Origin: a virus
Taxonomy: Duplodnaviria; Caudoviricetes
DNA length: 51,902 nucleotides
Virus record (IMG/VR): IMGVR_UViG_3300003886_000264
Span: 1 to 51,902 of that record
Strand: one strand, 5' to 3'
Both the position numbers and the translations under genes were made by a program. The notes under the pieces were generated by a model, which had not been told where the DNA came from, did not search any database, and was given only the letters and a program-made list of their open reading frames with translations. Below, one piece after another: positions 1 to 51,902 of this stretch. Positions within the stretch are counted from its first letter, which is position 1. Each line of letters opens with the position of its first letter.

Positions 1-91
1 CTTTCGGATGCCAGAGGACTTCTCCAGACTCCAAAAGATTACCAGGTCTATATGGTCTGCTCGGTTCTTCTGGAGCAACTTTCCCCATTTT
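1..91. repeat. 91-bp terminal direct repeat (copy 1); circular-assembly overlap
   Basis: Bases 1-91 are identical to 51812-51902. The repeat lies inside a continuous ORF, so it is assembler overlap rather than a biological terminal repeat. Confidence 0.95.
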
Positions 92-3000
92 AACTTCAGT
101 CTTAGGGTCATAATACTTTGATAATACTGTTACGGCATTTTCATACTCGTCTTTATTCTTATATAAAGACCTCTCTGCATATTTCCGTAATTCTGGAGGG
201 ATATTCTCTTTTTCTCTTGCTATCCTTTGTTCATTAAACTCCTTACCAGAGTTCATTCCTAACATACCAAGTGTATTAGGGTCGAAAAGAGCTTTCTCAC
301 CTGTTAATATAGCTTTAGTCCCTTGCCATATTCCATTAAGAAACTTCTTCATACCTTGCCCAAACCTGGAAAGCATTTCCTTAGACCACATTCCAAGAGT
401 ATTAAATCCTTTTTGAAAAAGATAAGCACCAGCTTTAGCATAGTTATAAACAAGTACAGGGTCAAGACCTATCGGGTTAATATCACCTTTCTTAGCTATA
501 ATCTCTAATGCCTCTTTAAAGCTCTTTAAATCTACTACCATAGTTGACTTAAAGTTTCCATCCTTATCTACAACCCCTATGTCAGCTATTGTCTTACGCT
601 GTTCAGGAGTTAACTTCATAGATAGATGACTTTTAACTTCAGGTTGAGTTATAATCGTACCATCTTCTAATAAGACAGACTTAGCACCTTTAGCATTTGC
701 AAGTTGTAATTTTTTATGTTTTTCTAAGTCAAGAGCAAAAGCTTTATCATATAGTTCTTTTAACTTACCTTCTTTATTAAAACGTAATTCATTTATTTGG
801 TCTTCAGTTTTACCCTCAGCTTTTAATTGTTCTTCAATAACTTTAACTTCGGTCATAACCTTATCAACTTGTGCTTTAACATCTTCTACTATCTCTGTCC
901 CAACCTTATTCTCTTTTAACTTATCACCAAATTGCTTTATTTTCTTTTCAGCTTCTGCTTTAATCCTTTCAGGTGTAACCTTGCCATCTTTAAAAAGTAA
1001 AGTTATAGTTGATTGCTTTAACTTATCAGTTATTTTACTTGGTACTTCAATATCAAAAGTAACAGCTTGAGGGACTTTACCAGCACCTCTAATAATACCT
1101 TTATAATCTCCTTTAATACCAGACTCTTCAAAAGCTTTCTTTAACTCTTCATCAGACTGTGCATTAGCTTTCTTTAACTTTCTAATTTTACGTCTTCGCT
1201 CATTAGCTTTTTGCGTTTTTGTTTTCTTCTGCTCCCCCTCTATCTTGGTGGTAGCTTCTTTTTTATTCTCAATAGGTTTCTCAGTAAAGCGTCTTTTTAG
1301 TTCTTGTATTATAGCGACAGGACTATCAGCTTCTTTAAGTGCTTCGTTAAGGTCTGGAATGGTCTTAATCTTATCAACCTCTTCTTTAATCTTAGCAGTA
1401 GATTTGACCTGCTCTCTTTCTCTACCATAAGTCTGTCTCTCTGCTTCTGTAAGTCCAGCTCCTTTTGTACTTTCAAGTGGTTTACCTTTGGCATCAACAA
1501 GCCCTTCCACAACAGGTGTTTGTTCCAGTTTACCCAAAGTCGTAGCTCGTTCAAGTCTTGCTTGCTCATCAACGGTAAGACTTTCTTTTTTAACTTTTTT
1601 AGGTTCTTCCCTGTTCTGTATCTCCTTACTTTTAGCATCTTGCTCGATAATCGCTCTCTGCTTTTCATTTTGAATCTCCGTATGCTTTTCAAGCTGAGTA
1701 TCTTTTTCAAGTTGTTGCTTCGCTAAGATTCTATTTACCTCTTCGTTGATAGCCTTGCTTTCATAAATATCAAGAGTTTCCTGAATTCCTTTTTTAATTT
1801 GAGTTTTGTATTGTTCAGGAGTAAATTTATAAGCACCTTCCTCAAAGAATTTCGTAGGATTGTTTATATATTTAAGCATATCATCTTTTATACGAGTACG
1901 AAAGACTTTCTCAGGCAATTCAAAGAAAGCAGCAGTTTCATTTATAAACTTATCTAATTTTATATCTTCAGGTAACTGATTCTTTCTAAGAGCTTTGGTA
2001 AGTTTATCAGCATATATCAAATGTGCAACTACTGAAGCAGACATCTGTTTGTTAAGTTCAAAGGACTCATAAGAGTCTTTTTCTTTAACTTTATCAAATG
2101 GATTCTTAATATCTTTGAACTTTGTTTCATAAACTGCTTTTAAAGTTTTGGTACGACCGGCATCTTCAAAAGACTGTTTAAAGGTTTTCCTAACAAAAGG
2201 AACAACTTCAGAAATAAAAGAATAATCAACAGCATTTGACTTTGAAAGTGTAATTGGCTCTTGCTCTATACGTTCAACCGTTCCCTTAGTAACAAATTTA
2301 TTCTGGTCAATTAAATAAAGATTATTCTTTTCTCTTTCATAATAACGTGGAATCTCAACACCAGTCTCTTTAATACCTTCTTCAAGAGTCCTACCATTCT
2401 TTGCAGCTATTCTAAGTAAATCAAAACTATCTTTTTCTACCATTACATTCTTCTGGTCTTTAAGAACATAACTTTTCCAAGCTCTTGGGTCAGAGAAGTG
2501 CAATGACATAAAGGTTAATGCAGTAGCTAATTTATCCTCTGTAGTTCCATCAGAAGAGAAATACCCTAAACCACCAGAAGTTGCTGTTCCACTTATCATC
2601 TGGACTACCTTAGGATTCCTACGTAAAAAAGTAGTAGCTTCTCTCATAGATAAATTTCTTGATTGTCTTAATAAAGCCGATATACCTGTTCCTGCATACT
2701 CACCTGCAACTCCAAAAACAGAAGCTAAGATTGAGAATTTGCCAAGTTGTTGTATATCACCTAAGAAAGCATCAACCCCTTCTTCAAGTGAATGATTTAT
2801 CATACTTGGGGTTTGTGCTAAAGCTAAGGTCATATTATTTTGTATAAGAGCATTAGCAAATTTACCTGGCAGAGATGAAGCTTTTGTAATCTCAGGAAGC
2901 ATTCTACCTATTACTTCGCTACTAATACCTCCAGCTAACATAAATAATGGAGCATCTATTGCAAAAGTTGCAAAGGTATTAGCAAAGGTATCAAGGAAAC

Positions 3001-3703
3001 CATCAGTCTCGTAGGTTACCTTCTTCTCAAAATACTTATTAAATAAATCAATTTCATCTTTATCTTTTGTTAAGAGTACATCATTATAATATACTCCATC
3101 AGATTTGAATTTAAGATTATCAAAGAGTGTCTGTCCTAATCCATACTTACCAATCCATTTACCTGCAAATGCCGAAGCTCCAAGTCGCCCTAATTGATAA
3201 GTCAAAGAGTTACCAAGAGCATTCTCCCAAAAACCCTTTCCTATACCTTGCTTAAATTCTCCAGTAGCAGGGTCAACAGCATCTCGCATTATCTCAAAGA
3301 TTCTATTCTTCTGAGTTTGTGCAGTATAAATTTTCCCTATTTCATCTGCTGAACTGCCTATCGTAACACCATCAACAGCTTCAATAAGAGATTTGCTAAT
3401 CTCCTTACCGTTCTTGTCTTTCTTAATACGATAATATCTATATTTCCCATCTTCATCAAGTTTTATTTCTTCAACAGTATCTACATCTGCTTCGGGATTA
3501 GGAAGAAAGTTATCAATTATATCACGGTCGCTTTTATACCTGAATACTTGCATAAAATCATTAAAGTTTTTATCAGGTATAAGTCCAGGCACCGTATCAG
3601 GTACACCTATTCCTGGCATAGACAACGCTGTAAATTGTTGTCCTGTTGTGCCTGAAAAGTCAAGTAAGGTCTGTATATCTTTTGCTGAACGTTTACCTCC
3701 CAC
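1..3703 (-). CDS. Giant internal virion/ejection protein, N-terminal part (continues across the join to 48870; about 2,214 aa in total)
   Basis: GTG at 3703 preceded by GGAGGAGG. The segments I translated are open (MGGKRSAKDIQTLLDFSG...KYYDPKTEVKMGKVAPEEP), and the ORF track reports no stop-terminated ORF in this frame. In frame with the 48870..51899 ORF after removing the 91-bp overlap. Third and largest gene of the post-nozzle cluster. Confidence 0.8.
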   Translation of the reverse strand, partial: MGGKRSAKDIQTLLDFSGTTGQQFTALSMPGIGVPDTVPGLIPDKNFNDFMQVFRYKSDRDIIDNFLPNPEADVDTVEEIKLDEDGKYRYYRIKKDKNGKEISKSLIEAVDGVTIGSSADEIGKIYTAQTQKNRIFEIMRDAVDPATGEFKQGIGKGFWENALGNSLTYQLGRLGASAFAGKWIGKYGLGQTLFDNLKFKSDGVYYNDVLLTKDKDEIDLFNKYFEKKVTYETDGFLDTFANTFATFAIDAPLFMLAGGISSEVIGRMLPEITKASSLPGKFANALIQNNMTLALAQTPSMINHSLEEGVDAFLGDIQQLGKFSILASVFGVAGEYAGTGISALLRQSRNLSMREATTFLRRNPKVVQMISGTATSGGLGYFSSDGTTEDKLATALTFMSLHFSDPRAWKSYVLKDQKNVMVEKDSFDLLRIAAKNGRTLEEGIKETGVEIPRYYEREKNNLYLIDQNKFVTKGTVERIEQEPITLSKSNAVDYSFISEVVPFVRKTFKQSFEDAGRTKTLKAVYETKFKDIKNPFDKVKEKDSYESFELNKQMSASVVAHLIYADKLTKALRKNQLPEDIKLDKFINETAAFFELPEKVFRTRIKDDMLKYINNPTKFFEEGAYKFTPEQYKTQIKKGIQETLDIYESKAINEEVNRILAKQQLEKDTQLEKHTEIQNEKQRAIIEQDAKSKEIQNREEPKKVKKESLTVDEQARLERATTLGKLEQTPVVEGLVDAKGKPLESTKGAGLTEAERQTYGREREQVKSTAKIKEEVDKIKTIPDLNEALKEADSPVAIIQELKRRFTEKPIENKKEATTKIEGEQKKTKTQKANERRRKIRKLKKANAQSDEELKKAFEESGIKGDYKGIIRGAGKVPQAVTFDIEVPSKITDKLKQSTITLLFKDGKVTPERIKAEAEKKIKQFGDKLKENKVGTEIVEDVKAQVDKVMTEVKVIEEQLKAEGKTEDQINELRFNKEGKLKELYDKAFALDLEKHKKLQLANAKGAKSVLLEDGTIITQPEVKSHLSMKLTPEQRKTIADIGVVDKDGNFKSTMVVDLKSFKEALEIIAKKGDINPIGLDPVLVYNYAKAGAYLFQKGFNTLGMWSKEMLSRFGQGMKKFLNGIWQGTKAILTGEKALFDPNTLGMLGMNSGKEFNEQRIAREKENIPPELRKYAERSLYKNKDEYENAVTVLSKYYDPKTEVKMGKVAPEEPSRPYRPGNLLESGEVLWHPK

Positions 3704-5129
3704 CAGTACCTCCTCCAACATTACCTAAGTTACCCAAACGACCTGAGAAAACACTATTATCTCTCCCACTAAGTCTATCTTCTTCAGCTTGTTTCTTTAA
3801 AAATAGGTCTCTGGCTTCTGCCACACGACTTTCATAATCTACATAAGTTTCAGGGTCGCCAGGGTCATAGTATCCTCCACCACCATTAGGGAAGAGAGAA
3901 GCATCTACTGGAACAATAATCTTAGTTGGGTCTAAGAAAGAACCATCTATAAGAGGATAAGAACGAGGATTATCAAGTGTTCCTTTCCTAAAGAATGGAC
4001 TTACTGGAGTGTATTCTCCATATTGTGAAGTAAGCAAATTACCTAAATCTTTATAGTTCTTATTATAGTATTGGTCTGAAGTCTTATCATACATAACATC
4101 ATAAACTTCCTTCGCTAAATCTTCACCTGTCTCCATTGCCTTAATTACTTGAAGACTTGAACCAAATTCATTTATTTCTTTTTGACGCTTCTTTACATCA
4201 TTAGCGAATAAAGCAAGAGCAGTTCTTTTATATTCATCTCTTACCCATTGAAAATCTTCAGTTTCATTTGGAAATCGTAATAAATCCATCCTTTTAGTTG
4301 CCTCAACAAGTTCATTATATTTCCTTTTAGTAAAAGTAATATTCTCCATAAGGGTTGTGCCCATATTACCAGTTTTACTAAACTGACTTCTCCAATTTAA
4401 TGTATTCTTTCTTATAAGTGCATCTACACCTGCCCACGCTTTAGCAAACTCAGGGTCACTTCCATATTGCAAGAACATATTATTTCTAAAGTTCTCTAAA
4501 TTAAATCCTTTTTTACCACTTGCTTGATTAAAGATAAGATTTAGTTTAGAGAATTCATCACCACTGATTATCTTAGCCATAAGTGAAGTAACTTTTCTAT
4601 CCTCTTTAAGGTCATCAAGCTTTATGTTATCTAACAGTAAATCTGTTTTTATAGACTCTACTTGAAACATAGATTGCTTAAATGCTTGTGTCTCAAAAGG
4701 TAACTTACGTTGTCTCTCTAAGTTTGAAATTTTTTGCTTCTGTTGACCAGAGAGTACATCTACTAATCTACCTGCATCTTCTCCTCCGACCATACCAAGA
4801 TTCTGTATCGTACCACCATAAAGTTTATTTAATTCTTCTTGTCTCCGCAAGACGTTAACACTAAAAGATGCAAAAGTACTTAACTGTTTTTCAAGGTCAA
4901 CTTGATTTTCCTTAACAGTAGGGTCTTCATTTATTGCACTTAATTGTTCTTCAGTTGATAATGGTTCCTGCTCAAGTTCTTGCAGTCTTGCATTAAAGTC
5001 AGTTATGACATTACGAGTACCCTTCGTTTGAGCTTCTAATAACTTTGCTTGTCCCTTAATAACTTCACCACTCATTAAGTTAGAAGTCTGTAACTTTGCT
5101 AAAGCTGTTGTAAAATCTATTTTAGCCAT
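3693..5129 (-). CDS. Putative internal virion/ejection protein (coiled-coil rich)
   Basis: Likely start MAKIDF at 5129 (GGAGG upstream, 1 nt after the previous stop). Lies between the small and giant ejection-type genes. Confidence 0.6.
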   Translation of the reverse strand: MAKIDFTTALAKLQTSNLMSGEVIKGQAKLLEAQTKGTRNVITDFNARLQELEQEPLSTEEQLSAINEDPTVKENQVDLEKQLSTFASFSVNVLRRQEELNKLYGGTIQNLGMVGGEDAGRLVDVLSGQQKQKISNLERQRKLPFETQAFKQSMFQVESIKTDLLLDNIKLDDLKEDRKVTSLMAKIISGDEFSKLNLIFNQASGKKGFNLENFRNNMFLQYGSDPEFAKAWAGVDALIRKNTLNWRSQFSKTGNMGTTLMENITFTKRKYNELVEATKRMDLLRFPNETEDFQWVRDEYKRTALALFANDVKKRQKEINEFGSSLQVIKAMETGEDLAKEVYDVMYDKTSDQYYNKNYKDLGNLLTSQYGEYTPVSPFFRKGTLDNPRSYPLIDGSFLDPTKIIVPVDASLFPNGGGGYYDPGDPETYVDYESRVAEARDLFLKKQAEEDRLSGRDNSVFSGRLGNLGNVGGGTGGR

Positions 5130-5130
5130 C

Positions 5131-5856
5131 TTACCCTCCTCCAACTGCTGGAGTTGGTTTTCGTGGTGCAATAAAGTTATTTATAGTCTCTGTAACATTA
5201 TTGCCACCCTTCTTAAACATATCACCAAGCAAACTTGTAATATCTTGAGCTTTGTTACTATAAACTTGTCCCAAATCAACATTACCTTGAATCGTAGAAC
5301 TTATATCTGCGCCTTGTAATCCGGTAGAAACAAACTTTTGTCCTGGAGTCTGCCCTGGTAAGCCAGAAGCTAAGTTACCTCCAACCTGTATAGCTTGTAA
5401 GAATCTCTGTTTCGCTGTTGTGTCCATATCACTCCACAACTTAACAAAGTCAATATTAGCTTGACCTGCTAACTGTTCTCCTTGAGCTATCTGTGGAGCA
5501 AGAGCAGTTACAAAGAAATCCATAAAAGCTTGACCTTGTGGTACTCCACTAACACTTTCGGGGATAGTAGAACCTATCTTAGCTGCAGCAACATCTGCAC
5601 CTCTTCTAAATGTATTCTGTACTACAGGTAAAATAGTATTAAAAAGCTCTTCTTTAGTAAAAGGAGTTTCTTTAAGAAAGTCCATATTAGCATAGAGCTC
5701 ATCAAACATTTTCTTAAATGCTTCTTCACTTGGACTATCTTGCATACCAAGTAATCCAGAGAGTATAGCTGAACCAAGTGTTATCAACCCGCCTGGTATC
5801 CCACCTGTTAAAAGTCCAACACCAGTAGAAGCTGCAGCTTGCGCTATATCTGACAT
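5131..5856 (-). CDS. Putative small ejection (pilot) protein
   Basis: Gly/Ala-rich hydrophobic N-terminus (GVGLLTGGIPGGLITLGSAILSGLLG) and Gln/Ala-rich helices, as in T7 gp14/P22 gp7-type proteins. Synteny fits. Confidence 0.6.
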   Translation of the reverse strand: MSDIAQAAASTGVGLLTGGIPGGLITLGSAILSGLLGMQDSPSEEAFKKMFDELYANMDFLKETPFTKEELFNTILPVVQNTFRRGADVAAAKIGSTIPESVSGVPQGQAFMDFFVTALAPQIAQGEQLAGQANIDFVKLWSDMDTTAKQRFLQAIQVGGNLASGLPGQTPGQKFVSTGLQGADISSTIQGNVDLGQVYSNKAQDITSLLGDMFKKGGNNVTETINNFIAPRKPTPAVGGG

Positions 5857-5857
5857 C

Positions 5858-6076
5858 TTATACCTCCGTTAAAGTAGTATTTTCTTTAAAAAGTTTTCCA
5901 TTTAATTTCGAGTATCTTGTGATAACTCCATCCTTATCTTCAAGAATACTTTCACCTTCTCCTAAACTTGAAAGTATTTCTTCCCCTACCTCATCAGTAA
6001 CTATATCTGCATTAGCAGGGCTAAACTTTATATCAGTTTCTTCACGTTCATCATAGTCGTGTTGAATAAGTCTCAT
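5858..6076 (-). CDS. Small acidic hypothetical virion-module protein
   Basis: ATG at 6076 overlaps the upstream stop (ATGA); 72 aa. Confidence 0.6.
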   Translation of the reverse strand: MRLIQHDYDEREETDIKFSPANADIVTDEVGEEILSSLGEGESILEDKDGVITRYSKLNGKLFKENTTLTEV

Positions 6077-8829
6077 CTTATACCATTCTTCCATATCTTT
6101 GGATGAATACCTCTAAAGTAATCACGTCTTGATTCTGCACCACTAATCCATATATCTTGTGCTAAATTTAACTGATAGATAGGGTCGGGAAGTAAAGAGA
6201 TAGAATAAGTATTTCTTTCACCTGCACCATAATTACCAATCAACAAATAGCCCTTACCATAATCACCAAAACTTTGTAAACTATCTAAAAGTTTTTGATG
6301 TAGGGCATCATCATATTTACCTGTACCATTATAAATCACAGTCCAACCAACAGCTACCCCACCTAAGTTATACACGATAGTATCAGAAACAGAAGATAAA
6401 GTATTATAAGCTTTCGTATAAGCACCAAGTCTATGATTAGATATGTCTGATACTAACCTCATACTTCCATAATAGCCACCAGTGTTAATTATATTAGTAT
6501 AATCTATATAAACTTGTGTATAATTATTAAGCAAGTCTGTTACCTTAATATAATAGTTACTCCCGACTTTCTCTGTGTAATACTTCCTATTATTTACTAT
6601 AATTGGATTTCCTTCTTGTTCTTGGAAGGGGAAAACCAATTCTGTACTATCTGCACCAAAAGAATAGTAACCAAAACCAGTTGTATCTTTAACTATCCAC
6701 CTACTAAAGGCAGGAAAAATACACCCACCAACAGCGATAAGATTCCCCCACTGGTCACGCAAACACTGTCTTTGTGCAGCTTCACATATTACATAACTAT
6801 CTGTATAATATGGTAAGCCAGTAGTTCGATTTTCTCGTAATTGGACTTGATAAAAACGCCAACTTACATTGCTATTCCATCCGGCTGAAGGGTCATAGAT
6901 TGCTGTCAGTTTAAGTATACCATCTGAACCAGCCATTTGATATGGAGTATTAGTCTCGCAATCCGTAAGTGTAAGAAATTCTGTAATATAAAAAGCAACA
7001 CCTGCGACTGTTCTCGACCCTGCATAAATAAGTGTATCTGGAGCATAATAAAGAGTCGTATCTCTGAACTCTATGGCTTTAATCCACACTTTTCCAGATA
7101 TTAAAGGTGGAGATAGCCACTGGACAGAACTTGTATCTTCAAAAAAACCATTAACAGTATCTACATTAGTCTTTGTAATATAATACCAACTTAAACTATC
7201 AGTACTCCAGTATGTTCTAAAGCTATCTATATTCATAGTCTCTACCGATATTATCACAGTATCTAATGCACTTCTAAAATTAGAGGGAGTAACATCAAAT
7301 ATATCTAAAGCCGAGAAACTATTTGGAAGAGGTATAACTGTAAAGAAGTAATCAGAACTATCCGTATATACACTGTCAATACTGCTAAGCAATATTCTTG
7401 CTGTGGTACTATATGTTCCTGAAGGGACAGTCCAAGTTAAAGAGGTATCATTAGCAAATACAGTATCTATTAAAATAAAGCCATCATTCAAAGCATACCA
7501 AACGAAAGTAGTATCTGTACCTTGCTCAGTTAAATCTGGAACATCAGTTGTCCAAGTAATCTCTATCACACTATCTTGGATAAATACTATACCAGTTGCA
7601 GAAGGATAAGCCAAAGTATAACCTGTATAAAATATACCTTCTAAATTAGGATAACCAGTATTAAGTGCACCACTAACTGACCAAGTTGTATCAAAATCCC
7701 AACTACGCCAAGTAAATGTTGCCTTTGTCTTTAATGAGTCAGTAGTCTTTGGATAAACCCAAGTTGCACCTGTTGAATCAACATTACTATTAGTAGTCCC
7801 CGCTACAAGCTTATCAAAAAAGTTGTTAGTCCCTATGCTTCCCATATTACCAACAAATCCTGTCTTAATTGCAAGTTCTTGGTTATATATCGTTGTACCA
7901 GTAGCATAAGAATTTGAAATTGCCCCATTCTGATAACCTACGAAAGTGCCAGCAAGATAAAATCCAGAGCCAAGAGTAGCTGCATTATCAATTACTTCTG
8001 CATTATAGACATAAGAATTTCCAATACCACCTGCATTCTGTACTCCGATAAATCCACCAAGACCATTAGCTGTCCTATTCCCATAAATATAAGAATTCCT
8101 TGTCCAGCTTTCACTAACACTGAAAGCAGTGCTACCCATTACTCCTATTAAGCCACCAATTTTATGTTGAGAACTCCCACTGGTTACTTGTGTTAAAGAA
8201 TCATTTTCTACAGCAGACTTAAATACTCTCCCATATACGCCTGTAAGAACATTACCAATAAGTCCACCTATCTTATGTTCGTAATTGCCAGTTGTTTTAA
8301 TATCTATTGTATCAACTAAAGAACTATCTACAAACGTAGGGGTATCAGACGTTGTAGATGCTGCTACCTCTCCAATAAGTCCACCAAGATAAGCTAAATC
8401 TCCTGTACCATTAGCATAAGCTCCTGTAATATCTACATTTTGTAAGTGTATATTATTAAAGTAAACACTGTCTATTAAAGATGCCCCAAGACTTGTACCA
8501 CCAACTCGACCAAAAAGTCCTGCATGAAAACGATTACTTTTTTCGGGAACACTTGTGATAGTCAAATTCTTAATAATAAATCCGTTACCTTCATAAGCTC
8601 CTGTAAAAGTAGTATCGTTATTACCTAATGGAAGCCAATTAGTATAACCTGATAAATCAATATCAGCAATTTGTTTAAAGGCATACCCTTGAAGATAACC
8701 AAATCTTATAGAGTCAAGACTTGAAGCAGTCTTAATTAGATAAGGGTCAGTTAACGTACCACCTCCTCCATAAAATTGCCCAAAAGTTATAGAAGAGAAT
8801 ATAAATAAAAGCATTACTAAATACTTCAT
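6073..8829 (-). CDS. GLUG/beta-helix plus Ig-like domain protein with Sec signal peptide; putative receptor-binding or exported protein
   Basis: Start MKYLVMLLFIFSSITFGQ at 8829 (AAGGAG, ATGA overlap). Motifs GTLTDPYLIKT, ADIDLSGYTNWLPLG..FTGAYEGNGFIIKNLTI, repeated IGGLIG, WDFDTTWS..GYPNL, then Ig-like TWTVP/DSSDYFFTV. Confidence 0.75.
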   Translation of the reverse strand: MKYLVMLLFIFSSITFGQFYGGGGTLTDPYLIKTASSLDSIRFGYLQGYAFKQIADIDLSGYTNWLPLGNNDTTFTGAYEGNGFIIKNLTITSVPEKSNRFHAGLFGRVGGTSLGASLIDSVYFNNIHLQNVDITGAYANGTGDLAYLGGLIGEVAASTTSDTPTFVDSSLVDTIDIKTTGNYEHKIGGLIGNVLTGVYGRVFKSAVENDSLTQVTSGSSQHKIGGLIGVMGSTAFSVSESWTRNSYIYGNRTANGLGGFIGVQNAGGIGNSYVYNAEVIDNAATLGSGFYLAGTFVGYQNGAISNSYATGTTIYNQELAIKTGFVGNMGSIGTNNFFDKLVAGTTNSNVDSTGATWVYPKTTDSLKTKATFTWRSWDFDTTWSVSGALNTGYPNLEGIFYTGYTLAYPSATGIVFIQDSVIEITWTTDVPDLTEQGTDTTFVWYALNDGFILIDTVFANDTSLTWTVPSGTYSTTARILLSSIDSVYTDSSDYFFTVIPLPNSFSALDIFDVTPSNFRSALDTVIISVETMNIDSFRTYWSTDSLSWYYITKTNVDTVNGFFEDTSSVQWLSPPLISGKVWIKAIEFRDTTLYYAPDTLIYAGSRTVAGVAFYITEFLTLTDCETNTPYQMAGSDGILKLTAIYDPSAGWNSNVSWRFYQVQLRENRTTGLPYYTDSYVICEAAQRQCLRDQWGNLIAVGGCIFPAFSRWIVKDTTGFGYYSFGADSTELVFPFQEQEGNPIIVNNRKYYTEKVGSNYYIKVTDLLNNYTQVYIDYTNIINTGGYYGSMRLVSDISNHRLGAYTKAYNTLSSVSDTIVYNLGGVAVGWTVIYNGTGKYDDALHQKLLDSLQSFGDYGKGYLLIGNYGAGERNTYSISLLPDPIYQLNLAQDIWISGAESRRDYFRGIHPKIWKNGIR

Positions 8830-9347
8830 TGGTATCTCCTTATCCAAACCCAATTATATTTTTGACCACTTATGCTTATATTACTTCTAATTACTATAAT
8901 TGTATCAGTTTTAGCTTGCACAGTAAATATAGCAACTGATGAATCCTCTCTTGCAGTGATAAGGAAAACATCTAAAGAGTCAGCGCCTGATAAAAGCACC
9001 GTATCTCTTGAAAGTGCTACTGTGAAAGTATCACTCCCTGCAAATTCATCAGCAAAGCGAAGAGTATCATCCTTTATATATAACTGAAGACTATCAGTAT
9101 ATACAATAAGTGCATTTAATAAACTATCAACTCCTCTCTGTGACCAGTTAATCCAACCTCCAGGATTAGAAAGTAATCTGTATATAGGAAGTTTATAATA
9201 TTGCGTAGAGTCAATAGGCAAATCCCACCCATTTGTACTGTATGGTGAGTCTGTATCTCCGATGGTCTGCCCATAAGTCTCAATAGTAAATATAACAGCG
9301 AAGGCAACAGTAAAAATAAGTATAAAAGCAATAATCTTGTCTCTCAT
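8826..9347 (-). CDS. Signal-peptide-bearing beta-rich protein in the tail module
   Basis: N-terminus MRDKIIAFILIFTVAFAVIFTIETYGQ. Translationally coupled to the nozzle and GLUG genes. Confidence 0.65.
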   Translation of the reverse strand: MRDKIIAFILIFTVAFAVIFTIETYGQTIGDTDSPYSTNGWDLPIDSTQYYKLPIYRLLSNPGGWINWSQRGVDSLLNALIVYTDSLQLYIKDDTLRFADEFAGSDTFTVALSRDTVLLSGADSLDVFLITAREDSSVAIFTVQAKTDTIIVIRSNISISGQKYNWVWIRRYQ

Positions 9348-11875
9348 TGGTGTACTCCTAATTGTAATCCAGTATTCATACCTATTCCAGTTTTGTTTGG
9401 CTGTACTATTTGACCTGGAGCTCTATCAGGGACAGAGTAAGTATATCCAAGTTCACGTACCCAAGCACCAACGGCAGGTATCTTTAATTTAATTTTTATC
9501 TTTCCATATACTAATAACTGAGGAGCAAGTACTAAATCCGTAAAGTTATTCGGGAACATCTTTATTGGAAGATATGTATTCCCATCAGCAATTATCGTAT
9601 ATTCAAAAACTCCAGAAGAACGTTTATTCCAAGCAACATAAAGTTCTTGTAATACTTTTAACTCATGTTCTGGAGCAGGCATTGGGTAACGGTCAACTAC
9701 TAAAGTATTAGATGAATAATGAGTAACAATATACCCTGTAAGTGTACTACCCACACCACCACTAAAGTCAATTTTATACATCTTCTTATCATCTCCCAAG
9801 ACATATAAATCATTATCTACATTACCAATAAAGTTAATAATTGCAAAGTCGTATTTATACTTTTTCCACTTATTAAAATCAAGTTCGTATATCATAACTT
9901 CTCTATTCGGGAAAGCTATCCATATTTCCTTTTTAGCTTTATTAAAGAAAAGAACAGCTTTATCTTTATTAGCACGAGCAAGCCAATAATTTTTATGAGT
10001 TGCCTTTACAACGTCTCTTGGTTCTCGTCGTCCGCCTGGACTTAGATACAATCCTTCTTCATTAAACCAAGCTAAAACGGTGGCTTCCGGCTGTCCTTCT
10101 AAGTCCGACAACATTGCCTTTGAACCAATAACAGACTGTCCACCGTTTATAGCTTTTAATATTCGTAAGATAACTCCTCGCCCACCCTGTATAAAATATA
10201 CATAAGCTTTACGTCTTGTTCCAATAGCAAGTTCATCTTGAGATGTTACAGATACAGTATAGTTTTTCTCAGACTTAAAAGTCTCAAAAAAGCCATATTG
10301 ATTCTCTATACTAAATGGGAAGCTATCCGCTTGACCTCTCCCTGTGCCTGATATATGAGAATGGTAAACTCTCATATCGCCCTTGACATAATAAGAACGA
10401 GCTTTATGATATGCTTCTGAAAAAATAGTATCTCCAATTACATTCGTATCTTCATCAACAGTGAGTACTCGCACATCGCCTTTAAGTCCATAATTAAAAA
10501 TAAGTGAAGTTGTAGTTTCTTTTTTCGATATAGTCTTTGAAATTATGCCAGCATCTGCCGTCCAATCTTTCCCATCTACATCAACGCTTGCATGAAGTGT
10601 TTGTACACCTCCACCAGTAGGAACTTTATAAATTTCATAAGCAACTACACGCCAATCAATTTCTTTTATATCAATAGATAAAGTAAAAGAACTAAGATAA
10701 CCATTCTGTAAAGCTGCTCTCTGCCCATCAACATATTTTGCAACAACTGTAGTATCTAACTCTTCTGAAGTTTCAGCCCAAGATAAAGTATCAATATTAA
10801 CTCTATTAAAACTAAACTCATCTGGTAAACTGACAGGATTTCTAAAAGGGTCAACGTCCCAACCTGTAATACTATTAGGTCTTTGTCTTATGTCAAAACT
10901 TGTAGCTCCAACTATCCTTGCCTCAATAGAAAACTTTTGCCAAGTTCCCTCAGTGGCAATCTCAATCTCTTCTTGTAAAGCTGCTAAACCACTAACAATT
11001 ACCCACACTCCAACAAAAGCTGACTTACCAATATCTGTTCTTGCCCAAAAAGTGCATACCTTTGGGTTGGCAGGTATCATACTAAAAGAGTAATATGGTG
11101 AAGATTGAGTACCACCCGCAACAGCCCATAAAGTACCAGCCGAAGGAGCCCCTTGCACTGATTGAGCACCATCATTAAAGTATGTACCGTCATTAGTAAA
11201 CGGCTTTACTAAGGTTGACGCAGTGGGGAAGGTTACACTATAAAAATAAGTTCCATCTTCAAAATCTTCAACATCTCCTTCAGCCCATTGATAAGTTAAA
11301 TCTTCGTCATAAGTCCACCCTAACCATCTTGGAAATAAATACCAACCTTCTGCTCTATCAATTATAGTGTCAATATAACTTCTTTTCTTTAAGTAAATCA
11401 ATGTAAAGTTACCCATCACTAATTTGTTAAGTGAAGAATAGTTAAGTACAGTATTCAAATTAACTTTAAGCTGATTCTCTGCAAGAGAAAATACTATATT
11501 AGAAGGTTTATTCGTAAAAGTTATATTGCTATTTTGTTCGTCAGGATTAAGTTCATAAACAGAGGTATCATCCTTGACAATAAATTTAATCAGATGCCCT
11601 GAAGATTGCTTATACAGAACATAAAAGAAAACATCACCTCTCTTCTCGTGATTAAAATATTGCAAAGCTAAAATTTCATATCCCCCTGTAATATAAGTAT
11701 CCACCGAAGAAGGATGAGCTACAACCACTGGTTTAACAGCATTCTTCATAAAAGCATTCTCAAAGTCAATATTCTCACAGTCGCTAACAAAAGAATCCTT
11801 TACATTAACTCCATCAACATCGGTCTCCGGAATCCAACCTTGTATATCTTCGTATCTTTTTACAGGATAAACCAT
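9344..11875 (-). CDS. Putative tail nozzle/tubular protein (beta-propeller) with inserted carbohydrate-binding-like domain
   Basis: Start MVYPVK at 11875; about 843 aa, beta-rich. C-terminal pattern (EVMIYELDFNKWKKY...LKVLQELYV...GKIKIKLK) resembles P22 gp10/T7 gp12-type nozzles. Follows the adaptor genes. Confidence 0.65.
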   Translation of the reverse strand: MVYPVKRYEDIQGWIPETDVDGVNVKDSFVSDCENIDFENAFMKNAVKPVVVAHPSSVDTYITGGYEILALQYFNHEKRGDVFFYVLYKQSSGHLIKFIVKDDTSVYELNPDEQNSNITFTNKPSNIVFSLAENQLKVNLNTVLNYSSLNKLVMGNFTLIYLKKRSYIDTIIDRAEGWYLFPRWLGWTYDEDLTYQWAEGDVEDFEDGTYFYSVTFPTASTLVKPFTNDGTYFNDGAQSVQGAPSAGTLWAVAGGTQSSPYYSFSMIPANPKVCTFWARTDIGKSAFVGVWVIVSGLAALQEEIEIATEGTWQKFSIEARIVGATSFDIRQRPNSITGWDVDPFRNPVSLPDEFSFNRVNIDTLSWAETSEELDTTVVAKYVDGQRAALQNGYLSSFTLSIDIKEIDWRVVAYEIYKVPTGGGVQTLHASVDVDGKDWTADAGIISKTISKKETTTSLIFNYGLKGDVRVLTVDEDTNVIGDTIFSEAYHKARSYYVKGDMRVYHSHISGTGRGQADSFPFSIENQYGFFETFKSEKNYTVSVTSQDELAIGTRRKAYVYFIQGGRGVILRILKAINGGQSVIGSKAMLSDLEGQPEATVLAWFNEEGLYLSPGGRREPRDVVKATHKNYWLARANKDKAVLFFNKAKKEIWIAFPNREVMIYELDFNKWKKYKYDFAIINFIGNVDNDLYVLGDDKKMYKIDFSGGVGSTLTGYIVTHYSSNTLVVDRYPMPAPEHELKVLQELYVAWNKRSSGVFEYTIIADGNTYLPIKMFPNNFTDLVLAPQLLVYGKIKIKLKIPAVGAWVRELGYTYSVPDRAPGQIVQPNKTGIGMNTGLQLGVHQ

Positions 11876-11876
11876 A

Positions 11877-13019
11877 TTATACTCTAAGCATATCTGTATC
11901 GTTAAGAAAATCAAATGCCTCTATAATTACCGTAGTACTTCGTGATTTTGTAAACTCTACCCAATCCTGCATTCTTTTATTAAATTCAGACTTATAATCA
12001 CGAATAGACAAATTTAAAGCAGCTAATGTTACATCAGTTTGAGTTGTCTTCGACTCTAAAAGTTTTCTTCTAAGCCCTCTCCAAGTAGCTCCAGCAACAA
12101 GAATATCACTAAACGCCTCTAACGCTGCATTAAATGTTCCCTCATCAATATTAAGTACCGGTAATGAAGAGTATATAAGCGTTACCTTACCCTTTATAGC
12201 TGGCTTCCACCATAGGGTAACTTTATCAGGGTCAGGAAGAAAAAGATAACCAATTGCTCTATCATAAAGAAGATTTTCTCTTGTAACATACCGTTCTTTC
12301 GGGTCTGTAACCTGACTTGTTATACCTTGAGGGTCAGTAAAACGAAATGGTATCCAAGCTTCATATTCACTAAGCCGAATCTCTGAACTGGCTAACTCTC
12401 TATTACTTTGAGAAGTAAATATAATACGAAGAGGAATTATCGCATCTGAAGGTAATACTAAAGATTTTTTTGCAAAGGTAAAAGTCAGAGTCTGGAGATT
12501 TATTGAAGTATCGTTACTCTTGCTAATTGTAATAGTAACGATAAAGTTACATTGGTCTGTAAGACCAGGAGTAAAAGTATAGTCTCCATCAGAAACAATA
12601 TTCTGACTTTGAGTGAATAGGTTCTCTCCAAGTTGATTATCTATTGATATACTTATAGTCGGAGGTGGTGAAGCACTACTAATTCGTCTTAAAGCCACAA
12701 CGATTGTATCCATATCGTTTAAGCTATTAACATACAAAACTGTCCCATCAACATTAAAGACAAGTTCTCCACCAGTGATTTGTGTACTTGGAAGACTTGT
12801 AGTTAAACCTGTTATAAGAGTAGTATCAACAAAGTCCTCAATAATATCTTTTGTAGTATTAAATTCTTCACAATATGATTTCTGAGGAAATTTTGTCTTG
12901 CCATACATTATCTTTAAAGTGTTTTTAAAGTCAGTTCTGGCTTTTCGCATATCTGCAGCTTTATAATCATCAACCCCAAGATTATCAAGATATTCTTTAA
13001 GAAGTTCTTTGTATTCCAA
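11877..13019 (-). CDS. Putative head-tail adaptor/ring protein with inserted beta domain
   Basis: LPSDAIIPLRI, LWWKPA..VTLIY and FSDILVAGATWR match the usual adaptor pattern (LP.D / ..P / ..LV.GA). Synteny fits. Confidence 0.6.
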   Translation of the reverse strand: MEYKELLKEYLDNLGVDDYKAADMRKARTDFKNTLKIMYGKTKFPQKSYCEEFNTTKDIIEDFVDTTLITGLTTSLPSTQITGGELVFNVDGTVLYVNSLNDMDTIVVALRRISSASPPPTISISIDNQLGENLFTQSQNIVSDGDYTFTPGLTDQCNFIVTITISKSNDTSINLQTLTFTFAKKSLVLPSDAIIPLRIIFTSQSNRELASSEIRLSEYEAWIPFRFTDPQGITSQVTDPKERYVTRENLLYDRAIGYLFLPDPDKVTLWWKPAIKGKVTLIYSSLPVLNIDEGTFNAALEAFSDILVAGATWRGLRRKLLESKTTQTDVTLAALNLSIRDYKSEFNKRMQDWVEFTKSRSTTVIIEAFDFLNDTDMLRV

Positions 13020-13689
13020 CTTTTAACTCCGCTAACTTATTGTTAATAGTTTCCGTAAGTTCCTTTACCATTGCAGGACTATGCTCTCTTCTTCGAGCTT
13101 CTCTTTCTATATAGTCCCACAATAAGTCATCAACATCATAAAGCGGTAATTGTTCTATTGAGGTCAGCTCCATTATATCAGTATAAGGAAAACGATATAT
13201 TGCTTCACCTGTAATATCTTTCGTCTCAATTGGTAAGGTTAATATTAGCTTTTTCTTATTACTCTCATCCCATATAATAGAATAAAATCTTCCTTCTATT
13301 TCAGCACTACCACTAAAAGTTTGCGTGTCATAATAACGTGCATAGAACTTCTCTGGGTCTTGCCATTCATATATATGCTTAGGGTTTGACCCACGAAGTG
13401 CGATAATATTAGTAGTAGCAATGCTGTCAAAGTCAGCAATTAGCCCTGTATCTTTCTCAATGGTAATTGCTTTCCTACGATATACTGTAGCTTCATCAAC
13501 TAACTCCCGCAATTTCAATGCTCTAAAAGTGCGTAGCATCTCTAAGATTGCTCCCTTACAAATGCTAAGCATTTCTGAAGCAGGATATCTGATACCATCT
13601 TTTGTAGCATCAGTAATAAGAGAGCCGTCTCTGGCACGTATGTCCCAAAGACGACCTCTTGAACTAAGGACTAATTCTGGAAAAGTCAT
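12997..13689 (-). CDS. Putative head-tail adaptor protein
   Basis: MTFPELVLSSRGRLWD start and LPLYDVDDLLWDY near the end are typical adaptor termini. Synteny fits. Confidence 0.6.
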   Translation of the reverse strand: MTFPELVLSSRGRLWDIRARDGSLITDATKDGIRYPASEMLSICKGAILEMLRTFRALKLRELVDEATVYRRKAITIEKDTGLIADFDSIATTNIIALRGSNPKHIYEWQDPEKFYARYYDTQTFSGSAEIEGRFYSIIWDESNKKKLILTLPIETKDITGEAIYRFPYTDIMELTSIEQLPLYDVDDLLWDYIEREARRREHSPAMVKELTETINNKLAELKVGIQRTS

Positions 13690-14015
13690 TATGTATCGTA
13701 CACTATATATGCTTTAACATTAGTGGTAATAGCCGACAGAGTTAACTTTCTACCAGTAATAATCGAGCCGCCTATATCAGCTTCAACATAAGGTATTGTA
13801 ACACCAAGATGATTAGTAAAGTGTGCATACAATATTTTAGCCGAACCTTCAAAAGTGAAAGCCAGATCATTGCCAGAAGTAAAGTCAACGCCTTTGACTA
13901 ACTCTTCACAATAAACTCCGTGTCCTTTAACAAAGGGTGGAAATGGTGAAGGGAGGTTCATAAGAACCCCCGTATCATCATTTATAACACCACTTCTAAT
14001 TGTTTCTACTGCCAT
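13689..14015 (-). CDS. Small virion structural protein
   Basis: 108 aa, beta-rich, GGAAGGAG RBS, in the capsid operon. Confidence 0.55.
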   Translation of the reverse strand: MAVETIRSGVINDDTGVLMNLPSPFPPFVKGHGVYCEELVKGVDFTSGNDLAFTFEGSAKILYAHFTNHLGVTIPYVEADIGGSIITGRKLTLSAITTNVKAYIVYDT

Positions 14016-14033
14016 TTGTTTATTTCTCCTTCC

Positions 14034-14387
14034 TTACGCATCAATAGGAAGCATTCTTCCTACCAACATAAAACTAATTGTAAGATTGTCAGTAGCAGTA
14101 GCATCTGACGAGTGCATAGTAATATCAACACTATTAGCAGTTGAACTTAATGCAGCCGAGAAAGCTAATATCTCGTTATTGCCAGCACCTTTAGTTCCAA
14201 GTGGTATGATACCCCACACTTCGCCCAAGCCCTTCCCTATTTTAGAGAGAATAGCAGTAACCTTAACTCCTGCAACCATTGAACCCATTGCAACATCTCG
14301 ATGAATCTCTTGTACAGCAGGAGCTTCACCTCGAATGTTAGGGTCATAGGAAGAGTCATTAAACGGAAAGATACCTTCAAGTACCAA
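14034..14387 (-). CDS. Putative capsid decoration/cement protein
   Basis: Directly downstream of the major capsid gene; AGGAG RBS, TTG start, beta-rich 117 aa. Confidence 0.5.
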   Translation of the reverse strand: MVLEGIFPFNDSSYDPNIRGEAPAVQEIHRDVAMGSMVAGVKVTAILSKIGKGLGEVWGIIPLGTKGAGNNEILAFSAALSSTANSVDITMHSSDATATDNLTISFMLVGRMLPIDA

Positions 14388-14428
14388 TTTAGACTCCTAA
14401 ATAATTTAATTTATATACAAGTTAATTA

Positions 14429-15820
14429 TTAGTTATTAGGTTTTGCAGCACCAACTACTCTAAAGTTAGTATCAAGTAACCTTCTAACCATACCCCAAGC
14501 ACCATATAACTCTCTCCATTTGCCTTTGAAACCTTCATTCGATTTGTAAGATTTCGCATCATCTGGCTGGTCATTGAAAGGTACTTTGTGAGCTATTTGC
14601 CAGTTACCAAACCTATTCTTCTGATTATAATTATATTCAGATAAGTTTAATGCCAGCACTTCATTCTGCATACCAAGTTCATTAAGAATAGGAGCAGTAA
14701 CGTGATGAACAACCATATCTCTTCCAACAGACTCTAAAGTCATAATCTTCATTCTGTAATTGACAGAAAGTTGAGCGTTGGTATAGTATGTTGACTTATT
14801 CTCATAAGCATTAGCTAATTGTTCAGAGAAATGTGTTCCCGAGAACCACCACATCTCTTTAACACCGGAGATGTCAGCTTGGCGTCTGACTAAGTTATTA
14901 ATCCTTTGTACTGTAGGTACTTTGCCAGCCAAGTCCTGGTAATGGTCTGTGTCAGGATAAATAGTTTCAAGTACACCCCCTGTCTCGTATTCCAAATCAC
15001 CTGAGACTTTTTTCTTAGATTTTCTTGCTGTGAGAATTGCTCTCTCCATTGCCTTCATTAGAAAGGTCTCGGCAAGCTGGTAAGAAATATTAAGATACTC
15101 AGTACCTTTCGCAAGATAAGTCTCAATACCCCCACCCTGAACCATGTGCTCGCCTAATCCATAAGACATTCTGGTAATCTGGATATAGTTCTCAAGAAAA
15201 TCAGAATTCTTATTTATAGGTGGCTTTGGAAAATCATTTGCTCTTGCAACAAGATTACTCACAGTAAGAGTCATTGCAGTTGTAATAGCAGGAGCAGTAT
15301 TAGCATAAGTGTCAGCAGGATGTGCCCTTCTAACAGTTATAATTCTAAAACCAGTACCGCCACTATCTTCATTACCAATTGTGATTACTCTAACCTCTTC
15401 CGGAAGAACAATCCCATTCGCAATATTCATAGCAGTTGCCATATCATTACTTGCATTTGATACAGTAAATTTGCACCAGATACCATCTACGTGCAAACGT
15501 GTAGAAGTATTAAGTAAAGTGCCAACATCATTAGTTACTTTAAACTTAGTATTCGTTGCGTCAGTTGAATTCGATGCTTCAGAAAGCACAAATTGATAAT
15601 CAAGTTCATCAAATTCTGGATAACGAAACTCCCAATCAGTAATATCAGATGCAGGGACAGAACCAAACTTCTCGGATATGACCTTTAACAACGTAATCGT
15701 GTTAATCTGTCTTAGTGCCCAAAAACGGAAGAATTCCTTGTTCTGTGCATATATACGCAGTCTATCTTGGACATTAGAAAGGTCATATAAACCTTTTATA
15801 GTTTGACCATCAGCGTTCAT
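14429..15820 (-). CDS. Major capsid protein (HK97 fold, SU10/DUF5309-like, with E-loop insertion)
   Basis: Follows portal and scaffold. Motifs ENYIQITR, MERAIL and ETGGVL match the N..QI / ERA.L / TGG pattern of this capsid family; 463 aa. Confidence 0.85.
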   Translation of the reverse strand: MNADGQTIKGLYDLSNVQDRLRIYAQNKEFFRFWALRQINTITLLKVISEKFGSVPASDITDWEFRYPEFDELDYQFVLSEASNSTDATNTKFKVTNDVGTLLNTSTRLHVDGIWCKFTVSNASNDMATAMNIANGIVLPEEVRVITIGNEDSGGTGFRIITVRRAHPADTYANTAPAITTAMTLTVSNLVARANDFPKPPINKNSDFLENYIQITRMSYGLGEHMVQGGGIETYLAKGTEYLNISYQLAETFLMKAMERAILTARKSKKKVSGDLEYETGGVLETIYPDTDHYQDLAGKVPTVQRINNLVRRQADISGVKEMWWFSGTHFSEQLANAYENKSTYYTNAQLSVNYRMKIMTLESVGRDMVVHHVTAPILNELGMQNEVLALNLSEYNYNQKNRFGNWQIAHKVPFNDQPDDAKSYKSNEGFKGKWRELYGAWGMVRRLLDTNFRVVGAAKPNN

Positions 15821-15836
15821 TTAAGTTAAATTCCTT

Positions 15837-17111
15837 TCAGTTATTAAGCGTATCTTCAACGCTTGTGAGCATAGGAGAAAACTCAGATAATTGAATCTTT
15901 ATTGGTTTCTCATCTTTACTACGCTCTGCTTTTTTAATAGTAGTAATATCGGTAGGTAAGTCATTCCCTTTAGGGAAAGTTACGCCCATATCTTTTAATT
16001 GTGCTTTGAGGTCAGCAATTGCTTTGTCTGTATCTATCTTAGATAAAGCTTCGTAATTATAACCTCTCATAATATAGCGTAATGATAACGGATGGTCTTC
16101 GGGTTTCAACTCTCCCTTTGCTATCTTTTCTGGTATAGCGTTAAGGATTTGCATCATCTCTTCAACCTTCTCCATATTACCATCAAGATACTTCTCGGCA
16201 TACCACTTCTTATCTTCTTTTTGTCGAGCTTGTATCAAATCAACTGTCTCTTTCTCTTTTACTTTTAACGTAGCATCTGCATTGTCAAACTCATCTTCTT
16301 TTACCTCTAAACCTTTTCTAAAGGCATAAGAGGAAGACTCGGGGTCGTCCCACGCAGCTTCTTTATCAAACTTAAAAGTTCCTTCATCCAACCCGAAATC
16401 CTTCTCTATCTTAGGTCGTAATTCACTCTGTATGTATTGCTTTAAACGAGCATTACGAGAAGCAGTAGAACCACCACCCATTTGAGTAAGAAGTGTGTTG
16501 TTGTCAGGAAGACTATACTTTTCCCGATACTTTTCGATAGTACCAGCAAAGTCTTTTCTAATTCCTTTTAAGAATTCAGCAGCTTCGGGGTTGCCTCCAC
16601 CGTCTTTTTGAAGAGTTTGTAATTGAGACTGAGTTGTTGTTAAGTCAGCTGTTAACTTTTCAATTTCTTTAGTTTTTGATAGCAAAGAAATATTTAACTC
16701 CTCTGCTTTTGACCTTATATTCTTATCATCTAATTCATCAAACTTATTATCGGACTCCCCATTACTACCGTCCTCATTGCTTCCGGCTGTATCATTTTCT
16801 CCTCCTTTATCCCCTCCCTTGTCTCCAGTCCCTTTTTCGTCTCCAGTATTGTCAAGGAGCTTTTTAATATCTTCAGTTTTTTCGCTCTTGGTATCAGTGT
16901 CCGTAGATGTATCTGCATTACCACCTGCGTCTGCTTTAGTGCCTTTCTCTTTATCATCTTTATTATCTCCTTTATCATCTTCTAAAAAATCGGTTAAAGT
17001 TGAGTATAACCCACTGTCTTTATGAGCATCTGCAGGTTTTTCTTCATAAGACGGAACTGTTTCAAGTTCTTGCTCTGACCCATCTTTGTTTTCGATAATT
17101 ACTTTTGCCAT
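15837..17111 (-). CDS. Putative capsid scaffolding protein
   Basis: Acidic low-complexity N-terminal half, coiled coil, between portal and capsid genes. Confidence 0.75.
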   Translation of the reverse strand: MAKVIIENKDGSEQELETVPSYEEKPADAHKDSGLYSTLTDFLEDDKGDNKDDKEKGTKADAGGNADTSTDTDTKSEKTEDIKKLLDNTGDEKGTGDKGGDKGGENDTAGSNEDGSNGESDNKFDELDDKNIRSKAEELNISLLSKTKEIEKLTADLTTTQSQLQTLQKDGGGNPEAAEFLKGIRKDFAGTIEKYREKYSLPDNNTLLTQMGGGSTASRNARLKQYIQSELRPKIEKDFGLDEGTFKFDKEAAWDDPESSSYAFRKGLEVKEDEFDNADATLKVKEKETVDLIQARQKEDKKWYAEKYLDGNMEKVEEMMQILNAIPEKIAKGELKPEDHPLSLRYIMRGYNYEALSKIDTDKAIADLKAQLKDMGVTFPKGNDLPTDITTIKKAERSKDEKPIKIQLSEFSPMLTSVEDTLNN

Positions 17112-17127
17112 TTTTTGGTCTCCTTGT

Positions 17128-19158
17128 TTATAATACTTCTTGTCCAGCTGATTGATTTACATAATCAGTAGGATTACTTTTAAACTTTTCTAACTCTACC
17201 TTTAAGTCTCCCCTAACTTGCGCAGCTGAAAGATTAACAGATAACTGCTCTATCTGTCTCATATTTACTTTACTTCGTCTATCAAGTTCCTCAACACGAG
17301 TATTCAATTGTTGATTCTCGGATTTTAATTGCTGGTTCTCATCCATCTCTTTAATTATATCGTCAGCATCTTTAAGATTTATTCGCTTAATAACTGCTTT
17401 CGCTAACTGCGGAATCCCTAACTGCGTAGCAAGTAATGTAAGCAATGAAGCTTCTGTAGCTGATTCATAACCAGAAGAACCACGAGAGACAAAACGAACA
17501 GACCTAAAACCTTTCCGTAAATCAGTTCCAGGTATAACGAAAGCATATGGTTTCTCTTCACCACCCACTTGACTTTTCCCTATCTCAAGTTGATTATAAG
17601 TAACTGTTTGGTCTTTGCCATCTTCAGGTTTGAATAAAGTTGTAAATCCATTTAAAGGCGCATATTCTTTATAATACTCAGCACCAACTTCTCCAAGTAC
17701 ACTCAAGGTCGCATCTGCTGCAGCCATACGTCTTTTAATCTTCATACCGCCAGCAGACTGTAATGATGCTAAGGTTGAGAATACATCAGGAGCATTCGAA
17801 GCATCTCCCATCATAGTACTGTAAATACCACTTATATACTCCATCATATAAACAAGCCATCTTGGAAATTGTAACCAAGCATCAGTCATTGGTTTTGCTT
17901 CTACGATTTGAGGTGGTACACTACTTCCTGGAGTCATTAACTCATACTCTAAAACAGCACCTGGCATACTTGCATTGCTAACCCACTGATTGTAATTGAT
18001 TAAAGAATCTTTCTCTGCTATAATCCTTGTTGAATTAAGTAAAGAATTATTAAGTATTGCAGACATTACAAAGCGATTAACAGCTCTTTGAAGTGGATAT
18101 ATATGCCACATCCTTGAATAAGGGTATGGAGTTCCTCTATGGTCATATATCATAGGTACTATATTATACTGAGTAACAGGATAAACTTGTCTGTAACCAA
18201 GATTACCAATAGAGGTATATTCGCTAAGGAAAAACCTTCTTTGTGTATCTATTCTTATGAGACCCTCAGCTTCCATCCTCTCCATAGCTTCTGTCTTATG
18301 CAAAAAAGTACGATAGTCAAGCTGAGGAGCTTCGTTAGTCTTATTTATATCACCAGATGAGTTAGGGCTTACAATATATACAGTTTCTTCCTCTAATGAA
18401 TACCGGACACAGAAGAAAGGCATATCTTTAAGTTTACCAGTTCTCCTATTATAGGTAGAGTCTTCTTGAACATTAGACTCATTCATACCACCTTTTAACC
18501 AGTAATCTTCAAACTGTCTTTCTGTTACATCTGGCTCAATAGATTTAAGAAAGCGATAAGCATATTTCTTGCTTACAGGCATAGCATAAATCATATTATC
18601 CATATCTCTATAAAGCGGGTCAGTTGAAGATGGGTCTCCATAAAAGTACCGCCAGGGAAGATGTGAAAACTCTACATTAAATTCTCCGAACTCTCTCTTA
18701 GGTCGTGCAAACAGAAGTCCGTGTCCTACATTAGTATAATCTTGTACTGCCTTATCAAACTGTAAATTACCCAAAGAATCATACCAAGCTTTTTCAAGCA
18801 AAGTAGTATAAATACTGGAAACTTGTCTGGAAATTTGCTCTCTTTCAGGGTCATAAGGGAAAGAAATAGGAGCAACATAAATAGAGGGTTTTGCACTTAA
18901 CATTAGTGCATCAGCCGTATCACAAATAGCAGTACTCGCTGATATAGGCAGAGGGGCTTGTCTAAAGCGTAATATCATTTCTTCTTCAGCTTGACTATAC
19001 TGGATGCCATATCTTGCATCCTCCATCTTCATAGCTGTTTTACGCCAAATGTAAGCGTGAGTGTTATAATCAGTATAAACTTTAAAATTTTCTGTGGCTA
19101 CTTCAGTTTTCCACACTTTTCTTCGTCCAGAGAAGAAGCCTTCTTCAGGTAATGGCAT
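17128..19158 (-). CDS. Portal protein (P22/podovirus-like, C-terminal coiled-coil barrel)
   Basis: 676 aa downstream of TerL. Motifs YGIQYSQAEE..RFRQAPL, YGDPSS, PLQRAVN, MEYISGIYSTMMG, plus a heptad-rich C-terminus. Confidence 0.88.
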   Translation of the reverse strand: MPLPEEGFFSGRRKVWKTEVATENFKVYTDYNTHAYIWRKTAMKMEDARYGIQYSQAEEEMILRFRQAPLPISASTAICDTADALMLSAKPSIYVAPISFPYDPEREQISRQVSSIYTTLLEKAWYDSLGNLQFDKAVQDYTNVGHGLLFARPKREFGEFNVEFSHLPWRYFYGDPSSTDPLYRDMDNMIYAMPVSKKYAYRFLKSIEPDVTERQFEDYWLKGGMNESNVQEDSTYNRRTGKLKDMPFFCVRYSLEEETVYIVSPNSSGDINKTNEAPQLDYRTFLHKTEAMERMEAEGLIRIDTQRRFFLSEYTSIGNLGYRQVYPVTQYNIVPMIYDHRGTPYPYSRMWHIYPLQRAVNRFVMSAILNNSLLNSTRIIAEKDSLINYNQWVSNASMPGAVLEYELMTPGSSVPPQIVEAKPMTDAWLQFPRWLVYMMEYISGIYSTMMGDASNAPDVFSTLASLQSAGGMKIKRRMAAADATLSVLGEVGAEYYKEYAPLNGFTTLFKPEDGKDQTVTYNQLEIGKSQVGGEEKPYAFVIPGTDLRKGFRSVRFVSRGSSGYESATEASLLTLLATQLGIPQLAKAVIKRINLKDADDIIKEMDENQQLKSENQQLNTRVEELDRRSKVNMRQIEQLSVNLSAAQVRGDLKVELEKFKSNPTDYVNQSAGQEVL

Positions 19159-19328
19159 TAACTATCCTTCTTCCCACCACTAAACACTGATTTCGAAGGT
19201 GCTGTACCTCCACCATAAAGAGCGGATTTTACTCCACCAGTAGGAACTTTCATTGAGTTTTTCCCACCAGAAGGAACAGATACTGGTTTTGTACCAGAAG
19301 GTATCTTAATTGACTTTGTGCCTCTCAT
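19158..19328 (-). CDS. 56-aa basic Gly/Ser/Lys-rich repeat peptide (not in ORF track)
   Basis: MRGTKSIKIPSGTKPVSVPSGGKNSMKVPTGGVKSALYGGGTAPSKSVFSGGKKDS. Its stop overlaps the portal ATG (TAATG); first gene after the promoter at 19369-19397. Confidence 0.75.
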   Translation of the reverse strand: MRGTKSIKIPSGTKPVSVPSGGKNSMKVPTGGVKSALYGGGTAPSKSVFSGGKKDS

Positions 19329-19368
19329 TGTCTTGCCTATTTACTTAATTAAAAAAAATTCGGAAGCT

Positions 19369-19397
19369 AATATAATGATAAAAAAACAAAAAGTCAA
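19369..19397 (-). promoter_or_regulatory. sigma70-type promoter for the portal/capsid operon
   Basis: TTGACT-N17-TATATT on the minus strand, intergenic between TerL and the 56-aa ORF. Confidence 0.7.
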
Positions 19398-19430
19398 GTA
19401 AAGATGCCTCTGACTTAAACTTTATTTTTT

Positions 19431-21203
19431 TTATGGTAAGACTGCATAAGCTTCAATATCTTTGTTTTTATCAATTTCTTCAAGAATTAAAGAGACTTTT
19501 TTCTTATTAGGACGAATATCTCCATATATATCAAGACCTATCTTGTCAGGACATTTCCCTAATATTTCTGCATTATGTAAAGCGTCTAATATATCAAGTG
19601 TACTATCAGGGAAAGTCTCTATCTGTTCCCTTACCTTTTTAATATACTTCATAGTACGTAGGAGTTCATAACGAGCAGCACTAAACCAATTAAGTAGTCC
19701 AACCTGTAACTTATACTCCTTATCATCTGTTGGGTGGTAAGGTAACATCCTAATCTTAACTCGTAATTTCGTAAGTAAATCCTTGATGTCATTATACCAA
19801 GCAAGTTGTTGCCCTGCATTCTCAATCACCACACCATCTGCATGATATTTAAGTATATGCCGAACTGCTTCCTCTACACCACCCTTCCGTCTCACTAATT
19901 GCAAGTCGTCAGCACTAATTGCCAATTTTGTACTTGCCTTTATCCGCAACTCCTCATCTTCATCATAATATCTATCCCTAATATCGAACTTCGCTAATGA
20001 GCAATCTATTACTCTACGCTGTCCATCACAACAAAAAGCTGTTGTAGTAATACAACCATCCGAAGACTTGCGTTTACTCGAGATAGCAGGGTCTAAACTG
20101 ACTATAATCATTGCATTATACTGCTGCTCAATTATATCTTCATTCTCATCTAATGTCTTTTTAATTATCCAGCTTATTCCATTCCTATGCTTATAAGCTC
20201 CATCAAACTCAACAATACGGAAATCTTTATCAGAAATAAGTTTATTATAGTACTCCATCATAAACCTTCGCAAACCACCAAGTTTAGGATGTCCTTCAAA
20301 CCATTTCTTAAGTTTCCCTACATATTCAATATCAAACCTTTTAGCCCAATCAGCAGTCTCTATTCCAGTAATAGGGTCAATCTTAGTAATCTGATAAAAC
20401 TGTTTCTTCCATCCTGTATTCTTTTCAGACAAGAGATGTTTTATTAGGCAGTTAGCGTGGACGTAGTTCCCTATATAGATAGTCATACCTTCTTTATCTA
20501 ATCCAGAGAACTGTTCTCCAAGTATCTCATCAGCATTATACTGACGCATAGTGGCAGTCTTTGTATTCTCTTTATTCTCAACATCATCATCAATATCTAA
20601 CTTAGGACGTCTATCCTTAATGTTAGCACCCCTTGTCGGTTGATTTAGCCCTACAGATTGGAAGATATAGCCATTTTTAAGAATCATAAACTTAGTAGTG
20701 TTCTTAAGCTTTTCATCTCTGACTTCTTTTATGGTTGGTTCAAGTCTGCCAAATAACTTGAGTACGTTAGGATTGATAAACTCAGCAGTTACATTAAGGA
20801 GTTTTTTCTCAGCATCTGGAGAATTCTTGGCTCTAAGTCGAATATAATCAATCTCAGGTAATAATTCGTCTTGATAGTATACTCCATATTGTCCTATTAA
20901 AAGGAAATAAAGTGGAAGGATTTTCCCAAACCAAGTAGACTTTGAACCCTCACGATAAGTACAGATAACGTGGCATCTGTCAACTTTAGTATCTCCCTTT
21001 TTATATTTTAATACTTCGTGGAGTGCTGGTCTAACCCAATTAGCTGTACCGAATTCACGCTTAAGGGCATTTGGGAAGAGTTCAAAGCCAAATCGTACAA
21101 TACCTAAGTCAGATGGTGAAGTATTAGATTGCCATCTTGGTAAGTATTTATACAGAAGTTTATTCTTAGGGTATTTCCTAAGCGGTTTGAGTTCATAAGT
21201 CAT
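19431..21203 (-). CDS. terL: Terminase large subunit
   Basis: Walker A-like TYREGSKST, RGANIKDRRPKLDIDDDVE (Walker B), RRFMMEYYN, RNase H-like SLDPAIS, VVIE and DILDAL. Confidence 0.92.
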   Translation of the reverse strand: MTYELKPLRKYPKNKLLYKYLPRWQSNTSPSDLGIVRFGFELFPNALKREFGTANWVRPALHEVLKYKKGDTKVDRCHVICTYREGSKSTWFGKILPLYFLLIGQYGVYYQDELLPEIDYIRLRAKNSPDAEKKLLNVTAEFINPNVLKLFGRLEPTIKEVRDEKLKNTTKFMILKNGYIFQSVGLNQPTRGANIKDRRPKLDIDDDVENKENTKTATMRQYNADEILGEQFSGLDKEGMTIYIGNYVHANCLIKHLLSEKNTGWKKQFYQITKIDPITGIETADWAKRFDIEYVGKLKKWFEGHPKLGGLRRFMMEYYNKLISDKDFRIVEFDGAYKHRNGISWIIKKTLDENEDIIEQQYNAMIIVSLDPAISSKRKSSDGCITTTAFCCDGQRRVIDCSLAKFDIRDRYYDEDEELRIKASTKLAISADDLQLVRRKGGVEEAVRHILKYHADGVVIENAGQQLAWYNDIKDLLTKLRVKIRMLPYHPTDDKEYKLQVGLLNWFSAARYELLRTMKYIKKVREQIETFPDSTLDILDALHNAEILGKCPDKIGLDIYGDIRPNKKKVSLILEEIDKNKDIEAYAVLP

Positions 21204-22395
21204 CTATTGCAGAAAGTTTAGACATCCCATCAAAATCAACAGCATCAACATCTTCTCGCAATACATCAAGTTGTCTTACTTTTTCTTTCTTCTCTTCTTT
21301 TGATAAATCATAAGGTGGCTTAAGAATAGTAAATTCATTAGTCTCTACTACCTTTTCTGGAGGCGCAGGAACATCATCAAGAAGTTCTATATCAATACTA
21401 TCTTCAGTTTCCTCTTTCTTGATAGCGAATCCTTTCTTATCGTTTTTCTCTATAAGCTTAGGACTTTTAGCCCCATCTATAAGTTTACTCTCTCCAACTG
21501 ATACAGTCTCATCTGATTCTCTAATATTAAGTATAGCATCATATACTTTAAGAGAATCATCAGTAGTCCCATCCGTAAGAGATTTGTCAAAGATAAGTTT
21601 TGCCATTTCTACCATCTCTTTGTCAGGTATCTCTGTCTTAAATGCTTTTTGTAAATCACCCATTAGATATGCAAGCTCCTTTCTAAATAGCTCTCTAAAT
21701 CTTTTTGTTTGTACTATCTTCTCTCTATCATCTTTTCGTATAGTCAGACCATAAATTTTCTTGACGGCATCGTCCAACTTGAGATAGGTGTCTGAGAGAG
21801 GATTAAATAATAAGTGGAAAAGGCGAACATCACGGACAGTTGCTCTTTTCCTTTCCAGTAACGCTTTAAGTCGTTCGTCATAAGTGCTTCTTTCTCTAAC
21901 GCCTTCAACAACACTTGAGGGGTTTTTGAATTGGTCTTTAACAGCTGCTGTAAGGTTCCAGCGAGATATGGAAAGCATTTCAATTCCGTTAGAGAAAAAA
22001 CAAAGATAGTGATTTCTTGCGGAGAGGATAAGGTGGAGCTGGATAAAGCAGTTGTCTGTTGGAATTGCTCTTCCTTCTTCGTCAAGCTCCCAATGGATAA
22101 TCCCTTTTTCAACTCCTGCTGAAGCCAGACTTTTAGGGACAAACTTTTCTCCTGTAGCCACGAAGACATTGACATCACTAACTTGGCAAAATTTATTCCT
22201 GCCCTGCAAGCCATACTTCTTAGTAAACCCAAGAAAGTCTTCAACCCCTCTGATAATATGGAATGTTGTAAGTTCATTCTTAGTTATATGCTCCTTTAAC
22301 TCTTTTTTTGAATGGAAGATATACATTGGCTGTGATACATTCAAGTATTTAGGGCTAACTCCTCCATCTTTTTTTCTTAAATCTACTTTTCTCAT
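21193..22395 (-). CDS. Putative terminase small subunit-like / DNA-packaging protein
   Basis: Overlaps the TerL start; helical core with acidic tail. Assignment is positional. Confidence 0.4.
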   Translation of the reverse strand: MRKVDLRKKDGGVSPKYLNVSQPMYIFHSKKELKEHITKNELTTFHIIRGVEDFLGFTKKYGLQGRNKFCQVSDVNVFVATGEKFVPKSLASAGVEKGIIHWELDEEGRAIPTDNCFIQLHLILSARNHYLCFFSNGIEMLSISRWNLTAAVKDQFKNPSSVVEGVRERSTYDERLKALLERKRATVRDVRLFHLLFNPLSDTYLKLDDAVKKIYGLTIRKDDREKIVQTKRFRELFRKELAYLMGDLQKAFKTEIPDKEMVEMAKLIFDKSLTDGTTDDSLKVYDAILNIRESDETVSVGESKLIDGAKSPKLIEKNDKKGFAIKKEETEDSIDIELLDDVPAPPEKVVETNEFTILKPPYDLSKEEKKEKVRQLDVLREDVDAVDFDGMSKLSAIDDL

Positions 22396-22919
22396 CCTCT
22401 TATTAAGCTATCAAGCTCCTCCTCAGTGTACTGCATCGCTATATCAACTGGCGGATCTTTCTTCTCTTCACCTAAATGAGCATCTCCATAAGACTCTAAC
22501 CTTTTTTGCAGAGTCTTATCATCCTCTAAATCTGTTCCTATCACTGGTTTAAGAAGACTAACCAACTTCTTTACCCCCAAGTCGATAGACTGTAATATAC
22601 TAATAGTGCTCTTAGTATGTTCAATCCGTAATCGAGTAAGCTGAAAATCAAGAAAACCCATACCTTCAATATCTGACCAAAAGCCAGCATCTTTGTCGGC
22701 AATAGGTTTAATAAGCTTATAATCAAACCCAACAAGTATAGCAAATTCCATAAGCAAATTACCCAAGTCTTCTCCCTCTTCCATTTCCATAACTTCCCAA
22801 AACTTGTAGAGGGTCGTTGCTCGCTGAATATCTGTTTCTGGGGCATTAGCTTCTTTAAGTTTTTGTAAACTTTCATAAGCTTCTTCTTTTTTTACTAAGA
22901 ATTTAGAAACTGTCTCCAT
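22392..22919 (-). CDS. Hypothetical protein
   Basis: 175 aa, AAAGGAG RBS, ATGA-coupled to the next gene. Confidence 0.75.
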   Translation of the reverse strand: METVSKFLVKKEEAYESLQKLKEANAPETDIQRATTLYKFWEVMEMEEGEDLGNLLMEFAILVGFDYKLIKPIADKDAGFWSDIEGMGFLDFQLTRLRIEHTKSTISILQSIDLGVKKLVSLLKPVIGTDLEDDKTLQKRLESYGDAHLGEEKKDPPVDIAMQYTEEELDSLIRG

Positions 22920-22982
22920 TATTTTTCTTCTCCTTTATATATTAAGTGATGGTTTATTAAACTTGGCATATTCGTTTATTCG

Positions 22983-23090
22983 TAGCTACTGAGGAGTCGA
23001 GCCACTGCAGTTAGCTGTTTCTCCCTTCGCCCAAAATCTACGTGCTTGAAGGACACTCGAGTCTCTCCGACAAGACAGGCAGATTTCCTT
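22983..23090 (-). ncRNA. Candidate structured RNA (GC-rich intergenic element)
   Basis: Locally GC-rich. An AAATCTGC/GTAGATTT stem encloses two hairpins, followed by an AGCTA-CTG/CAGTAGCT stem containing a T-loop-like GGCTCGACTCC. Confidence 0.3.
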
Positions 23091-23100
23091 GCAAATATAT

Positions 23101-23385
23101 TCAAGATAACTCACCATCACTATCTTTAGTATTATTTATTGCTCTTTTTAAAGCATCATCTATTAGTGCTCTATTTATTCGCTGTATAGAGGCACTCAAT
23201 TCATTCATAAGCAATATCTCTACATTAGGAGAAAGATTAAAGATTTCTACACTAAAGCCAATTTCTAATCTTTCTGTAAACTTAGGTTTTTCTGTCATAA
23301 CCACAGTCTCTTCTCCTTTTTCAGTAGGTTCTCCTACTTCATCTATGATTTCTCCAACACTTACATCTATCCATACTGCGTGCAT
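23101..23385 (-). CDS. Small protein resembling a capsid E-loop/spine-helix fragment
   Basis: GGAGG RBS. Sequence FSVEIFNLSPNVEILLMNELSASIQRINRALI resembles the HK97-fold spine-helix region. Confidence 0.55.
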   Translation of the reverse strand: MHAVWIDVSVGEIIDEVGEPTEKGEETVVMTEKPKFTERLEIGFSVEIFNLSPNVEILLMNELSASIQRINRALIDDALKRAINNTKDSDGELS

Positions 23386-23621
23386 TTAACCTCCTGAAAT
23401 TCAGGGTATCTAAATTTCCAATCTTCAACTATCCCCTTATTCCCTTTTGATAACATTTCTAAAAGAGGCATTTTTGCATACTCCCTAAGTCTATCTTGAA
23501 TAAGTACAGAGTCATATAAACCAGTCGGCTCAGACAAAGGTGTTCTGAACCAACTGACTGGTTTAACGGACAAGGCAGCGATAGCGAGTCCCAAACTCCT
23601 TAAAAACGTTCTTCTATGCAA
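23367..23621 (-). CDS. Tat-signal protein carrying a copy of the major capsid N-terminus
   Basis: Probable TTG start at 23621 (or GTG 23624) overlapping the upstream stop: MHRRTFLRSLGLAIAALSVKP. Then GLYDSVLIQDRLREYAK and EDWKFRYPEF, matching capsid GLYDLSNVQDRLRIYAQ and TDWEFRYPEF. Confidence 0.8.
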   Translation of the reverse strand: MHRRTFLRSLGLAIAALSVKPVSWFRTPLSEPTGLYDSVLIQDRLREYAKMPLLEMLSKGNKGIVEDWKFRYPEFQEVKCTQYG

Positions 23622-24036
23622 CACTTCCCTCAATCCTACCTGTAAAAGCTCCTTCTTCTTCAACAGGGACAACTATAAATGGTCTTAAAGAACCAATTAT
23701 CCCTTTAAAAAGATGGTCTTTAGCTTGCTGCTGAGAAGATAATTCATTAAAAGGAAGCAAACAAGGATGAGTTTTCAATTCTGCATCTTTCGTATGTCCC
23801 CAGACCCATCCAGTTCTGATTTTATCTCTCGTCCAGTTATCATGAGCAGCAGACTCACTCGCATCAGGATTACTCAGATGAAATTTAACTCCATCAACAG
23901 CACTAACTTTCTGCCATACTGGAGCATTTTCCCAACTATCCTGTGAATGGTCTTTATCCAGCGCACAGAAAACCTTATTCGCTTCGTGACATATTTGTGC
24001 CACATCTACTACTGATAAAAAAGTCCCTTCTTTCAT
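23614..24036 (-). CDS. RyR (ryanodine receptor repeat) domain phage protein
   Basis: AQICHEAN..WENAPVWQ..HDNWTRDKIRTGWVWG..KDAELKTHPCLLPFNEL..QQAKD is the characteristic RyR-domain signature. Confidence 0.88.
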   Translation of the reverse strand: MKEGTFLSVVDVAQICHEANKVFCALDKDHSQDSWENAPVWQKVSAVDGVKFHLSNPDASESAAHDNWTRDKIRTGWVWGHTKDAELKTHPCLLPFNELSSQQQAKDHLFKGIIGSLRPFIVVPVEEEGAFTGRIEGSVA

Positions 24037-24073
24037 AGCGTCTCCTTTTCATAAAGTTAAAAAATATTTGACC

Positions 24074-24102
24074 AATATAAAGAATTATAAACATTTTGTC
24101 AA
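24074..24102 (-). promoter_or_regulatory. sigma70-type promoter driving the leftward (packaging/structural) arm
   Basis: AAGGAC-TTGACA-N17-TATATT on the minus strand, upstream of the RyR gene. Confidence 0.75.
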
Positions 24103-24109
24103 GTCCTTA

Positions 24110-24980
24110 CGGCTATCCTTATAAAAAAAATTTTTTTACTATCAAGTCTCCTTAAGTTACAAATCTAAAAAAAGCAGTTTTTGCATTATATAAGCTTATA
24201 AGCTCTTATATATAAAGAAAACAAACAAAAAAAAACTTCTTCAAGAGTGAGACGACTTCTTAGAGAACTACTCACCCCCGAAATAACTAACTATATATAA
24301 GAGAAGAAGTATAATGCGTAGTAAAGTGCGTATAATATAAGTATATAAACTATACAAATAAAATATAGGGAAGTAAAACTATATATAATGCGTATATATA
24401 AGAGATAAGCGTATAAGTTATTATATAGTGCTTAATATAATATATATAAGTAATATAATACCTGAAAACTAAAATGTATGCGTGTGTAAGTAGTGCATTT
24501 ATTGGTTTATAAAATCCCTTTCCCCCCCTATGCCTTTTTTTGTGGACTATCTTTTGGAGTAGTGTTATACTATATACTATTGCTTACTATTAACTATATA
24601 TATGCATCATAACAAGGCACTGATACAATACAAATGCATCATAATAGAGCATTATATATATAAGATAGTATTATATTATTAAGTATTGTGCATATATATA
24701 ATTGTACTTACGCAATACTCCTCTATTATAAACAATTGCTTTAACTATACCTTTCATAATGCACCTAATATATAAACAAACGTACACTTATATTATAGTG
24801 CTTATCCATTCCTTTATATATATATATGATGTATCAATATGATAATATGCTTCATTTTGGCAACTCGTTGTATTATAATAGTTTAGGGTAAGTTTCGGTA
24901 AAATATACCGGAAATATGCTTCATTTTGATATTTATATAGTCTTCAATATCTTTGCTTTACGCATTAAAAATGCATTATA
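24110..24980. other. AT-rich non-coding control region; probable genome end/origin region
   Basis: No ORFs. Many TATATA tracts, short direct and inverted repeats, and a C7 tract near 24522. Lies at the divergence of the two arms. Confidence 0.55.
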
Positions 24981-24986
24981 TTGACT

Positions 24987-25002
24987 TGGCACATACATTG
25001 CA
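24987..25002 (+). promoter_or_regulatory. sigma54-type (-24/-12) promoter
   Basis: TGGCAC-ATACA-TTGCA with exact GG-N10-GC spacing, upstream of the first plus-strand gene. Confidence 0.7.
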
Positions 25003-25119
25003 ATGCATACCGAAAATACGGACGGTTAAGATAGTTCATTTAGTCTTTAGTGTAGTTATATAAGTTTATAACGGCATATAAAATGCCACTACTTAATAAC
25101 TAAATGAAAGAGGTATATT

Positions 25120-25596
25120 ATGAATACCATTAGAATCTTAACGTCAGAACCTTTAGAAGTAAACTATACTTCTATGTTGGACATACAGCTTGCAATTGGT
25201 AAAGCTGGGCTGGGCAATATGGGCAATGCTGAAGCAATGAAAGCTAATAGCGAAGTTTATATTGAAGTACCGGCAGGCACACCTAAGAATAGGTTGTCAG
25301 AGCTTGATACAATTGTTAAAACCTTTAACTTCGCTGGAGTAGTGGAAGGCGAGGAGGGTTGGGAAAAAGGCGGTTTTGGTTCAAAAGTGGACTGGAACAC
25401 TGACGAGCCACTGATACACAGAGGTGTTGATGTAAGCAATCCTGAAAAAACTGCAAAGGTTCGGAAGGTTATAGCGATGTTCCAAGCTGCCACTGAAGAG
25501 TGGAAAGAGTTGAAGTCTGAAGGGACTGTTGGAGTGGACGGAAATTTCCACATTAAAACACTGGCGAAGTACCGTAAAACAAGAGGCAACAAATAA
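25120..25596 (+). CDS. Early hypothetical protein (distant paralog of 30092..30559)
   Basis: 158 aa, GAGGT RBS, own promoter and terminator. Confidence 0.85.
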   Translation: MNTIRILTSEPLEVNYTSMLDIQLAIGKAGLGNMGNAEAMKANSEVYIEVPAGTPKNRLSELDTIVKTFNFAGVVEGEEGWEKGGFGSKVDWNTDEPLIHRGVDVSNPEKTAKVRKVIAMFQAATEEWKELKSEGTVGVDGNFHIKTLAKYRKTRGNK

Positions 25597-25608
25597 GACC
25601 TCAGAGCT

Positions 25609-25636
25609 AAGAGCCCTCGAAAGAGGGCTTTTTTTT
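25609..25636 (+). terminator. Rho-independent terminator
   Basis: AGCCCTC-GAAA-GAGGGCT followed by a T-run. Confidence 0.9.
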
Positions 25637-25703
25637 ATCCATTCTTTTTGATTGATACTAAGCAATTATTATATAAAGCATTTGTACTATATAAGCAATA
25701 TTT

Positions 25704-25719
25704 TGGCATAATATTTGCT
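25704..25719 (+). promoter_or_regulatory. sigma54-type (-24/-12) promoter
   Basis: TGGCAT-AATAT-TTGCT, just downstream of the terminator and upstream of the early gene cluster. Confidence 0.65.
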
Positions 25720-25756
25720 GTATTATTTGATTAAAACATTTCAGAAAGCACACTTA

Positions 25757-25993
25757 ATGAATAGGATAGTAAAGACTGAAGTTAAAGCTTGGGATAGCTT
25801 CAAATATTTAGAAGTATTTGATATTATCTCTTTTTATTCCACAGGCGAAATCAAAGAAGTAAAATCCTCTGGGTATTTTATAAGCAAATATGATAGAGAC
25901 AAATTAACTCAAGAGCAAACTGCTACCTCGTTAAGTGCATCTTTATATTATAATAAAGAAATTATATACCTTAATATAAAACAATTTGATTAA
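25757..25993 (+). CDS. Hypothetical protein
   Basis: ATG at 25757 (MNRIVK), weak RBS; 78 aa. Confidence 0.45.
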   Translation: MNRIVKTEVKAWDSFKYLEVFDIISFYSTGEIKEVKSSGYFISKYDRDKLTQEQTATSLSASLYYNKEIIYLNIKQFD

Positions 25994-26123
25994 GCTTATT
26001 ATGGAACACTTATTATATTATTATTCTTATAATCATATATGCAAAACAATTGGAAAGCCAATAAAGTATATCTTTATAATACACAGATATACTTATATTT
26101 ATAACTAAATGAAAGGAGAAAAA

Positions 26124-26345
26124 ATGACTACTTCAGAAAAGCTTGAACAGCTTTGTAAACTCGAGGGACTGTCTGAAAATATGCTACTTAAAAGAGCTGT
26201 AATGGAAGACGTTTGTTCCGGCATCTGTATGAATGATGACTGTGATTATGTCACAGAGTGTGAACCAGATGCAAGCAAAAACTATTGCGAAGAGTGTAAC
26301 ACTCATACAGTAACATCCTGCTTAATATTAGCAGGCATTGGATAA
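26124..26345 (+). CDS. Small Cys-rich zinc-finger-like protein
   Basis: GAAAGGAG RBS; GICMNDDCDYVTECEPD...YCEECNT. Confidence 0.75.
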   Translation: MTTSEKLEQLCKLEGLSENMLLKRAVMEDVCSGICMNDDCDYVTECEPDASKNYCEECNTHTVTSCLILAGIG

Positions 26346-26366
26346 ACTAAATGAAAGGGTCGAAAT

Positions 26367-26648
26367 ATGAACGACTTAATAAACTTTACTAAGAATATGG
26401 AGAGAGAGCTTGCTAAAAAGCGAAAGCTAAGGAAGCTCTACCAACAGCATCTTGCTACTATAAAGTTAGAGCCAGAAGCTGAAGAGCTCCAACGTATCTT
26501 TCTTGAAATCCACAAGTTATATTCAAAAGTTTTTGCATATTCTTTTGAAGATAAACAAGAGGTTAAAGAAACTGTTAAATACCTTAATGATTTAGTTAAG
26601 GTTGCTAACAAAATTGCAAAGGAGGTAAATTTTGAAACTTCAATCTAA
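26367..26648 (+). CDS. Hypothetical helical protein
   Basis: GAAAGG RBS; 93 aa. Confidence 0.7.
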   Translation: MNDLINFTKNMERELAKKRKLRKLYQQHLATIKLEPEAEELQRIFLEIHKLYSKVFAYSFEDKQEVKETVKYLNDLVKVANKIAKEVNFETSI

Positions 26649-26943
26649 GTTCTTTGCAATGCTTGATGAGACAACAACCATTACTTCAGACGTTCCACTC
26701 TTCCAATATCATAATTGCTTATATGCTCACGTAAGAAAAGGACAAGAGCATCAGATTCGTGAATATAGCAGTAATGGACTATTCTTAAGAGAATCAAATT
26801 TAAAGCCTTTTAATAAACTTACCACATTAACTCGTGAAGACAAGTATATTATGGCTGCAACAGAGTATTTTAAAGATAATAATTTTCCAGTTAATACTCC
26901 CTTTGTTACAGAACGCTTTCAAAATTGGGAAGGGAATTTATAA
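26632..26943 (+). CDS. Hypothetical protein
   Basis: AAGGAGGT RBS, TTG start. Confidence 0.7.
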   Translation: MKLQSKFFAMLDETTTITSDVPLFQYHNCLYAHVRKGQEHQIREYSSNGLFLRESNLKPFNKLTTLTREDKYIMAATEYFKDNNFPVNTPFVTERFQNWEGNL

Positions 26944-27434
26944 TGGAAGATGAAATCAAAAAACTAAAGAGTGAAATCAAAGTTCTCTCTGAAGACCTAA
27001 CTATCGCATTAAATTGTTTACGCTTTTATGGTAATCATAAGAATTGGGTAGTTACTCAAAGGAGAGATGAAATAGATAGAACTACTTCTTACTCATCTGA
27101 TATAGCAGAGGATGATGGACAGAAAGCCAGGATTACTATTGACGCTATTCTCAAAGTTCGTAAACATAAGAAGTTTTTAGAACAATCTAAATATACTTAC
27201 ACTGATGAACAGTTGATGCTTATGGGATATAGAATAGTAATGCTTTTTGATGAGAGCTTTGTTATTGCCTTATCTCCAAAACGAAAAGGTGAATTGTTTA
27301 CCTTTGCTGGAGATTCCTTTAATTTTGGTACAGACTTATCAGTAATCATTCCCTTTGAAACTCAACAATTAGCTCGTGTCGCTGTAAGTAATTACATCAA
27401 CCGAAGAGCTTTAATTATTAAAAACAAGAAATGA
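26943..27434 (+). CDS. Hypothetical protein
   Basis: ATG overlaps the previous TAA. LRFYGNHKNW...DDGQKAR is a motif common in small phage proteins. Confidence 0.7.
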   Translation: MEDEIKKLKSEIKVLSEDLTIALNCLRFYGNHKNWVVTQRRDEIDRTTSYSSDIAEDDGQKARITIDAILKVRKHKKFLEQSKYTYTDEQLMLMGYRIVMLFDESFVIALSPKRKGELFTFAGDSFNFGTDLSVIIPFETQQLARVAVSNYINRRALIIKNKK

Positions 27435-27446
27435 AAGGATAATAAA

Positions 27447-27854
27447 ATGAAAATTATCAATAATGAAGCTGTATTCCCATTGCAACTTGAAGCAAATGAA
27501 TATGTAGCTTCCAGATCTTTTGATGAGAATTGGGAAGAATATATAGTCTTCCGAATTAGTGGCATAATCTCTCGAGACAACGATAATTTAACTTGTGAAA
27601 TATTAGCAAGAGATAAATTACATAAGGTTGACCATAAAAAAGAAATTAAAGAAATGGTACTTAATTATGAAATTACAGGCATCTGGACTACTTATACAAT
27701 GGATAATCTTTTGAATAGGAAAGTTGTCTTTCAATTAGATATAAAAGATCTTTTTTCAGGGGAACTATCACAACTTACTGTTCTAAATCAACTGCCAATG
27801 AGTTCATATAAGTGTTTTAATAGAGCAGTTCTCTATTGTAAGGATAGGAGATAG
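27447..27854 (+). CDS. Hypothetical protein
   Basis: GAAAGGA RBS; 135 aa. Confidence 0.7.
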   Translation: MKIINNEAVFPLQLEANEYVASRSFDENWEEYIVFRISGIISRDNDNLTCEILARDKLHKVDHKKEIKEMVLNYEITGIWTTYTMDNLLNRKVVFQLDIKDLFSGELSQLTVLNQLPMSSYKCFNRAVLYCKDRR

Positions 27855-27858
27855 TATT

Positions 27859-28302
27859 ATGAAAGAACAAGTTAATGACCTTTTTGTATTTGAAGGCGAA
27901 GATAGTATGCTTGTAATCCCTGTCGTTATTGCCTTTAAACATAACGGTAATTTAATGATGAGTAAAGGGTATTCAAAGAAAGCTTCTCAGTGGTATCCGG
28001 CACTGCCGAAAGAATTAGGTTGGTGGCACAGAAAATACTCATCAGAACCACTAATCTCTTATAAACATAATGTTATTAGTTTCCCTATTAAGCTAACTAA
28101 TAAAGAGATGGTAACTGAGAAGTTCTTGGAAAGCTCTTTTATGAAGCTTAGAAGTGTTATACAAGCTGTCTTGTATGGATTCCCTAATATTTATGTACCT
28201 CTTCACGACCCTTTATATGAGTCTGTAGATGCGTTAAAGATAGGGAGGGAAATACTTCACGATTTAACTAACGTTATAATAGTAAGGGAGATACAATTAT
28301 GA
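27859..28302 (+). CDS. Degenerate macrodomain (Poa1p/DarG-like) protein
   Basis: KHNGNLMMSKGYSKKASQWYPALPKELG...VISFPIK...LESSFMKL..IYVP follows the phage macrodomain pattern (NG..VMG.G.A..A...FP.L...LG..FP.K). Confidence 0.55.
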   Translation: MKEQVNDLFVFEGEDSMLVIPVVIAFKHNGNLMMSKGYSKKASQWYPALPKELGWWHRKYSSEPLISYKHNVISFPIKLTNKEMVTEKFLESSFMKLRSVIQAVLYGFPNIYVPLHDPLYESVDALKIGREILHDLTNVIIVREIQL

Positions 28303-28385
28303 AACGTATAGTTGGCTTAATAGTAATAGTAGTTTATGTCCTTGCTTGGATTATATTCTTACTTATACAAAAAATAAATACATAG
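28299..28385 (+). CDS. 28-aa single-TM peptide (not in ORF track)
   Basis: MKRIVGLIVIVVYVLAWIIFLLIQKINT; GGGAG RBS, ATGA overlap. Confidence 0.6.
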   Translation: MKRIVGLIVIVVYVLAWIIFLLIQKINT

Positions 28386-28398
28386 AAAAGGAAAAATT

Positions 28399-28716
28399 AT
28401 GCCTGAGATAGATAACAGCAGAAACGGCAAAGTTTATCTTGTTAAGTTAGTAATGACAACTAAAAATGGCAGGATAAATGATTACACTTTTATGAAGGTT
28501 GAAAGTTTCGTAAATTTTGAACCAGATGAATATGAAAGTGCACAACAATTAAAGAGACAAGTACAACGCAAGATACATTTTTATGAAGAGTTATATCATA
28601 TAAGAGTAGAATCTTATAGATATAATATTCTTCATTCACAGCGAGTACAGTTTCTGCGTAAACCATATTTTAAAAGTTATACACCTGGAAGGAGAAGAGA
28701 TGAACAAGAAATGTAA
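28399..28716 (+). CDS. Hypothetical protein
   Basis: AAAGGA RBS; 105 aa. Confidence 0.65.
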   Translation: MPEIDNSRNGKVYLVKLVMTTKNGRINDYTFMKVESFVNFEPDEYESAQQLKRQVQRKIHFYEELYHIRVESYRYNILHSQRVQFLRKPYFKSYTPGRRRDEQEM

Positions 28717-29023
28717 GTGCGGAGGAACACTGCAAAAAGATAAAGCGAGTGAAGATTCTTTCTGTTGGATATGTCCAGACTGTGGACATTCAGTACATCA
28801 GCGCAGACGCAGACCATATAAGCTTAATGCTGAAAGAGATATAATCAAGGTAAAGGAATATCTTTTACTATTATTAAAGCGTAATCCTATTTCTTCTGAT
28901 AATCAAGAAGAATGGAGAAAATTTACAAGTTTATTACTTCAAGAAGGTCTTATAATAGACAAAATGGCAAACAAGGTAATAATAGAAGTAGTAAAAACTA
29001 AACGTAAAAAGAAAGGAGAATAA
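28700..29023 (+). CDS. Zinc-ribbon protein
   Basis: CKCGG...WICPDCGH at the N-terminus; basic. Confidence 0.7.
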   Translation: MNKKCKCGGTLQKDKASEDSFCWICPDCGHSVHQRRRRPYKLNAERDIIKVKEYLLLLLKRNPISSDNQEEWRKFTSLLLQEGLIIDKMANKVIIEVVKTKRKKKGE

Positions 29024-29949
29024 TGATAATCTTAGTGACTAATAGAAGAGGTCACAAATTTAAGTCTCTTGAATTTACCTCAAGAGACTTAGCTATCTCT
29101 TCTATTTGCTTAAATGAAACAGTGGTAACATTAAAAGCATTTATTAAAAAATGCTTAATAATAAATCAAGCTGAATTGAATAGACTTTTAATTAAACCTA
29201 CAGCAAAAATTGAACGAGAGTATATAGTTTGGGAAGATGACAATATTGTATTCTTTGCTAAATATACTAATTGGGAGATACTTAATATATTATATACCTT
29301 TTATTCAGTTCCTAAAGTTTCAAGGGAAACTCTTCAAGGTGTAATTTCTTTTAATGAGTCTCGGAGTATGGAGATTGCTCTTTATTCCACTACATTAAGA
29401 AACTTTAAGCATAAACTTGTTGAACACGTTCTTAATTTCTATTCAGAACAGCATCATTACTTTAATGCTAATAAACTTATCCGGTTAGCGAAAGCAATGG
29501 GTATAGATGCTTCCCTTGTAGATGATAAGGTTTTACTTAAATATAAGAATATAGAATATACATCTGCAATTGGGAGTATCTTTTATAATGAAATCTTTAT
29601 ATTTATTAAGAACTTCCAGATAAATGGATTTATGCTTCGCTTTAAAGACTTTGACTTTTCAAGTTACTGGAACATACCAGTAGTATTACATCCATATCTC
29701 TTAGTTCCTTATGGCTTTAATAATCACCTAAGTTTTTTGCCACCTCAAGATTATAAAGCATTTATCTATGGAGTTAATGATATGATAAAAGGCGGTTCAG
29801 AAGCTGGACTTACAACTTTACAGTTGATTATACAGGATTTTCAAGACCTTCGTCGTATTTGGGGAAGTAATAAAATGCGAGCAAAGGAGCGTGTCGAGTT
29901 ATCTAAGCTTATTTTGGAGAAAAAGGTAAAATATGATAAGAACGGCTAA
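29023..29949 (+). CDS. Hypothetical protein
   Basis: 308 aa, AAAGGAG RBS; no recognised motif. Confidence 0.75.
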   Translation: MIILVTNRRGHKFKSLEFTSRDLAISSICLNETVVTLKAFIKKCLIINQAELNRLLIKPTAKIEREYIVWEDDNIVFFAKYTNWEILNILYTFYSVPKVSRETLQGVISFNESRSMEIALYSTTLRNFKHKLVEHVLNFYSEQHHYFNANKLIRLAKAMGIDASLVDDKVLLKYKNIEYTSAIGSIFYNEIFIFIKNFQINGFMLRFKDFDFSSYWNIPVVLHPYLLVPYGFNNHLSFLPPQDYKAFIYGVNDMIKGGSEAGLTTLQLIIQDFQDLRRIWGSNKMRAKERVELSKLILEKKVKYDKNG

Positions 29950-29982
29950 AAAAAATATTTTTGAAGTTCCTCTGGAAAGGAC

Positions 29983-30013
29983 TTGACAAACAATATTTTT
30001 TTGTTTATATTTG
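29983..30013 (+). promoter_or_regulatory. sigma70-type promoter (replication module)
   Basis: AAGGAC-TTGACA-N17-TATATTTG. The -10 element also matches the Bacteroidota TAnnTTTG element. Confidence 0.8.
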
Positions 30014-30091
30014 CACCTATCTTTTTTGTGTGTATTGCACAATCAACTTAAATAATTTCACTTATCAATCAATCCTAAAAGGAGACTGATT

Positions 30092-30559
30092 ATGGCAGAT
30101 GTAGTAAACCTCTCTGTTGACCTTAATAAGAAACGTCCACCAAAAGCACAGGCGCTTTCTTTCATTACCAACCAATTTGCAGCCCTACAAGCCCAGATTC
30201 CAGGCAGTACAAAAGAAAATATCAAGGCACAGTTTGCACTTGGTAACCATTATCTGTACGAATCGGAAGTTAAAGATGTTGTTAATGAAAATAAAGACAA
30301 AGCCGGTTTTGATGCCAAAGCATTCGTTGAACTGTTAAGGTTTACTGGTGCTATAAAGGCGGGTTCAACACCAAGAATTGGTGAAGGAATGACTCTTGTT
30401 GACTCTATCGAAAGAGCCACTGAAGTTGCTAAAAACCCTGAAGATGCAGTTAAAATTCAGGCAATAATGTCTAAGATGACTGCATTGAGAGATGAGATTA
30501 AACCTCTTATCGTTGGAACGTGTTCTATTGCTCTTAAAAATCCAAAAGCTAAGAGCTAA
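30092..30559 (+). CDS. Hypothetical protein (distant paralog of 25120..25596)
   Basis: AAAGGAG RBS, own promoter and terminator. Confidence 0.85.
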   Translation: MADVVNLSVDLNKKRPPKAQALSFITNQFAALQAQIPGSTKENIKAQFALGNHYLYESEVKDVVNENKDKAGFDAKAFVELLRFTGAIKAGSTPRIGEGMTLVDSIERATEVAKNPEDAVKIQAIMSKMTALRDEIKPLIVGTCSIALKNPKAKS

Positions 30560-30598
30560 ATTTATCAAGCAATAGCTTGATTTCTCCCACAGAAGGAT

Positions 30599-30629
30599 AA
30601 GGGCGGTCTTGAAAAATACTGCCCTTTTT
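30599..30629 (+). terminator. Rho-independent terminator
   Basis: GGGCGGT-loop-ACTGCCC-TTTTT. An additional ATCAAGC-AATA-GCTTGAT hairpin lies at 30564-30581. Confidence 0.7.
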
Positions 30630-30664
30630 CTATCTTCCATTGCATTATTTTGGAGCAAAAAAAT

Positions 30665-31426
30665 ATGAAGCACGTTACACTTAAAGAGCTTAAAGCTGAA
30701 GTCTTTAATAAACATCTTATTAAAGACACTTATATTAGGCATAATAACTCTGAATTCGGAGCAGGAAAAGCTGTCTTTGATGTAAACAGAGGTTTTGTTA
30801 TTAGGCAAGTATCAGATGATTATAAACTTATTACTAATGAAGACTTAGTGAAATGGATTAAATCAGATTACTCTGTTAAGTTTTTAAGTATCTACAAAAC
30901 TAAATCACAAGATACAGTTTATATAAAGGGGTATATCCCTGAGTTTTCTTTTGAGGACTCTAAACGCAGACAATTTTATATTTCTTTTGAAATAGTTAAC
31001 AGTTATTCATCTCGTTTTTTGCCTGCTGTATATCTTGGAGTATTCTACCCTAACTTTCCCTCACTTAATATTAGAACAGACGTAAGGGTAACGCCTCATT
31101 CAAGAGATGGATTACTGGCAGAACCATTTAATCCTGACCTTATAAATAGCGTTCTTGATTTTATTCAAAGTAGTAAAAGCTATGACATAATCCATATTCT
31201 TATAGAAGAGCTGCCTTCCTATTTACCAAAAAAGTTACGTATGCCTGCTATTGTATTCCAAATTACTCAAAATTATAAAACTTCACCAATTGGATTTCTT
31301 GAGCTTTGCGCAAAGATAACTAATATTTGGGAAGAGACTGCTTACGAATCATCAAGAGCTTTCCAAATGCAAGAATATTCATATTTAATTGAAAGGATTT
31401 CAGATGATAATAACAAACAAGAATGA
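30665..31426 (+). CDS. DUF932-like protein
   Basis: VSDDYKLITNEDLV and FEIVNSYS motifs; typical position before recombination genes. Confidence 0.6.
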   Translation: MKHVTLKELKAEVFNKHLIKDTYIRHNNSEFGAGKAVFDVNRGFVIRQVSDDYKLITNEDLVKWIKSDYSVKFLSIYKTKSQDTVYIKGYIPEFSFEDSKRRQFYISFEIVNSYSSRFLPAVYLGVFYPNFPSLNIRTDVRVTPHSRDGLLAEPFNPDLINSVLDFIQSSKSYDIIHILIEELPSYLPKKLRMPAIVFQITQNYKTSPIGFLELCAKITNIWEETAYESSRAFQMQEYSYLIERISDDNNKQE

Positions 31427-32765
31427 CCTCCCCGAAGGTATCGTTGAAGCTGTTAAAAAAGACTATTATACAAAAGGCGATGCTAAGTTTAGTGCCACAG
31501 GTCTTTTACAGCCCCCGCAGATAAGGAGACTAACATCTCTTTACTTTGATAAGATAACAATAGATGTCTCTAATGAAATATTTAAGCTTTTTGGTAGTGC
31601 TGTACATCATATAATAGAGCGAGCACAGGGACAAGTGGCAACCTCAGGCGCCGAAGTAAAGTTAGCAAATATTGCTGCTCTTGTATATGAAATGGAGCAA
31701 GCACCAACTACTTACCAATTTCCCTTAGCGCATATCCACGATGCTCTTAATGAGAAAGAGGTTGACCCCGCAAATCATATCATAACTGAGAAACGTTTAT
31801 ACCTTACTGTCGGAGATATAAAGATTTCAGGAGCTCCAGATTGGTATAACAAGATAAAGAAAAAGGTTGAAGATTATAAAGTAACTACGGTTTATAAGGT
31901 AACAAAAGGTAATTACGATGATTGGGAAGCACAATTAAATATCTATGCTTTATTGCTTATCAATGCTGGCTTTCCCGTAGATGAACTTCAAATCAATGCT
32001 ATTCTTAAGGATTTTAGCAGAAAAGATATGATACAGTGGCGTAAAAATGCTTCGAATGACTCTTATTATCCTGATTGTCCAGTCGCAAGGGTTAATATAC
32101 CCTTGTGGAAACCGCTTGATACTTTAAAGTTTCTTATTACTAAAATAGAAGACCAGATGCAAGTTGAGGAATTGCAAGACGCTGAGGAAATTTTTGCTAT
32201 TCGCCCTTGTACATTAGAAGAAAAATGGCAGAAGCCAACAAGATATGCTTTAATGAAAAAAGGTGGGAAAAGAGCATCATCTGTATTTGACACAGAGGCA
32301 GAAGCAGAAGGGGCTTCAATAGCTAAGGGTAGAGAGTATTTTGTTGAGATAAGACCTGGATATGCTATAAGGTGTGAGGAGTACTGTTCCGTTAGAGACT
32401 TCTGTGCACAATATAAAGCAGAGAATGAAAATGAAGTTTCTTATGAAGAGATGAAAACTAATGCTTTAAAACAATTAGAAGAGATAGTACCAAACGAAAA
32501 GATTGATGTTGCTGATAATACATTATCAGATATAACTGGTGGCATAGCAAAAGATATTCCTTCTGTAAAAGAAATAGTTATCGAAAGAACAGATGATAAA
32601 CCGCTTGATATAGCCAAGATTTCTACTGATATAATAACAGATGCGCTTAATAAAGAAACTGAAGTTGAGCCGGATATTCCCTCTGTACCAGAGATAATCA
32701 AGCCAAAAGAACAAGACAAAAATGTTGACTTTGATAGTTTAACAGATTTGATGAATGACTTATGA
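31404..32765 (+). CDS. Cas4-like PD-(D/E)XK exonuclease with acidic tail
   Basis: FSATGLL, GSAVH, ISGAPD..EDYK, QLNIY and C-terminal RCEEYCSVRDFC (Fe-S-type Cys cluster). Confidence 0.88.
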   Translation: MIITNKNDLPEGIVEAVKKDYYTKGDAKFSATGLLQPPQIRRLTSLYFDKITIDVSNEIFKLFGSAVHHIIERAQGQVATSGAEVKLANIAALVYEMEQAPTTYQFPLAHIHDALNEKEVDPANHIITEKRLYLTVGDIKISGAPDWYNKIKKKVEDYKVTTVYKVTKGNYDDWEAQLNIYALLLINAGFPVDELQINAILKDFSRKDMIQWRKNASNDSYYPDCPVARVNIPLWKPLDTLKFLITKIEDQMQVEELQDAEEIFAIRPCTLEEKWQKPTRYALMKKGGKRASSVFDTEAEAEGASIAKGREYFVEIRPGYAIRCEEYCSVRDFCAQYKAENENEVSYEEMKTNALKQLEEIVPNEKIDVADNTLSDITGGIAKDIPSVKEIVIERTDDKPLDIAKISTDIITDALNKETEVEPDIPSVPEIIKPKEQDKNVDFDSLTDLMNDL

Positions 32766-33661
32766 GTGAACCATTTAACTTAGTACCATTTAACTTATCT
32801 GTTCCAAAAGAGATTTCTAAGATAGATGATGAGGAACTTGGGAAACTTGGTTTTACTGATAAAGCAAAGCAGGAGTTTAAGAATTTTGCTTATGAATCTA
32901 ACTTTTGGACTGGCATAGCTAACGGCATTACACCACCAGAAATAGTAGAAGTAAGAGATGGGGCTTATGATAGAGATACTGATAGTTTTATTCAACTTGA
33001 ATATTTCCCCGAAGAATATACACTTTCAGAGCTAAATAGACTCTTCCCAGGATGGTGGACTGAGAATATGTTAAGAAGTTCTGCAGATGAAGTCGTAAAA
33101 CTTGAGACTATATTAGTTGAAGGTAATCTAATGATTCCTTATATTACTCCACAAGGGATAAAGGTCAGAAGACTATGGGCAATTGCTGGCAGTGCTGTAA
33201 TATTTAAGAAGGGAACTAAAACTCCAGTAGATATAGCTAATGGTTTTAAGGGGGCAAGAACTGAATGGATAAGGATACAGGGGAAATGGTTAGGGATTGG
33301 CTTGGATATTTACCATCAGCATATTTTACCTGGCTTACGTAGTTTATTTGAAGATAGAATACGAGCTTGGTCTCCTTATGCTGGACATTGGAAAAATGTT
33401 GCCTCTAAGTGTAAAGCTGGTAAAGAGTTTAGGGTTATGCTTAAAACTATGCCTTCAACGATACAGGTCAAAAGAGTGCTTGATACCATCCCATATATTC
33501 CTGAGACAAAGCATACGGAAGTTTTTACTTCACTTGGGAAATTAAGTAATGCCACTGAGGAAAGTAAAAATCAATTTGAAAAATGGCTTGTAACATTAGA
33601 GCAAATAGCAGAAAAGAACAAAGCTAAGAAAGAAGGTAATAATGGAAACAGCGAAATATAA
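32762..33661 (+). CDS. Rad52/Sak-family single-strand annealing protein
   Basis: LEY...ELNRLFPGW and ANGFKGARTEW...LGIGLDIY. Adjacent to the exonuclease. Confidence 0.78.
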   Translation: MSEPFNLVPFNLSVPKEISKIDDEELGKLGFTDKAKQEFKNFAYESNFWTGIANGITPPEIVEVRDGAYDRDTDSFIQLEYFPEEYTLSELNRLFPGWWTENMLRSSADEVVKLETILVEGNLMIPYITPQGIKVRRLWAIAGSAVIFKKGTKTPVDIANGFKGARTEWIRIQGKWLGIGLDIYHQHILPGLRSLFEDRIRAWSPYAGHWKNVASKCKAGKEFRVMLKTMPSTIQVKRVLDTIPYIPETKHTEVFTSLGKLSNATEESKNQFEKWLVTLEQIAEKNKAKKEGNNGNSEI

Positions 33662-33803
33662 AATACTTCCTCCAGCATTCAGCAAGAGGATGATAAGAGA
33701 ACAACTTAAAAAGGCAGGTTTTACTAATATACGGTATTCAGGGAAGACAAAAACATTTTATTTTCTTGATGAGAAAGGAGAAGAATGCAAACGAAAGCTC
33801 TAA
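33642..33803 (+). CDS. 53-aa basic hypothetical protein (not in ORF track)
   Basis: METAKYKILPPAFSKRMIREQLKKAGFTNIRYSGKTKTFYFLDEKGEECKRKL; GAAGGT RBS. Confidence 0.6.
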   Translation: METAKYKILPPAFSKRMIREQLKKAGFTNIRYSGKTKTFYFLDEKGEECKRKL

Positions 33804-33839
33804 TTAACCTATTATCAACTAACTATAAAGGAACAGACA

Positions 33840-34637
33840 ATGCAAGACGGAACTAATCCAAACTTAGAAATCATTGACCCAAATGCAAATCTTGATGATG
33901 TTGCCAAGTCTATGGGTATTGACTTGCCAGCAGATATATTACAAGACGAAGGAATAGTAAACACTGGATTTACTTTCTTTCAGCATAAGCCAGGTAATTA
34001 TGTTGGCTTAATTGGTATGCTTGGAGACCCTATATGGGTTAAAGAAGTAGAAGGTAAAAAGAAAAAATTTACTGAGCCGGAAGCAGGAGCTATTAAAAGT
34101 TACTGTATGCTTCCAATAATGTTGATTGAAGACCCAGAGGGTAAACTTGTAGATGATACCTTTACTCCTTTGCCTGATATACCCTATGGAAGAATTGTAT
34201 GGCAGCAATATATTAGTCTCTTGGGTGAAAAACAGTTTGGCAATAAAAGACTGTTTAGTCAATTGAGGTATCAGAATCTTCCACAGTTAGATATTGTACA
34301 AGGTAATGACTCGGATTACAGTATCAAATTAGAATTACTTAAACATTTTTACTTTGGTGCACCAGTAACATTCACTCTTGACAAAGCTGCTGCCTCTAAA
34401 GGTGTCTGGATAGTAGAGGATACACTACAACTTCGTAAACCAGAACTAACTAAAGAAGCCATAGAAAAACGTAAAGTTGTTGGTAGTAGTCTCTGGACAA
34501 AAATTCAAGGACTTAAAGAAGCTGAGGATGCAGAACGTAAGGCAAAGAAAGCTGAATCTTCTGCAGAAGGTATGGCTCCTGTGGCAGATACAACCTCCGC
34601 AGATTCTTTATTAAATGATAGTGGCTTTGAGATTTAG
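33840..34637 (+). CDS. Putative single-stranded DNA-binding protein
   Basis: Follows the exonuclease and annealing genes; beta-rich core and acidic tail ending DSGFEI. Confidence 0.5.
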   Translation: MQDGTNPNLEIIDPNANLDDVAKSMGIDLPADILQDEGIVNTGFTFFQHKPGNYVGLIGMLGDPIWVKEVEGKKKKFTEPEAGAIKSYCMLPIMLIEDPEGKLVDDTFTPLPDIPYGRIVWQQYISLLGEKQFGNKRLFSQLRYQNLPQLDIVQGNDSDYSIKLELLKHFYFGAPVTFTLDKAAASKGVWIVEDTLQLRKPELTKEAIEKRKVVGSSLWTKIQGLKEAEDAERKAKKAESSAEGMAPVADTTSADSLLNDSGFEI

Positions 34638-34906
34638 TGGTAAAGACAAAGAATATAGAAGGGGTAGGAGAATGTCTTGTTCTCCCTACCTCTTTTATTG
34701 AGAAAATAATGGAAGTTATTACTAAAAGCTTAAATGATGATAACTTCTATTATCTTACTAAGCTCAAACCCTATCAGGAGATAGTTATTAACAGAGGTAT
34801 TACGTTAGAAGGAGACATATTCTATTGCTATATTACAAAGAAAGAATTGAGAAGATTAAACGAGAAATTTAAAGAAGCTCAAGATAAAGCACAAATGGTT
34901 TTCTAA
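34637..34906 (+). CDS. Hypothetical protein
   Basis: GTG overlapping the previous stop; 89 aa. Confidence 0.6.
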   Translation: MVKTKNIEGVGECLVLPTSFIEKIMEVITKSLNDDNFYYLTKLKPYQEIVINRGITLEGDIFYCYITKKELRRLNEKFKEAQDKAQMVF

Positions 34907-34924
34907 TATAGAAGGGAGAAAGCA

Positions 34925-35323
34925 TTGCTTGATAACAAAGGTTTATCAGAATTTGTTAAAGGAGCGTTACAAGATTTAAGCTATAATCAAAGAGTTAATA
35001 TTTACGATGAGAACTGTCCACAATGTCCTTTCAATCTATTACGAGTGATTAAAGGCAAAAAGGTACTATGGGAAGGTCATAACTTATATGATGCTATTGA
35101 AGCGTGTTTAGATTTTGAGAACTCACGTCTTCTTAGGTTATGTGCTTTTGGTGATGAAGAGCATACTACTCAAGAGATAGCATCTAATACTTGTAGGTTA
35201 TGGAATAAAAGTGAACATAATGAAGGTATATTTATTGAGATAGATGATGTTAAAGACTTAAAAATAGGTATAACTTCTGATTTAATGGTAGCTCTTGCAG
35301 TGGAAGAATTTGCAAACTTATGA
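34925..35323 (+). CDS. Hypothetical protein
   Basis: GGGAG RBS, TTG start, coupled to the helicase gene. Confidence 0.65.
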   Translation: MLDNKGLSEFVKGALQDLSYNQRVNIYDENCPQCPFNLLRVIKGKKVLWEGHNLYDAIEACLDFENSRLLRLCAFGDEEHTTQEIASNTCRLWNKSEHNEGIFIEIDDVKDLKIGITSDLMVALAVEEFANL

Positions 35324-36729
35324 ATTCAAAAACAGAGATTTATGAGAAAGCAGTTATTTTAAAGTTGTTACATAACAAAGATTTACAAGAAAAATATCTT
35401 CCTGATGTACTACCATATCTATGGAGCAGACCAGAAGATAGGGTCTTCGTTTATGCAATGAAGTACTTGGAAAGTCATGATATTCCTATTACTATGCAAA
35501 ACTTACAAGTATCTTTAACTATAAAAGAGATAAAGTTATTCACAGCAAGGATGAAGGCAGTTATAGATGGGATGGACTTAGCCAGCTATTGGCACGATGA
35601 TAGTATTAAGCCAGATAATGACCTTTTCGATGAAGCTTATGAAGAATTACACGATATAGCTTTTGGTAGATATGTCGAAGTAGCACGAGAAGATTTCACT
35701 TATGAAGCAGGTTATATGAATAGGCATCATATATTAGCAAGAGCTAAGTCTATCCTTAAATTATATCAAGTCATTTACAAGCATAAATTTAAGAAGCCGA
35801 TAAATGATATAGATGCTGCTGTCGCTTATATAAATGACCGTGATGAGTTAATCCCAACCTTTAGCCCTAAACTTAACGGTTTAATGGGTGGCTGGACAAG
35901 AGGATTTGCTAATACTATACTTGCAAGGTCAGGACATACAAAGTCAACCATAATGACTTATGACTCTGTTTATAAAGCTGTACATCAACAAGTTGACTGT
36001 GTTAATGTTATTCTTATAGAAGAACCTCCGCCAATCTTTTGGAGAAGGGTATTCGCAATGTTGCTTAAAATACCTATAAGGGAAATGAGAGATAAGACTG
36101 TTAGAATATCAGAAGCACAAAAGAAGGCAGTTAAAAAGAAATTAGATGGAAGGATAAAGGTTCATGCTGTAACAACCTTTAAAGATGTAGTTGACTTGTT
36201 ATCGACTATTAAAGATGAATATGTATGGCTTGACCATATTAACGCTATACAGTTTCCAGGAAGAGGAAATGCTCTTCAGAATATGATGGGAGGAATTCCT
36301 GGCTTAATTAGTGCACAGGTACAGTTTTTAAGAGATAGACCTTATCAGTCTTATATTAACTTATCTCAAGTGAATGAAAAAGAATTGATGAAACTTCCAG
36401 GAATATGGAAACATCCTTCGTATCATCATGCTTATGGTTCTCAAATACTCCATCAACACTCACGAGAATACATAACGCTTTATTATCCACGAAGAGATGT
36501 TCTTAATAATCCGCACAGATGGGCTGGTAAAAAAGAGTTAAGAGATGCTAACCCTGAAGATGTTTATTTAAAGGTAGAGAAAAGTTCTTTTGGAGATTTA
36601 GGCAGAATGAAATTTAAGTATACAGCTGACTTTGCAAAATTTGAAGATGTAGATGAAAGAGTTTCAAATATAACTGTTAAACCATCAAGTAAAAATGATT
36701 CACTTTTCGAGGACTTAGGAATTTTATGA
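35320..36729 (+). CDS. dnaB: DnaB-like (SF4) replicative helicase, divergent
   Basis: N-terminal EKAVILKLL helical domain; IPTFSPKLNGLMGGW, Walker A ARSGHTKST, IEEP, VWLDHI, LSQVN. Confidence 0.8.
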   Translation: MNSKTEIYEKAVILKLLHNKDLQEKYLPDVLPYLWSRPEDRVFVYAMKYLESHDIPITMQNLQVSLTIKEIKLFTARMKAVIDGMDLASYWHDDSIKPDNDLFDEAYEELHDIAFGRYVEVAREDFTYEAGYMNRHHILARAKSILKLYQVIYKHKFKKPINDIDAAVAYINDRDELIPTFSPKLNGLMGGWTRGFANTILARSGHTKSTIMTYDSVYKAVHQQVDCVNVILIEEPPPIFWRRVFAMLLKIPIREMRDKTVRISEAQKKAVKKKLDGRIKVHAVTTFKDVVDLLSTIKDEYVWLDHINAIQFPGRGNALQNMMGGIPGLISAQVQFLRDRPYQSYINLSQVNEKELMKLPGIWKHPSYHHAYGSQILHQHSREYITLYYPRRDVLNNPHRWAGKKELRDANPEDVYLKVEKSSFGDLGRMKFKYTADFAKFEDVDERVSNITVKPSSKNDSLFEDLGIL

Positions 36730-36983
36730 GAATAGTATTTAATAAAAAGGACAAAAATATAGCAGTATTACTTGCTGAGACAGCAGAAGATGCTACTGTA
36801 TTAAGAGCATTTTATGATAACCATATTATCTTTGGATTATACCAAGTTTGGTTCAAAAATGCTGACGGTAAAGGGGAGAATAGACTTGAAATAAGACCTT
36901 TTCTGGCTAAGTTACCAAACCTTTGGGGAATAGGGTGGCTTAATTTAGTAAGAGGATTTGTACCAACGAAGATAATAGAATAG
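36726..36983 (+). CDS. Hypothetical protein
   Basis: ATGA-coupled; 85 aa. Confidence 0.65.
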   Translation: MRIVFNKKDKNIAVLLAETAEDATVLRAFYDNHIIFGLYQVWFKNADGKGENRLEIRPFLAKLPNLWGIGWLNLVRGFVPTKIIE

Positions 36984-36995
36984 GAAGGAACCAGA

Positions 36996-38630
36996 ATGGT
37001 TGATTTTAGAAAAGCATTAGCCCAAAAGGGAGTATCGCAAGAGTCATCTGATGAGACACTCCCCATACCCTTAAAGTCATCTAAAGTAATAGCAGAAGCT
37101 ACCTCTACTTTAAATGGAGACCAACTTAAAGCTTTTGATAAAATTATGGAGACCTTGCAAGACCCTGAAAAAGAATATTTTTCTTTAGAAGGATATGCTG
37201 GTACAGGGAAAACCTACCTTGTAGGTAAGATAGTTCAGTGTATTGATGGAGCAGTAGCTTTAAGTGCTCCTACCAACAAGGCAGTTAAGGTGCTATATGA
37301 TAATAAACTAATTCTTACAGAGGTACCAGAAGAATCTGAAATACCTAAGAAAGATAGACCTAATGGGAATGTTGCTTATGCTACGATACATAAGTTATTA
37401 GCATTAAGAGTTCAGTGGACAAGACCTTTCAAAGGTTCTGGTAAAGAACCAGAGCAGATTCTTGTCAGGAATTACAGGAGTAAACCAACTGTTAATGAAT
37501 ATTTGCTTTTAGTAATAGATGAAGCTTCGATGTTAGATGATGCTTTATTCAAAATGATTAGTACTGAGAAAAACAAGGAATTAAAAGTGCTTTTTATGGG
37601 AGACCCTGCACAAATACCTCCTATAAATAGGGAAGATTCTATTCCGCTGATTGCAGAAGAAAGAAAAAAGTGGGCTATGGAGCACGCAATATTAGAAAAG
37701 ATTATGAGACAAAAGAGTGACAATAAAATCTTAGAGGTAGCATATCAGATTAGAAATGGTCGCTTTAATAGTAGAGACCCTTTATTATCACGTATAAGCA
37801 ATAAGGATGTCTCTTTCTATACTTCAATGAAATTAGAAGATAAGCAAGTCTTTATAAAGATTATGATTTCTTATTTTCTTAGTGAGAAGTTTAATACAGA
37901 CCCTAACTATTGCAAAGTAATAGCTTGGACTAATAAGATGGTTAATACTTGTAATGAGATAATAAGGCACTCTATTTATAAAAGCTCTCCTAAGCTTAGC
38001 AAAATAATGCTTGGAGAGAAACTAATAGCAGATAAACCTATCTTTAATGAAGACCACGAGATTATTTTTAATACAAGTGATGAGTTTACCGTAGAGCAAT
38101 TTGAAGTAAAAAATCAGACTTATTATTTACCTGAGAAAGGTAATGAATTACTTGAACAGATAGAAATGGATATGAAAGGAACAGAAATTTCAGGAGCAAC
38201 AAAAACAGGATTTAACTTCAAGTATTACCAGTGTGATGTTAGGTACAGAACAAATGAGAACCCAGAGGGATGGTTAGCTATGATAGAAGTGTTGCACGAA
38301 GACTCAGAAAAAGCTTTTTGGTTTATGATGAAGAAATTAAAAGCAAGAAAAAATTGGGAGGAATATACAAAAAATATTGAAAGGTTCGCAAATGTTAAGT
38401 ATAATTATGCTATTACTTGCCATAAAGCTCAAGGCAGTACTTATAGTACTGTATTCCTAATGGAGGACGATATAGACCTTAATCACAGAACAATTGAACG
38501 TAACAGAATTAAGTATACAGCTTGTACACGACCTAAAAAAGAACTGTATATTCTTTCAAAATACAATCCAAGTAAGGAACAACAAAATGGATATATTGAA
38601 AAGGCACAGAGCTCTCTTAGACATAGTTGA
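36996..38630 (+). CDS. Dda/RecD-like SF1B helicase
   Basis: GYAGTGKT, SAPTNKA, TIHKLL, IDEASM, GDPAQIPP, IMRQ, YAITCHKAQGSTY, YTACTR. Confidence 0.93.
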   Translation: MVDFRKALAQKGVSQESSDETLPIPLKSSKVIAEATSTLNGDQLKAFDKIMETLQDPEKEYFSLEGYAGTGKTYLVGKIVQCIDGAVALSAPTNKAVKVLYDNKLILTEVPEESEIPKKDRPNGNVAYATIHKLLALRVQWTRPFKGSGKEPEQILVRNYRSKPTVNEYLLLVIDEASMLDDALFKMISTEKNKELKVLFMGDPAQIPPINREDSIPLIAEERKKWAMEHAILEKIMRQKSDNKILEVAYQIRNGRFNSRDPLLSRISNKDVSFYTSMKLEDKQVFIKIMISYFLSEKFNTDPNYCKVIAWTNKMVNTCNEIIRHSIYKSSPKLSKIMLGEKLIADKPIFNEDHEIIFNTSDEFTVEQFEVKNQTYYLPEKGNELLEQIEMDMKGTEISGATKTGFNFKYYQCDVRYRTNENPEGWLAMIEVLHEDSEKAFWFMMKKLKARKNWEEYTKNIERFANVKYNYAITCHKAQGSTYSTVFLMEDDIDLNHRTIERNRIKYTACTRPKKELYILSKYNPSKEQQNGYIEKAQSSLRHS

Positions 38631-38934
38631 GGACATTAACGAAACTGACATAGAAGATAAAGAAAAGTTTCAAGCATTTGCAGATGAACTATGCGAAGCA
38701 ATTACAAATAAGGTAACACTTAAAAAAAGACTTGCTGACCCAAGAGAAACGTCTGAGGGGATTAGAAATATACTTAACTTAATTGCCGTAGTACCCGACA
38801 GTATTAAGCAAATGATTTGGCTTAAAAAATTAGCTTTTGAATATGAACTAAACGAAGGGCTATTACTCAAAGAGTTTAATATTATTAAAGAAAGGAAACG
38901 CAAATGGGCAGAAAGGAAAGCAAGGCACAAATGA
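38587..38934 (+). CDS. Small protein resembling the DnaG primase helical-bundle (DnaB_bind) segment
   Basis: Start MDILKR at 38587; DPRETSEGIRNILNLIAVVPDSIKQMIWLKKLAFEYELNEGLLLKEFN. Confidence 0.6.
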   Translation: MDILKRHRALLDIVEDINETDIEDKEKFQAFADELCEAITNKVTLKKRLADPRETSEGIRNILNLIAVVPDSIKQMIWLKKLAFEYELNEGLLLKEFNIIKERKRKWAERKARHK

Positions 38935-39215
38935 CCTTAACAGTAGGAGATAAAGTTAAGGTTAATATAGTAGAGATACCTGAAGAGCATAGGCAATGTG
39001 AAGTAGGGGAGATTACAAAAATGTATATGAAGTTTAGAGCCACTCCAGAACTTAGGGATATAAGTATTACTGTTATGTTCGATGAGAACTATGTAAGAAA
39101 GCAATTCCGGTATGGTGGCGGCTTTTCGTCTTTAAGTTTTAATAGCAAAGATATAAATAATCCAGACGTTAAATATCCAGTATATATTGAGAGAATAAAT
39201 GATAGAAAGAAATAA
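38904..39215 (+). CDS. Small SH3/KOW-like protein
   Basis: LTVGDKVKV...VGEIT...ITVMFD; alternative start at 38931. Confidence 0.55.
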   Translation: MGRKESKAQMTLTVGDKVKVNIVEIPEEHRQCEVGEITKMYMKFRATPELRDISITVMFDENYVRKQFRYGGGFSSLSFNSKDINNPDVKYPVYIERINDRKK

Positions 39216-40362
39216 GTTATATAATAGCGATTGTTTTCTTATAATGGAAGACTTTCCTAACACATCTGTTAATATTTATTATACTGATACGCCCTATAAC
39301 TTAGGGTCGGAGTATATTATAGACAGTCAGGGTCATTATGTCTTTACTAAAGCATCTGACTTTATGAATAGTTGGGAAGCAATGGATGGTCGCTGGTGGA
39401 ATAAATACTTTAATGAAATATATAGAACTCTTAAGTATGGTGGTTACTTTATTACTCATAATATCGACAGACAAAGCGATATGTGGAGTTATTATGCAAG
39501 ACGTAATGGTCTTGTTCCTACACAAAAGTTATATTGGCTATTCGTTGACCATTTTCCGAAAGGCGTTGATGTTACTAAGCAATTAGACAGACTTCAAGGA
39601 CAAGAAAGGATTGTAGTTGGTAAACAGAAAGGAGCGCAAAAGAAAAGTACTGGAAAGTATGGCGATTGGGGACAGAACGCTAATGCAGACGGAACTTTTA
39701 ATCTTACCATACCTACATCAAAGATAGCACGAAAGTATGAAGGTTATATTTACGGACTTGCCTCACTTAAACAAATGGTAGAGGAAATACTTGTCTTTTA
39801 TAAACCACCAAAGGATACTGTTCCCAAAGACATTCTTGCAATGGAGGAGATAAGAAAATTTACTAACGAAGAGCTTATGTTAGCACATCCTTCAGTATTA
39901 AATTTGAAGAAAACTTCAATCCCCTCTTCTGACGGACTAAGGTGGACTCCACAGTTACTCGTGGCTGAGGAGATAATGCCTCGCCTTTTAGAGAACCCAT
40001 ATATCAATCACCCAGAAGCTGCTAAATTGAAGTCATCAGTTAAAGTAATAGAAGATAGCACTCCTAAAAACGATACTGGTAATATTTCACCTTATTATTT
40101 AGAGCCAAAGGTACAGGGAAACAAAAAGCATGTATCACCAAAGCCACTACCCTTAGTTCGTTGGATTATTGATTTGTTTAAGCCCCCCGAGCAAATCTTG
40201 ATAGTTGATACATTTATGGGGACTGGAGCCATACCTTATGTTTGTAAAGAGCAGGGTATAGATTATGTTGGAATAGAACTTGATAAAGATACCTTCGATG
40301 ATGCAAAAGAGTATATTGAAGGATTAGACAGCAACTTAACACTATTTGGAAGGAATACTTAA
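39199..40362 (+). CDS. DNA amino-methyltransferase (N4/N6, beta class)
   Basis: LYNSDC, motif IV variant TDTPY, HVSPKP..LVRWI, motif I DTFMGTG, GIELD. Confidence 0.92.
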   Translation: MIERNKLYNSDCFLIMEDFPNTSVNIYYTDTPYNLGSEYIIDSQGHYVFTKASDFMNSWEAMDGRWWNKYFNEIYRTLKYGGYFITHNIDRQSDMWSYYARRNGLVPTQKLYWLFVDHFPKGVDVTKQLDRLQGQERIVVGKQKGAQKKSTGKYGDWGQNANADGTFNLTIPTSKIARKYEGYIYGLASLKQMVEEILVFYKPPKDTVPKDILAMEEIRKFTNEELMLAHPSVLNLKKTSIPSSDGLRWTPQLLVAEEIMPRLLENPYINHPEAAKLKSSVKVIEDSTPKNDTGNISPYYLEPKVQGNKKHVSPKPLPLVRWIIDLFKPPEQILIVDTFMGTGAIPYVCKEQGIDYVGIELDKDTFDDAKEYIEGLDSNLTLFGRNT

Positions 40363-40871
40363 TGGCAAAATTTGAAGATTATAAAGATGAAGTAAAAGAC
40401 TTCTCTTTATTGGTCAATAATCAGTTTATTATAGCTTTGATTATGAACGATGTACCAATCTTAAGCTATAAATTAGAAGTCTTCACTGACGTATTATTAG
40501 CGAAAGGACTTGCATCTCTTACTACGATTAACATAAGAGTAAACGATGATAGACTTTTTGCTTTAGACATAAAGATTGTCGAAAGTGATTCTGAGGATTT
40601 TAAGTTAATTCTTATACTTACATATCCTAAAGAGGTTATCGTTCCCAAAGGGACACTATCGGATGAAGATATGAAGCAGTTTGGTTTATCAATGAGTAAA
40701 CCTGCTATATTTGAAATCACTCCTTCTGACCCTGCCCCTGAGATAGAGTTCGCTAAGGAGGTTAAAACTTTCTATTTCAGACCAACTATATCACAAGGGG
40801 AAGCGATAGTTAATGAAAGTTTTATTTGGCTTAAAGAGCAAATTATGCTTAAAGTTAGTGGAGTAAACTAA
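40362..40871 (+). CDS. Hypothetical protein
   Basis: TAATG coupling; 169 aa. Confidence 0.75.
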   Translation: MAKFEDYKDEVKDFSLLVNNQFIIALIMNDVPILSYKLEVFTDVLLAKGLASLTTINIRVNDDRLFALDIKIVESDSEDFKLILILTYPKEVIVPKGTLSDEDMKQFGLSMSKPAIFEITPSDPAPEIEFAKEVKTFYFRPTISQGEAIVNESFIWLKEQIMLKVSGVN

Positions 40872-41125
40872 TGTCTTCTAAACCAAACTTAAAAAGGGAA
40901 AATTATCTTAATCAGTTTCAAAGGATTTCAAGATTACCTTATGATGCAGAACCTTATGACCCTGACCCTTTATGGGAAATTGGTAGACAGTTAGGTGGAA
41001 TACAAAGTAAGTTAGACCAGATAACTACTTTAATTCAAGCCCCCAGTGAAGGAGGGTATCTTTTAATAAATAGAGTATGGAGGAAAGGTGAAACTCGGGA
41101 AGAAAACAATCCAGATAAGCTTTGA
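40871..41125 (+). CDS. Small hypothetical protein with a portal-like peptide segment
   Basis: GGAG RBS, TAATG coupling; 84 aa. Confidence 0.65.
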   Translation: MSSKPNLKRENYLNQFQRISRLPYDAEPYDPDPLWEIGRQLGGIQSKLDQITTLIQAPSEGGYLLINRVWRKGETREENNPDKL

Positions 41126-41855
41126 TATTGAGGACGATAAACCTCACAAAGCACTTCGTATATATGACACTAATGGAAATGCTCTTGGATATGGAGAGAT
41201 GGTAGTAAAGAAAACTGACCCAGAGAATACTCTGTTTGAGAGCAAACCTGGATATATCATATATGCAGCTTCAATAGACCTTGACAAGATGATTCAGAAA
41301 GAGAAGGAAGCGGATAATCGAAAGGTTAAAACTGTTACTAAAACAGAAGAACCTGATGTTGAAGACTCAGGTAATGAGGAAGAAGACAATTGGGTAAGAG
41401 GTTCATTACGGCAATTGAAAGATGCTAAAGTAATGATTACTCTTACTACTGTAGAGGAGCTTCGAGAACAGTACCATAGAATTCCACGTGTTAAACTTGG
41501 TAATAGCCCAAGAGGTGTACCTAATGGTATAAAATCAAAGCTTACTGTTGGTGATGACTTTTACTCTTACCCAAAGGAAGATTTTAAGCAAGCTGAACTT
41601 CCAGAATCACTCAAAGAAGCAGTGGATAAAGCGGGAGATTTTATTTTAGCTGAACAAAAAGTAAGAGCTAATGCTACTTGTTATGGTGATATGCCTCCAG
41701 ATTATATAGGAGACAAAGTGAAAGAAGCTGAGTGGGAAAAACAGAAAGCAGCAGAACGTCAAGAACTTATTGATGCAAATACAGCAAAATTTCAAGAACA
41801 AATGGAAAAGAACCGTGAGCAAAAAGAAACTAATATATCACTGGATGATTTATGA
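41088..41855 (+). CDS. Hypothetical protein
   Basis: GGAGG RBS, GTG start; 255 aa, charged. Confidence 0.7.
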   Translation: MKLGKKTIQISFDIEDDKPHKALRIYDTNGNALGYGEMVVKKTDPENTLFESKPGYIIYAASIDLDKMIQKEKEADNRKVKTVTKTEEPDVEDSGNEEEDNWVRGSLRQLKDAKVMITLTTVEELREQYHRIPRVKLGNSPRGVPNGIKSKLTVGDDFYSYPKEDFKQAELPESLKEAVDKAGDFILAEQKVRANATCYGDMPPDYIGDKVKEAEWEKQKAAERQELIDANTAKFQEQMEKNREQKETNISLDDL

Positions 41856-42457
41856 AAACCTTTAAGATAGTTCTTGAGGATGAAGCACCTGTTAAGAAAA
41901 ATCAAAGGAAGGAGGCGTGGACTCGTAAAGATAAAAAAACTGGTGTGATAACTCCACTTAACTTTAAAGCAAGTTGGTACACTAAAGCTTGGAATAAGTA
42001 TGCTGCACTTGCTATACAAAGACTCTATAAATGGAGGCAGATTGTAGAAAAGATTGAGAAAATAAAGTTTCCATTGAAAGGAGAGTACGTGGTTAGCATG
42101 GTATTCTTCCGCAGTACAGTACTAACAAGCAAACTTGATTTAGATAATTTAGAAGGAGGAATATTAGATATACTTGCTGGCAATTCAGGAATAGACTTAT
42201 CTGCTGCAAAATGGAAGATAGACCATAATGATTACAAGATACTAAATGACGACAGTGTTACTCACGTTAAGAATCACGGATGTTCGATTTGCTTCTATGC
42301 ACCTTCTAATCCTCATACAGAGATATTTATATCAGAATTTGATTTAGCTAAGTATGGAGAAATCTTTAAGCTATGGCATCCTGGAGCTCAACTTGGCTGG
42401 ATACCTCCGCAGCAGACACATTTATTCCAAGAAAACGACCTATTAGATAATTTATAA
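41852..42457 (+). CDS. rusA: RusA-like Holliday junction resolvase
   Basis: APVKKN, DLDNL...D.L and ILNDDS..V catalytic Asp pattern; PHTEIFI. Confidence 0.78.
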   Translation: MKTFKIVLEDEAPVKKNQRKEAWTRKDKKTGVITPLNFKASWYTKAWNKYAALAIQRLYKWRQIVEKIEKIKFPLKGEYVVSMVFFRSTVLTSKLDLDNLEGGILDILAGNSGIDLSAAKWKIDHNDYKILNDDSVTHVKNHGCSICFYAPSNPHTEIFISEFDLAKYGEIFKLWHPGAQLGWIPPQQTHLFQENDLLDNL

Positions 42458-42471
42458 AGAAAGGATAAAAA

Positions 42472-42822
42472 ATGGAAGAGATACTTGTTTCCCCACAATT
42501 ACTTGAACATGCACCTTTAAAGATTAAATTCTTTACAGCTGCGTATAGTCCAGAGGTAGATAATTACCTTAACGAAGTATTAGAAAAGTTTGTTTATGAG
42601 GATTTAACTAAAGTTAGGGAGATTACAGGCGTTCCCTCTCTTTTCTTAAGTTCAAGCAAAGATATTCTCTTTGCTATTCCATATAAAGAAATTATACTCA
42701 CAGATGAATTTGTTCTAAAGAGAATAAATCATATGGAAGAGAGTATTTTACAATCTTTCTCTAATTGGGAAAAGGTTATAGAGGGTCTGCGAGAAAAAGG
42801 TTACAAGATAGGCATTGGATAA
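42472..42822 (+). CDS. Hypothetical protein
   Basis: GAAAGGA RBS; 116 aa. Confidence 0.7.
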   Translation: MEEILVSPQLLEHAPLKIKFFTAAYSPEVDNYLNEVLEKFVYEDLTKVREITGVPSLFLSSSKDILFAIPYKEIILTDEFVLKRINHMEESILQSFSNWEKVIEGLREKGYKIGIG

Positions 42823-42970
42823 GACATTCTCTATTTTTGGAGCAAAAAAAACGCTATAAATTGCCTGTACGAGTGCCAATATTGAGGGTATATAGTAAAC
42901 CAAACCGCTAATATTAAGGAAACGTTGGCATATTTCCGGTTGTTTGTGGTTAAATTATAAACAATACATA

Positions 42971-43936
42971 ATGAGAACCGAAATGCAAAAAAAGACTGTA
43001 CAACTGCTTTCTGATTTATGGACAGCAGTTGCTAAAGAAAAACTAAAGTTTGAAAGTGGTGACTTACCACCAGCACCGAAAGAGGAGACTTATCTCCCTG
43101 ATGGTCTAAACGAAGAAGATTTTGGGTTCATCGTTGCATCTATTAAAGAGATTAAAAAACCTAAGAACTATCTTTGTATAATAAATAAAGGTAAGGTTAT
43201 AGCTAAAGATGAGATGCCTATCTTTTTTAATAAACAGTTAAAAGATTACTGCCGTAACGTTGCTTATGAAATGGAAGGGAGCTATCCTTTCAAGTTTACA
43301 TTCATACGCAGAGCAGATAAAGTTTTGAAGGGTCTGTCCCACTTGGGCTTTACACCTGAACATAAAGTCGCAATCTTTACTTTAAAAGAAAAAGGTAAAG
43401 ATAATATTAACCATATAGAAAAGGAGCAAAGTATGAACAAGATTAGAAGCATTGAGATTATCTATGCGGATGGTCGAAGAGTAACAAAACTAAAGCCCGA
43501 TACAGAGGCTTTAGATGAAATTTCAGAAAGTATAAAGAGTGAGATTATGCTTTCACAGGAACCACAGATAGACACTCACATAGTTTATAAAAGAGATTAC
43601 TTCAAAGCAGCACCGACCAATATCCACTCTGCTCTCTTAACCATTGATGACTTTTATAAGAATATGCGTATAAGACTCAAGAAACCACTTGAAGTGTCTT
43701 ATATGGTTGTCAATGCTGACGAACCTTATGCTGATAGAATTTTGCGTGAGATACTTATAGGAGAATCAATAAAATTAAATATTAGAAAGGGAACTGATGA
43801 AGATAAGGATAGTCCAGACACGGACACCCAAGCAGGGGGAAGACCTGAATCAAACATTAACAATGACAGTACCGAGCAAGATGAGCAACGTAATGGAGAA
43901 CCGGACTCTTCCACCCCCCCTCTTAATCTTGAATGA
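42971..43936 (+). CDS. Multi-domain hypothetical protein (possible internal start at 43433)
   Basis: ATG at 42971 or 42983. C-terminal HIVYKRD...YMVVNADEPYA motif seen in small phage proteins. Confidence 0.7.
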   Translation: MRTEMQKKTVQLLSDLWTAVAKEKLKFESGDLPPAPKEETYLPDGLNEEDFGFIVASIKEIKKPKNYLCIINKGKVIAKDEMPIFFNKQLKDYCRNVAYEMEGSYPFKFTFIRRADKVLKGLSHLGFTPEHKVAIFTLKEKGKDNINHIEKEQSMNKIRSIEIIYADGRRVTKLKPDTEALDEISESIKSEIMLSQEPQIDTHIVYKRDYFKAAPTNIHSALLTIDDFYKNMRIRLKKPLEVSYMVVNADEPYADRILREILIGESIKLNIRKGTDEDKDSPDTDTQAGGRPESNINNDSTEQDEQRNGEPDSSTPPLNLE

Positions 43937-44032
43937 AAAAGGGGAAAGAATAGGGCGAGTTATAGAGCATAAAGGGCTTGTTTTGTCTTATGGTAAATTT
44001 TATCTTAAATTAGAAATAGATGAGGAAAAACT

Positions 44033-44233
44033 ATGAGACTGCAGAATATGAGCAAAGAAGAACTCTTAGTAACTGCACAATATTTTATAGAGAATATTGA
44101 AAAATGTCAGAAAATTCTGGCAGACTATCTTTCACCTGAAGGAGTATCGGTATTACTTACAATGGATAAATTATTGGAAATACTTGATAGTGAGACACTT
44201 ATTAAATTTATAAAGGAAGTAAAAGAATCATGA
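44033..44233 (+). CDS. Small helical hypothetical protein
   Basis: GAGG RBS; 66 aa. Confidence 0.65.
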   Translation: MRLQNMSKEELLVTAQYFIENIEKCQKILADYLSPEGVSVLLTMDKLLEILDSETLIKFIKEVKES

Positions 44234-44628
44234 GTGATAAAGAAAGACTAAAAAAGATTTTTACTAAAGCAAAGTGGAGTCTTTCAGCGATATGGTTTAC
44301 GGAAGAAATAGCCAACCCCACCTTAATAAGAGGAATATTTCTTACACCTGAATTTGCTAAAGCGTTTTTTGGTGAAGAGTTAATCACGATGCGAAGAATG
44401 GCTCTTGATATGGGGCAAGGAACTCTTGAATGGAGCAAACTCTTAATAGCCGGTGTACCTTTTATCCATTCAAAAGATTATAAGCTCTCCGAGAATGCCC
44501 ACAGGGCTTTTTACTGTGACCAAATAGTAAACTTACGTGGTATAACGATAATGTATATGTGGCAGTACCACCTACAACAAATGGTACTTGAAGAAAATTT
44601 ACTTAAATATTTAGAAAGGTTTATATAA
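44230..44628 (+). CDS. Hypothetical protein
   Basis: ATGA-coupled; 132 aa. Confidence 0.7.
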   Translation: MSDKERLKKIFTKAKWSLSAIWFTEEIANPTLIRGIFLTPEFAKAFFGEELITMRRMALDMGQGTLEWSKLLIAGVPFIHSKDYKLSENAHRAFYCDQIVNLRGITIMYMWQYHLQQMVLEENLLKYLERFI

Positions 44629-45293
44629 TGGGAAAAATAACTGAGATAAAAGTCAATCCAGGTGGTCAAGTAAGAGGCATAAGACTTAGTAATAATGAAA
44701 GACCAAGTCATATACTGGTAAATTTTACTAAGAAGAATATAGAAGCTATATTTGATGACCCTGATGGTACGGGGAACTTTTTCCGGTGGTTAATCCAGGA
44801 AGTTATTCCAAGTTTAACTTCACAAGAAAGTGGTTCTAATGATATTCCCTCAGCATCGAATATAATGAAAAATATACTTAATGGGGAAGAAGTAATAGTT
44901 TACTCTCCATTAGAACCTATTGAAGAAGGATTATTATCTACTGGACAAAGACCTGATTTTATTCTTGTCAAATTTACTAAAAAGGATATTAAGGAAGCAG
45001 TTTCTGACGGAGGTTATAGACTCTTTAGTTGGTTAGTTCGGAGGGTCTCAATGACTTTGCCATCAGAGTCTAAACCAAGAGTGCTACTGGAAAAGCCACC
45101 TTTAGGTATAATACCAAAAGAATTATGGTATGCGCAGAGACTAAATAACTTAAAAGAAGCGATACAAAGGAGACAAGAAAGAAAAGAAGGAGTTAGTTGT
45201 GCTGCTGAATATCTTGTATATTTACTTGCTGATACAGAACTTCTAAAGTTAGTAAAGGAGTATCAAGAAATGCTAAAGAGAATTGAAGAATAA
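44628..45293 (+). CDS. Hypothetical protein with an internal duplication and a C-terminal KPPLG domain
   Basis: Two copies of RP..ILV.FTKK.I...G..F.WL; C-terminal KPPLGIIPKELW...R...AI.R. Confidence 0.75.
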   Translation: MGKITEIKVNPGGQVRGIRLSNNERPSHILVNFTKKNIEAIFDDPDGTGNFFRWLIQEVIPSLTSQESGSNDIPSASNIMKNILNGEEVIVYSPLEPIEEGLLSTGQRPDFILVKFTKKDIKEAVSDGGYRLFSWLVRRVSMTLPSESKPRVLLEKPPLGIIPKELWYAQRLNNLKEAIQRRQERKEGVSCAAEYLVYLLADTELLKLVKEYQEMLKRIEE

Positions 45294-45296
45294 AGT

Positions 45297-45340
45297 AAAA
45301 AGGAAAGCGGGTAAGGGAGACGAAACTTACCCGCTCCTTT
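45297..45340. terminator. Bidirectional terminator between the convergent arms
   Basis: 10-bp stem AGCGGGTAAG/CTTACCCGCT flanked by A-rich and T-rich tracts. Confidence 0.8.
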
Positions 45341-45348
45341 AGAAAGAA

Positions 45349-46002
45349 TTAAAAAGCTCTTGTTTTCACGTAAGCCCATTTAACCTTTCCATTGACCTTG
45401 CTCTCATTATAGACCTTACGCAATCTATAAAACCATCCTTTACCAAACTTCCAAAAAGTTCTACGAGTCTCATAAAATTCTTTAAGTTCAAATATATAAA
45501 GTTCATATAAATAACTTTCATTTAGTATCCTTTTTGAACGTTGTCCTTGTAATCCTACCCTGTAAGCTGCGCTTATTGTTCTATGCCCTAAGATTCCATC
45601 AACTTTAAGAAAAAATCCAAAGCTTATATTTATAACAACTTGCAATGCTTTAACTGCTCGTTTAGGGTCTGCGTTAATACCAAAGTCAAATACTTTAAAA
45701 GCTAAACTCTCATCAGTAAATTGGTCGTAATAAAGACTATAAAAGTTCTTGTGATAAAACTGAATCGTGTATTCAATAGCTTCTAAATATTTACCAGCTT
45801 TCCAATAACTCATAACAACTTCAAAGTCTTCTTCCCAATACTTGGAAGCTATCCCGAATATTGTCTTACCACCTATATCATCAGGGTCATTTGCTAAGAC
45901 ACCTTCATTTATAAGAGATGCTTGAATAAATCTTATAAATCGAGCAGAGTAATAAGAAGGGAAGCGATATGCTCCCTCCTTAAATAATTGTGCGACTATC
46001 AA
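45349..46002 (-). CDS. Endolysin, glycosyl hydrolase family 108 with peptidoglycan-binding region
   Basis: EGVLANDPDDIGGKTIFGI, VFDFGIN, VDGILGHRT, KFGKGWFYRL. Confidence 0.92.
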   Translation of the reverse strand: MIVAQLFKEGAYRFPSYYSARFIRFIQASLINEGVLANDPDDIGGKTIFGIASKYWEEDFEVVMSYWKAGKYLEAIEYTIQFYHKNFYSLYYDQFTDESLAFKVFDFGINADPKRAVKALQVVINISFGFFLKVDGILGHRTISAAYRVGLQGQRSKRILNESYLYELYIFELKEFYETRRTFWKFGKGWFYRLRKVYNESKVNGKVKWAYVKTRAF

Positions 46003-46610
46003 TGTAGCAAGTCCTCAATTTCTTCTTTACTAATAGCCTTCCCTGCAATATTATCTTTATTTTCTTCTTCAATCTTTTCATCTGGAGACTGAATGTGAGG
46101 TGCTTTTGGTTTTACTAACGAGTTAAGTTCCATACCTAACCAATTGGTACAATCATAAAGACCAATAACAACTTGGTTAAGGAAAAGATTTCCATCTGAG
46201 TTAAGAGAAAAATGCCCACGAAGAGACTCTGCTCCTTTAACTACTACAGAAAGATCTTTGCGCTGTTGTTTAATATAGATTACTTCTTGTCCAATATGTA
46301 CAGTAGGTAACTCACCTGGATAAGTATCAGCTGGTGGTCTCACTTCACTGTTCTCCGGATTATAACCTTCAGGATAAGGGCTGTGAGTACCATAGATACC
46401 CAATAGCTTCCCCATATACATACGGGCTTTTTCAAGAGCTGTAATTGCCAGAGAAACATACCGTTGTGAAGCTGCATTATCAGCTTTATATTTTTCAAAG
46501 AATCGTATCCTTGCATCGAGAGCTACACGTGCAGTTGTTAACCACAAGCAAGATTTTTGCCCAGTAGTTAACTCCCCTTTTCCAGTAGCTAACTTTTCTT
46601 CCATTTCCAT
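45999..46610 (-). CDS. Acb2/Tad1-like helical-hairpin protein (tandem), putative immune-signal sponge
   Basis: RYVSLAITALEKARMYMG and a second degenerate copy LNQVVIGLYDCTNWLGMEL, linked by SPYP...P.AD. Confidence 0.55.
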   Translation of the reverse strand: MEMEEKLATGKGELTTGQKSCLWLTTARVALDARIRFFEKYKADNAASQRYVSLAITALEKARMYMGKLLGIYGTHSPYPEGYNPENSEVRPPADTYPGELPTVHIGQEVIYIKQQRKDLSVVVKGAESLRGHFSLNSDGNLFLNQVVIGLYDCTNWLGMELNSLVKPKAPHIQSPDEKIEEENKDNIAGKAISKEEIEDLLH

Positions 46611-46620
46611 AATATCTCCT

Positions 46621-46845
46621 TTACTTTTTCTTTAAATTAAATAATTTCTTGTATTCTTTACCATTATCTTTAGCATCAAGCGAGCCAAATAATATGGTAA
46701 GTACAGTACCTGCAATTGTTAAGGGGACAAGCCCTGTCATTGCACCAATTGAGGTAAGTCCTCCCCCAATAACAGCTATCCTCCGCCTGTTACCTTTTAC
46801 AAGGTTATTAGCAGAGGATAGTGCTTGTTTAATTATTTTCCACAT
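46621..46845 (-). CDS. Small membrane protein (holin/antiholin-like)
   Basis: Basic N-terminus, long hydrophobic hairpin, basic tail; lysis context. Confidence 0.55.
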   Translation of the reverse strand: MWKIIKQALSSANNLVKGNRRRIAVIGGGLTSIGAMTGLVPLTIAGTVLTILFGSLDAKDNGKEYKKLFNLKKK

Positions 46846-47288
46846 TATGTGGAGTCTTGTCCTATCGTTTCTTCTTGAGCTTCAACTATTGCTTTTCTAA
46901 ACTCATTCAACGCATACAAGGCATCGACACCCTTATCTACGACATTTTCTGCACCTACAGATATCTGTAGTTTCTCTGCAATGTTTGCCTTTAAGACCTC
47001 CTTCTCGATTGGGTCAACATCATTAGCTTGAGGAATAATATTTTCTTTACCCTCCCAAGCAGCATACATTAACGGCAAGTTATCAAGATAACCTGCTAAA
47101 CTGACCTTGTTAGAAATATCATTAGTGAACTCTGCAGCAAGCATTAGCGCATCATTCAAGTCATCAATTGGCAAGTGTGACATACCTACCTCCTTCGTTT
47201 GTTCGTTTTTAGCTTTGTTACTTAATTGTTCGGAGTTTCTAACTCCCTCTCTTCCCCTCACAAGTTCATCTGGCACGAGTTTTGCCAT
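46845..47288 (-). CDS. Hypothetical lysis-module protein (alternative strong start at 47183)
   Basis: Two in-frame ATGs with AAAGGAG (47288) and AAGGAGGT (47183). Confidence 0.7.
   Translation of the reverse strand: MAKLVPDELVRGREGVRNSEQLSNKAKNEQTKEVGMSHLPIDDLNDALMLAAEFTNDISNKVSLAGYLDNLPLMYAAWEGKENIIPQANDVDPIEKEVLKANIAEKLQISVGAENVVDKGVDALYALNEFRKAIVEAQEETIGQDST
47270..47286 (+). promoter_or_regulatory. sigma54-type promoter, antisense to holin/late genes
   Basis: CTGGCACGAGTTTTGC matches the YTGGCACGRNNNTTGC consensus. Confidence 0.5.
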
Positions 47289-47308
47289 ATCATCTCCTTT
47301 CTTTATTA

Positions 47309-47569
47309 TTAGTTATTTATCCTTCTGTCCATAGATTCTATCAGAGTCTTAACACCTTCTATGGCAGAAGTATTCTTTGAAAGTGTCTCATTAAATTTAA
47401 TACCTGAATGAATAAGTTCTCTATGTTGAGCTCCAGCTTGAGCTTTCCAATCATCTCTTTCTTTCCTATGTTGTCTTATCTCATACATAACGAAAGAAGC
47501 TAACCCAATTATTACTATCCCCGCTAAGCCATAGTATTCAATCAAGAAACTTGTAGGTTCTCCCATCAT
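47309..47569 (-). CDS. Putative holin (single N-terminal TM plus coiled coil, BhlA-like architecture)
   Basis: YYGLAGIVIIGLASFVMY followed by a charged coiled coil; upstream of the endolysin. Confidence 0.6.
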   Translation of the reverse strand: MMGEPTSFLIEYYGLAGIVIIGLASFVMYEIRQHRKERDDWKAQAGAQHRELIHSGIKFNETLSKNTSAIEGVKTLIESMDRRINN

Positions 47570-47784
47570 TCTCTTCCTTTATTTGTAGCTGTTGGTAATT
47601 CACTAAAAGATTTTATAACTAACAAGCTATCTCGAACAGGTTGTACATATCCTTGTGGTGCTGTAGATGGAGCAACAGGTGCTGGTGTACTATTTAAGTA
47701 AGGATTTAAAGCATTAAGCAATAACGCCACAGCTGTTATTAGCCCACCTAACCCTGTAAGAATAGCTGTAATCTTTTTAGCCAT
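47566..47784 (-). CDS. Small membrane-anchored protein
   Basis: N-terminal TM (ITAILTGLGGLITAVALLLNAL) and Pro-rich linker. Confidence 0.6.
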   Translation of the reverse strand: MAKKITAILTGLGGLITAVALLLNALNPYLNSTPAPVAPSTAPQGYVQPVRDSLLVIKSFSELPTATNKGRE

Positions 47785-47785
47785 T

Positions 47786-48523
47786 TTAAGTTATTGCCCA
47801 CTTAGTTTTTAAGAACGCTATAACTCTTTCAATTGTAATATCAGTATGCAACGCTTTAAAGAAAATCATCTCTGCGAAAGCTCCTCTCCACGCTTCTGCA
47901 CCACCATCATTATTCCAGATTGTGTTACCACTCCAGAATGCATCAATAAGAGTAGCAGTCCAACTTGCATTTATAACACTATTCTTAACAAGATTAAGCC
48001 AAACATCTAAAGCACCATCTCCAGTTACATTCTTTATACGTAAGACCCATACTTGAAAAGTACTGTTGTCAATTGCTCCAGATGGGTTAATGATAAGGTT
48101 TTGAGCTCCTCCATCTCGAGCTTGAGTATAGAATTGCCCAACACTGTCTATTTTAACTCTCCAAAGTCTATTCCCATTATTACCTGTTAAGTAAAAAACA
48201 GTTCTGTTACGTAAACCACTATCAGGTCTAACTACTAAGTATAAGGTAATGCCTGTATCAGTAACAGCAAAAGTTAATGACTTAGGTGTAGTATTACTTA
48301 TTATATTAGCAGAACCAACAGATTGATAATATGTAAGACCATTCTGTGTGCCAGGAGTTGGAGAAGTTCCAGCATCAAAATTCCATTTCTGCACACCAGC
48401 ACTTGACCAAGTAATGCCAGCCGACCATCCATCTTCTTTATAATGTTCATCGGGACTTAAGGTAGCGGGGTCAAGTGGTCCGAGACTTCCCGCTACCTTG
48501 TCCAGCAATGTTAATAAACTCAT
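47786..48523 (-). CDS. LamG/concanavalin A-like domain virion protein (putative fibre/receptor-binding)
   Basis: ITLYLVVR...WRGAFAEMIFFKALHTD..IERVIAFLKTKWAI is the typical LamG-like C-terminus. Confidence 0.75.
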   Translation of the reverse strand: MSLLTLLDKVAGSLGPLDPATLSPDEHYKEDGWSAGITWSSAGVQKWNFDAGTSPTPGTQNGLTYYQSVGSANIISNTTPKSLTFAVTDTGITLYLVVRPDSGLRNRTVFYLTGNNGNRLWRVKIDSVGQFYTQARDGGAQNLIINPSGAIDNSTFQVWVLRIKNVTGDGALDVWLNLVKNSVINASWTATLIDAFWSGNTIWNNDGGAEAWRGAFAEMIFFKALHTDITIERVIAFLKTKWAIT

Positions 48524-48870
48524 TATACTCCTCGTACTGCGAGTTTTATTACTTTAGCTCCTGATTGATTATCGGCAACTGCAAGCTGTATCCACTTTGT
48601 TCCTACCCATTCTGATGGGACAAGTGGTTCATAAGCTGCGATTGTGTTATCAATAGTAACTGACTTCGCTGAACCACCACTGTTAACTGGTACTAATGTT
48701 CCAGTTTTGCTATCTCTTGTATTAAAGACAATAGCTGTCGAAGCAGTAATTGCAGGATGGAAGAACCCGACAGGATAAACTCCATCCTCTAATTCTAATA
48801 CTTCTGAGACCTTAGTTCCATTAGGTATTGTAAGGTCAATATACGAAATTGCGCCTTCCGCTAAATTCAT
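48523..48870 (-). CDS. Small beta-sandwich virion protein
   Basis: TIPNGTKVSEVL...VGFFHPAITAS..F pattern; TAATG-coupled on both sides. Confidence 0.65.
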   Translation of the reverse strand: MNLAEGAISYIDLTIPNGTKVSEVLELEDGVYPVGFFHPAITASTAIVFNTRDSKTGTLVPVNSGGSAKSVTIDNTIAAYEPLVPSEWVGTKWIQLAVADNQSGAKVIKLAVRGV

Positions 48871-51800
48871 TATTTATTCCTCTCTTCTTTCTTTAATTGG
48901 TTAAGTAATCTCCTATAATCTCTCCTATACTCTAAATAAGATGCATAATTTTCTGGAGTTGGGTCTTTCTTATATCTCCGTCTCCAAGAATCAGCAAGTC
49001 GTTTATATCTTTTCATATCAGACTGTGTTTGTTTAAGTACAGCTTCTGAATAACCGATATATCTTCTAACATCCTCTCCCTCAATAACTCCTTTAGTAAT
49101 ACGTTTACCTGTACCATAAGGAATACCGACAAGCTTACTTGTACCACTGGCTATCTTATCGGCAAAGGATAAAACATTATCTATTGCAAAATCATCTTCT
49201 TCAATCATTTTACCAGCTTTTTCAAGTGCCTGTACAAGGTCTTCTGCTGTTTGTAAAACAGGAGTACCCTGAACTCCAAAGTGAAAATCTTTTTGAGCTG
49301 CAGCAAAGCCCGTTTGTAATAAATCTCCTATGACAAGAAGTCCATTTAGTGAACCAAGTACTGCAGCACGAAGTTGACGTTTATCATTAAAGTTAAAACC
49401 ATCAGCAACAAACTGAAAAAGCATAGGTAATACAAAATGTGCTATTGCAAGTTTCCTAATATTCTCAGACTTTATACCTTTACCTGATGCTAAGTCTCTA
49501 ACAGCTTCAGAAGTCAGACGATAATAAGCATTTGGAGCACTCTGGAACATAGTGAATAACTTACCAATAGAACCACTTTGCTGGATATAAGATAAATCTT
49601 CTACTCTTGCAGATTGCTGTGTTCTCTCAACTACTACTTCAAATTCTCTTAAAGCACGTTTGTGAGCTTGTTCTTCAGGTAATCCTTGTTTTAAGAACTT
49701 CGCTTTATTATACTTATAAACACTCCAACCTCCTACAAGAATTGCAGCTTTATCACCAAGTTTTGTTGATAACATAAGAAAATCACTTATAGAGCGAGCA
49801 CCAGCAAGTTGTGTACTAACCTTTTTACTAAGAGCATCTTGGACATCTCTATCCATAGCGCCAGCACTATATCTCGTCCTCATCATTTCACTATCCATAA
49901 GTATCTTAATAGCTTTTCTTGGGTTAGCTGCAAAATCACCTATACCAGCCAAAAATTGACTTGTAGGAATATTAACTCCCATAGCTGGTATAGAAGTTAA
50001 CTGCTTAACTGTGATTATAGGATTGCCACCGATAACAGCTCTTGTAAAATTACGTCTAAGTTTATCTAACAATTCATAGGACTTTGATTTTTCACTTCCA
50101 CCTCGAGCTAAGTTATCAACATAGAAATCTATTAAATCAAGCATTTTTTTACCATACTGTTGCTCTATTGTCATTCTAAAAGTTTTATCTCCGAAGACTG
50201 AACGCATTTCTCTTATAGGTTCTACCCAAGCTTTAAAATGTTCCATCTCGCCGATATGCTTTATTAAAGTTTTATCTCCATCAAGATATTTAAGTTCTGC
50301 TTTGCTATTAACACGCATAGATAAGTGTTTATTAACTACTGTAGCATACTGACTTCCACGTTGTAATAATGGATTATCAATAACTTCTTTAGTCGCTGAC
50401 CTCTCAATAGGTGAGTAGAACTTATTAAAAGGTAAATCAACTCCAAAGCGTTCTCTAAAAGCTTCATTAACTCCCTTGTAATATGTAGGATAAAACTCTT
50501 CTATCTGCCATTTAGCCCACTCTAATACTTTAGGTTTAAGAAATGTTTCTAACTGCTTTATTGTCTCTGGGTTATATCCCATCTCTTTGAATGTTGGGTC
50601 AAGTGTTGGATCTTTTAACTCTAACCATTTTTTATATCCTTCATTTTGACTTATCCGAAGTTCAACAAGCTCAGTAACTTCTTTGCCTTTTTCTCCTGTA
50701 GTCTCTTTAACAAACACACCAGTTTTGTCTTGACGTTTTCTATTCTCTTCTAATTCTTTAGCTAAAGGTCTTTTGTCTTTACCATATATCTCAGAAAGTT
50801 TATTCTCAATAGCTTCCTGAGTTACTCGTATTCCTCTATCTTGACTTTGGTTAGCAGTTTTAATTTGTTTCTTATAGAAGTACTCAGATAAGAAACTACT
50901 CTTCCCACTAACTTTATTAAGTAGATGTTCAAACCCAAGCATATTATTATCAAACTCACTTAGTCTCCTTAGAAAACCTGACTTTTCTACGTCATACCCT
51001 AACTCACGAGCTTTTGCTGTACTAACTGGAGCACCAATTTCCTTTATTGCTTTCTCTAATATAGCATTACGTCTTTTTAATCTTGCCTCTTCTTTAGCTT
51101 TACGCTTAGTCCTACCTGTTTCAATTATCTCTTTCAAACCTTCGTTAGCAAATTTAAGTTGCTCGCCCCTCATATCTTTAATAGCACCGAAGCGTCCAAG
51201 ATTCTCAAAGAGTGATTGCATCTCTAATTCATACTGACGGTCTGTCGCAGTTTTCTCAGGTTTAAGTTCCATCTCTCCAAGATTTTCTACAACCTTTTTC
51301 ATTAGTGCTTCTTTTTCTTTAGCATCTACACCAACAACTTTTCTAATATTATAAAGTTTAGTATGCTCATCAGCAGTCAATGTAGTACCAGTAAGTCTTC
51401 CTTTAATTTTCTTAGGTTTATACCTTTGTAATTTAGATACTATTGACTTAAACGTCTTACGTTCCCCTGCAGACATTTTGTTTTTTGGAGCAAAAATTTC
51501 ATCGGAAATCGTTTTTAATGAGGGCTCAATTTTACCCACTACATCAACACCCTCCACATTATCCGGTTTAGTGGTGGTACGTTTCTGGTTGTTTGGGGTT
51601 ATTTTTTCGGGGTTGTTAGGTTCGGTTTTACCGGATTCTCTCTTCCGTACATTGCTTACTATTTCTTTACTTACATCACCAATAAATCTTTGGTCATAGT
51701 ATACTCCTGAAGGAGCTATACTCCCTGAAGACTCAATTAAATCAAAGTTAAAATTCTTTGGAAGTTTGCCTTCATCCTGCAACCTTATAATCACGTCTGC

Positions 51801-51902
51801 GTGGGTTACAGCTTTCGGATGCCAGAGGACTTCTCCAGACTCCAAAAGATTACCAGGTCTATATGGTCTGCTCGGTTCTTCTGGAGCAACTTTCCCCATT
51901 TT
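48870..51902 (-). CDS. Giant internal virion/ejection protein, C-terminal part
   Basis: The 1009-aa ORF in the track is the C-terminal part of the ORF starting at 3703. Helical, with hydrophobic C-terminal segments (GKLFTMFQSAPNAYY...LAIAHFVLPMLFQFVADG) typical of large podovirus ejection proteins. Confidence 0.8.
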   Translation of the reverse strand, partial: KMGKVAPEEPSRPYRPGNLLESGEVLWHPKAVTHADVIIRLQDEGKLPKNFNFDLIESSGSIAPSGVYYDQRFIGDVSKEIVSNVRKRESGKTEPNNPEKITPNNQKRTTTKPDNVEGVDVVGKIEPSLKTISDEIFAPKNKMSAGERKTFKSIVSKLQRYKPKKIKGRLTGTTLTADEHTKLYNIRKVVGVDAKEKEALMKKVVENLGEMELKPEKTATDRQYELEMQSLFENLGRFGAIKDMRGEQLKFANEGLKEIIETGRTKRKAKEEARLKRRNAILEKAIKEIGAPVSTAKARELGYDVEKSGFLRRLSEFDNNMLGFEHLLNKVSGKSSFLSEYFYKKQIKTANQSQDRGIRVTQEAIENKLSEIYGKDKRPLAKELEENRKRQDKTGVFVKETTGEKGKEVTELVELRISQNEGYKKWLELKDPTLDPTFKEMGYNPETIKQLETFLKPKVLEWAKWQIEEFYPTYYKGVNEAFRERFGVDLPFNKFYSPIERSATKEVIDNPLLQRGSQYATVVNKHLSMRVNSKAELKYLDGDKTLIKHIGEMEHFKAWVEPIREMRSVFGDKTFRMTIEQQYGKKMLDLIDFYVDNLARGGSEKSKSYELLDKLRRNFTRAVIGGNPIITVKQLTSIPAMGVNIPTSQFLAGIGDFAANPRKAIKILMDSEMMRTRYSAGAMDRDVQDALSKKVSTQLAGARSISDFLMLSTKLGDKAAILVGGWSVYKYNKAKFLKQGLPEEQAHKRALREFEVVVERTQQSARVEDLSYIQQSGSIGKLFTMFQSAPNAYYRLTSEAVRDLASGKGIKSENIRKLAIAHFVLPMLFQFVADGFNFNDKRQLRAAVLGSLNGLLVIGDLLQTGFAAAQKDFHFGVQGTPVLQTAEDLVQALEKAGKMIEEDDFAIDNVLSFADKIASGTSKLVGIPYGTGKRITKGVIEGEDVRRYIGYSEAVLKQTQSDMKRYKRLADSWRRRYKKDPTPENYASYLEYRRDYRRLLNQLKKEERNK
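51812..51902. repeat. 91-bp terminal direct repeat (copy 2)
   Basis: Identical to 1-91. Confidence 0.95.

What the first reader, a model, noticed from the sequence alone, without database searches (positions are those of the whole stretch)
23367..23621. Tat signal fused to a selected copy of the phage's own capsid N-terminus: candidate exportable capsid decoy
Seen: an 84-aa ORF starts with a textbook twin-arginine signal (MHRRTFLRSLGLAIAALSVKP). It then reproduces three blocks of this genome's capsid N-terminus in order: GLYDSVLIQDRLREYAK vs GLYDLSNVQDRLRIYAQ, LLEMLS vs LLKVIS, and EDWKFRYPEFQE vs TDWEFRYPEFDE. Conserved residues use different codons (Arg AGA vs CGT, Tyr TAC vs TAT, Pro CCT vs CCA, Leu-Arg CTT AGG vs CTG CGT), so the peptide rather than the DNA is being conserved. 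Established: Tat exports folded proteins and can carry bound partners, and several defences sense capsid proteins (CapRel, Lit/Gol). Inference: a capsid-epitope bait, transcribed upstream of the capsid operon, that binds the host capsid sensor and tethers it to the membrane or exports it through Tat. Alternatives are a membrane anchor for procapsid assembly or a superinfection-exclusion factor. I know of no description of this architecture.
Basis: partly seen in the sequence, partly recalled or inferred. Interest (0 to 1): 0.93.

Follow-up and report, generated by a model that had tools for sequence, protein, structure and literature searches.

The report
Signal-tagged capsid N-arm mimic gene
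A phage carries a tiny, very rare gene that joins an export-type signal to a diverged version of the first stretch of its shell protein, next to a likely immune-evasion gene; its job is unknown, and a decoy role is the leading guess.

Summary
On the minus strand, 23367-23621 is an open 84-codon frame. Residues 34-78 match the N-terminal arm of this phage's 463-aa HK97-fold major capsid protein (BLASTP E 7e-10, 36% identity, two in-frame gaps). Residues 1-24 carry RRTFLR plus a short hydrophobic stretch.

- The start codon is TTG (GTG one codon upstream), not ATG.
- 15 of 23 shared residues use the same codon.
- The Pfam TAT_signal match is 14.5 bits, below the 22.7 cut-off.
- It is not a copy of this genome's own capsid. 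It is one of three members of an older paralog family. The other two (98 and 114 aa, from short metagenome contigs) keep RRxF[LF], G11 L12 A15 V19 P21 W24 and about 60% identity to capsid N-arms.

The gene is accessory. No other related locus or record examined has it. One metagenome contig appears to join straight across it and its upstream neighbour.

That neighbour is a RyR-domain protein. It keeps the H/W/H/D spacing reported for RyDEP anti-Thoeris proteins.

The function is not shown. My best guess is a membrane- or Tat-routed capsid-arm mimic used in phage-host or phage-phage conflict. The decoy reading is circumstantial.

The parts
23367..23621 (-). P0001, the 84-aa small ORF (TTG start at 23621-23619; GTG alternative at 23624-23622; stop at 23367-23369).
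   Evidence: The ORF stays open in only 39 of 20000 shuffles.
23550..23621 (-). N-terminal module, residues 1-24: RRTFLR, an 11-residue uncharged stretch, then V-K-P-x-x-W. This is a Tat-like or export-type signal.
   Evidence: Pfam PF10518 scores 14.5 bits, below the 22.7 cut-off. Nine residues are invariant in 3 of 3 family members. The Kyte-Doolittle 19-residue maximum is 1.20. The invariant-residue DNA pattern hits 23550-23615.
23388..23522 (-). Capsid N-arm-like body, residues 34-78. It keeps the counterparts of capsid helices 14-26 and 44-52 and strand 64-68. It lacks the block that forms capsid helix 30-37.
23627..23631 (-). GAGGG Shine-Dalgarno-like site, 5 nt before the TTG. It lies inside the 3' end of P0003.
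   Evidence: Sequence printed. The P0003 stop (23614-23616) overlaps the P0001 start.
23614..24036 (-). P0003, a 140-aa RyR-domain protein and upstream partner in the cassette. It is a likely RyDEP-type anti-Thoeris protein.
   Evidence: PF02026 E 5e-11, 43.1 bits against a 27.4 cut-off. PDB ryanodine-receptor repeats hit at E 1e-18. H65, W68, H90 and D107 have the same spacing as RyDEP H75, W78, H100 and D117.
23387..24071 (.). A 685-bp stretch (P0003 plus P0001) skipped by one contig of metagenome run X2, which has 27 unrelated letters in its place. This is the candidate accessory cassette.
   Evidence: tables 2, 5 and 5c. The shorter side of the joint is only 28 letters, so this is weak evidence.
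24074..24102 (-). Promoter-like site TTGACA-17-TATATT (11 of 12 positions), 38 nt upstream of the P0003 start.
   Evidence: The number of promoter-like sites in the region is not above shuffles (14 against a mean of 13.6).
23101..23385 (-). P0004, a 94-aa downstream gene. Its AGGAGG (23390-23395) and ATG lie inside the 3' end of P0001, with a 19-nt overlap.
   Evidence: No family hit.
14429..15820 (-). P0002, the HK97-fold major capsid protein. It is the parent family of the mimic.
15602..15793 (-). Capsid N-arm, residues 10-73, the region that the small ORF resembles.
   Evidence: Mean majority-residue frequency is 0.754 here against 0.68 for residues 74-463.

Best explanation
P0001 is a real, selected accessory gene. 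It belongs to a very rare family with three known members. The family joins an export-type, twin-arginine-like N-terminal signal to a paralog of the conserved N-arm of this phage group's HK97-fold major capsid protein.

It is translated by coupling behind a RyDEP-like RyR-domain gene. The pair form a 0.69-kb cassette directly behind a near-consensus sigma-70-type promoter, at the head of the packaging/head operon.

The mechanism I commit to is inferred, not shown. The body works by mimicry: it presents the capsid N-arm surface without the rest of the capsid protein, so it competes for whatever recognises that arm. The N-terminal signal takes the mimic, and possibly what it holds, to the inner membrane or Tat translocon and away from the cytoplasmic pool.

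In this reading the cassette is a two-gene counter-defence unit. P0003 removes or soaks up cADPR-type immune signals. P0001 blunts a host factor that senses newly made capsid protein.

My confidence differs by step. That the gene and the two-module family are real: about 0.8. That it serves a conflict role rather than a core assembly role: about 0.6. The decoy-plus-membrane-routing mechanism: 0.3.
For: **Real gene under selection.**
- The open frame is unlikely by chance (39 of 20000 shuffles).
- Two homologues exist, found by an exhaustive HMMER scan of 1.84 billion representatives and a word-indexed profile search. Twenty-seven columns are invariant across the three, nine of them in the N-terminal 24 residues.
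- Identities to capsids are enriched at capsid-conserved columns.
- The three share YAK where 32 of 35 capsids have YAQ. They form a clade with support 0.81.

**Export-type N-terminus.**
- RRxF[LF] is present in 3 of 3 members.
- The hydrophobic stretch is too short and too weak for a membrane helix. It has 11, 11 and 16 uncharged residues, and the Kyte-Doolittle 19-residue maximum is 1.17-1.39.
- It is the best RR-plus-hydrophobic match of 4 loose matches in all six frames of the window.
- TAT_signal is the only Pfam family listed for P0001 and for P0069 at E up to 10.

**Candidate host lineage has Tat.**
- Capsid relatives lie in an Ignavibacteriales MAG and a Melioribacter MAG.
- The Ignavibacteriales contig is 150 kb and also carries bacterial genes.
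- Both MAGs encode TatC above the Pfam cut-off.

**Accessory status.**
- Of 18 related sources, only the window has a separate small match. The other 17 match only at their capsid N-terminus.
- 4 of 4 whole related records have a single match, again the capsid N-terminus.
- There were 0 matches in IMG/VR to the invariant-residue pattern.
- One X2 contig joins 23386 to 24072.

**Conflict context.**
- P0003 is a PF02026 protein that keeps the reported ligand and catalytic residues by spacing.
- Phage RyR-domain proteins degrade or sequester Thoeris signals (PMC13232231: abstract and sections 4-5 read).
- Thoeris cyclases are triggered by major capsid proteins (PMC12578639: abstract and passages read).

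**Needs a partner to fold.** The AlphaFold model of P0001 alone has pLDDT 59 and three helices but no compact fold. That is expected of an N-arm, which folds on a partner.
Against: - No export, binding or phenotype has been shown.
- The Tat call is below threshold (14.5 bits for P0001, 12.7 for P0069, none listed for P0070, against a 22.7 cut-off). NCBIfam gave no Tat hit.
- In two candidate host MAGs, matches of 13-17 bits occur several times per genome. That score alone is therefore weak.
- There is no canonical A-x-A cleavage site; the conserved site is (A/V)-x-(S/T) followed by V-x-P (read).
- To my knowledge, known counter-defence proteins act in the cytoplasm, so an export signal fits a decoy poorly.
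- In the one Thoeris system studied, recognition needs the capsid E-loop and P-loop, not the N-arm.
- Genomic context is known for only one of the three members. The RyR link may be a coincidence of a variable slot.
- P0001 is the most diverged member. It sits on a long branch and has lost the helix-2 block, so it may be decaying.
- The X2 joint rests on 28 letters on its shorter side.
- The host assignment rests on MAG binning.
Confidence: 0.3

Rival explanations
1. Superinfection exclusion or inter-phage competition in the envelope. The signal exports the N-arm mimic to the periplasm or the outer face of the inner membrane. There it binds proteins of an incoming related virion that normally contact the inner capsid surface, such as ejection or cargo proteins. 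This blocks genome delivery by competitors.
For: - The signal-peptide-like N-terminus, rather than a membrane helix, fits an exported protein.
- Small envelope-targeted accessory proteins are the usual form of exclusion factors (recalled: T4 Imm and Sp, P22 SieA, T5 Llp).
- The gene is sporadic and sits in a variable slot behind a host-type promoter.
- A relative of the phage lies inside a 150-kb bacterial contig, so the group may be temperate.
- The capsid N-arm is conserved across the whole group. A mimic would therefore act on many relatives.
Against: - No evidence exists that ejected proteins bind the N-arm.
- The mimic would also meet the phage's own proteins.
- No integrase or repressor was found in the 10 plus-strand proteins scanned, so temperate growth of this phage is not shown.
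- The anti-defence neighbour suggests a cytoplasmic counter-defence theme.
Confidence: 0.2
2. Assembly helper or regulator. The mimic binds the phage's own capsid or scaffolding protein. It either tethers early procapsid assembly to the membrane through the uncleaved signal or delays capsid polymerisation.
For: - The natural partners of an N-arm are neighbouring capsid subunits and the scaffold (general knowledge of HK97-fold capsids, recalled).
- The gene is in the same operon as TerL, portal, the 424-aa gene and the capsid gene.
- The residues kept are those conserved in capsids.
Against: - The gene is absent from all related genomes examined, including whole records that have the same head genes.
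- No relative of it was listed in the 90%-cluster collection that also holds the capsids closest to P0002 (88-89% identity), so those phages' called proteins seem to lack it. It therefore cannot be a needed assembly factor.
- An export signal would take it away from cytoplasmic assembly.
Confidence: 0.12
3. Decaying remnant. P0001 is the shortened, fast-evolving leftover of a once-functional family member, or of an old capsid-gene fragment. It was carried in with the RyR gene and no longer does anything.
For: - It is on the longest branch of the tree.
- It has lost a block of about 15-17 residues that the other two members and all capsids keep.
- It has a non-ATG start.
- It is a singleton at the 90% cluster level, seen on 2 contigs.
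- Its own model has low confidence.
Against: - The frame is intact despite saturating divergence (39 of 20000 shuffles stay open).
- Both deletions are in frame.
- All nine N-terminal invariant residues, the YAK motif and DWKFRYPEF are kept.
- It matches the capsid consensus at 19 of 31 capsid-conserved columns but only 5 of 26 variable columns.
- It has a Shine-Dalgarno site at good spacing, and both gene junctions overlap in the manner of coupled translation.
Confidence: 0.13

Closest known systems
Twin-arginine (Tat) signal peptides, including 'hitchhiker' export, where a signal-bearing subunit carries a bound partner that has no signal
   Same: - The RRxF[LF] motif sits at residues 3-7, followed by a short, moderately hydrophobic stretch rich in G, A, S and T, and then a polar or charged residue.
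- The small signal-bearing protein has a body that is a binding surface.
- Candidate host lineages encode TatC.
- Hitchhiker export is documented, for example for E. coli PaoABC (PMC4273604; only the abstract in a search listing was seen).
   Different: - It scores below the Pfam TAT_signal cut-off.
- Two of three members have only 11 uncharged residues.
- There is no A-x-A site.
- The body is not a cofactor protein and is not predicted to fold alone.
- No Tat-signal protein derived from a phage capsid turned up in the two Tat-term paper searches.
N-arm of HK97-fold major capsid proteins (the PF17236 group; solved relatives are VP1, phicrAss001 and SU10)
   Same: - It is homologous to residues 10-73 of P0002 (E 7e-10).
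- P0069 and P0070 are about 60% identical to capsid N-arms over 54-58 residues.
- The same conserved residues are kept.
   Different: - It has no E-loop, P-domain or A-domain, so it cannot form a shell.
- It has an N-terminal signal-like module that no capsid in the alignment has.
- It forms a separate clade.
RyDEP, the phage RyR-domain anti-Thoeris proteins (this applies to the neighbour P0003, not to P0001)
   Same: - P0003 has a PF02026 domain above the cut-off.
- Its H, W, H and D residues have the same spacing as the reported ligand and catalytic residues.
- The domain is widespread in phages: 267 records match P0003.
   Different: - P0003's activity has not been tested.
- The sections of the RyDEP preprint that I read (4 and 5) describe no small partner gene.
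- In the one other RyR context I opened, the overlapping 62-aa downstream gene has no RR or hydrophobic start and no capsid likeness.
Structural-protein mimics made by mobile elements (SaPI CpmB as a scaffold mimic, P4 Sid). These are recalled, not checked here.
   Same: A small protein reuses a piece or surface of a head-assembly protein to act on capsid proteins.
   Different: - Those proteins are cytoplasmic.
- They are encoded by satellites, not by the phage itself.
- They redirect capsid size.
- None carries an export signal.
Capsid-sensing defences and their triggers: Thoeris ThsB with the capsid protein (PMC12578639), and, recalled only, CapRel, Lit with the Gol peptide, and F-plasmid PifA with T7 gp10
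   Same: These show that newly made capsid protein is a common alarm signal. A capsid fragment could therefore act as a competitor. PifA is membrane-associated, as I recall.
   Different: - No phage-encoded capsid-fragment decoy turned up in my decoy search.
- The staphylococcal Thoeris needs the E-loop and P-loop, not the N-arm.

Membership tests
Tat (twin-arginine) signal peptide | Consensus motif (S/T)-R-R-x-F-L-K near the N-terminus (consensus recalled) | tested here: met
   The motifs are H-R-R-T-F-L-R in P0001, N-R-R-K-F-F-K in P0069 and N-R-R-K-F-L-T in P0070. RR and F6 are invariant.
Tat (twin-arginine) signal peptide | Score at or above the curated cut-off of the Pfam TAT_signal model (PF10518, 22.7 bits), or a match to the NCBIfam Tat model | tested here: not met
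   P0001 scores 14.5 bits, P0069 scores 12.7 bits and P0070 is not listed. NCBIfam gave no hit. In two candidate host MAGs only 1 of 7 and 1 of 5 listed matches pass the cut-off, so the model is strict.
Tat (twin-arginine) signal peptide | A moderately hydrophobic h-region of about 12 or more uncharged residues, then an A-x-A cleavage site (criteria recalled) | tested here: inconclusive
   The uncharged runs are 11, 11 and 16 residues. The Kyte-Doolittle 11-residue maximum is 1.74-2.14. There is no A-x-A; the conserved site is (A/V)-x-(S/T) before V-x-P.
Tat (twin-arginine) signal peptide | The host has a Tat translocase | tested here: inconclusive
   TatC is above the cut-off in 2 of 2 MAGs that hold capsid relatives. 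The host of this phage is only inferred from those MAGs.
Tat (twin-arginine) signal peptide | Tat-dependent, RR-dependent export | not testable with these tools
   This needs a reporter fusion in wild-type and tat-mutant cells. SignalP, TatP and TATFIND were not available.
HK97-fold major capsid protein (PF17236 group) | Significant sequence homology to the family | tested here: met
   E 7e-10 to P0002. P0001 matched 61 of 62 capsid N-termini at E up to 10. The family profile A3 hits the capsid N-terminus in 18 of 18 sources.
HK97-fold major capsid protein (PF17236 group) | The complete HK97 fold (E-loop, P-domain, A-domain) | tested here: not met
   The homology ends at residue 78 of 84. The model has three helices only. 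P0001 is a paralog of the N-arm, not a capsid protein.
RyDEP / RyR-domain anti-Thoeris proteins (neighbour P0003) | A PF02026 domain with the His, Trp, His and Asp ligand and catalytic residues | tested here: met
   PF02026 scores 43.1 bits against a 27.4 cut-off. H65, W68, H90 and D107 match the +3, +25 and +42 spacing of H75, W78, H100 and D117. This is a match of spacing only, not an alignment to RyDEP itself.
RyDEP / RyR-domain anti-Thoeris proteins (neighbour P0003) | Binding or cleavage of 2'cADPR or 3'cADPR, and rescue from Thoeris | not testable with these tools
   This needs biochemistry and phage challenge assays.
Phage counter-defence decoy | Binds a host immune sensor and prevents its activation | not testable with these tools
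   No sensor is known for this host. The only support is context: the gene is adjacent to P0003 and sits in an accessory slot.
Superinfection-exclusion proteins | A small envelope-located protein that blocks entry of related phages | not tested
   Only the export-like N-terminus and the accessory status fit.

The most novel reading that the evidence does not exclude
The cassette is a two-layer anti-Thoeris (or more general anti-capsid-sensing) unit. The RyR-domain protein destroys or soaks up the cADPR alarm signal. The small protein is a capsid N-arm decoy that captures the capsid sensor. Through its twin-arginine signal it drags the sensor to the Tat translocon, tethering it at the membrane or exporting it as a hitchhiker. 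This would be a way of disarming immunity by physically removing the sensor from the cytoplasm.
Probability: 0.12. Interest if true: 0.9.

Novelty: categorically new. Interest (0 to 1): 0.62.

Why it matters
If the protein is made and routed as its sequence suggests, it would be the first case I know of where a tailed phage keeps a free, signal-tagged copy of a piece of its own shell protein. That would open two testable ideas.

First, phages may answer capsid-sensing immunity with capsid-fragment decoys. Capsid-sensing immunity is now known for Thoeris; for CapRel, Lit and PifA I am relying on recall.

Second, a phage may use the host Tat pathway to move or remove proteins.

There is also a practical point. 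The pairing with a RyDEP-like gene suggests where to look for new counter-defence genes: the first slot behind the late-operon promoter in this uncultured phage group.

If the protein turns out to be inert, the case still documents how capsid-gene fragments can persist as separate small genes.

Tried and rejected
**Searches that found no relatives**
- tblastn of P0002 and P0001 against 50,697 phage records found no match. The group has no relative among those records.
- The search for related loci with P0002 alone in IMG/VR found none. With the small-family alignment A3 it found none in IMG/VR. In JGI metagenome contigs it found only L021, which is a capsid N-terminus.
- The whole record behind L021 could not be searched because it is not held.
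- The invariant-residue DNA pattern had 0 matches in IMG/VR.
- The ESM Atlas gave no usable hit.
- P0068 (806 aa) is a low-complexity repeat protein. I discarded it as a spurious match.

**Tests of neighbouring genes**
- P0003, P0004 and the 175-aa protein had no match in five related IMG/VR records.
- I tested whether RyR genes generally carry a small Tat-like gene downstream. In the one context opened (Vibrio phage record), the overlapping 62-aa gene has no such features. I opened one of 267 records only, so this settles little.

**Jobs that gave no answer**
- Complex prediction of the capsid protein (alignment A1) with P0001 residues 25-84 (alignment A4) gave the verdict 'no answer'. The scores were 0.00 and 0.00, and the controls were not run. 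This is not evidence either way.
- The look-up of sequencing runs listed no RNA holder. The stretch 23446-23913 had no or almost no cover in runs X1 and X2 (table 2). By itself that is no evidence of absence.

**Analyses I gave up**
- dN/dS between P0001 and the capsid gene was not attempted. At 36% protein identity and 58.5% nucleotide identity, silent sites are saturated. No DNA is held for P0069 or P0070.
- I considered a frameshift fusion of P0003 and P0001. I rejected it because the homologues start with M-N-R-R.
- I considered a recent duplication of this genome's own capsid 5' end. I rejected it.

**Tools and material that were closed**
The contigs holding P0069 (1772 bp), P0070 (622 bp) and the closest capsid relatives (P0006, P0007) could therefore not be read.
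- Paper supplements were not consulted. The RyDEP preprint's homologue lists may bear on P0003.
Full report
**What the window is.** The window is a complete virus record of 51,902 bp. It has a 91-bp terminal direct repeat and about 35% G+C. The minus strand from about 24,036 downwards carries an operon:
- a 140-aa gene (P0003, 23614-24036);
- the small ORF (P0001, 23367-23621);
- a 94-aa gene (P0004, 23101-23385);
- genes of 175 and 400 aa;
- a large terminase (phrog_38, E 1e-23);
- a P22-type portal (PF16510, E 6e-24);
- a 424-aa gene;
- a 463-aa gene (P0002, 14429-15820).

P0002 is the major capsid protein. Its AlphaFold model (pLDDT 81.6) matches solved phage capsids. Vibrio phage VP1 is best at E 1e-17, followed by phicrAss001 and SU10. 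24 of its 63 listed relatives carry a precomputed PF17236 hit. The name 'SU10 major capsid protein' for that family is my recollection. P0002 itself gave no Pfam or PHROG hit.

**Checking the observation.** The frame is open for 84 codons, but its first codon is TTG, with a GTG one codon upstream. The stored gene call is the 85-aa GTG form.

I favour the TTG for two reasons. GAGGG lies 5 nt before it (sequence). The homologues also begin M-N-R-R, which puts the arginine pair at positions 3-4 in all three proteins. The stop codon of P0003 overlaps this start. The AGGAGG and ATG of P0004 lie inside the 3' end of P0001. This is the usual layout of translationally coupled phage genes.

BLASTP of P0001 against P0002 gives E 7e-10, with 23 identities in 64 columns and two in-frame gaps of 15 and 4 residues.

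In the capsid model the matched region holds helices 14-26, 30-37 and 44-52 and strand 64-68. P0001 keeps the first and third helices and the strand, and lacks the second helix.

The codon argument is only partly right. 15 of the 23 shared residues use the same codon, and nucleotide identity is 58.5%.

An open frame of this length arises in 39 of 20,000 shuffles.

**It is a small family, not a private copy.**
- A word-indexed search of 5.8 billion clusters found only P0001 itself.
- An exhaustive HMMER scan of 1.84 billion representatives found P0069 (98 aa, E 8.7e-4). It also found a low-complexity false hit, P0068.
- A profile of P0001 plus P0069 then found P0070 (114 aa, E 1.5e-20).

Both new proteins start M-N-R-R-K-F-(F/L). 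They continue with a G/A/S/T-rich hydrophobic stretch. They then run through a capsid N-arm that includes the helix-2 block P0001 has lost.

Invariant in all three are R3, R4, F6, G11, L12, A15, V19, P21, W24, the motif YAK and DWKFRYPEF. P0069 and P0070 are about 60% identical to capsid N-arms over 54-58 residues. P0001 is 28-39% identical and about equally far from all of them, its own capsid included.

On a tree of the N-arm columns the three small proteins form one clade (support 0.81). P0001 sits on the longest branch.

For each of the three, identity to the capsid consensus is concentrated in the columns that are conserved among capsids. The counts are 19 of 31 conserved columns against 5 of 26 variable ones for P0001, 24 of 34 against 10 of 32 for P0069, and 25 of 39 against 8 of 35 for P0070. 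The Fisher p values are 0.0014, 0.0014 and 0.0004. Neutral decay would not produce that pattern. I conclude that the peptide is under selection for an N-arm-like role, and that the family arose once from a capsid N-arm of this group.

**The N-terminal module.**
- The RRxF[LF] motif fits the Tat consensus as I recall it.
- The following uncharged runs are 11, 11 and 16 residues. The best 19-residue Kyte-Doolittle mean is 1.17-1.39. That looks like a signal-peptide core rather than a membrane-spanning helix.
- Pfam TAT_signal is the only family listed at E up to 10 for P0001 (14.5 bits) and P0069 (12.7 bits). Both are under the 22.7-bit cut-off, and P0070 is not listed. NCBIfam listed nothing.
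- The model is strict. In two candidate host genomes only 1 of 7 and 1 of 5 listed matches pass the cut-off, and scores of 13-17 bits occur a few times per 4 Mb.
- In the six frames of the window, a loose RR-plus-hydrophobic rule matches 4 times. P0001 is the only RRxFL case.

My reading is that this is an export-type, Tat-like signal. It is conserved but not proven, and it has no canonical A-x-A site. SignalP and TatP were not available.

**Distribution.** A profile of the three proteins was run against all stop-to-stop frames of the window and 17 related loci. It hit a separate small frame only in the window. In all 18 sources it hit the capsid N-terminus.

Many of those loci are short. The informative ones are four whole related records, each with one match, the capsid. 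Four further loci have 8.7-10 kb upstream of the capsid gene (L026-L029).

The two capsids closest to P0002 (88-89% identity) lie on contigs of 51.7 and 53.2 kb. No P0001 relative was listed in that collection.

In metagenome run X2, contigs about 85-90% identical cover both flanks. One contig joins 23386 to 24072 with 27 unrelated letters between. That removes exactly P0003 plus P0001. It leaves the promoter-like site TTGACA-17-TATATT (24102-24074, 11 of 12 positions) next to the ATG of P0004. The joint has only 28 letters on its shorter side, so I treat it as suggestive.

Together these results mark P0003-P0001 as a sporadic accessory cassette in a variable slot.

**The neighbour.** P0003 has a RyR domain (PF02026, 43.1 bits against a 27.4 cut-off). 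It also matches PDB ryanodine-receptor repeats at E 1e-18. The domain is widespread in phages: 267 records match P0003.

[quoted passage not shown] It names H75, W78, H100 and D117 as the ligand and catalytic residues. P0003 has H65, W68, H90 and D107, the same +3, +25 and +42 spacing. This is a spacing match, not an alignment to RyDEP.

Separately, Thoeris cyclases are activated by phage major capsid proteins (PMC12578639; abstract and passages read). In that system recognition needs the E-loop and P-loop rather than the N-arm.

**Host.** Capsid relatives lie in MAGs whose record titles name an Ignavibacteriales bacterium and Melioribacter roseus. The first sits on a 150-kb contig that also carries ordinary bacterial genes. 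Both MAGs encode TatC. The strong Shine-Dalgarno sites in the operon show only that the host uses them. The host assignment is an inference from binning.

**What it most likely does.** P0001 alone is not predicted to fold: pLDDT is 59, with three helices and no compact core. That is what one expects of an N-arm, which takes shape on a partner. So the body is best seen as a binding surface copied from the capsid.

Three features point to a role in conflict rather than assembly: the gene is dispensable in relatives, it sits in an accessory slot, and it is coupled to a probable immune-evasion gene.

I commit, at 0.3, to a decoy that competes for a host factor recognising the capsid N-arm and that is taken to the membrane or Tat site by its signal. 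The main tension is that an export signal suits envelope functions better than cytoplasmic counter-defence. Exclusion of related phages in the periplasm is therefore a serious rival (0.2). An assembly tether (0.12) and a decaying remnant (0.13) are less likely, for the reasons given under each rival. The remaining probability is for functions I have not thought of.

**Comparison with what is known, and novelty.** I ran four paper searches:
- Tat plus phage capsid;
- capsid mimic, decoy or anti-defence;
- Tat plus superinfection exclusion;
- RyR domain plus phage.

None turned up a description of a signal-tagged capsid-fragment gene. The library lacks most subscription journals, so this is not proof of absence.

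The parts are familiar: a Tat-like signal, an HK97 N-arm, and a RyDEP-like neighbour. I could not find the combination described. Its function is unproven, and the family has only three known members, with context known for one.

Noticed in passing
window 23614-24036 (-): P0003 is a RyR-domain protein (PF02026). Its H65, W68, H90 and D107 have the same spacing as the residues reported for the anti-Thoeris enzyme RyDEP. It is a candidate immune-signal glycosidase or sponge in an uncultured phage.
   Followed up: partly
window 2-3721 and 48870-51902 (-), across the record ends: The record ends in a 91-bp direct repeat. With one copy removed, a single 2,221-codon open frame spans the junction. 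This is a giant protein of unknown kind that was not scanned against families.
   Followed up: partly
L026 (contig C14 of genome G006), with L035 and L036 from the same contig: A relative of this phage (capsid 66% identical, TerL 50%) lies at the end of a 150-kb contig of an Ignavibacteriales MAG. The contig also carries ordinary bacterial genes. This suggests an integrated prophage and gives a host hint. The junction was not mapped.
   Followed up: partly
window 22923-23122: In run X2 another contig skips 200 bases between the 175-aa gene and P0004, with 17 other letters in their place. The stretch upstream of the terminase block seems to be an indel hot spot.
   Followed up: no
window around 46788 (-), inside the 46845-47288 / 45999-46610 region: A frame holds G-N-R-R-R followed by a 23-residue uncharged hydrophobic run. 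It is a probable small membrane protein, a holin-like candidate, with no Tat-type motif.
   Followed up: no
window 21193-22395 (-): Frames of similar size lie directly upstream of the terminase-sized gene in three relatives: 390 aa in L002, 416 aa in L021 and 373 aa in L010. The 400-aa protein has no family hit. It is possibly the small terminase or another packaging factor. I did not test the homology.
   Followed up: no
window 36996-38630 (+) and 39199-40362 (+): A superfamily-1 helicase (AAA_30, PIF1 and UvrD_C domains) and an N6/N4 DNA methylase. Eight other large plus-strand proteins had no Pfam hit at E 0.001.
   Followed up: no
L010 9602-9970 (+): The relative G003 has an extra 122-aa gene between the scaffold-sized gene and the capsid gene. 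The window has no counterpart at that position. It may be a decoration protein or another head accessory.
   Followed up: no
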